Source of the DNA: an uncultured Spirochaetota bacterium
GTDB lineage: Bacteria > Spirochaetota > Spirochaetia > SZUA-6 > Fen-1364
NCBI GenBank assembly: GCA_963820525.1
Contig: CAWGAA010000002.1
Span: forward strand, 352,001-416,000
Reading direction: 5' to 3'
DNA: 64,000 nucleotides
The notes below the pieces were generated by a model. It did no database searches, was not told where the DNA came from, and was given only the letters and a program-made list of their open reading frames with translations. Position 1 is the stretch's first letter, and each line of letters starts with the position of its first letter. Positions 1-64,000 of this stretch are shown here, in pieces. The translations under genes and the position numbers were made by a program.

Positions 1-2
1 GA

Positions 3-881
3 TCCCATGAGTCCGGAAATCCCGAGGATTTCTCCCTCGCGGAGATCGAAGCTGACGTCCCTCACCAGCTTCCCGGCGTTCAGCCTATGTACTCGAAGGA
101 CGACCGGCGCATCGGGGGCAACGCTGCTTTTCGTCTTCGACTGCTCGTAGATGACGCGGCCGACCATCATGTTGATGATCTGTTGCTTCGTTACCCCTGA
201 GGACGGTTTCGTATCGACACACTCACCGTCACGCAGCACGGTAACTCGATCCGCGATGCGATGGATTTCGTCAAGACGATGAGAGATGTGAATCATTCCA
301 ACGCCTCTACCCGCCAGATCGCGCATGATGGCGAAAAGGTCGGCGATTTCGGCGTCCGACAACGCGGCCGTCGGCTCGTCCAAGATCAGGATTCGCAGGC
401 TGTGCGACACGGCCTTGGCGATTTCCACCATCTGCCGCTTGCCGAAGGTCAGCCGACTCAGGGGCTCGCTGGGATCGATGTTCATCTTGAGCCGCTTGAA
501 CAGCTCCCCTGCGCGGCGATTCTGCTCGTGCTCATCGAGAAGTATGCCGTTGAACCGAGTTGATTCTCTGCCAATGAAGATGTTCTGCGCCACCGTAAGG
601 TGATCCATCATGCTCAATTCCTGATGGATGATCCCGATACCCATCTCGAGTGCATGCTTGGGGTTCCGCGGGTTGAACGGATGGCCGAGATAGTGGATTT
701 CACCGGAGTCTTTTGGATTGATACCTACGAGAACCTTCATGAGCGTCGACTTGCCGGCGCCGTTCTCCCCGACTAGAGAGTGAATCTCCCCCTCTTCGAG
801 GTCGAAATCCACCTGTTTCAGGGCATGCACGCCTGTGAAGCGTTTATCGATTCTCTGCATTGAGAGGATTTGGCGGCTCAC
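3..881 (-). CDS. Sugar ABC transporter ATP-binding protein (RbsA/MglA family), runs off the left edge
   Basis: Not in the ORF track; translated by hand from GTG at 881 (GAGG upstream): [49 protein letters not shown] (Walker A), [26 protein letters not shown], second domain [22 protein letters not shown] at the edge. Confidence 0.93.
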
Positions 882-1087
882 GACAAAAACCTCACGCCAC
901 GCCTCGGCTCCCTGCCGATGAAGATGTTCTGCGCCGCCGAGAGGTGGGGCATCAGGTTGAGCTCTTGATGGATGATGCTTATGCCGAGAACGCCGCCGGG
1001 CTTACGATCATGGCTGCACGTGATAAGCGCATGAACGCCCGGGAAGTACTTGTCTGTGTCCTGCATTACGACGATCGGCTCAGCCAT
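878..1087 (-). pseudogene. Internally deleted, truncated remnant of a second sugar ABC ATPase
   Basis: 69 aa with RbsA-like blocks [10 protein letters not shown] and [27 protein letters not shown] joined with the Walker A segment missing; stop overlaps the next GTG (GTGA). Confidence 0.75.
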
Positions 1088-1110
1088 TCGAACCCGCCAA
1101 TGCAGTCAGG

Positions 1111-1126
1111 ATGAAATCGTTTACAT
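1111..1126. promoter_or_regulatory. LacI-family operator
   Basis: Near-palindrome ATGAAATCGTTTACAT fitting TGWAANCGNTTWCA, just downstream of a sigma70 promoter. Confidence 0.75.
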
Positions 1127-1140
1127 TCTTCGAACATACT

Positions 1141-1169
1141 AACTTAATATGGTCGGTATGGATTGTCAA
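1141..1169 (-). promoter_or_regulatory. sigma70-type promoter of the sugar ABC operon
   Basis: TTGACA (1169-1164), 17 nt, TAAGTT (1146-1141). Confidence 0.65.
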
Positions 1170-2218
1170 GCTTTTGCCGCCTTTAATGCCTTCAATTCAT
1201 CGCCCCCGGGCACAGCCTCGCTTGAGTGCCGTATGAGCTTGGTCGCAAAGCACAGGATCTCCGGGCTGCCGCGCCTGGTCCCGGTGAGCCGCTCGAAGAT
1301 CATGCGCGCCGCCGCGGCCCCCATCTCCGCGATGGGTTGGGAAACCGAGTAGCGGCAGAACTGAAGAAGCGGCGAGTAGGGCATCTCGTCGAAGGCGGCG
1401 AACACGATGCCTCCGGAGGCCTCCCGCCCGCGCGATAGGAGGTAGTCTGTCGCGCCGATATGAGTGTAGAGATTGACCGCGAAGAAGGCGTCGGGCCGGT
1501 TCGGCAGCGCCGACATCTCCTCCATGGCGTGGTAGCCCCATTCCATATGCGGCGGCCCGAAGCGTACGAAATCCGGTTCCAGGGCAAGCCCCGCCTCCTG
1601 CATTGCCTTCTTGTAGCCCTCGTAGCGCTCGCGTCCCGTCGATATATGAAGATCTCCTCCGATGAAGCCCACGCGCCGATAGCCATCCGCGATGAGGGCT
1701 GCGGTCGCCTCGTAAGCTCCTCCGCGGTTGTCGACCAGTACGGCGTCGGCCCTGCAATCGGAGACGACGCGGTCGATGAACACCAGGGGCGTGCCTCGCC
1801 TCTGGGCCGCGCGGATATGTCGCCCCTGGTCGGTGGCGGGGATCATCACGATGGCATCGGCAAGCCTTTCGGTGAGCAGCTTTATCCTCCGCTTCTCCTC
1901 CTCCACGTTCTCATAGGAGGAGCAGACCAGGAGGCTGTAGCCGTGCACGGCGAGCTTGCGTTCCATGCTTTCCACCAGGAGCATAAAGAAATCGCTTGAC
2001 AGCTCCGGCGCGATGACACCGACCATGCGGCTGGCCCTGGTCTTAAGGCTCCGCGCCACTTGGTTGATGTTGTAGGAAAGTCTTTCAATGGCCGAGCGGA
2101 CCTTCCTTTTGGTCCCCTCGGAGACCCGGGGATGATCGTTGAGCACGCGGGAGACGGTGGCGGTGGAAACCCCCGCCTCCCTGGCGACGTCCCGGATGGT
2201 CACAACGGCCTGCTTCAT
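1166..2218 (-). CDS. LacI family transcriptional regulator
   Basis: VTIRDVAREAGVSTATVSRVLN HTH, hinge ARSLK, periplasmic-binding-protein-like C-terminus; start re-set to ATG 2218 (AAGGGA upstream), 350 aa. Confidence 0.95.
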   Translation of the reverse strand: MKQAVVTIRDVAREAGVSTATVSRVLNDHPRVSEGTKRKVRSAIERLSYNINQVARSLKTRASRMVGVIAPELSSDFFMLLVESMERKLAVHGYSLLVCSSYENVEEEKRRIKLLTERLADAIVMIPATDQGRHIRAAQRRGTPLVFIDRVVSDCRADAVLVDNRGGAYEATAALIADGYRRVGFIGGDLHISTGRERYEGYKKAMQEAGLALEPDFVRFGPPHMEWGYHAMEEMSALPNRPDAFFAVNLYTHIGATDYLLSRGREASGGIVFAAFDEMPYSPLLQFCRYSVSQPIAEMGAAAARMIFERLTGTRRGSPEILCFATKLIRHSSEAVPGGDELKALKAAKA

Positions 2219-2240
2219 CCGATCCCTTAACCCGGCCCTC

Positions 2241-2269
2241 ATGATACGCGGATTGGCCGGAGAAGTCAA
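2241..2269 (-). promoter_or_regulatory. sigma70-type promoter of the LacI gene
   Basis: TTGACT (2269-2264), 17 nt, TATCAT (2246-2241). Confidence 0.7.
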
Positions 2270-2271
2270 GG

Positions 2272-2285
2272 TGTAATCGATTACA
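2272..2285. promoter_or_regulatory. LacI-family operator (perfect palindrome)
   Basis: TGTAATCGATTACA next to the -35 box. Confidence 0.8.
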
Positions 2286-2326
2286 TGGATCTTCACAGGG
2301 TTTTTAAGTGCTATTGCCCTTTCGAA

Positions 2327-2340
2327 TGAAATCGTTACCA
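2327..2340. promoter_or_regulatory. Auxiliary LacI-family operator
   Basis: TGAAATCGTTACCA, 12/14 identical to the site at 1112-1125. Confidence 0.6.
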
Positions 2341-2374
2341 CTGCTACATGAAGATGGGTCTGGGCCGGGGCAGT

Positions 2375-2863
2375 CTATAAAAGCCTTGAGAGAATATCGG
2401 CGGGAACGCTTTCACGGAGCCGGGGATAGGCTTCAATAATGCGGGCTATATCCGCCAGGTCTTTCTGCCGTTTGCTGCCCCGTCTTTCGGGATCCGAAGC
2501 CGCCCAGACTTTGCCCCGTAATACGTCCTCTATATCAGCGACGCTCATAACGCGTCCAAGCACTTCCTGTTTTCGCGCGTTCCCGATGAAGCCGGCGTAT
2601 TTGCGGTCCGTTTGTATCTGCACTCGGAGCTCCGATCCCGGAAGAGAGATGTTCAGGCTATGGGGGAAGGAAACGACCTTGAACAAGCTTCCCAATGATC
2701 GGGACAAATCTTCCATATTCTCGACCGCCACTACCACGTCGAGATCCAGGCTCACCAGGGGCTCGACGTATGCATTTACCGCCTGACCTCCGATGACGCA
2801 ATAGGGAATCTTTTTCTCTTCGAGGAAGCTGAGAAAGATGTCAAGAAAATCGCTCGTGTCCAT
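2375..2863 (-). CDS. Nucleotidyltransferase-fold protein (AbiEii/AbiGii-like)
   Basis: VIGGQAV...SLDLDVVV (GG + DxD) and C-terminal KRQKDLADI; start re-set to ATG 2863, 162 aa. Confidence 0.75.
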   Translation of the reverse strand: MDTSDFLDIFLSFLEEKKIPYCVIGGQAVNAYVEPLVSLDLDVVVAVENMEDLSRSLGSLFKVVSFPHSLNISLPGSELRVQIQTDRKYAGFIGNARKQEVLGRVMSVADIEDVLRGKVWAASDPERRGSKRQKDLADIARIIEAYPRLRESVPADILSRLL

Positions 2864-3067
2864 TGTCACGATTCGCCTAAAGGTGGAAGCGAGCATGCCG
2901 GTTTCATTTGACCTCCGTGCAGTATCATAAGACGAGGCAGAGGAAGGATCAAGCGTGATATAGCTGCTCTGCGGCTGCCGCCGTTTTGAGAAGCGTCGGT
3001 GCAATGGAATAGGGGCGTCCGACCGCGTCGCGGTGCCTGGCCGCGCGTGCAGGTGCTCCCAATAGGT

Positions 3068-3096
3068 TTGACCACGGTGAGATCTCCGTATAGCCT
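3068..3096 (+). promoter_or_regulatory. sigma70-type promoter, probably leaderless transcript
   Basis: TTGACC (3068-3073), 17 nt, TAGCCT (3091-3096); ATG 7 nt later with no SD. Confidence 0.5.
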
Positions 3097-3103
3097 ACGC
3101 AAC

Positions 3104-4855
3104 ATGAACGCCGCCAGTAGCTTCCCTCCTCTTCGGATCATTGAAACTCTCAACGCATGCGCCTCCACGTCACGGATTCTCGCTTCCTTCGACGAGACGC
3201 TCTTGAAGTGGGCGGACAACGAAGAAAGCATGTATGAGCCGTTCCTCTGGCAGCTCGAGGAGCATGCGGATCTAGTGGGCTCGCTCACCGAAGAATGGGT
3301 TCACGCCACGGCCAATCAGTACGTAGCCGGAAAGTTATGCTCGGGCGGGCCCCTTCTTCTGCGCTGCATCCAGAGTCTTGGAAGCTCCCTCAAACCTGAT
3401 GCCTCCCGCCTGCTCGCTTCGTTCCTTGATACACCATGGAGGTACGCGCTTTTGAGCGTGAAGGGCGTGATCGCGGATACGCTTTTCTCCGTGCACGATT
3501 ATTTTTCAGGAGAAGAGCTTCTCCTCCAATCCGACAGTCTGGCGCACCTGAATAAGAGGGGAGTGCCGCTCGTTCTCACCCTGCTTTTCAACAACGGCCA
3601 TTGTTTTCAGACCTATGGGCCGCTGCACGCGCATATCGGTTTCGAGCCGTTCGATTTTCTCTTTTTCGCCCGGATGCTCGACTCCCGTCTGGCCGAGAGG
3701 AAAGGGCTTGGCGCTTGCATGGCACAGAACCCCATCCCTTTCTTTTTGCTTGATTGCGCTTCCCAGGTTCCTCCAATGGCCCACAATGGGAAGAGGGTTG
3801 TCTATTGCTTTCACTCGCTCAAGGCTCCCGGCTTCGATCTCGGAACTCTGCGCTCGCGCGGTCATTTCACCACAGAGAGCCGGGAATCAATGACGCGCCT
3901 CTGCCTGGACGGAAAGGACTCCCCATTCGATCTCGCACACGTCTATTACGACGGGAAGAACAGAGTTCTCGCCGTTCATACTTCGGGGATGGAAAACTAT
4001 GGCAGGCTCCGGGACCTTATTCTATCCGATATCGAGCTCCCCGAGCAGCCGTTCTGGATGTCCAGCGCGAATATGACCGCCACGGCCGGCCACGTTCTGA
4101 AAATGAAAGAACCCGAGGATGGCTTTTCGAGCGCGTTCGAAGAAGAGCCGACTCCGAAGGAAACGAAAGACCTTGAAACCATGAACGCCTTCATGCGGGA
4201 AGCGGCCGACCGTTCCAACTACGGTTTACCGATTTCCTACGAAGAGCTCGCTAGAAAACATGGTATCCCGCTTGAGACGGCCCGACAGGTACAAAAAATG
4301 ATGGATCGACAAGGGAAACGATTCTTCATTTCTCTCAAAGGGGGAATCCCGGGCTTCTCTCCGCCTCCTCCCGCCGTCAGAATGAAGATGAAGGGTCCGC
4401 TCGCTGAATCCGAGCTGTTTGTTTTCTCCTCCAGCGATCGCTCGCGGGAGCTGTTTCATGAGCACGATGCCGGTTTTACGGCCCTCGCCCGCACCGTGGG
4501 TAGAGAAGCTCCCGACTTTCAAGAAATGCCGGCCATCGTAGACGATCTCAGCCTGAAGCATTGGGTCGCGACCGACTCGACCATAGTCGCCTACTCGTTC
4601 ATTCTCTTCCTGGCGGCAGGAGAGGATTTCAAGCCGGCTGATGACTACGCTACCGAGATCCTGCGTCTTTTCTGGCAGGTCCTCATTCCGAACAAAGGGA
4701 AAAAGAGCATCCAGCGTTTTCTGGACAAGTACACGTCTTATTGCCAAAAGATCCTTGCCCCTGCCGGGCTTGTCGAGACCAAAGTGGGATCGGAGGGCAT
4801 GTGCCTCGCAAGGCGTACGCGGTTCTTCGAGGAGTGGGTGCAAATTGCCAAGTAG
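3104..4855 (+). CDS. Hypothetical protein (583 aa), internal HTH-like segment
   Basis: Long ORF with globular composition; ISYEELARKHGIPLETARQV resembles a helix-turn-helix. Start uncertain. Confidence 0.75.
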   Translation: MNAASSFPPLRIIETLNACASTSRILASFDETLLKWADNEESMYEPFLWQLEEHADLVGSLTEEWVHATANQYVAGKLCSGGPLLLRCIQSLGSSLKPDASRLLASFLDTPWRYALLSVKGVIADTLFSVHDYFSGEELLLQSDSLAHLNKRGVPLVLTLLFNNGHCFQTYGPLHAHIGFEPFDFLFFARMLDSRLAERKGLGACMAQNPIPFFLLDCASQVPPMAHNGKRVVYCFHSLKAPGFDLGTLRSRGHFTTESRESMTRLCLDGKDSPFDLAHVYYDGKNRVLAVHTSGMENYGRLRDLILSDIELPEQPFWMSSANMTATAGHVLKMKEPEDGFSSAFEEEPTPKETKDLETMNAFMREAADRSNYGLPISYEELARKHGIPLETARQVQKMMDRQGKRFFISLKGGIPGFSPPPPAVRMKMKGPLAESELFVFSSSDRSRELFHEHDAGFTALARTVGREAPDFQEMPAIVDDLSLKHWVATDSTIVAYSFILFLAAGEDFKPADDYATEILRLFWQVLIPNKGKKSIQRFLDKYTSYCQKILAPAGLVETKVGSEGMCLARRTRFFEEWVQIAK

Positions 4856-4953
4856 CCCCGCGGCGCATTATTCGGTTTTTCCGTCCCCTGGTGACATGAC
4901 GTGAGATACTATATGCTTAAAGGAACCTTTCATCACCGTCGGAGAGGACTTTC

Positions 4954-7900
4954 ATGGATCGGATTCAAAAAGGCAGCATCATCAGGGGCCCCGCAACCCC
5001 CGAGCCAGTTGAGGTCAAGCTTGTCGAAAAGGTGGGCGGCTATCTTCACATAGTCGGTGTGGGTACTCTTTCGGGGAACCATTCCGATTTCCTCATCGCG
5101 GCGGAAGATATGGACTCATACTCTTCTGATAACGCAGAGAAAGCTTTCTCTGAGGAAGCGTGGAAGGTGTTCCTGGGATTGGAGACGATCCGGTACCGCT
5201 TCGCATCTCTCTACGATCCACTGCTCGCGGTCAACACATCGAAGATCGATCCCCTGCCTCATCAAATCGAGGCCGTCTACGGCTACATTCTCAAGCTTCC
5301 CCGGATCCGTTTCCTGATCGCGGACGATCCCGGCGCCGGAAAGACGATCATGGCCGGGCTTGTCATCAAGGAGCTCAAGCTGCGGCGGGTGATCGACCGC
5401 GTTCTCATTGTCTGTCCCGGGCACCTGAAGGACCAGTGGAGAAGGGAATTATCCGAACGGTTCGAAGAGAAGTTCATCGTGATCGACAGGGGCATAATGG
5501 ATTCGCTCTACGGTGAGAACGCATGGAACAGGGAGAAGCAAATCATCACCTCCATCGACTTCGCCAAACGCGACGAGATATTGCCGTCTATCGCCGCGGC
5601 GCACTTCGACTTGGTCATCGTGGATGAAGCGCACAAGATGAGCGCGTACCAATACGGCGACAAGACCGAAAAGACCGGCCGCTACCGTCTGGGGGAAACG
5701 CTCTCCAGGATCTCGGATCACTATCTCTTCCTCACGGCGACCCCGCACCGTGGGGATCCGGAAAGCTTCCGGATGTTCCTGGACCTGCTGGAGCAGGGGT
5801 TCTTCGCCACGAGCGAGATGGTGCACGAATCCGTCCGCAACCGCGACAACCCTCTCTTCATACGAAGGATCAAGGAAGACCTGAAGGATTTCGAGGGCAA
5901 GCCCCTGTTCCTTCCGCGCTACGTGAAAACGATCGCATACGACCTGGGCACGAGATCGCCGGCGGAAAAGGACCTTTACAATGCCCTGTCCGAATACGTC
6001 GTGACGCAATACAACCTCGCTCTCTCGCGCGACAAGAAAAGAAACATCGCATTCGCCCTTGTCATCCTCCAGCGCAGGCTCGCCTCCAGCAGCTACGCCC
6101 TCCTGAAATCCCTGGAACGCAGGAAAGGACGCCTGGAGGAGCTTCTTAAAGGTGCGCAGGAAAGGTTGAGCTTCTCGGGGGAAATGCTCGATTTGGATTC
6201 CGCGGAAGATCTGAGCGAGGAGGAGAGGTGGCGGGAGGAGGAGATCTGGGAGTCCCTCAGCGTGGCGGAGAACAGGCAAGAGCTGGAGGATGAAATCTCC
6301 ACGCTGGAAAACCTCATTTCTCAGGCAAGGGCGATCATCCATGGGGAGAAAGAGATCAAGCTCATGGAGCTGAAAAAAACCGTCCACCGTCTGGAGACGG
6401 AAAATCCGAAGAAGGAGGAGCGAAAGATCCTGATTTTCACGGAATCGAGGGACACCCTGGATTACCTGGAAAGAAAGATGAAGGAATGGGGGTTCACGAC
6501 CAACGTCATCCACGGCGGCATGAAACTGGAGGAAAGGGTCCGGGCGGAAAGCGTGTTCAAGAACGAGACGGACATCCTGGTGGCCACCGAAGCGGCGGGG
6601 GAAGGCATCAACCTCCAGTTCTGCAACCTCATGATCAACTACGATCTTCCATGGAACCCCAACCGCCTGGAACAGAGGATGGGCCGCATCCACAGGTACG
6701 GCCAGACGCGGGAAGTGTGGGTATTCAATCTCGTGGCCGAGGATACCCGCGAGGGCAGGGTGCTGAAGAAGCTTTTCGAAAAGCTTGACGAGATCAGGAA
6801 GGCGATGGGAAGCGACAAGGTCTTCGACGTGATCAGCGACGTTCTCCCCAACGTCAACCTCTCCCAGCTCATGATGGACGCCGCGGCCAGGACCCGCAGC
6901 GTCGACGACATAATCGGGGAGATGGACGTGACCGTGGACGAGGAGTACATCCGCCGGGTCAAGGAGGAGCTGGGGGAGAGCCTCGCCACGCACTTCATCG
7001 ACTACACCCGGATAAAGGAGATGGCGAGAAAGGCCGAGGAATATCGCCTGATTCCTGAGTACACGGAAAACTACTTCCGCAAGGCTTTCCAGAGGGCTGG
7101 CGGGAGCGTCAGGGAGACGCGGGAAGGTTTTCTCGCGGTGGATTCCGTGCCGCACGCCATCCGCAAGGCGAGCGAGCGGGACGAAATCCTTAAGTCTTTC
7201 GGCGCCGTGCTCAAGCGGTACCCCAAAATGACGTTCGACAAGAAGGTGGCCTTCCACCATGCCGACGCTGAGTTTGTTTCCTTCGGTCACCCTCTTTTCG
7301 AGTCCGTCATGGCCTGGGTGGAGGCCGAGCTTATGGACTCGGTGCAGAACGGCGCGGTTTTCCTGGATCCGGACAGGCTCATGGACGGGCACAACCTTTT
7401 CTATGAGGGAGAGATCAGAGACGGCAATGGTGAGACCGCGGGCAAGAGGCTTTTCGCCTTGTATGCGAGGGACGATGACATGAAAGAAGTCCCTCCCTCC
7501 TTGCTTTGGGACCTCGCGGAAGGCACGGCGGCCGACCGCAATGAAACGCTGGACAGGGAAGGCCTGAAGTCGAGGGCTTCCGAAGCGGTGATAGCCTCTC
7601 TGGAAAAATACAGAACGGAGATCTCGAACGAACGTACGCGCCAGGCCGCGATCAAGAAGAAGTACGGCGTCAAATCTCTGGAGACCCTCATCCTGAAGCT
7701 CGACGGCGAGCTGATCCCGCTGAAAGACAGGCAGATGCGGGGTGAGAACGTGGACCTCGCGATACGGAACAAGGAGGAGAGAAAGGCGGAATACGAGCGC
7801 GCGTTGGCGGATCTCGAGCGCTTCATCGTGCGGGAGCAGAACCTCGTGATGTCAATGCCCCGGTTTCGCGGGATCGTGAGGGTGAAGCCCGGGACAAAGC

Positions 7901-8298
7901 CCGTTACCGACGCCGCCGCGGATCCCGAGGTGGAAAAGGCGGGCATGGACGCCGCGATGAGCTACGAGCGCAAAGAGGGAAGGGAGCCGGAGGACGTGTC
8001 GAGCGAGAACCTCGGGTTCGACATCCGGTCCAGGGAAAAGACCGGCGGATGCCGCTATATCGAAGTGAAGGCGAGGTCTGATGTGGGAGCGGTGGCCCTC
8101 ACCCAGAACGAATGGTTCAAGGCAAAGCGCTTCGGTGACGACTACTATCTCTACGCCGTCATGAACGCAAAGAAATTGCCGCAGCTGTTCCCGATCCGAA
8201 ACCCCGCATCCACGCTCCGCGCCGATGAAAGAGTAGAGGTGGTGCGCTACGTGATCGGGGCGGACCAGATTACGGAGAAAGCGGGGAAAAGGGATTGA
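4954..8298 (+). CDS. SNF2-family helicase/translocase with C-terminal DUF3883 (PD-(D/E)XK) nuclease domain
   Basis: [44 protein letters not shown]-terminal GFDIRS...YIEVKAR...LTQNEW. Confidence 0.93.
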
Positions 8299-11009
8299 CC
8301 GAAGCGCCGCGAGGCCCCCGTTTCATCGAAGAATCCTTTCCCGTCAAGGAAGTGGGCGCGGAGTCCGCGCGGGAGAAGAACATCCGGCACGGCCACATCT
8401 CCACGCTTCACATCTGGTGGGCGCGCCGCCCTCTGGCCTCTTCCAGGGCGACGGTGTATGGGGCCCTGGTGCCGACGCCGGAGACGCCCGATGACGTACG
8501 GAACACCAGGCAATTCATCATCGATTTCTCCAAGTGGGAGAACTCCCTCAATCCAACCATGATTCAAAGGGCCCGCCGGGACATCCTTGCGGCCGGCGGC
8601 GGAAGGTCTCCCCGGGTGCTCGATCCGTTCGGCGGCGGGGGAGCCATTCCCCTTGAAGCGCTCAGGCTGGGATGCGAGACGTACTCGGGAGACCTCAATC
8701 CCGTGGCGGTGCTGATCCAGAAATGCACCCTGGAGTACCCGCAAAAGTTCGGAAAGCAGGGCCCGGTCGTGCAGGAAGGCGAGGTGATCGGAAGCGCGCA
8801 CAAGCATGCTGTCAACGCGGAGAACAGGCTCCTGGAGGACGTGAAGAGATGGTCCGGCAGGGTCCTGAAGGAAGCGAAAGCCGGGCTTTCCCGATTCTAC
8901 CCCTCCGATCCCGACGGCTCAACTCCTGTTGGCTATATCTGGGCGCGGACCATCCCCTGCCAGAATCCCGCCTGCGGGGCGGAGATTCCCCTCATGCGCC
9001 AGTTCTGGCTGGCAAAGACGTCAAGTAAAAAGGTGAGCCTGTTCCCCTTCGTCAAGGCCGGCAGCGTCCTTTTCCGCATCGTGGGGGACGCATACAAGGA
9101 GATGCCTGCAGGCTTCGACCCGGAGGAGGGAACGGTTTCCCGGGCCGTGGCGAGGTGCCCGGTCTGCGGGTCCATGTCGGACGACACGACAACACGAAAG
9201 CTATTCCAGGAAGGGAAAGCCGGGCAGAGGATGATCGCCGTTGTCCTACTTAAGGAAGGACGGACGGGAAAAAGGTACAGGATATCGACTGAAGAGGATG
9301 AGGCCGTGTTCCTGGGTGCGGAAAAGGCGCTGGAGGGGAAGAGCGCCCTGCTCCGGGAAGAGTGGGGCATGGAGCCTGTACCGGATGAGCCGCTTCCGCC
9401 CGCGCGCACGCTCGGATTTAGAATACAGAACTACGCCATGAACACCTGGGGCGACCTGTTCAACTCACGGCAGAAGCTGGCGCTCATCATCTTTGCGGAC
9501 GCGGTGCGCCGCGCGTACAATGGGATGATCGCCGAGGGGTATGAGGCGGAGTACGCCAGAGCGGTAGTGGGGTATTTAGGAATATTGGTGGATAGGCTGG
9601 CAGATAAATCCGGCGTTCTTGTAAGGTATAACTCAGCTGCAGAGAAAATTGAAGGTGTCTTTGGTCGTCAGGCACTCCCAATGTTATGGGATTATGTTGA
9701 GACCAATCCCTTCACGGATGTCGGCTGGCACAACATGCAGGAGTGGATCGAACAGATCATCCAGCACTGCTCCCAAATCGAGCAGCCGGCGCACGTAACT
9801 CAATCTTCCGCAATCGCCCTGCCGTACGCCGACTCGTTCTTTGACGCCGTGTTCACCGATCCTCCCTACTACGATAATGTTCCCTATTCCTATCTCTCCG
9901 ATTTCTTCTACGTCTGGCTCAAGCGGACGATCGGAGACGCCTTTCCGGAGCTTTTTTCCACGCCCCTCACGCCCAAGAAAAGCGAGATCGTCGCGTACTC
10001 GGAAGGCGTCGGAGGATTCGAGGAGGGCAAGCGCCGGTTCGAGGAGATGCTGAAAAAATCGTTTCAGGAAATCCACAGGGTATTGAAACCCGACGGCGTT
10101 TCCCTGATCGTGTATGCCCACAAGTCCACGGCCGGATGGGAGACCCTCATCAACTCGCTCCTCGATTCGGGCCTCATCATGACGGGCGCCTGGCCGATCA
10201 ACACGGAGAAAGTAGGAAGGATGCGCTCTCAAGAATCCGCGGCCCTCGCATCCTCCATATACATCGTATGCCGCAAGATGACCCGCAAGCCCACGGGGAT
10301 TTACAGCGAAGTGAAGGAGGCGCTCGTCAATCACCTCGATCTAAAATTGGAGAAGCTCTGGGGAGAGGGAATCGGCGGGGCGGATTTCTTCATCGCGGCA
10401 ATCGGCTCGGCCATAGAAGTGTTCGGGAAGTTCGAGAAGGTCATCGACTTCGAGGGCACCACTGTGCGCGCGGACAGGCTGCTGGAGGACATTCGCCTGA
10501 TCGTCACCGATTTCGCGGTCCGCCGAATATTGAAAAACGGCTTTGCGGGGGAAATAACCGACCTGACGCGGTTCTACGTCCTCTTCCGCTGGGAGTTCGG
10601 AGAGTCGAGGGTCGGGTTCGACGAGGCGCGGAAGCTCGCCCAGAGCTGCGGAATCGATCTGGCCCTGGAATGGAACCGGGGCGGATTCATAATGAAGGAG
10701 AAAGAGCTCATACGCGTCATCGGCCCCCAGGAAAGGAAAGCGGAGAAGCTGAAGGACTCCACGGAGCTCATCGACGTGCTCCACCGCTGCCTGCTCCTGT
10801 GGGAGAAGAGCCGGAGGGACGAGATGATCCAGGCCCTCACGGAGTCCGGTTTCGGCAAGAGCGAGGCTTTCTTCCGCGTGGCCCAGGCGGTCTCTGAGAC
10901 GCTGCCGACGGAGAGCAGGGAGAAGAAGCTCCTGGACGGGTTCCTCTCGGGAAGGGAGAGGCTTCAGGAAACCGCGCGGCGAAGCTCTCGGCAGGGGGAG
11001 CTTTTCTAG
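8295..11009 (+). CDS. DUF1156 adenine-specific DNA methyltransferase with Zn ribbon
   Basis: [18 protein letters not shown], motif [19 protein letters not shown]...CPVCG, motif [13 protein letters not shown] start overlaps helicase stop. Confidence 0.92.
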
Positions 11010-11039
11010 GGTAGTATGACGGCAGTCGAGGTATAAGGG

Positions 11040-12254
11040 ATGAATGTTATCGCCAAACCGGCGCGGACCGTACCGAGGATCGAATACCTTCGTGTGCAGA
11101 ACTACCGTGCCTTGTGCGACATCGAACTCAAGGGATTGAAGCCTCTCACTGTTTTTCTCGGGCCTAATGGCAGTGGGAAATCCACGGTCTTCGATGTGTT
11201 CGCTTTCCTGGCTGAGTGTTTCACGATCGGGCTTCGTCGGGCATGGGACAAGCGGGGGCGCTTCAAGGAGCTTCGCACCAGAGGCCAGGAAGGACCCATC
11301 GTCATTGAGCTGAAATACAAGGAGAGCCCGAGCATTCCGACAATCACCTACCACATGGCGATAGACGAAGGCGACGGCGGGCCGTATATGGCCGAGGAAT
11401 GGCTCAAATGGAAAAGACAGAGCTATGGTAAGCCTTTCAATTTCCTCGATTTCCGGGGAGGTGCGGGAGAAGTCATTTCCGGGGAACTGCCCGACGAGAC
11501 GGACAATCGGGTATCCGAAAAACTCGAATCTCCCGAGCTTCTCGCCGTGAGCACACTCGGACAGCTTGCGAAGCATCCCCGCGTGAGCGCTCTGAGAAGG
11601 TTCATTACGGGATGGCATCTGTCGTATCTGAGCGCGGACGCCACACGCGGCCATCCCGAAGCCGGTCCTCAGGAGCGGCTTTCAACGACGGGGGACAACC
11701 TGCCAAACGTTATTCAGTATCTCAAGGAACAGCATCCTGAACGTCTTGAGCGGATATTAAAGACCCTTTCCTCAAGGATTCCCCGTTTGGAGAAAGTCAG
11801 CGCGGAAACCATGCAGGACGGAACCCTTCTCCTCCAGATCAAGGACGCTCCCTTCGAACGGCCGGTGCTTGCCCGTTTCGCTTCGGACGGCACGTTGAAA
11901 ATGCTCTCATACCTGACGCTCCTCTACGATCCAACTCCGCCGGAGCTTATCGGCATCGAGGAGCCCGAGAACCATCTCCATCCCAGACTTCTTCCGGAGC
12001 TTGCCGAGGAATGTAGAATCGCATCGAGCGGGACACAGCTTCTGATTACCACCCATTCTCCGTTTTTCGTGAACGGCCTGCAACCCGAAGAGTTGTGGGT
12101 CTTATTCCGTGACGAAAAAGGCTTTACGGGAGCGCGCTGCGCCGCGGACATGAAGGGGGTCAAGGAGTTTATGGAGGAAGGCGCCCAGCTTGGCTATTTG
12201 TGGATGGAAAGCCATTTCGAAGTCGGGGATCCGCTCGCTAAACCGAAGGACTGA
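11040..12254 (+). CDS. AAA_15/AAA_21-type ABC ATPase (defence-associated)
   Basis: VQNYRAL, Walker A GPNGSGKS, signature ASDGTLK, Walker [14 protein letters not shown]-loop ITTHSP; no TM helices. Confidence 0.92.
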
Positions 12255-12262
12255 CCGGGCGC

Positions 12263-12892
12263 ATGAGAATCGAAGTGATAGTCGAAGAACCTTCCGCCGA
12301 AGCCGCCTTGCAGAATATCTTGCCGAAAATGATTCCGGTTGGATCAAGCTTCAAGATTCATGTGCATCAGGGCAAGCAGGACCTGCTCTCAAAGCTTGTG
12401 AGCCGCCTACGCGCGTACCGCAAGCACATTGCCAAAGATGACAGGCTTATGGTTCTCGTGGACAGAGACAGGGAGAATTGCCACAGCTTGAAGAAAAAAA
12501 TGGAAAACGCAGCAGAAAAGGCGGGGCTTGTATCGAAATCGAAAGCGAAAGGGAAGACCTTTCACGTCATGAACAGGCTCGCAATTGAGGAGTTGGAGGC
12601 CTGGTTTTTCGGGGATCCGCAGGCTATTTCGGAAGCATTCCCGAAAATACCGGTATCCGTCTTCAATAGAGAGCCATATCGGATTCCCGATTCTATCAAA
12701 GGAGGAACGGCGGAAGCCCTCGAGAGGGTGCTCAAGCAGTACCGATACTATCCCAGCGGCATGCCCAAGATCGAGGTTGCTCGCGCGATCTCCTCACGCA
12801 TGGATCCTTCGCGTAACATTTCGAAAAGCTTCAAAGTATTCAAGAAAGGGATCGAAGTCCTCACGGGCTGTAAGGAAGCAATCCATGATTGA
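12263..12892 (+). CDS. DUF4276-like TOPRIM-fold protein, putative nuclease effector
   Basis: IEVIVEEPSAE (conserved Glu), LVDRD (DxD), AIEELEAWFFGD, C-terminal N.SKSF. Confidence 0.82.
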   Translation: MRIEVIVEEPSAEAALQNILPKMIPVGSSFKIHVHQGKQDLLSKLVSRLRAYRKHIAKDDRLMVLVDRDRENCHSLKKKMENAAEKAGLVSKSKAKGKTFHVMNRLAIEELEAWFFGDPQAISEAFPKIPVSVFNREPYRIPDSIKGGTAEALERVLKQYRYYPSGMPKIEVARAISSRMDPSRNISKSFKVFKKGIEVLTGCKEAIHD

Positions 12893-13205
12893 CCGCCAGG
12901 AAATGCTGGATAAAGCCATACGCATTATCGTTTCAGCGTCGGATCCCGATAGAATCATCCTGTTCGGATCTCGCGCGCGGGGCGAGGTTTTCGCCGGCGG
13001 CGATTACGATCTTTTCGTTCTGAAGAAGGGCATGCGGGATCCACGGAGGGTCGCGCAGAAAATCTACATGGGTCTCGCCGGCTTCGGCGCTCCGGTCGAC
13101 GTCATTGTGGAAGACGAGGAGAAATACGAGCGGCTGAAAGACGATCCGTACCTCATCTACCACGCGATCGCGGCGGAAGGCAAAGTCATATATGAAAAAT
13201 CGTGA
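12885..13205 (+). CDS. Minimal nucleotidyltransferase (MNT) antitoxin
   Basis: IILFGSRARGEVFAGGDYDLFV (GSx10DxD), PVDVIV, EGKVIYE; ATG 12885 with AAGGA upstream, 106 aa. Confidence 0.9.
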   Translation: MIDRQEMLDKAIRIIVSASDPDRIILFGSRARGEVFAGGDYDLFVLKKGMRDPRRVAQKIYMGLAGFGAPVDVIVEDEEKYERLKDDPYLIYHAIAAEGKVIYEKS

Positions 13206-13587
13206 ACACGCGGTTGAATGGCTGCACAGGGCGAGAAGCAGCCTTCTTCAGGCCAGGCTTGGCAGATCGGAGCCTGGGATACTCATTGAAGATCTCTGTT
13301 ATCACGCGCAGCAGGCGGTCGAAAAGGCCCTGAAAGCGGTCTGTATTCATATAGGAATAGATGTGCCCAAGGTTCACGACATTGGGTTTTTAATCGATCT
13401 GCTCGCCGCCAATTCCATGCATCTTCCCGAAGAGCTCAACATCGCGCGAACGCTGACGGTCTATGCCGTCACCACCCGCTATCCCGGCGATTACCCTCCC
13501 GTGTCCGAGGCGGATTACGCTTCAGCGATTGAGACGGCGGAGAATGTAGTCCGCTGGGCTTCCCGGGAAATCGAGGGAGCTTTATGA
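13192..13587 (+). CDS. HEPN domain protein (COG2250-type)
   Basis: CYHAQQAVEKALKA, PKVHDI, TTRYPG; paired with MNT. Confidence 0.9.
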   Translation: MKNREHAVEWLHRARSSLLQARLGRSEPGILIEDLCYHAQQAVEKALKAVCIHIGIDVPKVHDIGFLIDLLAANSMHLPEELNIARTLTVYAVTTRYPGDYPPVSEADYASAIETAENVVRWASREIEGAL

Positions 13588-16100
13588 AGCCTTTCCACAC
13601 TGTTGCCGTTCCTCACCGGGATATCCTCGAAGGCCGTCTCACGATGGACGTTTTCGCGGCGGACCTCTGGCAGGTGTGCCGTCGCCAGGGTCCCGACGAG
13701 TACCGCGACGCGGATACCTTCTTTCGAAAGACGTTCGTCACGCAAGGGTTGCAGAACCTTCTTGATATCGTGGAGAAGAGGCTTGCGGGCCGGGGCGGGG
13801 ATCCCGTCATACAGATCCAGACGCCTTTCGGCGGGGGGAAGACCCATTCGCTCATCGCGATGTACCACAAGGCCGTTGAATGGCGCGCGAAGCAGGTCGT
13901 GATGGTCGGAACGGCCCCCGGCGGACAAAAAACCCTTTGGGGGTGGCTCGAAGAGCAGCTTACGGGGAAGATCGACGCGCTTTCCGGTCCCGTATCACCC
14001 GGGAAAATCGCCCTTCTCAAGCTCCTCGAACAGCACCAGCCCGTGCTCATTCTGATGGACGAAATCCTCGAGTACGCGGTGAAGGCGGCAGGCACGAAAG
14101 TCGGAGAGAGCACTCTCGCCGCCCAGACTCTCGCCTTCATACAAGAGCTGGGAGAAACGGTGAGCGGCCTTGACAAAGCGTGTCTTGTCGTCACGATCCC
14201 TTCCAGCGTCGCTCCCCTGTACGACCAGAACGCCGAAAGGCTATTCCTGGGATTGCAGATGGTGGCGGGGCGGATCGAGAAGATCTACACCCCCATCGCC
14301 GACAGCGAAATCGCGAGCATCATCCGGAGCCGGCTTTTCAGCTCGTTCGATCAGCCGAAGGCGAAGGAGGTCGTGGACTCTTTCATCGAATACGCGGAAA
14401 GAGAAGGCATTCTTCCGTTCGGCTCGAGCGCGGGCGAATATCGCGACCGGTTTCTCGCGTCGTATCCGTTCATGCCCGAAGTGGTCGATGTTCTCTATCA
14501 GAGGTGGGGCAGCTTCGGTACTTTCCAGAGAACCCGGGGAGTGCTGAGGCTTCTCTCATTGGTCGTGCATACACTCAGGAATAGCGCCAAGACGTATATC
14601 GGTCTTTCGGACTTCGATCTGGGCAACCAGGAAATACGGCAGGAGCTGCTGAAGCATATAGGATCGGAGTTCAACAGCGTGATCGCCTCGGATATCACGG
14701 AGCCCTCCAGCGGCGCCCAAAAAGTCAACGGTTCCCTTGGAAACGCGTATCGAGGGCTGTCCCTGGGCACGAGCGCCGCGACATCGATTTTCCTCTATTC
14801 CTTTTCCGGCGGGCACGAACGGGGGGCCACGCTGGCCGAAGTTAAAAGAGCCGCGACCACCACGGAGAATCCCGCGAGCGTGGTCGCCGAGGCCGTGGAG
14901 CAGCTCAAGGCACGGCTTTTCTTCATGCAGAGCGTCGGAGAAAGACTCTTTTTTTCAAACAAGCCCAATCTCAATAAGACGCTTTTAAACCGGATCGAGA
15001 ACCTTGACGACAGCGAGGTGATCGAAGCCGAACGGGAGCTGCTCATATCGTGCCTTTCGCGCCAGAAGCTCAAGGTAACCGTCTGGCAGGATGATCCCGC
15101 TCAAATCCAGGACACCGATTCGCTTCAGCTCCTGATATTGAGAGACCGCCAGGAGGAGGTGATGAAGGACATTATTCGGAACAAGGGCCAGACTCCCCGG
15201 GTGTACGGCAACGCCCTTTTTTTCCTCTATCCCCACGACAATGAGAAAACCGCATTATCCGCAGCGCTCAAAAAAAGAATGGCGTACGAATCGATAGAGG
15301 AAGATCAGGATTTCCCGCTGACCGAGGAACAGCGACGGGAGCTCGCGAAAGTGCTGAAGAAGTGCAGGATAAGCGCGAACGAAGCGCTTCGCAGAGCGTA
15401 TCGAATGGCGGCAGTCCCGTCGAAAGACGGCTTGCGTGAAATAGACCTCGGAGTACCGACCTACGGCGAGAATAAAAACATTGACGACGGGGTATACGAC
15501 AAGCTGCGGTCGGAAGGGCTTCTGTTGGAGAACCTGGCTCCTCTGGTGATCCGTGAGAAATATCTGGCCGGAAAAGAGTATGTGAGCACCGAGGCCATTT
15601 TCCAATCCGCTCTGAAGACCCCGGGAGAACCCAGGCCAATCTCGAAATCGGCAATCGAAAAAGGAATCCGTGAAGGCGTGAAAAGCGGCCTCTTCGGCTT
15701 GGGAGAGTTGGAAGGGGTTGATGCGAAGTGTCTGTTCTTTCAGACGGAACCTTCAGTAGCGTTCGGCGGCAAGGAAGTGCTTATCTGCGACGCGAAATGC
15801 GTGGAACAGAAGAAAAGCGAGCCGATTCAAGCGCCCTTGTCTCCATCCGGAGCACCGACCGCCAAGGTGTCTTCCCACCCGCAGCCGGGTCGAAGCGGCA
15901 AAACCTCGATCGTGATATCGTTTCGAGTGCCCAAGGGCAAAGTCAGCTCCATTATGGGCGTCATGAACTACCTCCAAAGCAGGTTCGAAGGTCTGGATAT
16001 TACGTTAACAGCAAGCGGCGGCGAGATCACGCTTCAAGAATACGACGACAAAGTCATGGAAGCGTTCCGACAGGCGGGAATAGAGGTGAGAGAGGGGTGA
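13584..16100 (+). CDS. DUF499 family AAA+ ATPase
   Basis: AVPHRDILEG...FAADLW, Walker A TPFGGGKTH, Walker B VLILMDE, YPFMPE, FQRTRGVLRLL. Confidence 0.92.
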   Translation: MKPFHTVAVPHRDILEGRLTMDVFAADLWQVCRRQGPDEYRDADTFFRKTFVTQGLQNLLDIVEKRLAGRGGDPVIQIQTPFGGGKTHSLIAMYHKAVEWRAKQVVMVGTAPGGQKTLWGWLEEQLTGKIDALSGPVSPGKIALLKLLEQHQPVLILMDEILEYAVKAAGTKVGESTLAAQTLAFIQELGETVSGLDKACLVVTIPSSVAPLYDQNAERLFLGLQMVAGRIEKIYTPIADSEIASIIRSRLFSSFDQPKAKEVVDSFIEYAEREGILPFGSSAGEYRDRFLASYPFMPEVVDVLYQRWGSFGTFQRTRGVLRLLSLVVHTLRNSAKTYIGLSDFDLGNQEIRQELLKHIGSEFNSVIASDITEPSSGAQKVNGSLGNAYRGLSLGTSAATSIFLYSFSGGHERGATLAEVKRAATTTENPASVVAEAVEQLKARLFFMQSVGERLFFSNKPNLNKTLLNRIENLDDSEVIEAERELLISCLSRQKLKVTVWQDDPAQIQDTDSLQLLILRDRQEEVMKDIIRNKGQTPRVYGNALFFLYPHDNEKTALSAALKKRMAYESIEEDQDFPLTEEQRRELAKVLKKCRISANEALRRAYRMAAVPSKDGLREIDLGVPTYGENKNIDDGVYDKLRSEGLLLENLAPLVIREKYLAGKEYVSTEAIFQSALKTPGEPRPISKSAIEKGIREGVKSGLFGLGELEGVDAKCLFFQTEPSVAFGGKEVLICDAKCVEQKKSEPIQAPLSPSGAPTAKVSSHPQPGRSGKTSIVISFRVPKGKVSSIMGVMNYLQSRFEGLDITLTASGGEITLQEYDDKVMEAFRQAGIEVREG

Positions 16101-16141
16101 GATCCCCCGATACACGGTATCGAGAGCATGTATATCGAAGG

Positions 16142-18700
16142 CTACTCGTACCTCAGCGCCTCTACGATCTGCAGGCGCGCGGCCTGCCTGGCCGGCACGA
16201 TGGCCGCCAGGGCGCCGAAGAACAATCCGAAAAACACGGCGGTGAGCATTCCGGCGATCGGGAAGGCGAAGCCGAGAGGGAAGATGTCCTTTATCGCGGA
16301 CACGAAGGCGTCGCCGAGATAGAGGCCGCCCAGAAGCCCGAAGGCCGTTCCGATGGCGGCAAGAAGAAGGGCTTCGGCCAGCACCATCCCCCGGATCTGG
16401 CCCCGTGTCGCTCCCACCGCTCGGATCATGCCGATCTCCCGGGTGCGTTCGATGACGCTGATGGCGAGGGTATTGATCATCGCGATGAGCGACGGCAAGG
16501 CAAGAAAGGCGAAGAGCAGATATATTCCCGAGAGGGCGGCGTTCATCTGGTCCTTGATCGAATTGTAGAAGGTCCGTCCCCGGATCATCTGGAACTGGGG
16601 GTAATCATGGCTAACCGCCTTGATCCCGCGCTCGGCAGCCTCCGCGTCGGCGCCCGGTTTCAGGTTCAGCTGGAGGAAAACATCCTCCTCCTTGCCGAAA
16701 TCGGAAAACAGATTCGCCTGAGAAATGAACGCGGAGGGTGCCTTAGCGTTCAGAAGGTCCGCGGCCAGTGCGGCCACGCGATACTCCACGGAACCGCCCG
16801 GACCGAGGAGCGTCACCATCTGGCCGACCTTTGCGCCGCTGGCCTTCAGGAAAACGCCGTTTGCGATGAGCGCCCTCCCCTTGGAGATTTCCCCGTACGC
16901 CGAATCGTTTCCCTGCAGGAAATACAATCCTCCTACCTTCGGAAATGCCACGGGGTCCACGCCCAGAAGCGAGACCGCTTGTCCCTTCACGCTTGAGCCT
17001 GCGTAGCGCATTGTGGCCACCTCGCTCACTCCGTCTATGCCCCGAAGCCTGCGGGCGAACTCCGGGCCCGCCCCGATATCGCTGCTCCAAACGCTGATGG
17101 CCGGCGGGACGAACAGGTAATCGCTTCCCATATTTTTCTGCATCAGCTCGTTGAGTGGGACGGTAAGGCTGGAGAGCAGGCCGCCGGCGGCCACGATCAC
17201 CGCCAGCCCCAGCATGGTGGATGATGCCGTGACCGCCGTCCGCATCGACTGGCGCTTGATGTTGCCGCACGCGATCTCGCCGATTCCCTGCCGTGCGTAG
17301 ATGGCCGCGATGAGCCTTCCGAATATGCCGGCGAGGGGAGTCACCAACGTCGGCGCCACAAGCACCAGACCGACAAGGAAGAGAAGCCCGCCGGGAACGA
17401 TCACTGCAGGCTTCCCTGAAAAGAGCGCAATCGTGGAGAGCGCTATGACGAGCGCTCCGGCGACGAATCCCGGGCTTATCCGCCGCAGCAGGCCCGATTG
17501 CGCGGCCATCGGTCTCATGGCCTCCAGGGGAGTCACTCTGCCGGCGTTTCGCGCGGGAAGAAGCGCGGCAAGGACCGTTATCCCCACGCCGAGCAGAACG
17601 CAGCCGACCACCAGAAGGGGAGAGACAACCGGGGCGCTGATTTTCAGGTTGATGTACCGGCTGAGATAGGGAGAGGCCAGCTTGACGCCCCCAACCACGA
17701 GCGCGTATCCGAGAGCCAGCCCCACTGCGCTTCCCAGGAGCCCTTGCAAGGTCCCTTCGGCGATGATCATCCCGATTATCGTCCGGCGGTTTGCTCCAAT
17801 GGCGCGCAGCATTCCGATGTCGCGCCTGCGCTCGGCCACCACGGTGCGGAAGGTGTTGAAGATGATGAAGCCGCCCATGAAAAGGGCCAGGACTCCGAAG
17901 AGATTGAAGGCAGCCTGCGCCGTTTTTATGTTTTCGTCGAACGCCTCGGTCCCGGAGATGAGAGTGCCCACGCGGAACTCGACGCCCAGGACGTCCTGGA
18001 CTGCTTTCTGGATTCTCGCGCGCTGGGCCTCGGAAGTGAAGGGGTTTACGATATCGATCTCAATCCTATTGACCCTTCCGTCCTCCCCCGTCATGAGCCC
18101 GGCCTGCTTCAGCGTGACGAGCACTTCCTCGGCGCCGGGTTTGAGGCGGGGAGGCAGGATCCCGACCACCTTCAAGTCGGTCACACCGTTGACCGAGGGG
18201 ATGGGGAGCACCTCTCCCACCTTGAGGTCGAGCGTGTCCGCGAGAGTCTGGGAAATGACCGCCGAAGCGCCGTCCGATGGCTCCAGGAATCTGCCCGAAA
18301 CCACGGGAAACGGGAGCAGCGCCCGCTCGGCCTCTGGATCTATGCCGGTGAGCGAGAGCGCCGAAATCCTGTCCGGCTTCTTCGGGTCTTTGTCGTAAAA
18401 GTCCGCGGGGAGATTCACCGTGCGATTGAGGGAAGCGGAAACGGCACGGATCCCTTCCATCCGCGCCACCGCGGGCAGGATGTCCGCTGAGAAGGAGCCG
18501 CTCGTGATGCGGGTGGCCGTGAAATCGACCGCGCCGTGAGCCGCCAGCATGTTCGCCCCGAGCGCTTTGGTCATGGTGGGCAGGATGGTGTTCATCGCGA
18601 ATATGACGAGCACCCCGAAAACGACGGCGAGAGTTGTGAGCACGGTGCGCAGCCTGCGCCCGTTCAGATAGCGCCAGGCAAGACTGAACTGAAGCCTCAT
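16142..18700 (-). CDS. ABC transporter permease with duplicated MacB/FtsX domains
   Basis: Two repeats of TM, periplasmic domain and ERRRDIGMLRAIGA / ERTREIGMIRAVGA motifs. Confidence 0.92.
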   Translation of the reverse strand: MRLQFSLAWRYLNGRRLRTVLTTLAVVFGVLVIFAMNTILPTMTKALGANMLAAHGAVDFTATRITSGSFSADILPAVARMEGIRAVSASLNRTVNLPADFYDKDPKKPDRISALSLTGIDPEAERALLPFPVVSGRFLEPSDGASAVISQTLADTLDLKVGEVLPIPSVNGVTDLKVVGILPPRLKPGAEEVLVTLKQAGLMTGEDGRVNRIEIDIVNPFTSEAQRARIQKAVQDVLGVEFRVGTLISGTEAFDENIKTAQAAFNLFGVLALFMGGFIIFNTFRTVVAERRRDIGMLRAIGANRRTIIGMIIAEGTLQGLLGSAVGLALGYALVVGGVKLASPYLSRYINLKISAPVVSPLLVVGCVLLGVGITVLAALLPARNAGRVTPLEAMRPMAAQSGLLRRISPGFVAGALVIALSTIALFSGKPAVIVPGGLLFLVGLVLVAPTLVTPLAGIFGRLIAAIYARQGIGEIACGNIKRQSMRTAVTASSTMLGLAVIVAAGGLLSSLTVPLNELMQKNMGSDYLFVPPAISVWSSDIGAGPEFARRLRGIDGVSEVATMRYAGSSVKGQAVSLLGVDPVAFPKVGGLYFLQGNDSAYGEISKGRALIANGVFLKASGAKVGQMVTLLGPGGSVEYRVAALAADLLNAKAPSAFISQANLFSDFGKEEDVFLQLNLKPGADAEAAERGIKAVSHDYPQFQMIRGRTFYNSIKDQMNAALSGIYLLFAFLALPSLIAMINTLAISVIERTREIGMIRAVGATRGQIRGMVLAEALLLAAIGTAFGLLGGLYLGDAFVSAIKDIFPLGFAFPIAGMLTAVFFGLFFGALAAIVPARQAARLQIVEALRYE

Positions 18701-19419
18701 TGGGGTCTCCTCTCGGATCGATTCCCGCTTTCACGCTCGAGGGCAGTTTCATCAACTATGGCGCCGTCCTTGAGAAAGACGATGCGGTCGGAATACGCGG
18801 CGATTCGCGGATCGTGAGTCACCATGACCACGGCTCTGCCGTACTCCTTGGTGACCTGGCGGAGGAGGGAAGCGATGCCGTCGGCGCTTCGCGTGTCCAG
18901 GTTTCCCGTCGGCTCGTCGGCGAGGACCAGCGCCGGTTCCGCCACCAGCGCGCGGGCGATGGCCACGCGCTGCTGCTGCCCGCCGGAGAGCTGATCGGGG
19001 CGGCTTTCAAGCCGATCCTCCAGCCCGAAGCGCTTCAGCCATTCAACGGCGAGCTTTTTCGCCTCCGCGGGCTTCATCCCGTCCAGGGTCATGGGCAGGG
19101 CGGCGTTCTCCGCGATGCTCAACACGGGGATAAGGTTGTAGAACTGGAATACCAGGCCGATCCGCCTTCTGCGAAGCCTGGCAAGCTCGTTGTCCTTCAT
19201 CTCCGAAAGACAGGCGCCGTCGATCGAGATTTTTCCTTCCGTGGGTCGGTCCAGGCCGCCCAGCAGGTGCAGGAGGGTGGATTTCCCGCATCCGCTGGGG
19301 CCCATTACCGCCACGAACTGTCCCGCGTCGATTTCCATGGACACGTGGGAAAGCGCCGTCACGGAAGCCTCCCCGGAGCCGTAGATCTTGGTGAGGTTTT
19401 CAGTGCGGATCAGTGCCAT
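18697..19419 (-). CDS. ABC transporter ATP-binding protein (LolD/MacB-like)
   Basis: [38 protein letters not shown]. Confidence 0.96.
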
Positions 19420-20005
19420 TGCGTTCTCCTTTTCTTGGTCGTCCCCGGGGACGAATCTCAGGTTCAGGCAGCGGCTGCCGTTTCACTTCCTCCAGCCGCT
19501 GCTCGGTGATATCGAGCCAACGAAGGTCCGCCTCCAGATGCATCAAGGCCTTGTCCAGGAGGAGGATCTGCGCCATTTTCACGCGCGGGTCGTAGGCGTC
19601 ACGAAGCGCCGTCGTATCGTGGAGCTGCTGGAACAGGCACGCCCGCTGAGCCTGGATCAGCGCGGCGGGATCCGATTCTCCGCTCATCAGGCAGGTCATG
19701 AGCTTGACGAAGAACTCGTCCTGACGGTGCTTGGACTCGACACCCTGGGCAAGCCACTCCCGCAGCGACCTTTTGCCCTTGGCGGTTATCGAGTAGATCC
19801 GCTTCTCCGCCCCCCCGTCCCGGGCGAGGGACTGCCTGCCCACCAGCCCCGCGTGCTCCAGCCGCTCGAGGGTCGTGTAGACCTGGGCAGGCTTCAGGTC
19901 CCAGTTCGCGTCGCCTCCCATGAGAGCCTCGAAGGCGGAACGAAGCTCATACCCGTTGCGGGGTCGTTGAGCAAGAAGTCCAAGCAGCGCATACCGTACC
20001 GACAT
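19400..20005 (-). CDS. PadR family transcriptional regulator
   Basis: VRYALLGLLAQRPRNGYEL, QVYTTLERLE, KRIYSITAKG, RQDEFFVKL. Confidence 0.93.
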   Translation of the reverse strand: MSVRYALLGLLAQRPRNGYELRSAFEALMGGDANWDLKPAQVYTTLERLEHAGLVGRQSLARDGGAEKRIYSITAKGKRSLREWLAQGVESKHRQDEFFVKLMTCLMSGESDPAALIQAQRACLFQQLHDTTALRDAYDPRVKMAQILLLDKALMHLEADLRWLDITEQRLEEVKRQPLPEPEIRPRGRPRKGERNGTDPH

Positions 20006-20008
20006 AAA

Positions 20009-20067
20009 TACTCTACAAGTGAGTAGATTACGGATTAATTAATAAACGAGTTAGTAGATTATGTCAA
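20009..20067 (-). promoter_or_regulatory. Promoter/operator region of the padR-ABC operon
   Basis: TTGACA (20067-20062), 17 nt, TATTAA; inverted repeat TACTC-N7-GAGTA (20009-20025); AGTAGATTA repeated at 20022 and 20053. Confidence 0.55.
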
Positions 20068-20249
20068 GTACTTTTTTTGGGGCATGGGGCGGGCGAGCCG
20101 CAGGCGCGAATCGGGGGGAAACGGCGCGCTGCAACCATGGGGCAAGTGCGCCGTGAGCCGCGCGCCTGCATCGCCGCTCGGCTTGACGCCTTCGGACAAT
20201 GTGTAGTAATGTCCGTCCGTTCAGATTCGTCCTCGCCTTGAAAGGCTGC

Positions 20250-20322
<73 letters not shown>

Positions 20323-20439
20323 CGAGCGGCGCGCTTGGGACATCCCTGTCGTCGCCCGCCCTGATGGCCGTCCATGGATGAAGCGGGCGCTTGGGGAGTC
20401 CTTTAGGCTCGACGTGGGAAAGTATTTCTCAGTCGGCTA

Positions 20440-20469
20440 TTGACATTTTGTCGATAGTGTATGTAAATT
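20440..20469 (+). promoter_or_regulatory. Candidate sigma70 promoter for rpmG-secE-nusG
   Basis: TTGACA, 18 nt, TAAATT in an AT-rich patch. Confidence 0.5.
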
Positions 20470-20607
20470 TGTCACCCAATCCAGAGCTTGGTCGGCTGCG
20501 CGGCGCCGTTGCCTCCACCGACCTCCGACATTCGAAGGGCATGTGCCGGAAGGCAGCCGGCATCGCGGGGAGGCGACCGCGATCGTCCATCGCAACGGGA
20601 GATCCGA

Positions 20608-20784
20608 ATGGCAAAAGGCAAGGCAAAGAACCTCGAGCTCGTAGCGCTGCAGTGCAGCGTGTGCGATCGGAGGAACTATACCACCGCAAAGAACCGCAAG
20701 AACACCCAGGGCAAGCTCGAGTTCATGAAGTACTGCCGGTGGGATAGGAAGCATACTCTTCATAAGGAAGCGAAGATAAAGTAG
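20608..20784 (+). CDS. rpmG: 50S ribosomal protein L33
   Basis: ALQCSVCDRRNYTTAKNRKNTQGKLEFMKYCRWDRKHTLHKEAK; start re-set to ATG 20608. Confidence 0.97.
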   Translation: MAKGKAKNLELVALQCSVCDRRNYTTAKNRKNTQGKLEFMKYCRWDRKHTLHKEAKIK

Positions 20785-20795
20785 CAACTTGCCAT

Positions 20796-20869
20796 AGGCC
20801 AGTAGCTCCAACTGGTAGAGCGCCGGTCTCCAAAACCGGATGTTGCGGGTTCAAGTCCTGCCTGGCCTG
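20796..20869 (+). tRNA. tRNA-Trp(CCA)
   Basis: AGGCCAG/CTGGCCT acceptor, CCGGT-CTCCAAA-ACCGG anticodon arm, TTCAAGT T loop; canonical position between rpmG and secE. Confidence 0.97.
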
Positions 20870-20885
20870 AAAGCGGGAGAGGGGT

Positions 20886-21065
20886 ATGAGGAAGATCATC
20901 CTTTTTTTTCAAGAGAGTTTCGCGGAGCTGAAGAAGGTCACGTGGCCGAGCAGGGAAGAGGTCGTGTCCTCCACCAAGGTGGTGCTGGTATCTACTATTC
21001 TCATCGCGGCCATGCTGGGTATCGTCGATTTCGTCCTCTTCAAGCTCATAGACTTGATCTTCTGA
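20886..21065 (+). CDS. secE: Preprotein translocase subunit SecE
   Basis: Not in the ORF track (59 aa): MRKIILFFQESFAELKKVTWPSREEVVSSTKVVLV..., single TM helix. Confidence 0.96.
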   Translation: MRKIILFFQESFAELKKVTWPSREEVVSSTKVVLVSTILIAAMLGIVDFVLFKLIDLIF

Positions 21066-21077
21066 GCAAGGGACGGC

Positions 21078-21632
21078 ATGGCAAAGGGATGGTATGTGGT
21101 GCATACCTACTCCGGGTATGAGAACAAGGTGCAGAAGCACGTTCGAATGCTCGTCGAGAAGGGAACCCTGAAGGAGTTCGTCTTCGACGTGAAGGTGCCC
21201 TCGGAAGAAGTCGTGGAGATCAAGGACGGCAAGAAGAAGGTCTCCACGAAGAAATTCCTTCCCGGCTACATCATGGTTGAAATGGACCTTCCCGATCTGG
21301 GTTGGAAGGAAGTCTGCATGGAGATCCGAAAGATCCCCGGAGTGACGGGGTTCGTCGGGTCCCACAGAAACCAGAAGCCACAGCCCATCTCCCAGGAGGA
21401 GGCGCGGGGCATCCTCCAGAAGTCCGGCGAGATCAAGGCGGACAGGGCCCTCAAGCCCAAGCAGAGTTTTTCCGTGGGAGAGATGGTGCGCATCATCGAC
21501 GGCCCATTCGACTCGTTCACCGGAAGCATAGAAGAGGCGAACGCGGAAAAGGGCAAGCTCCGCGTCATGGTGGGTATTTTCGGGCGGTCGACGCCAGTGG
21601 AGGTTGATTTCCTCCAGGTCGAGAAGATTTGA
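21078..21632 (+). CDS. nusG: Transcription termination/antitermination factor NusG
   Basis: WYVVHTYSGYENKV, PGVTGFVG, KOW domain IFGRSTPVEV. Confidence 0.98.
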   Translation: MAKGWYVVHTYSGYENKVQKHVRMLVEKGTLKEFVFDVKVPSEEVVEIKDGKKKVSTKKFLPGYIMVEMDLPDLGWKEVCMEIRKIPGVTGFVGSHRNQKPQPISQEEARGILQKSGEIKADRALKPKQSFSVGEMVRIIDGPFDSFTGSIEEANAEKGKLRVMVGIFGRSTPVEVDFLQVEKI

Positions 21633-21715
21633 CGGGATCTTTCACGCAAACCAGGAACCCTCTCGGGACGGCGGGCAATCCGCCGCCCTGTGGCCGCGCG
21701 CATGCGCGGCCGATA

Positions 21716-21768
21716 TGGGAGCTCCCCGCGGCGTTGCGCGTTGCGCGACGGGGGAGCGATAGCACCAC
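21716..21768 (+). promoter_or_regulatory. Putative L1-binding autoregulatory mRNA leader
   Basis: TGG-GA-GCTCCCC...GGGGAGC-GATAGCA-CCA helix/asymmetric loop/helix directly before the rplK SD. Confidence 0.6.
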
Positions 21769-21783
21769 GGAGGAGGCTTAAGA

Positions 21784-22218
21784 ATGGCCAAGAAGACTGT
21801 CAAGGCTATCGTCAAGCTCCAGGTACAGGCGGGCAAAGCCACGCCGGCGCCCCCGGTCGGTCCGGCTCTCGGACCGCACGGAGTGCAGGCGGCGCAGTTC
21901 TGCCAGCAGTTCAACGAGCGGACGAAGAAGCAGGAAGAGGGCGTGCTCATTCCGGTGGTCATCACGATCTACACGGACAAGAGCTTCACCTTCATCACCA
22001 AGACCCCGCCGGCCGCGGTCCTCATCAGGAAGGCCCTCGGGCTGGAGAAGGGAAGCGGTGAGCCCAACAAGACCAAGGTCGGTGTGCTCAGCCGGGAGCA
22101 GCTTCGCGCCATCGCGCAGCAGAAGATGCCCGATCTGACGGCCAAGGACATCGAGGCGGCCATGAAGATCATCGCCGGAACCGCCCGCAGCATGGGCGTC
22201 ACGGTGGAGGGGGCCTGA
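21784..22218 (+). CDS. rplK: 50S ribosomal protein L11
   Basis: [30 protein letters not shown]. Confidence 0.98.
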
Positions 22219-22219
22219 C

Positions 22220-22909
22220 ATGGCGCACGGAAAGAAATACAGGGCGTCCCTGGCCAAGTACGACAAGGCGACGGTCTACCCCATTGAGAAGGCCGTGGAC
22301 CTGGTGAAGGAGCTTGCATTCGCCAAGTTCGACGAGACCGTCGAGGTCTCCATGAAGCTCAACATCAAGAGCAAGCACACCATCCGCGACGTGATGGCGC
22401 TGCCTCACCTCTTCGGCAGGGAGAAGAAGGTCCTCGTGTTCGCCAAGGGAGACAAGGCGGAGGAGGCGCGGAAGGCCGGAGCCGCCTTTGTCGGAGACGC
22501 CGACCTGATCGAGAAGATCAAGGGCGGCTGGCTGGATTTCGACGTCGCCGTTGCCACTCCCGACATGATGAAGGACGTCGGCAAGCTCGGCCAGATCCTG
22601 GGCCGGCGCGGGCTGATGCCCAACCCCAAGACCCAGACGGTGACCTTCAACATCAAGGAAGCCCTCGATGAGCTGAAGAAGGGCCGCGTGGAGTACCGCG
22701 CCGACAAGGGCGGGGTGGTGCACCTGGCGGTGGGAAAGATCTCCATGGAAAAGGACCAGATCAAGGAGAACGCGGTGGCGTTCATCTCCGAGGTCATCCG
22801 CCGCAGGCCTTCGGACCTCAAGGGGGACTACATCAATTCGATCGTGCTCTCCTCGACAATGAGTCCCGGCGTACGGGTATCTCCGAAGGACAAGACCTTC
22901 GTCGCGTAA
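22220..22909 (+). CDS. rplA: 50S ribosomal protein L1
   Basis: [25 protein letters not shown]. Confidence 0.98.
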
Positions 22910-22920
22910 GGAGCTGATAC

Positions 22921-23463
22921 ATGGCGCAAGAGACAAAGAAGATACAACCGGCAAAGCTGGAGGCGGCGGCAAAGCTGAAGGAGTTCGTCAGCGCGGCTCC
23001 CGACCTCATTTTCTCGGATTTCCGCGGGCTCAGCTTCCCCCAGATGACGGAGCTGCGGACAAAGCTGGGGGAGAAGGACGCTTCCTACCGCGTCGTGCGC
23101 AATTCGGCGGCGCGCATCGCCATAAAGGATGCGGGACTGCCCGATGCTTCGGACCTGCTGGTGGGGCCCACGGCGCTCGCCTTCCTGGGGAAGGACCCGG
23201 GGGCGGCGGCCAAGGTGCTGCTGGATTTCGCCAGGGGGGCTCCCCTGAAGGTCAAGGGAGGGGTCATCGGGGGTAAGCGCTTCAGCTCCGCCGAGATCGA
23301 GGTCCTTTCGCGGCTGCCCAGCAGGCAGCAGCTCATTGCCATGCTGATGGGCGCCATGAATGCGCCCCTCATGAACATGATGTACGTGATGAACGGGGTC
23401 ACCTCGAAGCTCGTTCGCACCCTGGCGGCCGTGGCCGACCAGAAGAAGGCACAAGGCAACTAA
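22921..23463 (+). CDS. rplJ: 50S ribosomal protein L10
   Basis: DFRGLS, RVVRNS, LVGPTAL, LSRLPSRQQLI; synteny. Confidence 0.96.
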   Translation: MAQETKKIQPAKLEAAAKLKEFVSAAPDLIFSDFRGLSFPQMTELRTKLGEKDASYRVVRNSAARIAIKDAGLPDASDLLVGPTALAFLGKDPGAAAKVLLDFARGAPLKVKGGVIGGKRFSSAEIEVLSRLPSRQQLIAMLMGAMNAPLMNMMYVMNGVTSKLVRTLAAVADQKKAQGN

Positions 23464-23534
23464 GGCAACTAGCGGGAACCAGTCTTCGCATACCCTGCCA
23501 GCTGGTACCGCATAAACAAGGAAGGAGAAGATAA

Positions 23535-23924
23535 ATGGCGGCACTTACAAAGGACCAGATCCTCGATGCAATCGCCGGAATGACGGTGCTCGAGGTCTCC
23601 GAGCTCGTGAAAGCGATGGAGGAGAAATTCGGGGTTACCGCGGCGGCGCCGGTGGCGGTCGCGGCGGCAGGCCCCGCCCAGGCAGCGGGCCCCGCGGCCG
23701 CTGAGGAGAAGACGGAGTTCACCGTCGTCCTCAAGAGCTTCGACGATACGAAGAAGATCCCCGTCATCAAAGAGGTGAGGGGGATCACGGGGCTCGGGCT
23801 GAAGGAAGCGAAGGATCTCGTGGAGGCGGGCAACAAGATGTTGAAAGAGAATGTCTCCAAAGAGGAAGCCGCGAAGATCAAGCAGCAGCTCGAGGCAGCC
23901 GGCGCGGTCGTTGAGATTCAGTAA
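23535..23924 (+). CDS. rplL: 50S ribosomal protein L7/L12
   Basis: [44 protein letters not shown]. Confidence 0.98.
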
Positions 23925-23965
23925 TTCCGCGCGGCCGCGCACGTATTCTGTAGACTCAAGTAAAA

Positions 23966-24001
23966 ACCACCGGAGAGGCGGCCTTCAGGTGGTCTATTCT
24001 T
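23966..24001 (+). terminator. Candidate attenuator hairpin between rplL and rpoB
   Basis: ACCACC...GGTGGT stem with inner GC pairs, followed by a weak T-rich tail (CTATTCTT). Confidence 0.4.
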
Positions 24002-24017
24002 GGCCGGGGGGGCGCGA

Positions 24018-27000
24018 ATGATTCTCGACAAGAGCAAAAAGATAAGTCGTATCGTTTTCGGCAGGGGCTACGAGGATGTCATGGAGATTCCCAACCTCAT
24101 CGACATCCAGCTCTTCTCCTACGAGAGGTTTCTCCAGAGGAAAACCCTGCAGAAGGCGGAACCCCCGTTGAAGCAGGGGCTGGAGGAGGTGTTTCTCTCC
24201 ACCTTCCCCATCGAGAGCCCCAACGGCGACATGATGCTGGAGTACCAGGGCTATTCGCTGGACGAACATAACATCAAGTTTTCCGAGCTCGCCTGCAAGC
24301 AGAAGGGGCTCACCTTCGCCATCCCGTTGAAGGCGAAGATCAACCTCATCTTCCTCAATACGGGAGAGATCAGGCAGAAAGAGATCTACATGGGGGACAT
24401 CCCCATCATGACGGACAAGGGCACCTTCGTCATCAACGGCGCCGAGCGCGTCGTGGTGAGCCAGATCCACAGGTCCCCCGGCGTCATCTTCTCTCACGAG
24501 AAGGGGGTGTACTCGTCCCGGATCATCCCCTACCGCGGCTCCTGGCTCGAGTTCGAGATCGACCAGAAAAAAGAGCTGATCTACGCCAAGATCGACCGGA
24601 AGAAGAGGATCCTGGCAACGATATTCCTTCGCGCCCTCGGGCATGAGAGCCGCGAATCGATCATCGAGCTTTTCTACAAGACGGAGAAGGCCAAGGTGAG
24701 CGACTCGCGGGAGGCGCGCGACAAGGTTGTGGGACGCAACTTCGCCCGCGACGTCGTGGTCCAGGAAGGAGAGGTCTCCAAGAAGCTCTACCGCGCCGGG
24801 GACAAGATACACCCTCACGACGTGGACGAGCTCACCCATGTCGGGGTGAAGGAGATCGAGCTCATCGATTTCGATCACGATGAGTCCCTCCATTCCGCCA
24901 TCATCCTGAACTGCTTCGAGCGCGAAGAGATGAAGTTCTCCAAGGAGGACCCCGAGCACGACGAGATCTCCAAGGACGAGGCGATCCTCCGGGTCTACTC
25001 CATCATCAAGCCGGGAGAGCCCATCACGATAGAGAACGCGGAGAAGGACCTCCACTCCATGTTCTTCTCCTCGCGCCGCTATGACCTCGGGCGCGTCGGC
25101 CGCTACAAGCTGAACAAGAAGTTCGACTACAAGGAGATCGTGAAGACCCATACCTTGATACAGGAGGACATCATCAACACGATGACCTGGCTCATCCAGG
25201 TGTACATCGGAGAGATGAACGTCGACGACATCGACCACCTGGGAAACAGGAGGGTCCGCTCCGTGGGCGAGCTTCTCACCAACCAGCTCAAGGTGGCCTT
25301 CACCCGCATGGAGAGGATCGCCAAGGAGAGGATGTCGCTGAAGGAAGCCGACACGATCAAGCCGCAGGACCTCATCTCCATAAAGCCCATCGTGGCCACG
25401 ATCAAGGAGTTCTTCGGCTCCTCCCAGCTCTCCCAGTTCATGGACCAGGTGAATCCGCTGGCCGAGCTCACCCACAAGCGCAGGCTCAACGCCCTGGGGC
25501 CGGGCGGCCTTTCGCGCGACCGCGCCGGGTTCGAGGTGCGCGATGTTCACTACACGCACTACGGCAGGATGTGCCCCATCGAGACGCCGGAAGGACCGAA
25601 CATCGGGCTGATCGTTTCGCTTGCAAACTACACCCGGGTCAACGAGTACGGCTTTCTCGAGACGCCCTACAGAAAAGTCGTGAAGGGCAAGGTCACCGAC
25701 CAGATCGAGTATCTCTCCGCAATGGACGAGGAGCGCTACTTCATCGCCCAGGCAAACGCGGCCCTTTCTCCCAAGGGAGAGTTCCTGGAAAAGCAGATTC
25801 CGGTGCGAAAGGGCGGAGACTACATCACCCGCCCCCCCGAGGACATCCAGTATATGGACGTCTCGCCCAAGCAGGTCATCTCCGTATCGGCCTCCCTCAT
25901 CCCCTTCCTGGAGCACGACGACGCAAACCGCGCCCTCATGGGCTCCAACATGCAGCGCCAGGCCGTGCCCCTGATCCAGCCCGAGCCGCCCCGCGTGGGA
26001 ACGGGCATGGAGGCGAGAACCGCCTACGACTCGGGGGTCATGGTGCTGGCCAAGCGGGCCGGGACGGTTACGTACGTCACGTCTCTTGAAGTTCACGTCA
26101 AGCCGGACGAGGCCCGGCGCGACAACGACCTCTACGTATTACAAAAATACCAGCGCACCAACCAGGATACCTGCTACAACCAGAAACCCATCGTCTCCGT
26201 GGGCCAGCACCTGGACTCCGGAGCGGTGATCGCGGACGGCCCGGCAACCTACCAGGGGGAGCTCGCCCTCGGCCGGAACCTCCTGTGCGCGTTCATGCCG
26301 TGGAACGGCTACAACTACGAGGACGCCATCCTCATCTCGGAAAAGGTCGTTCAGGACGACCTTTTCAGCTCCATCCACATAAAGGAGTTCTCCGTCGAGG
26401 TGAGGGAGACCAAGCTGGGGCCCGAGAAGATCACCCGCGACATCCCCAACACCAACGAGCACGCCTTCGAGCAGCTGGACGATGAAGGGATCATCCGGGT
26501 GGGCGCCATGGTCAAGGCAGGCTCCATCCTTGTGGGAAAGGTCACCCCCAAGAGCGAGACCGACTCCACGCCGGAGTTCAAGCTCCTGAACTCGATCTTC
26601 GGAGAGAAGGCCAAGGAGGTGCGCGACACCTCCCTGCGCGTGCCCCATGGAGTGGAGGGCACCATCATCGACGTGCAGCGTCTCAGGCGCGCAAACGGCG
26701 ATGAGCTGGATCCCGGCGTCGAGGAGGTGGTGAAAGTCCTCATCGCGGCCAAGCGGAAGCTCCAGGAGGGAGACAAGCTGGCGGGGCGGCACGGGAACAA
26801 GGGCGTCGTGGCCCGCGTGCTCCCCATAGAAGAGATGCCGTACATGGAAGACGGCACCCCCATCGACATCGTGTTGAATCCCCTGGGCGTTCCCTCGCGT
26901 ATGAACCTGGGGCAGATCATGGAGACGGAGCTGGGATGGGCGGGCTCGGCCCTCGACGAATGGTATTCCACGCCTGTCTTCCAGTCCGCATCCAACGAGA

Positions 27001-27515
27001 TGATCGAGGCCAAGCTGAAGGCCGCCAAGCTTCCGGAGAACTCGAAGGTGACCCTCTTTGACGGGCTCAACGGCGAGGCCTTCGAAAACCAGATCACGGT
27101 GGGGACCATCTACATTCTCAAGCTCCATCACCTGGTGGACGACAAGATGCACGCCCGCTCGACGGGGCCCTACTCCCTGGTGACCCAGCAGCCGTTGGGC
27201 GGCAAGGCCCAGTTCGGCGGCCAGAGGCTGGGAGAGATGGAAGTGTGGGCGCTGGAAGCCTACGGCGCTGCCAACACGCTCCAGGAGCTCCTCACGGTGA
27301 AGTCCGACGACATGATGGGCCGCGCGAAGATCTACGAGAGCATCGTGAAGGGGGAGATATCGACCAGCCCCGATATCCCGGAAAGCTTCAATGTGCTCGT
27401 CCAGGAGCTCCGGGGTCTGGCCTTGGATATCAGCATCTTTGACCTTAAGAACAAGCAGATCGCGCTCACGGAGCGCGATGAGGAGCTCATCGACCGGCAG
27501 ATGAGCAGGTTTTAG
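24018..27515 (+). CDS. rpoB: DNA-directed RNA polymerase subunit beta
   Basis: [50 protein letters not shown]; start re-set to ATG 24018. Confidence 0.99.
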
Positions 27516-27710
27516 CCCGCGGGCGTCGACCGAGCCCGAATGGGCGAGGTGACACCCGCACCGCGTCGCCGCGAAAGCGGGACACGGGCAACGCCGGCGT
27601 CGGCCGAGTTCCGCGTTTCGCTATGCGAAACGCTAGACGAGGCGACACCGGCAGCGCGGAAGCGCGCGCCGGCGCGCATTCGCGGCGGCGAATGCGCATG
27701 GGGAGGATAC

Positions 27711-30700
27711 ATGCGAAACCTTCAGGATTTCGATCACATACTCATCAAGCTCGCTTCTCCCGACCAGATCCGGGCGTGGTCGTACGGCGAGGTGAAGAAG
27801 CCGGAGACCATCAACTACCGGACCCTCAGGCCGGAGAAGGACGGGCTGTTCTGCGAGCGGATCTTCGGCACCACCAAGGAATGGGAGTGCTACTGCGGGA
27901 AGTTCAAGTCGATCCGCTACAAGGGAGTCATCTGCGACCGCTGCGGCGTGGAAGTGACGCACTTCAAGGTCCGCCGCGAGCGCATGGGGCACATCGAGCT
28001 TGCGGCTCCCGTGGCCCACATCTGGTACTACAGATCGGTGCCCTCCCGCATCGGGCTCTTCCTGGACCTTCCCATCGTGGCGCTGCGCTCAATTCTCTTC
28101 TATGAGAAATACATCGTCATAGATCCGGGCGACACGGAGCTGAAGAAGATGCAGATCCTCACGGAGGAGGAGTACCTGGAGGCGCGCGAGCGCTACGGCA
28201 TGTCCTTCACCGCCGGGATGGGAGCCGAGGCCGTGCGCACCCTGCTGGAGGCCGTCGACATCGACAGCCTGGCGGAGGAGCTTCGCCGCAAGATGATCGA
28301 CAAGGGAGCCAAGGCGGACAAGAGGCTCTTGAAGAGAATCGAGCTTGTGGAGAAGTTCCGGGCTTCCACCAACAAGCCGGAGTGGATGATCCTGGAGGTC
28401 ATCCCCGTGATCCCGCCCGAGCTTCGCCCCATGGTCCAGCTCGACGGCGGACGTTTCGCCACGTCGGACCTCAACGACCTGTACCGCCGGGTGATCAACA
28501 GGAACAACCGCTTGAAGAGGCTCCTCGCGCTTTCCGCCCCGGACATCATCATCAGGAACGAGAAGAGGATGCTCCAGGAGGCGGTGGACGCGCTGTTCGA
28601 CAACTCGAAGAAGAAGAGGGTTGTGAAGGGCGCGGCCAACAGGCCGCTGAAGTCCCTCTCCGACATGCTGAAGGGCAAGCAGGGACGCTTCCGCCAGAAC
28701 CTCCTGGGAAAGCGCGTCGACTATTCGGGACGCTCCGTCATCGTCGTTGGACCCGAGCTCAAGCTGCACCAGTGCGGCCTGCCCTCCAAGATGGCCCTGG
28801 AGCTCTTCAAGCCCTTCATCATGAGGAAGCTCGTCCAGAAGGACGTGGTCTACAACATCAAGAAGGCCAAGACCCTCGTGGAGCAGGAGAGCGCAGAGGT
28901 CTGGGCGGTGCTCGAGGAGGTGGTTCAGGAGCACCCCGTCATGCTGAACAGGGCTCCCACCCTCCACCGCCTCGGCATCCAGGCATTCGAGCCCATTTTG
29001 GTTGAAGGAAAGGCGATCAAGCTCCATCCCCTGGTCTGCCACGCCTTCAATGCGGATTTCGACGGAGACCAGATGGCGGTGCACGTGCCGCTGACACCCG
29101 AGGCACAGACCGAGTGCTGGACGCTTCTGCTTTCCGCCAAAAACCTCTTGAACCCCGCCAACGGGCACCCCATCGCGGTTCCCACCCAGGACATGGTGCT
29201 GGGGATCAACTACCTCACCCGCGAGAGGAAGGGAGCCAAGGGCGAGGGCAAGCATTTCTCGTCCCCCGAGGAGGTCATCCTGGCCGTGGATGCAAAGGGC
29301 GTCGACTACCAGGCGGCGGTCAAGGTGAAACGGGAAGGCACGTGGATCGACACAACCCCCGGCCGGATCATCCTCAATGACAACATTCCCCAGAATATGG
29401 GGTTCCTCAACTACTCCATGGGAGAGAAGGAGCTGTTGAACCTCATCGCCGTCTGCTACAAGGAGCAGGGCCCGGCCGTGACCGTCAAGATGCTGGACGC
29501 GGTGAAGGATCTCGGCTTCAAGTACGCCACCCGCTTCGGCGCCACGATCGGAATGGACGACATCGTCATCCCCGAGGCCAAGCGTGAGCTCATCAAGGAC
29601 GCCAACCAGAAGGTGGACGAGATCCAGCGCCAGTACCTCCAGGGCCACATCACCAATGAGGAGCGCTACAACCGGGTCATCGAGGTGTGGAGCACCACCA
29701 ACGAGCTCATCACCAACGAGCTCATGGACGAGCTTCGAAAGGACAAGGAAGGCTTCAACCCCGTGTTCATGATGGCCAACTCGGGGGCCCGCGGAAGCAG
29801 GAGCCAGATCCGCCAGCTCGCCGGGATGCGCGGCCTCATGGCCAAGCCGTCGGGCGACATCATCGAGCTTCCCATCCGCTCCAATTTCAAGGAGGGGCTC
29901 TCCGTCATCGAGTTCTTCATCTCCACCAACGGCGCGCGGAAAGGCTTGGCGGACACCGCCTTGAAGACCGCTGATGCCGGCTACCTCACGCGGCGCCTCG
30001 TGGATATCGCCCAGGACGTGGTGGTGAGCGAGGAGGACTGCGGCACCATCAACGGAATCGACCGCCGCGCCATCAAGGACGGGGAGGACATCGTCGAGCG
30101 CCTCAAGGACCGCGTCCAGGGAAGGTTCGTGCTGGAGAGGATCAAGCACCCCATCACGGGAGAGATCATCGTCGACGTCAACCAGGAAATCACCGACGAA
30201 ATCGGGGATGCCATCGAGGAGGCGGGAATCGAGAGCGTGCGGATCCGCTCGGTCCTGACCTGCGACTCGAAGTACGGGGTGTGCGCCAAGTGCTACGGGC
30301 GAAACCTCGCCACCTACAAGCCCGTGGAGATCGGGGAGGCGGTGGGCATCATCGCGGCCCAGTCCATCGGCCAGCCCGGCACCCAGCTCACGATGAGGAC
30401 GTTCCACATCGGAGGGGCGGCCACCAAGATCTCCGAGGAGAACAGGATCTACCTCAAGTACCCGGTCTGGGTGGAATCCATCCAGGGCACCACGGTGAAG
30501 CTGGACAACGGCAACATGCTCTTTACCCGCAAGGGAAGCCTCTCCGTGCACAAGATCCTCGCCAGCTACGATCTGCAGAAGGGCGACAAGGTCCTGGTCA
30601 AGGACGGCCAGAGGCTGACGAAGCACGGCCCCGAGCCGATCATCCAGAGAAAGGGCGAGACGATCGAGAGCAAGGAGATCTGCTACGTGAAGCTCCTGCC

Positions 30701-31973
30701 CAGCAAGCTGCTCCTCATCGCCCAGGCCCAGCGCATCGACATCAGAAACGGCGCCGAGCTCTCCGTGAAGGAGAAGGACGGCGTGCCCGCCGAGGAGACG
30801 ATCGCCTTCTTCGACCCGTTCAGCGAGCCCATCATCTCCGAGGCGAGCGGAACCATCCGCTTCCACGACATCGTGCTGGGCACCACCCTGAAGGAAGAGG
30901 TGAACGAGGACACGGGCAAGATCGAAAAAAAGATCGCCGACTATTCCCTGGAGAGCCTCCAGCCCCGCATCACCATCGAGAACGACCAGGGAGAGGAGCT
31001 CGCCGGCTACTTCATCCCCGGAAACGCCTACCTCAACATCGAGGACGGGGAAAAGGTGAAGGCGGGCCGCATCATCGCCAAGCTGCTTCGGGAAAGCGTC
31101 AAGACCAGCGACATCACGGGAGGGCTTCCCCGCGTCGGCGAGCTGTTCGAGGCCCGCCGGCCCAAGAACCCCGCGGTGCTGGCAAAGGTGAGCGGGATCG
31201 TCTCGTTCAAGGGAATCGTGAAGGGCAAGCGCGTGATCGTGGTCACCGACCCCTTCGATCGCGAGTTCAAGCACCTCGTTCCCATGGGCAAGCACCTTCT
31301 GGTGCGCGAGGCCGACGAGGTGGGGGCCGGAGACCCGTTGTGCGACGGCGCCGTGGACCCCCACGACATCCTGCAGATCCTCGGAGAGAACGACCTGCAC
31401 GGCTACCTCCTGAACGAGATCCAGGAGGTCTACCGGCTGCAGGGCGTGCGGATCAACGACAAGCACATCGGCGTCATCGTCCGCCAGATGATGAAGAAGG
31501 TGGAGATCGTCGACGTGGGCGATACCAATTTCATCTACGGCCAGCAGGTGGACCGCTACAAGTTCCACGAAGAGAACAAGAAGGTCATCCGCGAGGGAGG
31601 CCAGCCCGCCGTGGCGCGGCCAATCCTGCTGGGGATCACGCGCGTTTCGCTGAACATCGACTCTTGGCTGTCGGCCGCCTCCTTCCAGGAGACCACCCGC
31701 GTGCTCACCAACGCCTCCATCTCGGGTTCCGTGGATCACCTGCGCGGCCTGAAGGAGAATGTGATCATCGGGCACCTCATTCCCGCGGGGACCGGCATGA
31801 AGAAATATCGCGAGATCAAGCTGTTCGACGAGAACATGGAAGACCTCGATATCTCGATCAACAAGATCATCGAGGAGAAGAAGAAGGAGCGCGAACTGAA
31901 GGCGATGATCGAGGCTGAAAAGGTGGTGACGGCTCCCACGCCGGAGAGCCTCCTTTCCACGGGAGTGGAATGA
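27711..31973 (+). CDS. rpoC: DNA-directed RNA polymerase subunit beta'
   Basis: [16 protein letters not shown], catalytic [17 protein letters not shown]; start re-set to ATG 27711 (GGAGG). Confidence 0.99.
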
Positions 31974-32273
31974 TTCGCCGGCCCGATTGCTTCGCTTTTT
32001 GCGGACTGATCGGGGGGATTGATTATTGAGCCGAGATCGGCTACTCTGTAGCAGTTCTGATGGGAGGGGACTGGCGGAAGGGATAGTGACCGCCGGTCCT
32101 AGGGTTATCGCCGCTCCCGGCGAGTCTGCGTGGAAGGAAAGGGGAGCGGGACGCAGCCCTGGGGTTCCAGTGGTACTGGAGTGCCGGATGGCAAATCTCG
32201 GCACAGCGGGCTGGAAGACCGACTAAAAGGGCAGACAGATACTCCAGATCCCCAGATTCGGAAGAAGAGGGGA

Positions 32274-32302
32274 TTGACTTTTTTTTTGTGCGGTATTACT
32301 TT
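32274..32302 (+). promoter_or_regulatory. sigma70 promoter of the str operon
   Basis: TTGACT, 17 nt, TACTTT followed by a GC-rich discriminator-like stretch. Confidence 0.65.
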
Positions 32303-32420
32303 TGTTATCCGCACGCGCGCTAAAAATCGGGCAAAAAGAGGCATGGACGATACCTCCCGGCGGGGGGAGATATCCGGCCGTGACTCTTGGCGCCCAGCAG
32401 GAAGGTAATGGAAGAGGCTT

Positions 32421-32795
32421 ATGCCGACGATCAATCAGCTTGTACGCATGGGACGCAAGGCGATACACAAGAAGACCAAGTCCCCCGCCCTCCAGAACTG
32501 CCCCCAGAAACGGGGGGTCTGCACGCGCGTCATGACGGTGACGCCCAAGAAGCCGAACTCGGCTCTGCGCAAGGTTGCGCGCGTACGACTGACAAATGGA
32601 ATCGACGTTACGGCCTATATTCCGGGAATCGGGCATAACCTTCAGGAACACTCCGTCGTGCTGATCCGCGGCGGAAGGGTGAAGGACCTCCCCGGCGTTC
32701 GCTACCACATCATCCGGGGAGCCAAGGATACCCTTGGAGTCGAGGATCGCAAGAAGGCCCGCTCCAAGTACGGGACCAAGAGACCGAAGGCGTAG
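32421..32795 (+). CDS. rpsL: 30S ribosomal protein S12
   Basis: [32 protein letters not shown]. Confidence 0.99.
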
Positions 32796-32811
32796 GAGGA
32801 GAGGGAACGCA

Positions 32812-33285
32812 ATGCCGAGAGGGCAGCTGATTCGAAGAAAGAAGATTGTTCTTGATCCCCGGCATCATAATGCGGTCCTGGGAAAGTTCATGACGCGCAT
32901 GATGATCAGGGGCAAGAGGAGCGTTTCCTCGGGTATCCTCTACGATGCTCTCGAAATCATCCAGAAGAAGGTTGCCGGCAAGGATCCCGTCGAGGTTTTC
33001 CTCAAGGCGTTGGAGAACGTGAAGCCGGTGGTCGAGGTGAAGTCGCGCCGCGTGGGGGGCGCAACGCTTCAGGTGCCGGTCGAGATCCGGGAGGACAGGA
33101 GAGACGCGCTCGCCATGCGCTGGATCATTTCCTACTCGCGTGCGCGCCACGGGCGGACGATGGGAGACAAGCTCGCCGCCGAGATCGTTGACGCATTTAA
33201 CAACACGGGTTCCGCGGTCAAGAAAAAGGAAGACACCCACAAAATGGCGGAGGCGAACAAGGCGTTTGCCCATTACCGCTGGTAA
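32812..33285 (+). CDS. rpsG: 30S ribosomal protein S7
   Basis: [30 protein letters not shown]; start re-set to ATG 32812. Confidence 0.98.
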
Positions 33286-33308
33286 GCGGTAGGTGTCTTC
33301 CTAAAGCC

Positions 33309-35396
33309 ATGGAATCGCGTGTACCCCTGTCGTCGATCCGCAATATCGGGATAATGGCCCATATTGATGCCGGCAAGACGACGACGACGGAAAGGATTCT
33401 CTACTATACCGGCAGGACCCACAAGTTGGGCGAAGTCCATGACGGCGAAGCCAAGATGGACTGGATGGAGCTTGAAAAAGAGCGCGGCATCACCATTACG
33501 GCGGCCGCGACCTTTTGCACCTGGCGGGGTGTGCAGATCAACATCATCGACACCCCGGGCCACGTCGACTTCACGGTCGAGGTGGAACGATCTTTGAGAG
33601 TATTAGACGGAGCGATCGGAGTCTTCTGCGCCGTTGCGGGCGTGGAGCCTCAGAGCGAGACCGTGTGGAAGCAGGCCAACCGTTACGAAGTACCGCGCCT
33701 GGCGTTCATCAACAAGATGGACCGGGTGGGGGCGCGCTTCTCCGAGGTCGTGCAGGAAATGCACACCAAGCTGGGAGCCAACGCCATCCCCATACAGCTT
33801 CCCATAGGAGCCGAGGCCGATTTCATGGGCGTGGTGGACCTGGTGGGGATGAAGGCCCTGGTCTGGGACGAGGACACGCTGGGCGCCCACTACCGCGAGG
33901 AGGAGATCCCCGCGGACATGGCGGCCGACGCCCAGAGGGCACGCATATTCCTCCTGGAAAAGCTCTCCGAGGTGGACGACGCCTTCATGGCCGAGTACCT
34001 GGAGGGCAATGAGATCCCGCAAGAGGCGGTCAAGGCCGTATTACGGAAGGCCGTTGTCCTGGGCAAGGTGTTCCCCGTTCTCTGTGGAACGGCCTTCAAG
34101 AATAAGGGGATACAACCCCTCCTGGACGCCGTGGTCGACTACCTGCCTTCCCCAATGGACATCTCCCCCGCGACGGGCATGGTCCCCGAGACGGGAGACT
34201 ACGTGGAGAAGCCGCCGGTGGACAGCGAGCCCTTTGCGGCGCTGGCTTTCAAGATCATGACCGACCCGTACGTGGGCAAGCTCACCTTCTTCCGCGTGTA
34301 CTCCGGGTCCTTGAGATCCGGCTCGTACATCTACAACGCGACCGCGGACAAGCGGGAGCGGGTGGCGCGGCTTCTTCGGATGCACGCCAACGAGCGGGAG
34401 GAGATCAAGGAGGTCAACCCCGGCGACATAGCCGCCGCCGTGGGATTGAAGAAGACGACGACGGGAGACACCCTCTGCGACGAGGATCATCTGGTGATAC
34501 TCGAGAGCATGGTGTTCCCCGATCCGGTCGTGTCCGTCGCCATCGAGCCGAAGACCAAGGCGGACGAGGAAAAGCTCGTCAGCGCCCTCACCAAGCTCTC
34601 CGAGGAGGATCCGACCTTCAAGATCCGCTACGACAGGGAGACGGGGCAGACGATCATCTGGGGCATGGGCGAGCTCCACCTGGAGGTCCTCGTTGAAAGG
34701 GCCTTCCGGGAGTTCAGCGTGGCCGCCAACGTCGGCAGGCCGGAAGTGGCGTTCCGCGAGACGATCACCCAGTCGGCGGAAGCCGAGGGGAAGTTCATCA
34801 AGCAGACCGGAGGCCACGGACAGTACGGGCACGTGATCATGTCCTTCGAGCCGCTTCCTCCGGGAACCGGGTTCGCCTTCGAGAACAAGGTCATGGGCGG
34901 CCGGGTTCCGCGGGAGTACATCCCCGCGGTGGAGAAGGGGGTCCGCGAGGCCATGGAGAACGGAGTGCTCGCCGGCTATCCCATGGTGGACTTCCGGGCG
35001 ACGCTCCTGGACGGTTCGTACCACGACGTGGATTCGAGCGAGCTCGCGTTCAAGGTCGCGGCTTCGATGGCATACAAGGCGGGGCTTGCAAAAGCCAAAC
35101 CGACTATCCTTGAGCCGATCATGGCTGTGGAGTGCGCCAGTCCTGAAGAGTACCTCGGAGATGTCATCTCCGACTTCAGCGCGCGCATGGGTCACGTGGA
35201 AGGAATAGAGGATCGGCATGGGAGTAAGGTGGTGAAGGCCCTCGTACCCTTACGGTCGATGTTCGGGTACACAACCTCACTTCGCTCGATGACCAAAGGT
35301 CGAGCCACCCACACCATGCAATTCTCCCACTACCAGGAGACCCCTCGATCGATCCAGGAGGAGCTGGTCGAAAAGGTCCGCGGCTCGAAGAAATAG
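33309..35396 (+). CDS. fusA: Elongation factor G
   Basis: [46 protein letters not shown]. Confidence 0.98.
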
Positions 35397-35532
35397 AGCG
35401 CGGGCCCTCGTGATCCAGGCGCCGGGAGGCGCGTGGATCTGACAGGGGATTTTCGCTCGGACGCGCAGCGGCGCGCGCGGGCGCTGACGCTAGGGACAGA
35501 GCAGACGTCAATAGCTTTCAAGGAGGAGCTGT

Positions 35533-36726
35533 ATGGCGAAGGAGAAATTCGTACGGTCGAAGCCTCATATCAACGTGGGGACCATCGGTCACATCGACCA
35601 TGGAAAGACAACCCTCACGGCTGCCATCACCATGTACTGCAACAAGAAGTTCGGTGACAAGCTGATGAAGTATGAGGACATCGATAATGCCCCGGAAGAG
35701 AAGGCGCGGGGTATCACGATCAACACGCGGCACGTCGAGTACCAGTCGGAGAAGCGCCACTACGCCCACATCGACTGCCCGGGGCACGCGGACTATATCA
35801 AGAACATGATCACGGGCGCGGCCCAGATGGACGGCGCCGTGCTTGTCGTTTCCGCCCCGGACTCGGTCATGCCCCAGACCCGCGAGCATATCCTCCTGGC
35901 CCGCCAGGTCGGCGTGCCCGCCATCATCGTGTTCCTCAACAAGGTGGACATGGTGGACGATCCGGAGCTGATCGAGCTTGTCGAGGTGGAGATCCGCGAC
36001 GTTCTGAAGTTCTACAACTTCCCGGGGGACAAGATCCCCATCGTCAAGGGATCTGCCCTGAAGGCAATGGAGCATCCCGAGGTGGAAGAGAACGTCAAGT
36101 GCATCAAGGAGCTTCTCACCACCATGGACGAGTATTTCCCGATCCCCGTGCGCCCCGTTGAAAAGCCGTTCCTGATGCCCATCGAGGACGTGTTCTCCAT
36201 CTCCGGCCGCGGCACGGTCGTCACCGGGAGAGTCGGGACGGGCGTCGTGCACATCGGCGACGAGTGCGAGATCGTCGGGATCAAGGATACCAGGAAGACC
36301 GTCGTGACCGGCGTCGAGATGTTCAACAAGACCCTCGATGAAGGGCAGGCGGGAGACAACATCGGAACCCTCCTGCGCGGAATTGAAAAGAACGAGGTCG
36401 AGCGCGGCCAGGTTCTGGCCAAGCCGGGCAGCATCACCCCGCACAAGAAGTTCAAGTGCCAGATGATCGCGCTCACGAAGGAAGAGGGCGGAAGGCACTC
36501 TCCCTTCTTCACCGGCTATCGGCCCCAGTTCTATTTCCGCACCACGGACGTCACGGCTTCCGTCACGCTTCCGGAGGGCAAGCAGATGGTCATGCCGGGC
36601 GACAACGTCGACGGCATCATCGTGGAGCTGATCTACCCCATCGCCATGGACAAGGGGCTTCAGTTCGCCATCCGCGAAGGTGGAAAGACCGTCGGCGCCG
36701 GGGTTGTCACGGAGATCATCGAGTAA
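35533..36726 (+). CDS. tuf: Elongation factor Tu
   Basis: [36 protein letters not shown]. Confidence 0.99.
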
Positions 36727-36859
36727 GTACGGACCGGGGGTCGGCCTTGCGGCATGCGGCATATCGCCGCGGGCTTCCGCAGCGCCGCAGGGCATGAAAG
36801 CGACGAGCCCGTCGCGCTTTGCGCGCGGGACGCCGCCGGGCGAGGAATGGGAGAGTCAC

Positions 36860-37168
36860 ATGGCTAGGGAAAGGATCCGCGTACGCCTGAGAGGGTTCGA
36901 CGTGGAACTCATCGATCAAAGCGCGAAGTCGATCGTGCAGACCGTCTTGAAGGCGGGCTCGAAGGTGTCGGGGCCCATACCGCTGCCGATGAAGATCAAC
37001 AAATTCACGGTCCTGCGGTCTCCCCACGTGCACAAGAAGAGCCGCGAGCAATTCGAGATGCGCACCCATAAGAGGCTCATCGACATCCTCGAACCGACTC
37101 CCGCGGTCATGGACGCCCTGATGCGCCTCGAGCTCCCAGCAGGCGTGGACGTCGAGATCAAGCAGTGA
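36860..37168 (+). CDS. rpsJ: 30S ribosomal protein S10
   Basis: [30 protein letters not shown]; start re-set to ATG 36860. Confidence 0.98.
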
Positions 37169-37178
37169 GGCAGATGGA

Positions 37179-37796
37179 ATGCTCGCGCTAATCGGCAGAA
37201 AAATCGGCATGACCCAGCTCTTCAATGAAGAGGGCATGCGCGTACCCCTCAGTGTCGTCGAGGTCGAGCCGAACACGGTGGTCCAGGAGCGAACGCCGGA
37301 GAAGAACGGCTACAAGGCCATGGTCATCGGCGTGGAAGCCCTCAAGAAATCACGCATCAAGAAGCCCTACGCGGGTCAGTTCCCGCAGGCGAGCGATCCG
37401 ACGCGGTTCCTCATGGAGTTCAAGGACTTCGACAAGGAATGCAAGGTGGGCGACAAGCTCGGCGTGGAGATCTTCGAGGGGGTGAGTTTCGTGGACGTGC
37501 GCGGCACCACGAAGGGAAAGGGGTTCCAGGGCGTCGTGCGCAGGCACGGCTTCCAGGGAGGCCCCGGGGCGCACGGCTCGAAGTTCCACAGGGAAATGGG
37601 ATCCGTGGGAACCGGAGCCTTCAGGAAGATCATCAAGGGCTCCCGGATGCCGGGCCACATGGGCGCGGCCCGTCTCACCGTGCAGAACCTGAGGCTCTTC
37701 AAGATCGACGCGGAAAAGCGGCTCCTCCTCATCAGGGGCGCCATCCCCGGGCGGCGCGGCGGCATGGTCGTCGTGTTGAAGGCCGTCAAGAAGTAG
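37179..37796 (+). CDS. rplC: 50S ribosomal protein L3
   Basis: [31 protein letters not shown]. Confidence 0.98.
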
Positions 37797-37808
37797 GGGA
37801 GGGCAGGT

Positions 37809-38675
37809 ATGAAGAGTCAGGTTTACGGATTGGATGGAAACGCGGCTGGGGAGATCGAGCTCGCCGACGAGGTGTTCAACCGCGAGGTGAGCGAGGGCTC
37901 CATCTACCACGCCATCAGAAACGAGGCCGCAAACCGCAGGGTGGGGACCGCTTCCATCAAGGATCGCGGCGAGGTCCAGGGCAGCGGCAAGAAGCCCTGG
38001 AAGCAGAAGGGCACCGGCCGCGCCCGCGCGGGGCACAAGAGGTCTCCCATATGGGTCGGCGGAGGAAAGGTCTTCGGGCCGAAGCCCCGGGACTACGGCT
38101 ACAGCCTCCCGCGCAAGGTGAAGAGGCTCGCCATCAAGTCCATTCTTTCCTTGAAAAATAAGAGCGACGCCTTGAAGGTTGTGACGGACTTCTCCGTGGA
38201 GAGCGGCAAGACCAAGGATCTCGTCACCAGCCTCAAGAAGCTCGCCGCGGAGGAGAGGACCGTCATCATCCTCAAGGATGACGACGCCATGATGCGGAGG
38301 GCCGGACGCAACGTTCCCTGGCTCAACCTCCTCAGCTACAACCGCCTCGAGGCGCATGACCTGTTCTACGCCAGGAAGCTCCTCCTTCTCGAGACGGCGG
38401 CACTGAAGCTGAATGATTTTTATCGCGACGCCGAAGGCGGAGCGAAGCGCGCTCGAGGCAGGGCTGAGAGCGCGCATGAGGAGGCCGCATCCGGCGGGGC
38501 CGCCGCGGGCGGCGCGACTCGCGTGCGACGCGAGGCCAAGAAAGCGTCCGCCAAAGCTGCGGGCAAGGCAAAGAGCGCGCCAAAGGCGAAAGCCGCGAAG
38601 GCGCCCGCCAAGGCCGCCGGCAAGCCCAAGAGCTCGCCCAAGGCGAAGGACGACAAGAAGGGGGCCAAGGAATGA
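37809..38675 (+). CDS. rplD: 50S ribosomal protein L4 with 83-aa Ala/Lys-rich C-terminal extension
   Basis: KKPWKQKGTGRARAG, SPIWVGGG, FGPKPRDY. Confidence 0.97.
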   Translation: MKSQVYGLDGNAAGEIELADEVFNREVSEGSIYHAIRNEAANRRVGTASIKDRGEVQGSGKKPWKQKGTGRARAGHKRSPIWVGGGKVFGPKPRDYGYSLPRKVKRLAIKSILSLKNKSDALKVVTDFSVESGKTKDLVTSLKKLAAEERTVIILKDDDAMMRRAGRNVPWLNLLSYNRLEAHDLFYARKLLLLETAALKLNDFYRDAEGGAKRARGRAESAHEEAASGGAAAGGATRVRREAKKASAKAAGKAKSAPKAKAAKAPAKAAGKPKSSPKAKDDKKGAKE

Positions 38676-38956
38676 CCCTTGAGCGGATCGTGATCGCGCC
38701 GGTTGTCACGGAGAAGACGAACATCATGAGGGAGAGCCACAAGTACGTTTTCCGCGTGGACAGCCGGGCCAATAAATTCCAGATCATGAAGGCGGTGCGC
38801 GACCTGTACGGAGTTCACCCCCTCGCGTGCAACATCATCAACATCACGCCCAAGCCAAAGAGGGTCCGCTACCGCGAGGGCTATACCTCCGCGTGGAAGA
38901 AGGCGATCGTGACGCTTTCCCGCGAGGAGAAAATCGCCGTCTTCGAAGGCGTGTAG
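38672..38956 (+). CDS. rplW: 50S ribosomal protein L23
   Basis: PVVTEKT, YVFRVDSRANK, WKKAIVTL. Confidence 0.97.
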   Translation: MTLERIVIAPVVTEKTNIMRESHKYVFRVDSRANKFQIMKAVRDLYGVHPLACNIINITPKPKRVRYREGYTSAWKKAIVTLSREEKIAVFEGV

Positions 38957-38977
38957 GTGAGAGAGGAATAAACAGCC

Positions 38978-39802
38978 GTGGGTATCAAGAAATACAGGCC
39001 GCTCACCCCGGGATTGCGCTTCAAAACGAGCCTCACTTTCAATGAGATCACGAAGAAGACGCCCGAGAAGGCCCTCAGCAGGGGAAAGCCGAAGAACGCG
39101 GGCAGGGGCGCGGGCGGACGCATCAGCGTACGCAGGAAGGGCGGGGGGCATAAGCGCAGGTACCGACAGGTCGATTTCCGCCGCGACAAGATCGGCATCC
39201 CCGCGAAGGTCGCTGCGATCGAGTATGACCCCAACAGGAGCAGCCTCATAGCGCTTCTCGTCTACAAGGACGGCGAAAAAAGGTACATCCTCGCCCCTGA
39301 AGGCCTCACCGTCGGAAAGAGCGTGGTGAGCGGCCCCGATGCTTCCTTCGACGTGGGAAATACTCTTCCCTTGGAGAAGATCCCCCTCGGGATGATGATC
39401 CACAACATCGAGCTGAACCTCGGCAGGGGCGGCCAGATGGCCCGCTCCGCCGGAACGAGCGCCACCATCGTCGCCAAGGAAGGCAACTACGTCACCGTGC
39501 GGCTGCCCTCGGGCGAGATGCGCCAGGTGAACAAGAGATGCTCCGCCACCATCGGAGAGCTGGGCAACAAGGATCACATGAACGTCTCCCTGGGAAAGGC
39601 GGGACGCTCCCGGTGGCTGGGCAGACGCCCCAAGGTGCGCGGTACCGCGATGAACCCGGTGGACCATCCCCATGGCGGAGGCGAAGGAAAGACCAAGGGC
39701 GGGCGTCACCCCGTGAGTCCCTGGGGCCAGCCGACCAAGGGCTACAAGACGCGCAAGAAGCGCAACGTCTCCAGTCGCTTCATCGTGAAGAGAAGGAAAT
39801 AG
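38978..39802 (+). CDS. rplB: 50S ribosomal protein L2
   Basis: [33 protein letters not shown] start. Confidence 0.99.
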
Positions 39803-39813
39803 GGGGAGCGGAA

Positions 39814-40095
39814 GTGTCGCGATCGATCAAGAAGGGACCGTTCATCGCCAAGAGCCTTTACAAGCAGGTGGTGGACATGAACAAGAGCGGCGAGAAGAGG
39901 ATGGTGAAGACCTACTCCCGCTGCTCCACGATCATCCCCGAGATGGTCGGATACACGATCTCGGTGTACAACGGCAAGACCTTCGTGCCCGTGTACGTCA
40001 CCGAGAACCTCGTGGGCCACAAGCTGGGTGAGTTCTCCCCCACCCGGATCTTCCGCGGCCACTCCGGCTCGGACAAGAAGGTGGTGAAGAAATGA
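39814..40095 (+). CDS. rpsS: 30S ribosomal protein S19
   Basis: [25 protein letters not shown] start at 39814. Confidence 0.98.
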
Positions 40096-40544
40096 GCAAG
40101 GACCAGACAGCAGGCGCGGCGGACGCCAAGACACCGGCCAAGACGCCGGCCAAGACCGCCAGGCCCCCGCGGAAGACGGGCTTCCGCGCGAACGTCCCCT
40201 TCCTGCGGGTATCGCCCACCAAGGTCCGGCGGATCGCGGACCACCTCAGAAGGAAGCCGTACGTCGAGGCGATTGCCCTGCTGGACGTGCTGCCCCACAA
40301 GGGCGCGCGCCTGCTCAAGAAGGTGATCCAGTCCGCGGCGGCCAACGCCCTTGCCCAGAACAAGGCTCTCGACGAGCAGATGCTCTACATCAAGGAGCTC
40401 CTGATCGACGGGGGGCCGACAATGAAGCGCATGTGGGCCCGCGGGCGCGGCCGCGCCGACAGGCTCCTGAAGCGAAGCTGCCACATCTCGGTCATCGTGG
40501 ACGAGATCGGTCGGAAAGAGGTGACCAATGGGTCAGAAGGTTAA
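40092..40544 (+). CDS. rplV: 50S ribosomal protein L22 with N-terminal extension
   Basis: [35 protein letters not shown]. Confidence 0.97.
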
Positions 40545-41298
40545 TCCGATAGGGCTGCGCCTGGGCATCAACAAGTCCTGGCTCTCCCGCTGGTTCGTGG
40601 ACCCCAAGCTCTACGCGGAAACTCTCCATGAGGACCTGCGCCTCAGGAAGACGATCATCGCCGCGGAGGAGACCAAGGGATCCGATATCGCGGAGGTGGA
40701 GATCATCCGCCATCCCCAGCGCGTGACCGTCATCATCCATACGGGAAGGCCCGGGGTGCTCATCGGCGCCAAGGGCGCCAACATTGAAAAGCTGGGCGGG
40801 AGGCTTCAGAGGCTCATCGGCAAGAAGATCCAGCTCAGAATCAAGGAGATCAAACGGCCGGAGATGAACTCCAAGCTGGTTGCCGAGAATATCGGCCGCC
40901 AGATCAAGGGACGCGCCTCCTACCGCAGGGCGGCCAAGATGGCCATCTCCAACGCGATGAAGGCCGGCGTGCAGGGGATCAAGGTCAAGATCGCCGGACG
41001 GCTTTCCGGCGCCGAAATGGCCCGCCGCGAGGAGTTCAAGGAGGGGCGGATCCCTCTCCATACGTTCCGCGCCGACATCGACTACGGAACGGCCACGGCC
41101 ATCACCACCTTCGGCTGCGTCGGGATCAAGGTCTGGATATTCAACGGCGAGGTGTTCGGCCACGAGAAAAAGGACGACGCGGGGCTCCTGGTCAGGCGCG
41201 GCGGGCGCGAAGGGCGCGATGGCCGTGACGGCAGGGACGGCAGGGACGGCAGGGACGGCAGGGACAGGGACCGCGACCGCGGCGAGAGGCAGGAGTGA
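40528..41298 (+). CDS. rpsC: 30S ribosomal protein S3 with (GRD)n tail
   Basis: [37 protein letters not shown]. Confidence 0.98.
41230..41265 (+). repeat. Perfect 9-bp tandem repeat (GGCAGGGAC)x4, in frame in rpsC
   Basis: Direct reading; degenerate copies flank it. Confidence 0.95.
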
Positions 41299-41306
41299 GA
41301 TAAGCC

Positions 41307-41723
41307 ATGCTGAGCCCTAAGAGAACGAAATTCAGGAAGCAGCAGCGGGGGCGGATGAAGGGCCGGGCCACCCGGTGCACCGAGATTTCCTTCGGAGACT
41401 TCGGCCTCATGGCATTGGAACCGCATTGGATCACAAACCGGCAGATCGAGGCTGCGCGTATCGCCATCACCCGCCACATCAAGCGCGGCGGCAAGGTGTG
41501 GATCCGCATCTTCCCGGACATGCCCTACACGAAGAAGCCGGCGGAAACCCGCATGGGAAAGGGCAAGGGAAGCCCGGAATACTGGGTGGCCGTCGTGAAG
41601 CCGGGCACCGTGATGTTCGAGCTTTCCGGGGTCAGCCGGGAGATGGCTGAAGAGGCGATGAAGAGGGCGGGGAGCAAGCTCCCGATAAAGACGAAGTTCC
41701 TCTCGAGAGCGAGCGGGGAGTGA
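41307..41723 (+). CDS. rplP: 50S ribosomal protein L16
   Basis: [28 protein letters not shown]. Confidence 0.99.
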
Positions 41724-41727
41724 TGTC

Positions 41728-41949
41728 ATGAAGGATTCATTCAAGGACCTGACGATGGAGGAGCTGATGGTGAAGCGGGAGGAGCTGCGAAAGCAGTACA
41801 ACGACATCTGCTTCAACGCCATCATCGGGCACGTCGACAACCCCCTGGTGGAAAGGACCATGCGCCGCAAGCTTGCCCGGGTATACACCCTCATCCACGA
41901 GTTCGAGACGGGAAAGCGCGCGCCGGCGCAAAAGAAGGGCGAAGGGTAG
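41728..41949 (+). CDS. rpmC: 50S ribosomal protein L29
   Basis: GHVDNP...[10 protein letters not shown]; synteny. Confidence 0.94.
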
Positions 41950-41953
41950 ATCA

Positions 41954-42217
41954 GTGGCAGAAGAGACGAAGCGGGTGCAGAAGGTCCTCCAGGGCCGCGT
42001 GGTAAGCGACAAGATGAAGAAGACCATCGTGGTGGAGATCCAGCAGCGCAAGCTCCACAGGCTGTACAAGAAGTACCTCACGCGCACGAAGCGGATCAAG
42101 GCGCACGACGAGAACAACGATTGCAAGGTTGGCGACGTTGTCCGCGTGGTGGACGCCAGGCCGCTCAGCAGGGAGAAGAGGTGGCGCCTGCTCGAGATCG
42201 TCGAGAGGGCGAGGTAA
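41954..42217 (+). CDS. rpsQ: 30S ribosomal protein S17
   Basis: [32 protein letters not shown] start at 41954. Confidence 0.97.
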
Positions 42218-42235
42218 GGGAGAGGCGGGGAAGCT

Positions 42236-42605
42236 ATGATCCAGATGAAGACCCTCCTGAACGTCGCCGACAACAGCGGCGCCAAGCAGGTCCAGTGCAT
42301 CAAGGTCCTCGGCGGGACGCGGCGCAAGTACGCCCGCATCGGGGACATCATCGTCGTCGCCGTGAAGGACGCCCTGCCCAACACGCCCATCAAGAAGGGC
42401 GGGATCGAGAAGGCGGTCGTCGTTCGCACGCGCAAGGAGTACAAGAGGCCCGACGGGCACCTTTATCCGCTTCGACGACAATGCGTGCGTCGTGATCGAC
42501 GCGAACAACAACCCGAAGGGAAAGCGAATCTTCGGCCCCGTGGCCCGCGAGCTGCGGGAGAAGGACTTCATGAAGATCGTGTCCCTGGCGCCCGAAGTGC
42601 TGTAG
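42236..42605 (+). CDS. rplN: 50S ribosomal protein L14, frameshifted by one extra G at 42455-42457
   Basis: ADNSGAK N-terminus; after RPDG the canonical [14 protein letters not shown]...[11 protein letters not shown]...IVSLAPEVL* continues in the +1 frame to TAG 42603-42605. Confidence 0.95.
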
Positions 42606-42618
42606 GAGGATGATGGAG

Positions 42619-42948
42619 ATGGGTGCGCGGACTGAAGAGGCCAAGGTTCGACTGCGGAAGAACGACGTGGTGAAGGTCATCTCCGGCAAGGAGAAGGGCA
42701 AGACCGGCCGGATCCTCAGCATCGAGCGCGACTCGATGCGGGCGGTCGTGGAAGGCCTCAACATGGCGAAGAAGGCCGTCAAGCAGAAGAAGCAGAACCA
42801 GAAGGGGGGGATCACCTCGGTGGAGTCGCCCCTCTCGCTGGCGAAGCTCATGATCCTCTGCAAGAAATGCGGGGCCACGCGGATCGGCTACAGGATCGAC
42901 GGTGAGAAAAAGGTGCGCGTCTGCCGCAAGTGTGGAGGGGAGCTGTGA
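42619..42948 (+). CDS. rplX: 50S ribosomal protein L24
   Basis: KOW motif [29 protein letters not shown]; alternative ATGs at 42610/42613. Confidence 0.96.
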
Positions 42949-43706
42949 GCAAGGACAAGACCACAGAGGCCATGGAAAACCCGGCCACCGAGGCGGCCCC
43001 GAAGGAGAAGAAGGGGCAGGCGCAGGGCCGGGAGAAAGCCGCCAAGGCCGTAAAGGGAGGCGAGAAACCCGAGCAGAAGGGCAAGGGCGGCAAGGCGGCG
43101 GGCAAAGCGGCGGGAGAAGCCCCGGCGGAGAAGAAGGCGAAGCCTCCCCGCGACCCGGTCGGCTACATCCCCCGGCTGAAGAAGCTCTTCCGCGAGACAG
43201 CGGCAAAGCAGCTTCTGGAGGAGTTCAGCTACAAGACGCCGATGCAGATCCCCCGGCTCACCAAGATCGTGGTGAGCATGGGCCTCGGGGAAGCCATCGC
43301 CAACAAGAAGCTCCTCGAGTCGGCAACGGCGGAGCTCAGCCAGATCACGGGCTTGAAGGCGGTGAGGACCAAGGCCAAGAAATCGATTGCCCAGTTCAAG
43401 GTGCGAAAGGGCATGGAGATCGGCGCCATCGTGACCCTGCGGGGAAACCACATGTACGAGTTCCTCGACAGGCTGATCAACGTGGCCATGCCGCGGATCA
43501 AGGACTTCCGCGGCGCCAACCCCAATGCCTTCGATGGACATGGAAACTACTCTCTGGGAGTGACGGAGCAGATCATTTTCCCGGAGATTGACTATGACAA
43601 GATCGATCGGATCAGCGGCTTGAATGTCGCGATCGTTACAACGGCCCGCACGGACGGGGAGGCGCGCAGCCTCCTCGCGCGGCTGGGCATGCCATTCCGA
43701 AAATAG
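42945..43706 (+). CDS. rplE: 50S ribosomal protein L5 with long Lys/Ala/Glu-rich N-terminal extension
   Basis: [42 protein letters not shown] overlaps the rplX stop (alternative ATG 42972). Confidence 0.96.
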
Positions 43707-43723
43707 CCAGGAGCGAGAGGAAG

Positions 43724-43909
43724 ATGGCCAGAAAAGCGATGATCATGAAGGCCCTGCGCAAGCCCAAGTACATGAGCCGGCGCGTCAACCGCTGTAAGAT
43801 CTGCGGGCGGCAGAGGGGGTTTATGCGGAAGTTCAGGATGTGCAGGATCTGCTTCCGCGCCTTGGCCAGCGAAGGAAAGCTTCCTGGCGTTACCAAATCG
43901 AGCTGGTAG
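43724..43909 (+). CDS. rpsN: 30S ribosomal protein S14 (short Zn-binding type)
   Basis: RCKICGR...MCRICFR...PGVTKSSW. Confidence 0.97.
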
Positions 43910-43921
43910 GGAGTTGGTGAT

Positions 43922-44320
43922 ATGAGTCTGTCGGACCCTATTTCCGATATGCTGACGAAGATCAGGAACGCGAGCAGCGCCCGATTCGAGAGCGTCGACA
44001 TCCCCACCTCGAAGCTGAAGCTGGAGATCACCAAGATCCTCAAGAACGAGGGCTTCATCAAGACGTTCAAGAAGGTGACCCAGGACGGGCGGAACCTCAT
44101 CAGGATCTTCCTGAAGTACGACGGGGGCAACGCGCCCGTCATCCACGGGCTGAAGCGGATCTCGACGCCGGGGCGCCGCATGTACGCGGGCTACAAGAAC
44201 CTGCCGCGGGTGTTGAACGGCTTCGGCACCCTCATCGTCACCACCTCCACGGGGGTGACCACGGGGAAGAAGGCTGTGGAGAAGAAGGCCGGCGGCGAGC
44301 TGATCTGCACGGTCTGGTGA
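43922..44320 (+). CDS. rpsH: 30S ribosomal protein S8
   Basis: [30 protein letters not shown]. Confidence 0.98.
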
Positions 44321-44336
44321 GCAAGGAGATACGAGA

Positions 44337-44876
44337 GTGTCGCGAATCGGAAGATTGCCGGTTAAGATCCCCAAGGGCGTGAAGATCCAGGTGCAGGGGG
44401 CCACCGTCATGCTGGAAGGGCCGAAGGGCAAGCTCACCAGGCAGTGCTCGCCCGAGGTCGCCGTGAAGGTGGAGGGGGACTCCGTGGTGATCAGCCGCTC
44501 GGACGATTCCAAGCGGGCAAAGAGCCTCCATGGGCTGTACAGGAACCTGATCAAGAACGACCTGATCGGCCTGTCGGACGGATTCTCCAAGAGCCTGGCA
44601 ATCAGCGGGGTCGGCTACAAGGCCGAGCTGAAGGGAAAGAGCCTAGTGCTTACCCTTGGGTATTCGACGCCCATAGAGTACCCCATTCCCGAGGGCATCT
44701 CCATGGAAGTGGAGGCCAACACCAAGATCCTCGTGAAGGGATCGGACAAGGCGAAGGTGGGGCAGATCTGCGCCGAGATCCGCTCCTTCCGGCCCACCGA
44801 GCCGTACAAGGGCAAGGGGATCAAATACGAAGGCGAGTACGTCCGGCGCAAGATCGGGAAATCCGGAATCAAGTAG
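44337..44876 (+). CDS. rplF: 50S ribosomal protein L6
   Basis: SRIGRLPV, GPKGKL, EPYKGKGIKY. Confidence 0.98.
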   Translation: MSRIGRLPVKIPKGVKIQVQGATVMLEGPKGKLTRQCSPEVAVKVEGDSVVISRSDDSKRAKSLHGLYRNLIKNDLIGLSDGFSKSLAISGVGYKAELKGKSLVLTLGYSTPIEYPIPEGISMEVEANTKILVKGSDKAKVGQICAEIRSFRPTEPYKGKGIKYEGEYVRRKIGKSGIK

Positions 44877-44894
44877 GAGAGGCTGATACACGCC

Positions 44895-45254
44895 ATGAGA
44901 AAGCTGGAAGAGAAGACCCGCAAGCGGTCGAAGAGAAGGCAGAGCATCAGGAAGAAGATCAGCGGCACGTCGGAGAAGCCGCGCCTGACGGTGTACAAGT
45001 CCAACAGGTACACCTATATCCAGGCCATCGACGACACCAGCGGGCGGACCATCGCCGCCGCCTCCAACCTCGAGAAGGACCAGCGGAGCATCAAGAACCT
45101 GGCGGCGGATCTGGAAAAGCTGGGGCTGTTGATCGGACAGCGTCTCCTGGCGAAGAACGTGCAGAGCGTCGTCTTCGACAGGAACGGCTACCGGTACCAC
45201 GGGAAGGTGAAGGCATTGGCGGACGGCGCGCGAAAGGCCGGGATCAAGTTCTAG
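44895..45254 (+). CDS. rplR: 50S ribosomal protein L18
   Basis: [31 protein letters not shown]. Confidence 0.98.
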
Positions 45255-45350
45255 ACTGCGGCGGACCGCCGGCGCGCGGCCCAGGCGCGGGTATCTCGCG
45301 CACGGGGCGAAGCGGCCGGGGTGGACGCCGTATTCGAGGGGGATTTGAAG

Positions 45351-45866
45351 GTGGCAATGCAGCAGGACAGGGACAGAGACCGGGACAGGGGCGAGTTCAT
45401 GGAGAAGCTCGTCAAGCTCAATCGCGTCGCCAAGGTCGTCAAGGGCGGACGGCGCTTCTCATTCTCCGCCCTGGTCGTCGTGGGAGACAGGGCCGGGCGC
45501 GTCGGATACGGGTTCGGAAAAGCGAACGACGTTTCCGACGCCATCAGGAAGAGCATCGAGAAGGCCAAGAAGAACCTCGTGCGGGTGCCCATCAAAAAGG
45601 CGACCCTCCCTCACCAGGTCATCGGAAAGTTCAAGAGCGCCCAGGTGCTCCTGAAGCCCGCGGCCCCCGGAACGGGGGTCATCGCCGGCGGGCCCGTCCG
45701 GGCCGTCATGGAGGCGGCCGGAGTGCGGGACGTGCTCTCCAAGTCTCTGGGCTCCTCCAATGCAATCAACACGGTCAAGGCCGTGTTCCAGGGCCTCGAC
45801 AGCCTCATGGAGGCCCGTGACGTAGCGGCCAACAGGGGAAAGATCATCAAGGACGTGTGGGGATAG
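45351..45866 (+). CDS. rpsE: 30S ribosomal protein S5
   Basis: [31 protein letters not shown]; start GTG 45351 or ATG 45357. Confidence 0.97.
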
Positions 45867-45870
45867 GGAT

Positions 45871-46062
45871 ATGGCAGCAAACCGATTGCGCATCAAGCTC
45901 GTTCGAAGCCCCATCGGGTGCAAGCCCGAGCACAGGAGAACGGTGAAGGCCCTCGGGCTGCGCCGGCTCGGCTCAGCCGTGGAGAAAACCGCCTCCCCGG
46001 CCGTCCTTGGCATGGTCCGTTCCGTTTCCTATCTTCTTGATGTAGAGGAGATTCGCTCGTGA
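45871..46062 (+). CDS. rpmD: 50S ribosomal protein L30
   Basis: [18 protein letters not shown]; synteny. Confidence 0.96.
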
Positions 46063-46577
46063 TGGAAGACCGCACGATACGCAAACCGAAGGGCTTGAAG
46101 AAGAAGAAAATGCTGGGAAGGGGCGTCGGCTCCGGTCACGGCAAGACTTCCGGCAAGGGGACCAAGGGCCAGAAGGCCCGCTCCGGAGGCGGCGTGCGGC
46201 TCGGGTTCGAGGGCGGCCAGATGCCGCTGTTCCGGCGCATCGCCCGCCGGGGATTCTCAAACGCCCCGTTCAAGAAGGTCTACGCGGTGATAAACGTCTC
46301 GGAGCTCAACAGGTTCCCCGACGGCGAGAAGGTCACCGAGGAGACTCTGAGGGCCCGCGGCCTGCTCGGCAAGAAAGGGCTGCCCGTTAAAATTCTCGGG
46401 AATGGCGAGCTTGCTCGAAAGCTTTCCGTCTCCGTTGACAAGGTATCCGCCACCGCGCGGGAGAAGATCCTGGCGGCGGGGGGTACGGTAGACCGCCCCG
46501 GGGGCGGTGCAGCGGCCCGCCCGAGGGGTGGCGCAGCAGCCCACCCGAGGGGCGGTGAGGTCGTCGAGGGGAACTAA
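46059..46577 (+). CDS. rplO: 50S ribosomal protein L15 with C-terminal repeat extension
   Basis: [41 protein letters not shown]. Confidence 0.97.
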
Positions 46578-47896
46578 TGGCCAATCCTATCATCGATATC
46601 TTCAGGGTCAAGGAACTGCGGGACCGCATCCTTTTCACCGTGGGGATACTCGTCATCTATCGAATCGGCTGCATCCTGCCGGTGCCGGGAGTCAACATCA
46701 CGGCGCTGCAGAACTATTTCGCCGCCAAGGGAAGCACGGGAGGGCTCGGCATCGAGGACTTCCTGGATTTCTTCGCCGGAGGAGCGTTCAAGAACTTCTC
46801 CGTGTTCATGCTGACGATCATGCCCTACATCTCGGCATCGATCATCATGACCCTGCTCACCATCGTGTTCCCGAAGCTGAAGAAGGTTTCCGAGGAGGAG
46901 GGCGGCAAGAAGAAGATCCACCGCTGGACGCGCTACGGCACGGTGCTGATCTGCTTGGTCCAGTCCTTCACCGTCACCCGCTACGCCCAGAGCATTCCCG
47001 ACGCGATCAACATCGCGATGCTGCCGTTTGCCCTCCTGGCGATGCTCACCGTGACGACGGGCACCATGTTCCTCATGTGGATGGGAGATCAGATCACCCG
47101 CCGCGGAATCGGAAACGGAATTTCGCTTCTCATCTTCGCCGGGATCGTGGCCAGGATACCGGGGGCTCTCTGGACTCTTGTGCAGCAGATCCAGAGCCGC
47201 GCGCTCAACCCCGTGTACGTTATCGTGGTCCTGATCATGTTCGTCATCGTCGTGGCGCTCGTCGTCTACGAGCAGCAGGGACAGAGAAAGATCCCCGTCC
47301 ATTACGCCAAGAGGGTCATCGGCCGCAGGATCTACGGCTCGCAGAACACCTACCTGCCGTTCAAGGTGAACCCCTCCGGGGTCATCCCCGTGATCTTCGC
47401 CTCCTCGATCCTCGTCTTTCCCATCCAGATCGCGCAGAGCCTCGGAGCCCGGGTGGATTGGCTGTCCCGGTTCGCCTCGTGGCTGCGGCCCCAGGGGCTG
47501 CCGTACGTGGTCGCCTACGGCCTTCTCATCATCTTTTTCGCGTACTTCTACACCCAGGTGACGCTGAACCCGGTGGAGATCTCCAAGCATATCCGCGAGA
47601 ACGGGGGCTCCATTCCCGGGATCAGGTCCGAGAAGATGGAGGAGTACCTCACGAGGATCCTGCACAGGATCATCCTTCCGGGGTCCCTGTTCCTCACGTT
47701 CATCGCGATCATCCCCACCCTCGTTCAGACCCTGTTCCACTTCCCGTCCTCGGTGGCCTACCTGATGGGTGGAACGTCACTGCTGATTCTCGTGGGCGTC
47801 GACCTGGACACCATGTCGCAGATCGAGGGATACCTGAGGATGCACCATCACGAGGGCATCGTGCGCAAGGGCCGGATCCGGTCCCGCAACCTGTAA
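46577..47896 (+). CDS. secY: Preprotein translocase subunit SecY
   Basis: IMPYISASII, GIGNGISLLIFAGI, PSGVIPVIFASS, GGTSLLILVGV. Confidence 0.99.
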   Translation: MANPIIDIFRVKELRDRILFTVGILVIYRIGCILPVPGVNITALQNYFAAKGSTGGLGIEDFLDFFAGGAFKNFSVFMLTIMPYISASIIMTLLTIVFPKLKKVSEEEGGKKKIHRWTRYGTVLICLVQSFTVTRYAQSIPDAINIAMLPFALLAMLTVTTGTMFLMWMGDQITRRGIGNGISLLIFAGIVARIPGALWTLVQQIQSRALNPVYVIVVLIMFVIVVALVVYEQQGQRKIPVHYAKRVIGRRIYGSQNTYLPFKVNPSGVIPVIFASSILVFPIQIAQSLGARVDWLSRFASWLRPQGLPYVVAYGLLIIFFAYFYTQVTLNPVEISKHIRENGGSIPGIRSEKMEEYLTRILHRIILPGSLFLTFIAIIPTLVQTLFHFPSSVAYLMGGTSLLILVGVDLDTMSQIEGYLRMHHHEGIVRKGRIRSRNL

Positions 47897-47908
47897 GGGA
47901 GGAATGGT

Positions 47909-48022
47909 ATGAAGGTACGCGTCAGCGTAAAACCGATTTGTGACAAATGCAAGGTCATCCGGCGCAAGGGGGTGGTGCGGATCATCTGCCAGAACCCCAA
48001 GCACAAGCAGAGACAGAGGTAG
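47909..48022 (+). CDS. rpmJ: 50S ribosomal protein L36
   Basis: Not in the ORF track: [37 protein letters not shown]. Confidence 0.98.
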
Positions 48023-48031
48023 GAGGAGAGG

Positions 48032-48400
48032 ATGGCGCGTATAGCGGGCGTTGACCTGCCCAACAAGCACACGGACATCGCACTGACCTACATATTCGGG
48101 ATCGGGGTGTCATCCGCCCAGAAGATCTGCGCGACCACGGGGGTAGACCCGCAGAAGCGCATCAACGAGCTCACCGCGGACGAGATCAACAAGCTGCGGA
48201 CGGTGATCGAGAGCGACTACAAGGTGGAAGGGAGACTGAGAACCGAGATCTCCCTCAATATAAAGCGGCTGATGGACATCGGCTGCTACAGGGGCGTACG
48301 GCACCGACGGGGGCTTCCCGTCCGCGGCCAGCGGACGAAGACCAATGCGCGCACCCGCAAGGGCAAGAGGAAGACGGTTGCCGGCAAGAGGAAGAAGTAG
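48032..48400 (+). CDS. rpsM: 30S ribosomal protein S13
   Basis: [32 protein letters not shown]. Confidence 0.99.
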
Positions 48401-48466
48401 CCGGGACGGGGCCGGCCTTTCGACATTCTCGCGGCGGAATGCCGCCACAGGGCAAGGAGAGATGCT

Positions 48467-48850
48467 TTGGCTAAGACCAAGGGTAAGAAGGAAAAGAAGA
48501 AGAATATCGCCGAAGGCAAGGCCTTCATCCAGGCTACCTTCAACAATACGATCGTGACGATCACGGATACGATGGGCAACACCATCTCGTGGGCGTCCGC
48601 GGGAGCGCTGGGGTTCAAAGGGGCCAAGAAGTCCACCCCGTTCGCCGCTCAGTCCACGGCTGAATCCGCCGCCAGCAAGGCGATGGAGCAGGGCCTGCGG
48701 GAGCTTTCCGTGTTCGTGAAGGGGCCGGGCGTCGGCAGCGAGGCCGCGATTCGCGCATTCGGGGTTCTCGGCATCAGGGTGCGCTCCATCAAGGACATCA
48801 CGCCGATCCCCCATAACGGGTGCCGGCCGCCCAAGAAGCGCAGGGTGTAG
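48467..48850 (+). CDS. rpsK: 30S ribosomal protein S11
   Basis: [34 protein letters not shown] start. Confidence 0.98.
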
Positions 48851-48862
48851 GGAGGAATACAG

Positions 48863-49498
48863 GTGGGAAGGAATATCGGTCCCCAGTGCAGGCTCTGCAG
48901 GAGCGAAGGGGTCAAGCTGTATCTGAAGGGCGACAGGTGCAAAAGCCCCAAGTGCCCGGTCTCGAAGAAGAAGGGCGCTCCCGGCAAGGGGCCGCGCAGC
49001 AGAACGAAGAAGCTCTCCGACTACGGCATCCAGCTGCGCGAGAAGCAGAAGCTGAAGAGGATGTACGGGATGCTGGAGGGGCAGTTCAGCCTCTTCTTCG
49101 CCCGGGCCATAAAGAAAAAGGGAATCACGGGCGAGAACCTCATCCAGATGCTCGAGCGGAGGCTGGACAACGTGGTGTACAGGATGCACCTGGCCCCGTC
49201 GCGAAAGAGCGCGCGCCAGCTCGTGCTCCACGGCCACATCCGTCTCAACGGAAAGCGGGCCTCCATCCCCTCCCTGCAGGTGAGGGAGAACGACGAGGTG
49301 GCGGTGACGGAGAAGTCCACGAAGCTCACCTTCATCAAGGAGAGCCTGAGGGAGCTCTCGCGGGCGGGGGTCGTGCCGTGGCTCGACATCGATCCGGACA
49401 AGATGGTGGGAAAGGTCAAGGCGATACCCAGGCGCAGCGAGGTGACGGACCTGGCGGATATCAGAGAGCAGCTGATCGTCGAGCTGTATTCCAAGTAA
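48863..49498 (+). CDS. rpsD: 30S ribosomal protein S4 (Zn-ribbon type)
   Basis: CRLCR...RCKSPKC, QLREKQK, LERRLDNVVYR, LIVELYSK. Confidence 0.98.
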   Translation: MGRNIGPQCRLCRSEGVKLYLKGDRCKSPKCPVSKKKGAPGKGPRSRTKKLSDYGIQLREKQKLKRMYGMLEGQFSLFFARAIKKKGITGENLIQMLERRLDNVVYRMHLAPSRKSARQLVLHGHIRLNGKRASIPSLQVRENDEVAVTEKSTKLTFIKESLRELSRAGVVPWLDIDPDKMVGKVKAIPRRSEVTDLADIREQLIVELYSK

Positions 49499-49508
49499 GG
49501 GGTCTTCA

Positions 49509-50621
49509 ATGCTCCGAAAGAACCTTCTGAAAGGTTTCAAGAAGCCGAAGGGCATCACCTTCGAGCACAGCGAGATCGAGGCGAACTACGGTCGATTCGT
49601 CGCGTATCCCTTCGAGAGGGGCTATGGCGTTACGATCGGCAATACGCTCCGGAGAATCCTCCTGTCCTCGATCCAGGGGTACGCGATAACCGCGGCGAAG
49701 ATCACCGCCTTCAAGGACGACGGCTCGCCCCACATCATCGCCAGCGAATACGAGCCCATCCCCGAAATGGTCGAAGACACGCCGGACTTCATCAACAACC
49801 TCAAGCAGGTTCAGGTACAGCTGGGGGGAGATCTGGAAGAGAAGACCGTGGTCCTTGAATCCAAGGGGGCGCGGACCCTCTACGCCAAGGACCTCGCCGT
49901 CGACAACGACGTGGAGGTGGTGAACGGCGACTTTCCCATCGCCACCCTGATGGAAAAGGCGAACATCGAGATCGAGATCCAGATCAACCTCGGCAGGGGC
50001 TACGTGCCCGCCGAGAGGAACGAGAAATACATCGAGGTCATCGGTACGATACCGATCGACTCCATCTTTTCTCCCATCCAGAAGGTGAAGTACAGCGTGG
50101 AGAACACGCGCGTCGGCCAGAGGACGGACTACGACAAGCTGATCCTCGAGGTGTGGACCGACGGGACCATAGCGCCGGACGACGCCCTGGCTGAGGCGGC
50201 GAAGATCGCCAAGGACCACTTCACGATCTTCATCAATTTCGACGAAGCGGAGGCCTCCTCGGACGAGGACATCGACGAGGACGAAGAGAGGATCCGGGCC
50301 GTGCTCGATACCCCGGTGGAGGAGCTGGAGCTCTCCGTGCGGTCCAGCAACTGCCTTCGAAACGCGAATATCCGAACCATCGGAGACCTCACGAGGAAGA
50401 GCGAGGAAGAGATCACCAAGACCCGCAACTTCGGCAAGAAGAGCCTCCAGGAGATCCGCGACAAGCTTCGGGCGCGCGGCCTGGATCTCGGGATGAAGGA
50501 TTATTCCGCCCTGAAAAAGCAGCTGAAGAAACAGCTGGCCGGAGAGACTGTCGTCTCCGCCGCGGGGACGGACGCCGTGGACGCCGCGGATTCGGAAGGG
50601 AAGGAAGAAAATGAATCATAG
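49509..50621 (+). CDS. rpoA: DNA-directed RNA polymerase subunit alpha
   Basis: PFERGYGVTIGNTLRRILLSS, ELELSVRSSNCL, RNFGKKS. Confidence 0.99.
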   Translation: MLRKNLLKGFKKPKGITFEHSEIEANYGRFVAYPFERGYGVTIGNTLRRILLSSIQGYAITAAKITAFKDDGSPHIIASEYEPIPEMVEDTPDFINNLKQVQVQLGGDLEEKTVVLESKGARTLYAKDLAVDNDVEVVNGDFPIATLMEKANIEIEIQINLGRGYVPAERNEKYIEVIGTIPIDSIFSPIQKVKYSVENTRVGQRTDYDKLILEVWTDGTIAPDDALAEAAKIAKDHFTIFINFDEAEASSDEDIDEDEERIRAVLDTPVEELELSVRSSNCLRNANIRTIGDLTRKSEEEITKTRNFGKKSLQEIRDKLRARGLDLGMKDYSALKKQLKKQLAGETVVSAAGTDAVDAADSEGKEENES

Positions 50622-51027
50622 GAGCAACTTCAACAGACTGGGGCGCAGCTCCGCCCACCGCAAAGCCCTGCTCAAGGCGTTGACGAAGTCCCTCTTCACC
50701 TACGAGCGAGTGCGGACAACCCTCCCCAAAGCCAAGGAGGCGAGGCGCTTCGCCGAGAAGCTCATCACCAGAGCGCGGACGGATTCGGTGCACAATCGCA
50801 GGATCGCGGCGCGGGTCATCACGGACGCGCGGGTGCTCAACAAGCTCTTCACCGATATCGCCCCCCGCTACGCTCAGAGACCGGGAGGGTATACCCGGAT
50901 CCTCAAGCTCGGCAAACGTTTTGGAGATGCCTCGGAAATGGCGGTTCTGGAGCTTCTGGAACGGAAAGAGCGGCAGAGGCTGCGCAAGAAGAAGGAAGCG
51001 CAGGAGGCGGCCGCAAAGGAGGGCTGA
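50611..51027 (+). CDS. rplQ: 50S ribosomal protein L17
   Basis: LGRSSAHRKAL, TTLPKAKE, RPGGYTRILK. Confidence 0.98.
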   Translation: MNHRSNFNRLGRSSAHRKALLKALTKSLFTYERVRTTLPKAKEARRFAEKLITRARTDSVHNRRIAARVITDARVLNKLFTDIAPRYAQRPGGYTRILKLGKRFGDASEMAVLELLERKERQRLRKKKEAQEAAAKEG

Positions 51028-51057
51028 GGCTCTCCATAGAGTCGCGGAATCCAGCAC

Positions 51058-51090
51058 GCCCGGGCGGCTTCGTCCCGGGCCGGTTTCATT
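51058..51090 (+). terminator. Candidate terminator hairpin after rplQ
   Basis: GCCCGGG...CCCGGGC stem followed by a weak T tail (CGGTTTCATT). Confidence 0.4.
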
Positions 51091-51167
51091 GAGAAACAGC
51101 TGCTAGCCTCTTGCCGCGAAGACGCTTTCCGCCGATACTAGGTAGATAGAAGGTATCCGGATCTCTC

Positions 51168-54100
51168 ATGCGGCAGAGCCTGAAGGTAGCTTTCAGCCTC
51201 CTCGTCTCGATAATTCTGTTCAGCGGGTTCACGGTGCTCGCTTTTTCAGGGCTTTTCAACGTCTTGGAAGCCGGCTTCTTCTACCCGCGGGTCCAGAAGG
51301 AGGTCCGCCTCCAGCTCGACTCCCTGGCATCGAAGATCCGAAACTACCATACTCTGAACATCGAGCGCTTCTCCGCGATCACGGCCAAGGACTACGCGGC
51401 GTCCGCATTTGACAGAAACCAGACGGACAAGGACATTGCCGCCCGCGTGGAGGCATTCGGTGCCCTGCAGAAGGACATGCCGAGCCTGACGATCGTGAGA
51501 TTCCTCGATCCGGACGGGCGGAAGATCCACTACAGCACGCTTTCTACGGACGTCTCCAAGCCGACCGCCGGCGGCATCGAATATAAAACCCTGGACCAGG
51601 CGGATCCCGGGTCGCTCGCGGGAACGGCCCTCCAGAGCGGAGAGGGACAGCAGCCGCGGCTGATCATAGACGGGGAGAACGAGCGCTTCATCTACTCGCT
51701 TCCCATGTACCGTCAGGCGGGCGCCGCCAAGCAGTTCATGGGCACGGCCCTTTTCACCGTGAGCTCGGCGGACCTTCTGACGTACCTGCTTCGCGCTCAA
51801 GCGAGCGGCGTCGCGAACATCCTTCTGGTGAAGGGTGACGGCGTGCTGATCAACTTCCCGGGCGTCGAGATGAAAGTCCTGTCCGACGGAATCGACACCA
51901 TCTGGCGCTCCCACCCCGATGAAGAGAGCTTCACCGTTCCCCTGACCCTTTCCAAGCAGGGGGGCTCCTCGGAAACCTTCATGGTCTTTTCCGAGCGTCT
52001 CGCGCCGGGAGGCATCGCCAGCCTCATGGCGCCCCGGGGCATGTTCGAAATGAGTCCCTTCATGAAGGGGCTGATGCTCGCCTCGTTCTTCTTCACCGTG
52101 TTCCTCATCGTCTACCTGCTGTTCAACCTGAGGCCGGATCCCCTGGAGGTCCTCTCCCAGAGGGTGAAGCGCTTCCAGATCCAGCTCCTCGAGGAGATCA
52201 TGGAAAGCCCCGGAGGGGCCGACTGGGGAAGGTGGAAGAGAGAGCTTGAGGCCCGCAAGGGCGAGATCACGCACCAGATCCAGCGCGGCATCGGCAGGGT
52301 GTCTGCGAAGCAGAAACCGGAGATCGACACATATCTTTCGAAGAGCTGGAACGAAATCGTCGACCTGCTGGGCAAGCGGGCCGAGATCACTCCCGCTCCT
52401 GCCGGCCCGATCGATATCGCGAATCTCGAGAACCTCATCCGACAGGCGCTCGCCAACGCGAGGTTCATCGCTCCGGCTGAAACGACAATCGCCGCCCCTC
52501 GCAGGAAGCTCAGGGTCGAGGAGCTGCGGGCCGAGGAAGTGGAGGAACTTGCGGAGGCCGAAGAGCCCGCCGAGGCCGAGGAGGTGGAAGAAGCCGAGGC
52601 AGTGGAGGAGGCCGAGGCTGTCGAGGAAGCCGAAGCAGTCGAAGAGGCGGAGGCCGCTGAAGAGGTTGAGGCGGTCGAGGAAGCCGAAGCGGTGGAAGAA
52701 GCCGAAGCTGTCGAGGAAGCCGAGGCCGTCGAAGAGGCGGAGGCCGTTGAAGAGGTTGAGGCGGCCGAGCAGGCCGAAGTTGTCGAAGAGATTGCCGCCG
52801 ATACCGGCAGACCTGAAGATGAGAGAAGGGAAGCCCGGGAGGAAACCTCCGAGGCCGAATCGTTCGCAGAGGTTGAAGAGCTCGACCTCGAGGAAGCCGC
52901 CGGAGAAGGGGAAAGCATCGAGCGCGCGGGAGAGCCGGTGGCCTTCGAAGAGGCCGAGGAAGCCGAGGAGGTGGAGGAGCTCGAGGAGCTTCAGAGCGTG
53001 GCATCGCCGCAGGGATCGATCGCCGGCCGCGTAAGCGAGTTGGTGGAAGTCCGCGTGCCGCCCGTCAGCACGATAGAGCTCACCCTGCCCGAGATCGAGG
53101 AGGAGCCGGTTTTTGAGCGCAGCGAAGAGGCGCTTGAGGAGCTCGAGCCGTTGGCGGAGATTCAGCCGCTTCCCCCCGAACCGATGGAGGAGGGCCTCGA
53201 GCTTCTGCCTCTTGCCGATGAGGCGGGCTCAGAGCTCGTTTCCGGGATGGAAGGGTGGGGACCGATGAACGATCATGAAAGAGAGGCGGAGTACATGGAG
53301 GAGCCTCGCGCGGTCGAGACCGGGGTAAAGCCGGTTCCGGCCGAATCGAGCGACGAGGAGCGGAAATTCCAGGGGATCGTGGGCGCCCTGGAAGATGCGG
53401 GGCCGGCAGGCGCGGAAGAGGTGCTGGAAGAGCTGGAAGAGGTGTCGGATGCCGCCGAAGCTCTCGCGCGCAAGGTGGAGCAAGCCGAATGGTCGCCCGT
53501 CGAGCAGCGCCAGGAGCTCGACAGGCTCGTCGCATCCGGCTCGATCAAGACCTATTCCATCGAGCAGCTCCAGGGATTCGTCGACGAGGCGAAGTCCGCC
53601 ATCGTCATCAAGGACGGAGTGTTCCGGATCAAGGAGGAGGTGTACTCGACCGCCGACAAGGTCCGGGACGGGAAGCTCAAAGATCTCGCCGAGGAAGTCA
53701 TCCGGCACGAAAAGATCGCGGATGTCCCGTCCGCCGATCTCGCAGAAGAGGGAGGGTTCTCGGGGATCGGGGACCTCATCCGCGAGGAGGAGACTCTCGA
53801 TCTCGCCAAGGTTGTAGGAACGGAGAAGGAGGTCGGAAGCGAAGAGATCCTCAGCCCCGCAATGGAGAAGAACTGGGCCCTCCACCTGAAGAAGACGGGA
53901 ATCGACTACGACGAGTTCCTCTCCGCATATCCGCGATCCTTCACCCATACGGCCCAGATGAAATCTCTCGTGGAGGTTTCCCGGCGGGTTTCCGCCGTCT
54001 GCGCGGGGATACTGCTGAAGAAGTCCGACGGCTACATCCCTGACATAACCGTGGGGGCGAGCGAGAGGACCGTGCAGAGCTTCCGTTTCTTAACGGATGA

Positions 54101-54329
54101 ACCGCTCAGCGTCATTCTGAACGAGCGCAAGGCGGTCGCCATCGACAGGAACACGGCTGAGATCCGAACCCTTCGCAACAAGGTAGACATGGGAGATCTC
54201 CGTTACATGAAGCACCTGTTATTCATTCCGCTCGTATATCGCGCGCAGGAAGCGTATCTTTTCCTCTCCTTCTCCACCGAGAACGATATTTCACCTGATT
54301 CGATTCTTTCGAGCCTGAAAGTACAATAG
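51168..54329 (+). CDS. Hypothetical membrane protein: two TM helices, extracytoplasmic domain, long Glu-rich repeat region, globular C-terminal domain
   Basis: Hydrophobic segments near the N-terminus and at LMLASFFFTVFLIVYLLF; (EEAEAV)n; host-like codon usage. Confidence 0.85.
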   Translation: MRQSLKVAFSLLVSIILFSGFTVLAFSGLFNVLEAGFFYPRVQKEVRLQLDSLASKIRNYHTLNIERFSAITAKDYAASAFDRNQTDKDIAARVEAFGALQKDMPSLTIVRFLDPDGRKIHYSTLSTDVSKPTAGGIEYKTLDQADPGSLAGTALQSGEGQQPRLIIDGENERFIYSLPMYRQAGAAKQFMGTALFTVSSADLLTYLLRAQASGVANILLVKGDGVLINFPGVEMKVLSDGIDTIWRSHPDEESFTVPLTLSKQGGSSETFMVFSERLAPGGIASLMAPRGMFEMSPFMKGLMLASFFFTVFLIVYLLFNLRPDPLEVLSQRVKRFQIQLLEEIMESPGGADWGRWKRELEARKGEITHQIQRGIGRVSAKQKPEIDTYLSKSWNEIVDLLGKRAEITPAPAGPIDIANLENLIRQALANARFIAPAETTIAAPRRKLRVEELRAEEVEELAEAEEPAEAEEVEEAEAVEEAEAVEEAEAVEEAEAAEEVEAVEEAEAVEEAEAVEEAEAVEEAEAVEEVEAAEQAEVVEEIAADTGRPEDERREAREETSEAESFAEVEELDLEEAAGEGESIERAGEPVAFEEAEEAEEVEELEELQSVASPQGSIAGRVSELVEVRVPPVSTIELTLPEIEEEPVFERSEEALEELEPLAEIQPLPPEPMEEGLELLPLADEAGSELVSGMEGWGPMNDHEREAEYMEEPRAVETGVKPVPAESSDEERKFQGIVGALEDAGPAGAEEVLEELEEVSDAAEALARKVEQAEWSPVEQRQELDRLVASGSIKTYSIEQLQGFVDEAKSAIVIKDGVFRIKEEVYSTADKVRDGKLKDLAEEVIRHEKIADVPSADLAEEGGFSGIGDLIREEETLDLAKVVGTEKEVGSEEILSPAMEKNWALHLKKTGIDYDEFLSAYPRSFTHTAQMKSLVEVSRRVSAVCAGILLKKSDGYIPDITVGASERTVQSFRFLTDEPLSVILNERKAVAIDRNTAEIRTLRNKVDMGDLRYMKHLLFIPLVYRAQEAYLFLSFSTENDISPDSILSSLKVQ
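52591..52770 (+). repeat. 18-bp coding tandem repeat arranged as a 90-bp higher-order duplication
   Basis: 52591-52680 and 52681-52770 differ at 10 of 90 positions (manual count). Confidence 0.9.
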
Positions 54330-54463
54330 CAAGATTTGATCGCATTAATCTGGAAAACTACCAGCTCAATATATCTGAAAGCTATAAATGATATAAATTC
54401 TGGAAAAATCTTTTAATCTCGGCCCAAGCGTCCGCATCGCCATGCAAAGAAGCGAATAGAGCC

Positions 54464-54492
54464 TTGACAAGGGCTCCTTTCTCGTTTACTAT
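54464..54492 (+). promoter_or_regulatory. sigma70 promoter of rny-ymdB-tlyA
   Basis: TTGACA, 17 nt, TACTAT. Confidence 0.75.
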
Positions 54493-54526
54493 TTATGTGC
54501 ACTATAGATCCAGGTGGAGGAAGAAG

Positions 54527-56056
54527 ATGGGCCTTGCATTGTACTTTATTCTTCCTCTCGCCGGTTTGTTTCTAGGTTGGACAATTCGATGGCTTTACGC
54601 GCGTTTTCAGCTTTCTTCATCGGAGCAAAGGGCTTCGCGAATCGTCCACGAAGCCCTCAGAGAAGCGGAGGCGAAGAAAAAAGAGGCGATACTTGAGAGC
54701 AAAGACCAGCTGTTGCGGGAGCGCAATCAGCTGGAAAAGGAGACACGCGAAAGGAGAATTGAGCTCCAGCGCCTTGAGCGCCGTTTGTTGCAGAAGGAAG
54801 AGAACCTAGATAAGCGTGTAGAGTCTTTCGAAAAGCAAGAAAGAACCGTCAGTAACCGGGAGAGGGCAGCTACAGAGAAGGAAGAGGTACTCAAGCAGGA
54901 AGAACAGCGGCTAGCCGCGGAACTTGAGAGGATATCGGGTCTCACCAGGGCGGAGGCGAAAAAACTCCTTATTCAAAGCCTGGAAAACGAGGCCAAGCAC
55001 GACGCGCAGATAACGATCAATCTCATCGAGCAAGAGGCCAAACTCACCGCGGACAAGAAGGCGCGGGACATTCTCGTCACGACCATTCAGCGTCTGGCTA
55101 CGGATGTAGCATCCGAGGTCACCGTCACGACGGTGAGTCTCCCCAACGACGAGATGAAGGGGAGGATCATCGGTCGTGAGGGAAGGAACATCAGGACGCT
55201 GGAGACCCTCACAGGCGTGGATGTCATAATCGATGATACCCCCGAGGCCGTCGTCATTTCCTGCTTCGACCCCATCCGACGAGAGATCGCAAAGACGGCG
55301 CTCAGCCGGCTGATCTCGGATGGACGCATCCACCCCGCGCGAATCGAGGAGATCGTCCAGAAGGTCACCAAAGAGGTCACCCAGACCATCTACGAGGAAG
55401 GGGAGCGTGTGCTCTTCGAGGTGGGGATCCATAACATGAGCCCCGAGGGCATACGCGCGCTCGGCAGGCTCCACTACAGAACCAGCTACGGCCAGAACGT
55501 CCTCTCCCACTCCAAGGAAGTGGCCATGATCGCGGGCATGATCGCGGCCGAGGTGGGGGGGAACGTGGAGTTCGCCAAGCGGGCTGCCCTTCTGCACGAC
55601 ATCGGCAAGGGCGTGGAGGCGGACGGCGACGGCAACCACATCGAGATCGGCATGGAACTGGCGCGCAAGCTCGGCGAAGATTCCCGGGTGATCAATGCCA
55701 TCGGGGCGCACCACGGGGACGTGGAGCCGGAGAGCATCGAGGCCGTGATCGTGCAGATCGCGGACGCCGTTTCGGCGTCCCGCCCCGGCGCGCGCAAGGA
55801 AACCCTCGACAATTACCTCAAGAGGCTCGAAAACCTCGAGAAGATAGCGGAGGAGTTCGAGGGGGTGGACAAGGCGTACGCCATCCAGGCCGGCCGGGAG
55901 CTTCGCATCCTGGTGAACAACGAGAAGATCAGCGACGAGGCCGCCAAGGAGCTGGCGAAGAGCATCGCCAAGAGGATCGAGAGCGAGCTGAAGTACCCCG
56001 GCCGGATCAAGGTCACGATCATCCGCGAGATGCGCGTGGTCGAGTATGCCCGATAG
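54527..56056 (+). CDS. rny: Ribonuclease Y
   Basis: N-terminal TM, coiled coil, KH domain [16 protein letters not shown] domain LLHDIGK; start re-set to ATG 54527 (GGAGG). Confidence 0.98.
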
Positions 56057-56079
56057 CGGCCGAGCCTGAGATTCGGGAC

Positions 56080-56874
56080 GTGGCGGAGAAACTGAGAACC
56101 CTGATCCTCGGCGACGTTGTCGGACAGCCGGGGTGCAGGGCTCTTTTTGTCGGCCTCGCGGATCTGGTGAGGAAGTATGGCGCGGACCTCGTGGTGGTCA
56201 ACGGGGAGAATGCCGCGGATGGATTCGGCATGACGCCGGACATTGTCGACCGCTTCTTCAAGTCCGGGGTTCACGTGATCACGTCGGGCAACCACATCTG
56301 GCAGCGGCGGGAGATCTTCCCGACTCTGCAGACCAACGACCGCCTCCTCAGGCCCGAGAACTACCCCGTCGGAGTCCCCGGCAAGGGCTCCTGCCTGCTC
56401 ACGGTCCGGGACACGCCCGTCCTGGTCGTGAACCTCGAGGGCAGGGTGAATCTCTCTCCCCTGCGCTGTCCATTTTTGGTCGGCAAGTCCATCGTCAAGC
56501 AGCACCGCTCCAAGGCGCGGATCATCATCGTCGATTTCCACGCGGAGTCCGTGGAAGAGAAGGAAGCCCTCGGGATCTTCCTCGACGGGGAAGTGAGCGC
56601 CGTCGTGGGCACCCACACCCACGTTCAGACCGCAGACGAACGGATCCTTTCCCATGGAACGGCTTACATCAGCGACATCGGAATGATCGGCCCCATCGAC
56701 AGCGTGATCGGCATGCGGCGGGAAACCGCGGTGCTGCGCGGCCTGAGCCAGATGCCCCTCAAGATGGAGGTGCAGAACAGCCCCGCGGAGATCATGGGCG
56801 TGTTCCTGGAGATCGATCCGGCCGGCGGAAAGGCGACCCGTATCGAGCGGGTGCGGGAGAAATCCCCGATCTGA
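56080..56874 (+). CDS. ymdB: YmdB/TIGR00282 family metallophosphoesterase
   Basis: GDVVG, NGENAA, TSGNHIW, DFHAE, VGTHTHVQTADE. Confidence 0.94.
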   Translation: MAEKLRTLILGDVVGQPGCRALFVGLADLVRKYGADLVVVNGENAADGFGMTPDIVDRFFKSGVHVITSGNHIWQRREIFPTLQTNDRLLRPENYPVGVPGKGSCLLTVRDTPVLVVNLEGRVNLSPLRCPFLVGKSIVKQHRSKARIIIVDFHAESVEEKEALGIFLDGEVSAVVGTHTHVQTADERILSHGTAYISDIGMIGPIDSVIGMRRETAVLRGLSQMPLKMEVQNSPAEIMGVFLEIDPAGGKATRIERVREKSPI

Positions 56875-56875
56875 A

Positions 56876-57658
56876 ATGGGAAAGCTCACCCTCCTGGAGC
56901 TTCTCAAGCTTCGCTTCCCGTCCGCGAGCGAACGGGAGCTGTTCGCCGCGGTGCTGCGCGGCGAAGTGGCGGCGGACGGCCGTACCCTGCTGAAGCCCGG
57001 CGCACCGGTGGACGCCGAGAGCGATCTCACGCTGAAACAGCCCAGACGCTTCGCTTCCCGCGGCGGGGAAAAGCTCGCCCATGCCCTTGCCGCCTGGCAC
57101 TACGACGTGCGGGGCAAGGTATTTCTCGACGCCGGATGCTCGACGGGGGGCTTCACGGACTGCCTCCTCAAGAACGGGGCCTCCCGCGTTTACAGCGTCG
57201 ACGTGGGGCTCAACCTGCTGGACTGGCGGCTTCGAAGCGATGAGCGGGTGACGGTCATGGAGCGCACCAACGTGATGAGCCTGTCCCGAGCCTCCTTCTC
57301 CCCGTGTCCCGACCAGGCGGTGGCCGACCTTTCCTTCCGATCCCTGCGGGGGGCCGCTGCGCATATTCTCGGCCTCACGTCGGAGGGGCGCGGCATCTTC
57401 CTGGTCAAGCCGCAGTTCGAATGGGATGACCCACCCGCAGATTTCCATGGCGTGGTCACGGGGAGGGCCCGGCTGCTCGCGATTCTCCAGGAGCTATTCA
57501 GCCGCCTTCAGGGGGAAGGGGTGTTCCCCATGAAGGGAACTCTCTCTCCCATCCGCGGCAGGAAAGGAAACCGCGAGCTGCTCTTTCTCCTCTCCACCTC
57601 GGAAGGCGTGGAGCAGGAAGCGCTCCGGCGGATGCTCGACGAGCTAGTCCTGGAATGA
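56876..57658 (+). CDS. tlyA: TlyA family rRNA (cytidine-2'-O)-methyltransferase
   Basis: [37 protein letters not shown]. Confidence 0.94.
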   Translation: MGKLTLLELLKLRFPSASERELFAAVLRGEVAADGRTLLKPGAPVDAESDLTLKQPRRFASRGGEKLAHALAAWHYDVRGKVFLDAGCSTGGFTDCLLKNGASRVYSVDVGLNLLDWRLRSDERVTVMERTNVMSLSRASFSPCPDQAVADLSFRSLRGAAAHILGLTSEGRGIFLVKPQFEWDDPPADFHGVVTGRARLLAILQELFSRLQGEGVFPMKGTLSPIRGRKGNRELLFLLSTSEGVEQEALRRMLDELVLE

Positions 57659-58396
57659 CAGGCGGCCGAGGGGGGCGTCGATCCTGATGCCTTCCGGCCC
57701 CAGGTACTGGACCTTCTTCCCCTCGATGAGGATCTGAACCTTCTTGACCGTGGGAAACTCGGTGGCGGCGAACACGATCTGCCGCAGCTGTGCATTGAGG
57801 CCTTCCCTGCCCAGGGTATTGAATCGGAAGCTTTCGTTGAAATCGATGTATGCGGTGTCTCCCCGGACCGTGACGCCGCGCAGCTTCGTGCCCGCGGGGA
57901 TCATCGTGAGGAAACCCAGGTTCACCTCGGAAGAGGTGGGGCCCTGGAGCAGGCTCTGCAGAGTGTCACGCAAAGGCGAGTCGCTGGCCGGGATGGGCCT
58001 GATCACGCCCTTGAGGACGATCTTTCCGTTGGTATCCACGCTGGCGAAGAAGAGGCGCTGCTTTCGGACGGCGGGCTTCTCGACAGCCGCTGATGGAGGC
58101 TGGATTTGAGGCGCGGGAACCGGCTGCTTCCTGGGCTCGGGCTGCGCTTTATCGCCGCTCTCGGTCCCACTGCCGCCCGCCGCCGGGGCCGACGGAGGGT
58201 TTGAGTCCTCCTTTTCCTTCTCAGGAAGGGGTTTCATGGTCACTTCGGGGGCGGGTGAGGTCTTTTTGCCGCCGAAAAGCTCGTCCAGGGCCTTCTGGAT
58301 GGGCTCCCGGGCGGCAATTGCGGCAATGACGAGCACGATCACGAGGGAAGCCCAGAAAAGGCATCCCGTTGCAAGGCTTTTCTTTTTCCGCGCCAT
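57644..58396 (-). CDS. Membrane-anchored GerMN domain protein
   Basis: MARKKKS + TM helix, Pro-rich linker, LLQGPT...TMIPAGTKL...AYIDFN...QIVFAATEFPTVKKVQILIEG; start re-set to ATG 58396. Confidence 0.88.
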   Translation of the reverse strand: MARKKKSLATGCLFWASLVIVLVIAAIAAREPIQKALDELFGGKKTSPAPEVTMKPLPEKEKEDSNPPSAPAAGGSGTESGDKAQPEPRKQPVPAPQIQPPSAAVEKPAVRKQRLFFASVDTNGKIVLKGVIRPIPASDSPLRDTLQSLLQGPTSSEVNLGFLTMIPAGTKLRGVTVRGDTAYIDFNESFRFNTLGREGLNAQLRQIVFAATEFPTVKKVQILIEGKKVQYLGPEGIRIDAPLGRLSFQD

Positions 58397-58421
58397 TATC
58401 TCACTGTAAAGATCGGCTAAT

Positions 58422-58450
58422 TTGACAGGCTCATTGAATCCCGCTATACT
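58422..58450 (+). promoter_or_regulatory. sigma70 promoter of ptsI-der operon
   Basis: TTGACA, 17 nt, TATACT; ATG 9 nt later with no SD. Confidence 0.75.
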
Positions 58451-58459
58451 CACCGCGCC

Positions 58460-60181
58460 ATGGTGGAGCTCGCGGGGATCAGCGCCTCTCCGGGAATAGC
58501 GCTGGGAACGGTATTCCTGTTCCTTGAGGAGAAGCTCACCGTCCCCAAGTACGAAATCTCCCCCGCCCAGGCTGCATTCGAATACGAGAGGTTCCTCGCC
58601 GCCGTGCGCGCCGCTCACGACGAGGTCGAAGGCCTCGCCAATGGCAGGGGGAACAGCCTCCTGGAACCCCAGCTCCTCATGTTCGACGATCCCGAGTTCC
58701 ACGATTCGATCCGCCGGGGCCTCGATTCCGGCGGAAAGAACGTCGAATGGGTTCTCCTGCAGACCATCGACGCCCTCTCCGCGAAACTGGGGAACTCTCC
58801 CAGCGCCTACCTCAAGGAGCGGGCGGTTGACTTGCACGACGTCGGCCGGCGGATCATGAACCACCTCTTGTACCGCGAGCGGCCGAGCCTCTCTTCGATT
58901 GCCGATCCCGTGATCCTGGTGGCCCACAACCTCATGCCCTCGGATGCGCTCGCGCTGAACAAGCGCCTCGTTCTCGGGATAGCGACAGACGTGGGAGGAA
59001 AGACCTCGCATACGGCCATCCTCGCCCGCTCGATCGAGATTCCCGCGGTGCTCGGCCTTTCCGACGTGAGCCAACGCGTGAAACCCGGGGACGAGCTGGT
59101 GGTCGATGGAAACCGCGGGATGGTTCTCATCAACCCCGACAAAAAGGCCCGCTCGCTGTACCAGAAGCGCAAGAGCGAGTGGGAGCAAAAGTACATCTTG
59201 TTGAAGGAGCTGGTGGACCTGCCGGCGGAGACGCGTGACGGCAAGCTCGTCCAGCTTGACGCGAACATCGAGATGCCCGAGGAGGTCCACTCCGTTCTCA
59301 CCCACGGCGCGGACGGCATCGGGCTTTTCCGCTCCGAGTTTCTCTTCCTTCAGCCCGGCCGGTTTCCCACGGAGGAGGATCAGTACGGCGCCTACTGCAC
59401 CGTGCTCAAGGCCATGGGCAGCAGAAGCGTGACGATCAGGACGCTGGACCTCGGCGGGGAGAAGGTGATGCCCGGTTTCCCCGTGGGATCGGAGGCCAAC
59501 CCCATCCTCGGCTGGCGGGCCATCAGGTTCTGCCTGGCGCGGCCGGAGATCTTCAAGATCCAGCTTCGAGCGCTCCTGCGCTCATCGGTTCACGGGAACC
59601 TGCGGATCATGTACCCCCTCATCTCGGGGGCCGGCGAGCTGGACCTGATATCGGCGCTCCTCGCGGACGTCAAGATGGAGCTTGCCAGGGACGGCATCCC
59701 CTTCCGCCAGGATATCCCCATGGGGATCATGATCGAGGTGCCGTCCGCCGCCATCACCTCCGACATCCTGGCCTCCAAGGCCGATTTCTTCTCCATCGGG
59801 ACAAACGATCTCATCCAGTACGCCCTGGCCGTGGACCGCGGCAATGAGCGCGTCGCGTACCTCTACGAGCCCTTCCATCCCGGAGTGCTGCGCCTGATCA
59901 AGATGACCATTGACAACGCCCATGCGCACGGAGTGCCCGTGGGGATGTGCGGCGAGATGGCCGGAGATCCCCTGGCCACGGTCGTTCTGCTCGGCCTCGG
60001 GCTGGACAGCTTCTCCATGGGCGCCATCGGCATCCCCCTCATCAAGAGGATCATCCGCTCCGTCGGCGCCATGGAAGCCGAGGCATTCGTGCGGTCCCTC
60101 CTGCCGATGCAGTCGGGGAGGGAGATCGAGTCCGCCGTGCGCGGCTGGATGGGTGAGCGTTTTGACTTCATCTCCTCGTGA
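58460..60181 (+). CDS. ptsI: Phosphoenolpyruvate-protein phosphotransferase (PTS enzyme I)
   Basis: GGKTSHTAILARS (phospho-His), GIGLFRSEF, SIGTNDLIQY, GMCGEMAGD. Confidence 0.97.
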   Translation: MVELAGISASPGIALGTVFLFLEEKLTVPKYEISPAQAAFEYERFLAAVRAAHDEVEGLANGRGNSLLEPQLLMFDDPEFHDSIRRGLDSGGKNVEWVLLQTIDALSAKLGNSPSAYLKERAVDLHDVGRRIMNHLLYRERPSLSSIADPVILVAHNLMPSDALALNKRLVLGIATDVGGKTSHTAILARSIEIPAVLGLSDVSQRVKPGDELVVDGNRGMVLINPDKKARSLYQKRKSEWEQKYILLKELVDLPAETRDGKLVQLDANIEMPEEVHSVLTHGADGIGLFRSEFLFLQPGRFPTEEDQYGAYCTVLKAMGSRSVTIRTLDLGGEKVMPGFPVGSEANPILGWRAIRFCLARPEIFKIQLRALLRSSVHGNLRIMYPLISGAGELDLISALLADVKMELARDGIPFRQDIPMGIMIEVPSAAITSDILASKADFFSIGTNDLIQYALAVDRGNERVAYLYEPFHPGVLRLIKMTIDNAHAHGVPVGMCGEMAGDPLATVVLLGLGLDSFSMGAIGIPLIKRIIRSVGAMEAEAFVRSLLPMQSGREIESAVRGWMGERFDFISS

Positions 60182-61526
60182 AGCCCGGCTTCCCCGGGTG
60201 GCCATCCTGGGCAGACCCAACGTCGGGAAATCGACGCTCTTCAATGCCCTGATCGGGCGGCGCCGCGCGATCACGCACTCCTCGCCGGGCGTCACCCGCG
60301 ATCCGATCGAGGTCGAATGCGCATTCGATGGGCGGAGAATCCTCCTTGTGGACACGGGCGGGTACAAGGTGGAGCGCAATGAGCTGGACGAGCAGGTCGC
60401 ATCGAGAAGCCTCGCCTCCGCGCGGGAGGCGGACCTCGTCCTTCTCGTTCTGGAGGCGGGCCTGACGAACGCCGAGGACGAGAGCTTCATCGAGCGGCTG
60501 CGTCCCCTCGCGGACAGGCTCATCCTCGTGGTGAACAAGGTCGACACTCCGGAGCGCGAGGCCCTGGTGTGGAACTTCCATGCCTACGGGTTTCCCACGG
60601 TCATCGGGGTTTCGGCGGCGCACAACAGGAACCTCGACGAGCTGAAGCGCCGCGTGGCATCGATGCTGGGGCCCGAGGCTGCCGGCGGGAATGAAGCTCG
60701 CCCGGGCGCCCTGGTCCCCGACGAAGGGATCGTGCGGGTCGCGATCCTGGGAAAGCCCAATGCGGGCAAATCGAGCCTCGCCAACGCGCTGTTGGGCGAG
60801 GAAAAGTCGATCGTATCCCCCATACCGGGAACCACGCGCGACGTGGTTGAGGGACGTTTCACCTACAGGAGGACGCTCTTCCGTATCCTGGACACGGCGG
60901 GCATCAGGCGGAGAACCCGCGTGCGGGAATCGGTGGAGTACTACTCCGTTTCCCGCGCGGTGGAGAGCGTGCGGCAGGCCGACATCGTATTCCTCCTCAT
61001 CGATTCCGCCGAGGGGCTTGCAGACCAGGACAAGAAGATCGCCTCCTACGCCATCGAAAAGGGCAGGGGGATAGTCCTCGTGCTCAGCAAGTGGGACCTG
61101 CAGGCGTCGGGCAGGAGCCGCGAGCGGGAAGCGCGCGAACGGGTGCGTTTCCTTTTCCCCGTTCTCGGCTTCGCACCGCTGGTCGCGGTCTCCGCCGTGA
61201 AGGGGACCGGCGTGAAGAAGCTTCTGGACACCGCGCTGGAAATCAAACGCCAGCTCGACCTGCGGGTGGGCACGGGAAGGCTCAACCAGGCTCTCGGCGA
61301 GTGGACTGCCCACTATCCGCTTCCCGTTCGGGGAAAGAACTTCAAGATCCGTTTCGCTACCCAGATTTCGGTGAACCCCGTGCGGTTCGTGGTCTTCGTC
61401 AACAGGCTGGCCGGATTCCCCGTCTCCTATTCGCAGTACCTGGAAAACTGCATCCGCCGGGACCTCGGATTCAGCCAGGTCCCCGTGGACATCGAGCTGC
61501 GCCAGAGCAAGAAACCCAAGAGATGA
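60162..61526 (+). CDS. der: Ribosome biogenesis GTPase Der (EngA)
   Basis: Two G domains (GRPNVGKS, GVTRD, DTGG, NKVD; GKPNAGKS, GTTRD, DTAG, SKWD) plus KH-like C-terminus; probable TTG start at 60162. Confidence 0.96.
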   Translation: MTSSPREARLPRVAILGRPNVGKSTLFNALIGRRRAITHSSPGVTRDPIEVECAFDGRRILLVDTGGYKVERNELDEQVASRSLASAREADLVLLVLEAGLTNAEDESFIERLRPLADRLILVVNKVDTPEREALVWNFHAYGFPTVIGVSAAHNRNLDELKRRVASMLGPEAAGGNEARPGALVPDEGIVRVAILGKPNAGKSSLANALLGEEKSIVSPIPGTTRDVVEGRFTYRRTLFRILDTAGIRRRTRVRESVEYYSVSRAVESVRQADIVFLLIDSAEGLADQDKKIASYAIEKGRGIVLVLSKWDLQASGRSREREARERVRFLFPVLGFAPLVAVSAVKGTGVKKLLDTALEIKRQLDLRVGTGRLNQALGEWTAHYPLPVRGKNFKIRFATQISVNPVRFVVFVNRLAGFPVSYSQYLENCIRRDLGFSQVPVDIELRQSKKPKR

Positions 61527-63223
61527 AACGGTACAGCATCGGGGAAGTGGCGAAGCTTCTGGGAGTCAAGCCCTACATCATCCGCTACTGGGAAAGCGAG
61601 CTTCCCCTGCTGGCACCGGGGAAGTCTCACTCCGGGCGGCGCGCCTACTCTTCGCGCGAGGTCCAGCTCCTCATGCGGTTCAAGCACTTTCTTTATGGAA
61701 GGAAGTTCACGGTGGAGGGGGCCAAGCGGAGGATGTGGGAAGAGTTGGGAGGAGTGGCCCCGGATACCGCGGCGAAGATCTCGGAGATCCGGGGGGAGCT
61801 TATCGATGCACTCATGCTGATGCAGGGGAGGAAAGCGGAGGAGATGACGGAACACGACATCAGGGAAAGGTTCACCGTTCTCGGGCAAGGGCACCTTTTC
61901 GATCACTGGGGCGAGAGGCCGCAGGAGATGCAGCGGCGGCTCCTGGACGACCTGGAATCTCTCGACCTCTCGGTGCTCCAGGCCCTCAGACAAAAGCTTG
62001 AAAGCGATCCGGAGCCGCGCGGCCGCATCGGCCCCGTGGGATACGTGAAAAAGGAGGAGGCCCGCTCCGACGCCGAGGCCAGGCTCCAGGGAGAGAGGAT
62101 CATCCGGGAGGGAAAAACCGCCCTGCTCACCGTTGCGGGAGGACAGGGATCGCGGCTCGGATTCGAGGGCCCCAAGGGGATGTTCCCCATCTCTCCCATC
62201 CGCAAGCTCACCCTCTTCGAGATCTTCGCCGAAAAGCTCCTGGCCGCCCGCCGCCGCTTCGGCTGCGCGATGCCCTGGCTGATCATGACGAGCCCCCAGA
62301 ATCACGCCGCCACCCGGGAGTACTTCGAAACCCGGGGATACTTCGGCCTTGGCGGCTCCACCGTCTCATTCTTCACCCAGGGGGTTCTGCCTTCCCTGAC
62401 GCCCGAAGGGAAGCTCCTCATGGCCGCAGACGGCGGCCTGTTCTTCAACCCCAATGGGCATGGCGGGGTCGTCTCGGGGCTTCGCGCATCCGGCCTGCTG
62501 GAGGAGATGCGGAAGCAGGGCGTGGAAGAGCTGTTCACCTTCCAGGTGGACAATCCCCTGGTCACGGTGCCCGATCCCGTCTTCCTGGGATTTCACAAAC
62601 GGTTACGGTCGCAGATATCGTCGAAAGTCATCGAGAAGGTCTTCCCCGAGGAGCGGCTGGGCACAATCGGAACCATCGATGGAAAGCCCGCCGTCATCGA
62701 GTACTCGGATCTGAGCCCCGAGATCATGAGCGCGCGGGACTCTGCCGGGAAGCTTCAGTATCCGCAGGGATCCATCGCCATCCATATCCTCGCGTTGAGC
62801 TACCTTGAGAGCGCCCGCCTCTCTATGCCCTACCACCTGGCCAGGAAGAAGGTGAAGGCTCTCATCCCCACGGCCGGCGGGGCCGAAATTCAGGAGAGGG
62901 AGGCTATCAAGTTCGAGATGTTCATTTTTGACGCGATTCCCATGGCCGAGCGTGCCCTGTTTCTCGAAACGGATCGAGGGGAGGAGTTCGCCCCGCTGAA
63001 AAACAGGGAAGGCGTCGATTCCCTAGAGACATGCATCCGGGGCCAGATCGAGAAGTCCGCGCGCTGGCTGGAGGGATGCGGCGTCGGCGTGCCCCGGGAC
63101 GAGCGCGGCCTGTCCCGTCACGCAATCGAGATAAGCCCCCTGTTCGCGCTGGACAGGGAAGAGCTCGCCGACAAGCGGGCCTCCCTTGCCCAGAGGATTA
63201 CCGGTGATACGCTCCTTGCGTAG
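61523..63223 (+). CDS. Fusion of a MerR-type HTH domain and a UDPGP-family (UAP1-like) UDP-N-acetylhexosamine pyrophosphorylase
   Basis: YSIGEVAKLLGVKPYIIRYWE...GRRAYS in frame with AGGQGSRLGFEGPKG, PNGHGG, QVDNPL, IEYSDL, KFEMFIFD, EFAPLKN; ATG overlaps the der stop. Confidence 0.88.
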   Translation: MKRYSIGEVAKLLGVKPYIIRYWESELPLLAPGKSHSGRRAYSSREVQLLMRFKHFLYGRKFTVEGAKRRMWEELGGVAPDTAAKISEIRGELIDALMLMQGRKAEEMTEHDIRERFTVLGQGHLFDHWGERPQEMQRRLLDDLESLDLSVLQALRQKLESDPEPRGRIGPVGYVKKEEARSDAEARLQGERIIREGKTALLTVAGGQGSRLGFEGPKGMFPISPIRKLTLFEIFAEKLLAARRRFGCAMPWLIMTSPQNHAATREYFETRGYFGLGGSTVSFFTQGVLPSLTPEGKLLMAADGGLFFNPNGHGGVVSGLRASGLLEEMRKQGVEELFTFQVDNPLVTVPDPVFLGFHKRLRSQISSKVIEKVFPEERLGTIGTIDGKPAVIEYSDLSPEIMSARDSAGKLQYPQGSIAIHILALSYLESARLSMPYHLARKKVKALIPTAGGAEIQEREAIKFEMFIFDAIPMAERALFLETDRGEEFAPLKNREGVDSLETCIRGQIEKSARWLEGCGVGVPRDERGLSRHAIEISPLFALDREELADKRASLAQRITGDTLLA

Positions 63224-64000
63224 TGCCCTCTTCGCTCTCGCCGCTTTGCTCGCCTCGCTCCCTCTCCTGCATGCTTCCCCATCGGCCCTGCCTGAAAACT
63301 TCGAGGCCCGTCTCATGATGAGGGAGACGATCTTCGCTCCCGTGGGCGAAGCCGCCTCAGCGAGGGCGAGAATGCTCCGCCAGCCCGAGAGCAGGGGCAA
63401 GGTCTATTTCAAGACCGAGGTCCAGAGCGGAAGCGTCTATCTCATCTTTTCCCGCCCAGATTCCCGCGACCCCTCGGTGGATTCCGCCGGAAACTACATC
63501 ATCAAGCGCAGCCTGAAGGACGGGAGCTTTCTCCAGGCGAAGATCTTCGTGCAGGACGATCCCGGCTGTTTCGCGCGGTTGTTCCCCATGGACGGAAGAA
63601 CCGGGATGGACATCTTCATCTCCGGCGAGCCGTTCCAGAAAGGAATCGTCATTGCCCAGCCCTTCGACCGGCTCCTCACGGCCCCGTTCTCCACGATCAT
63701 CGAACTCACGTCGGGGGTCGTGGACTGGTCTCTCGTTCTGCCCGCGGAGCGCACGGCGGCGGACATGCGGGTCGAGCGGATCGTCGGGCAGCTCAGGCCG
63801 CGGCTAAAGATGCTCGCCGACGTAGAGGACGGCGCCATGGACGGGAGCGGAAGGTTCATCTACATCAGGGACGGAAGACCGCAGGCGGGCCGGGGCGGGT
63901 TCAACTGTTCGGGATTCGCAAAGTTCGTCGTTGACGGCTTCTACAGGCCCCTGGCGGGCAGGCTCATGGATATCCAGGACATCAAGGAGCGCGACCTCGA
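63204..64000 (+). CDS. Secreted hypothetical protein with NlpC/P60-like GFNCSGF motif, runs off the right edge
   Basis: Not in the ORF track; GTG 63204 after GAGGA, signal-peptide-like MIRSLRSALFALAALLASLPLLHA, open to the window end. Confidence 0.8.
   Translation, partial: MIRSLRSALFALAALLASLPLLHASPSALPENFEARLMMRETIFAPVGEAASARARMLRQPESRGKVYFKTEVQSGSVYLIFSRPDSRDPSVDSAGNYIIKRSLKDGSFLQAKIFVQDDPGCFARLFPMDGRTGMDIFISGEPFQKGIVIAQPFDRLLTAPFSTIIELTSGVVDWSLVLPAERTAADMRVERIVGQLRPRLKMLADVEDGAMDGSGRFIYIRDGRPQAGRGGFNCSGFAKFVVDGFYRPLAGRLMDIQDIKERDL

Follow-up and report, generated by a model that had tools for sequence, protein, structure and literature searches.

The restriction-like antiphage system of Gao 2020, reportedly a validated cassette of DUF499, DUF3780, DUF1156 and nuclease/helicase genes, is presumably the one also called the Type-2 BREX-related (BR) system, to judge by the names of the PADLOC and NCBIfam models. 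A second system, Hma (helicase-nuclease, DNA methylase, ATPase), was first named by Payne 2021 (PMC8565338), and its proteins are the DUF3883-containing HmaA, HmaB with DUF1156, and HmaC with DUF499 (Liu 2024, PMC11232893). In the latter study, HmaA suffices to block phage T4, acting as a Mn-dependent nickase through NOV_C, whereas passage of T4 through a host expressing HmaB made no difference; every Halomonas locus has a two-gene AAA_21 pair in the hmaB-hmaC interval. Hma has been renamed Type-1 BR and kept apart from Type-2 BR, whose defining features are DUF3780, present in 98% of taxa, and an HKD nuclease at the N-terminus (PMC12839542). Embedded genes were counted in 931 of 1,485 Hma systems, with 376 cassettes, by Payne 2024 (10.1101/2024.01.29.577857), where HEC-01 is described as an ABC ATPase plus TOPRIM and conferred no defense; in a cold-seep study (10.1101/2024.09.26.614923), one HEC-01 was protective against one phage or more. 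A role as backup suicide effectors in BR loci has been proposed for ATPase-TOPRIM and HEPN(-MNT) modules, and fusions of HEPN and MNT in BREX/BR loci are noted in the accessible part of the same text (PMC12839542). Finally, Yao 2020 (PMC7641770) defined class II HEPN/MNT pairs, whose toxin-antitoxin status is said there to need validation.

We analyzed a window of 64,000 nucleotides (the whole stretch of DNA under study) from an uncultured Spirochaetota bacterium. Positions 4954-16100 hold seven open reading frames, all on the + strand, and their coordinates are exactly those of an initial annotation made from the letters of the window. Four junctions overlap, at 8295-8298 (4 bp), 12885-12892 (8 bp), 13192-13205 (14 bp) and 13584-13587 (4 bp), while the remaining intergenic gaps measure 30 bp (hmaB/HEC-01A) and 8 bp (HEC-01A/HEC-01B). 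A six-codon open reading frame (11016-11036) lies inside the 30-bp gap. The Pfam calls of the seven genes all exceed the curated cut-offs and are, in order, SNF2/Helicase_C/NOV_C, DUF1156, AAA_21, DUF4276, NTP_transf_2/Polbeta, HEPN PF05168 and DUF499; we take DUF3883 to be the earlier name of NOV_C (PF13020). PADLOC, which the initial annotation had proposed as a check, returned the catalogued HmaA, HmaB and HmaC together with HEC-01A and HEC-01B. The seven genes are single-copy in the genome, except for one weak helicase-domain match (tblastn, 1e-6), and the genome has two further, distant PF05168 genes.

The operon starts 98 bp after a gene of 618 aa (2999-4855, +; GC3 of 0.67) that has no Pfam, PADLOC or NCBIfam match and whose nearest ESM Atlas cluster, a lead only (score 0.89), is a hypothetical protein of 619 aa found most often in Spirochaetota. 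On the other strand, at 2375-3004 (-), lies a small nucleotidyltransferase-like gene with a weak PADLOC AbiEii match (3e-4); a homologue 51% identical to it is found 1.6 kb downstream of hmaC in a related locus (L014:5843-6364). At its other end, the operon is separated by 41 bp from an ABC permease gene of convergent orientation, and about 4 kb downstream (20250-27515) there is a block of tRNA-Thr, tRNA-Trp and ribosomal-protein/rpoB genes, presumably rpmG-nusG-rplK-rplA-rplJ-rplL-rpoB to judge by their translations. A scan for internal promoters and terminators gave 5 and 16 matches against 5.0 and 15.1 expected, i.e., chance level, and the same scan called no promoter-like site within the cargo or ahead of hmaA.

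The first gene, hmaA (4954-8298, +), encodes an SNF2 helicase of 1114 aa with a C-terminal NOV_C PD-(D/E)XK nuclease domain (residues 993-1080 in Pfam), and the PADLOC HmaA model matches it at 1.3e-205 over residues 2-1075. The helicase motifs GAGKT127, DEAH224 and QRMGRIHR574 can be read in its sequence, as can the nuclease residues D1023, E1037, K1039 and E1053, which are equated with the catalytic residues of the Halomonas protein by motif only. The second gene, hmaB (8295-11009, +; 904 aa), whose TTG start overlaps the stop of hmaA, encodes a DUF1156 methyltransferase (domain at the N-terminus, residues 15-72 in Pfam) of predicted N6-adenine type, with the motifs DPFGGGG110 and DPPY522 and a PADLOC HmaB match of 4.3e-131. 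The last gene, hmaC (13584-16100, +; 838 aa), encodes a DUF499 AAA+ ATPase with the motifs GGGKT83 and MDE158 and a PADLOC HmaC match of 1.9e-111. DUF499 is its sole Pfam match; HEPN_Swt1 is present in distant homologues, and the protein is a member of a compact clade, about 830-855 aa in length, without the Swt1-HEPN fusion. In the helicase, nuclease, methylase and ATPase alike, these motifs are intact. In wetland runs, single low-depth contigs skip parts of hmaB (8856-10708) and hmaA (5529-7555) (X5) and part of hmaC (15295-15561) (X3, X5); related strains may thus carry degraded copies of Hma.

We identify the core from these matches as an Hma, alias Type-1 BR, system, and the restriction-like defense scaffold that the initial annotation saw here thus stands, with Hma models matching all three core genes. 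The gene order hmaA-hmaB-hmaC, the SNF2 helicase with NOV_C, the DUF1156 and DUF499 genes, the lack of DUF3780 and the insertion of extra genes between core genes are all as in described Hma systems; the differences are the compact HmaC without an N-terminal Swt1-HEPN and the absence of Septu between hmaA and hmaB. With the system of Gao 2020 the locus shares the DUF499 ATPase, the DUF1156 methylase and the SNF2 helicase. However, the DUF3780-type PADLOC models match weakly (1.6e-31, 2.1e-37 and 1.1e-35), and the E-values of the full-length Hma models are better than theirs by 76-174 orders of magnitude. The NCBIfam anti-phage equivalogs fall far under their cut-offs (138/1100, 169/1000 and 155/1200 bits), the first of them, NF042964, covering the helicase part only. 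As first noted, no DUF3780 was found by Pfam in any of the seven genes; a whole-genome search with PF12635 gave no match, and neither did its control searches. Likewise, the helicase has no PLD match in Pfam that would point to an HKD/PLD nuclease at its N-terminus. Three features had been listed as departures from the system of Gao 2020, namely the lack of DUF3780, a PD-(D/E)XK nuclease at the C-terminus and the gene order; all three are standard for Hma.

Between hmaB and hmaC lie four cargo genes. The first two match HEC-01. HEC-01A (11040-12254, +) encodes an ABC ATPase of 404 aa with an AAA_21 domain, a full-length PADLOC HEC-01A match of 6.1e-168, Walker A at residue 41, and the motifs SDG282, IEEPE306 and THS338. 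HEC-01B (12263-12892, +; 209 aa) follows it directly and encodes a predicted TOPRIM nuclease, with matches to DUF4276 (1.2e-27) and to the PADLOC HEC-01B model (1.9e-82, likewise full-length). DUF4276 has been placed in TOPRIM (PMC12065111), and sequence motifs point to E8/E9 and DRD67-69 as putative TOPRIM residues; a sequence match for HEC-01B was not found in the PDB. The pair shares with the HEC-01 of Payne 2024 its composition and its place inside Hma, and no difference was found. It also resembles PARIS (AriA/AriB; PMC11464382) in combining an ABC ATPase with a separate, here predicted, TOPRIM gene; unlike in PARIS, where the partner is DUF4435, it is DUF4276 here, and the PADLOC AriA match is 7e-30 versus 6e-168 for HEC-01A.

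The next two genes are, from their sequences, a class II MNT-HEPN pair, since a PF01909 gene adjoins a PF05168 gene without RX4HXY. The MNT gene (12885-13205, +) encodes a minimal nucleotidyltransferase of 106 aa, with NTP_transf_2/Polbeta over the cut-off and GSx10DxD at residues 28-42; its NCBIfam MntA score of 29 bits is under the cut-off of 60, and it weakly matches the PADLOC model PDC-S09. The HEPN gene (13192-13587, +) encodes a class II protein of 131 aa (PF05168, 1e-23), with TT1696 and TM0613 as relatives in the PDB. The RNase motif Rx4-6H (RX4HXY) is absent from its printed sequence, in which TRYP is present, and Q40, Q41, E44, K45, H62, R96 and Y97 are invariant in the four copies found in such slots. 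The pair agrees with the class II definition of Yao 2020 (a PF05168 HEPN without RX4HXY, preceded by an MNT that has GSx10DxD) and differs from it in being nested in Hma, immediately before hmaC. With the class I, type VII HepT/MntA it has GSx10DxD in common, whereas its HEPN lacks RX4HXY and belongs to PF05168, not PF01934. No published test of class II HEPN-MNT function was found in a literature search that covered few subscription journals. An origin of the HEPN gene by splitting off from the Swt1-HEPN fusion was rejected, the best E-value in pairwise BLASTP being 3.0 and the Pfam families being different.

To assess the diversity of the slot, we collected 26 loci by HmaC searches and dropped four of them, two short and partial (L011, L026) and two with no upstream gene (L003, L006), leaving 22. 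Among the 17 loci with both hmaB and hmaC, the slot is empty in eight and filled with varied cargo in nine, which bears out the variable slot between methylase and ATPase proposed initially. The types of cargo recur as well. A class II HEPN stands immediately before hmaC, overlapping it by 4 bp, in 3 of the 22 loci (L009, L020, L021), or in four if a deleted copy (L007) is counted, and an MNT- or HEPN-type gene occupies the slot in six. Three loci (L012, L013, L024) have an ABC ATPase that is distant from HEC-01A and comes with a small partner. The two kinds of cargo occur together in none of the 22 related loci; stacked cargo was seen in a same-order genome (L089), where hmaB is followed by GmrSD/Schlafen, AAA_21, DUF4276 and DUF499. 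L007 and L020 share about 99% identity, but L007 is missing about 320 nt of the HEPN, with the MNT intact (L007:5579-5950 vs L020:1-475), a pattern of the toxin being lost first seen in this one case. The 4-bp overlap with hmaC is also made by other cargo or by hmaB itself (L008, L012, L013, L018, L024).

In a tree of HmaC (20 rows, residues 1-350, quick method, close relatives only, with L003, L011 and L022-L026 left out), the four HEPN-bearing Hma loci do not form one clade: four changes are counted, of which the starred branches force at least three. Hence, a single origin of the HEPN-hmaC junction is unsupported by this tree. The HEPN tree (24 rows; L062 and L065 removed for internal stops, L027 without a match) is unresolved. 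Further variants of the arrangement were seen. Short copies of the 5' end of hmaB (L012:2502-2783, L013:3019-3279), 73-79% identical to residues 9-64 in the window, look like insertion scars; each is followed by an ATPase pair and then by the full hmaB. In one region (L088, G059:C1:1018000-1037999), two tandem hmaB-like genes, with a small open reading frame and an ABC ATPase between them, are followed by a DUF499 gene, with no HmaA match across its 20 kb. In all, six 20-kb regions (L081, L084-L086, L088, L089) have hmaB and hmaC with no HmaA match at 1e-5, and the genomes concerned (G037, G052, G056, G059), which belong to a single family of the same order, each have several DUF499 genes.

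Both cargo modules also occur free-standing, away from Hma. The HEPN was matched in 21 of the 301 genomes of a phylum sample, the window's own included; at the 21 non-self HEPN loci, no Hma gene was found within about 1.5 kb, some flanks being cut by contig ends, and an MNT accompanies the HEPN in 20. The relative of highest identity (52%, L051) is among the free-standing ones. For HEC-01A, no Hma gene was found in the 14-20 kb around two homologues (L082, L083). The MNT-HEPN pair is likely mobile. Among 60 relatives, a close HmaC is found in G041 only, where it is fragmented. HEC-01A is matched at 1e-30 in 5 of 36 genomes from the same order and in none of the 24 from the same family. Many of these genomes are incomplete, but the distribution fits horizontal gain. 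The GC3 of the cargo is 0.60-0.68 (0.65 for HEC-01A) and that of hmaA and hmaB is 0.77-0.79. Composition fails to separate cargo cleanly from core, because hmaC, at 0.70, is close to the cargo. Relaxed searches found no core-gene scars at the cargo borders better than an E-value of 0.01.

The cargo DNA is near-identical in contigs of all four public DNA runs examined. The contigs of one run, possibly the window's own source, span the HEC-01A/B, HEC-01B/MNT and MNT/HEPN junctions, which argues against an assembly artefact there. In these four runs, out of 15 listed, no joint skipping the cargo was seen, though contigs indicate presence and not absence.

We consider it very likely that this is an intact Hma operon whose slot holds HEC-01 and a class II MNT-HEPN pair, probably acquired separately, as parallel modules sharing a promoter. 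HmaA would be the main effector, and the NOV_C nuclease at its C-terminus would nick phage DNA as in the Halomonas homologue. The predicted roles of HmaB and HmaC are m6A marking of self DNA and assembly of the scanning complex, respectively. By analogy with PARIS (PMC11464382), HEC-01 is likely a self-contained PARIS/OLD-like unit, the ATPase of which would keep the TOPRIM nuclease inactive and free it upon a phage trigger. The MNT-HEPN pair would most likely be a mobile toxin-antitoxin-like passenger that uses the operon promoter and translational coupling. The cargo modules would thereby add defense in parallel, not as one coupled machine. Some observations sit less easily with this account. 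The recurrence of the class II pair before hmaC may reflect selection over hitch-hiking, the cargo borders carry no scars and hmaC approaches the cargo in GC3, and no defense by HEC-01 was seen in the available text of Payne 2024. The description of the inserts as abortive effectors is unproven, given the mixed record of HEC-01 across two studies and a HEPN of class II without the RNase motif. So is a methylation-based first line for Hma, weakened by the T4 results of Liu 2024, where HmaB left susceptibility unchanged and HmaA defended alone.

For the second cargo module only, a plausible though less likely alternative is that it is a neutral two-subunit nucleotidyltransferase, the MNT being catalytic and the HEPN binding the substrate, with no role as toxin-antitoxin or in defense. 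This would suit class II HEPNs, which lack the RNase motif and whose status awaits validation (Yao 2020, PMC7641770); a substrate-binding model is mentioned in PMC11586414, and the MNT-like candidate PDC-S09, one of those assayed in the cold-seep study, was not among the protective systems in the available text. However, L007 has lost the HEPN and kept the MNT, in a single case, and a Legionella HEPN cleaves RNA independently of Rx4H through a Q44/E47-Mg site (PMC11586414). The invariant Q41/E44 resembles that Gln/Glu site by spacing only and is a lead.

Two readings that give the cargo a closer tie to the core are both improbable in our judgment. In one, a guard model, the cargo would be coupled to the core of Hma: HEC-01 would detect phage inhibitors directed at Hma, in the way that PARIS detects Ocr, and the class II HEPN would replace the fused Swt1-HEPN and be released when HmaC or the MNT is disturbed. 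It is consistent with the PARIS precedent, with an HmaC that lacks a fusion present in 1370 of 2446 Type-1 taxa (PMC12839542), with MNT- or HEPN-type genes in 6 of 22 slots, and with the class II HEPN abutting hmaC on separate HmaC branches. Against it, the slot is empty in 8 of 17 close relatives and 16 of 22 loci have no MNT- or HEPN-type gene, the 4-bp overlap is not specific to the HEPN, the HEPN has neither similarity to the fused Swt1-HEPN nor Rx4-6H, and its top-identity relative stands free of Hma. In the other, which we regard as equally doubtful, the compact HmaC clade without Swt1-HEPN would have repeatedly recruited class II MNT-HEPN pairs before hmaC as a stand-in suicide effector, the HEPN cutting RNA through a Q41/E44-metal site and being silenced by AMPylation of the invariant Tyr97; if true, this would give the abundant class II modules an anti-phage role. 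Far less credible still is a rearranged Gao 2020 (Type-2 BR) system that lost DUF3780 and swapped its nuclease, a derivation from the system that the initial annotation took as its reference: despite the three shared gene types and Gao-type matches of 1e-31 to 1e-37, it is contradicted by the far better fit of the Hma models, by the missing Type-2 hallmarks and by the separate clades of the three DUF499 types (PMC12839542), and we reject it.

Whether the architecture was already catalogued has a divided answer. Publications already cover the scaffold, its slot, HEC-01 and the idea of layered backup, and the discovery value of the locus is therefore small. The exact pairing of HEC-01 with a class II MNT-HEPN is the only part not found elsewhere: it is absent from the related loci and from the available main-text literature, and supplementary cassette lists may include it. 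The locus offers a compact, intact setting in which to ask whether HEC-01, with its mixed results alone, works better when embedded in Hma, and whether MNT-HEPN pairs of class II serve as toxin-antitoxin or defense modules at all.
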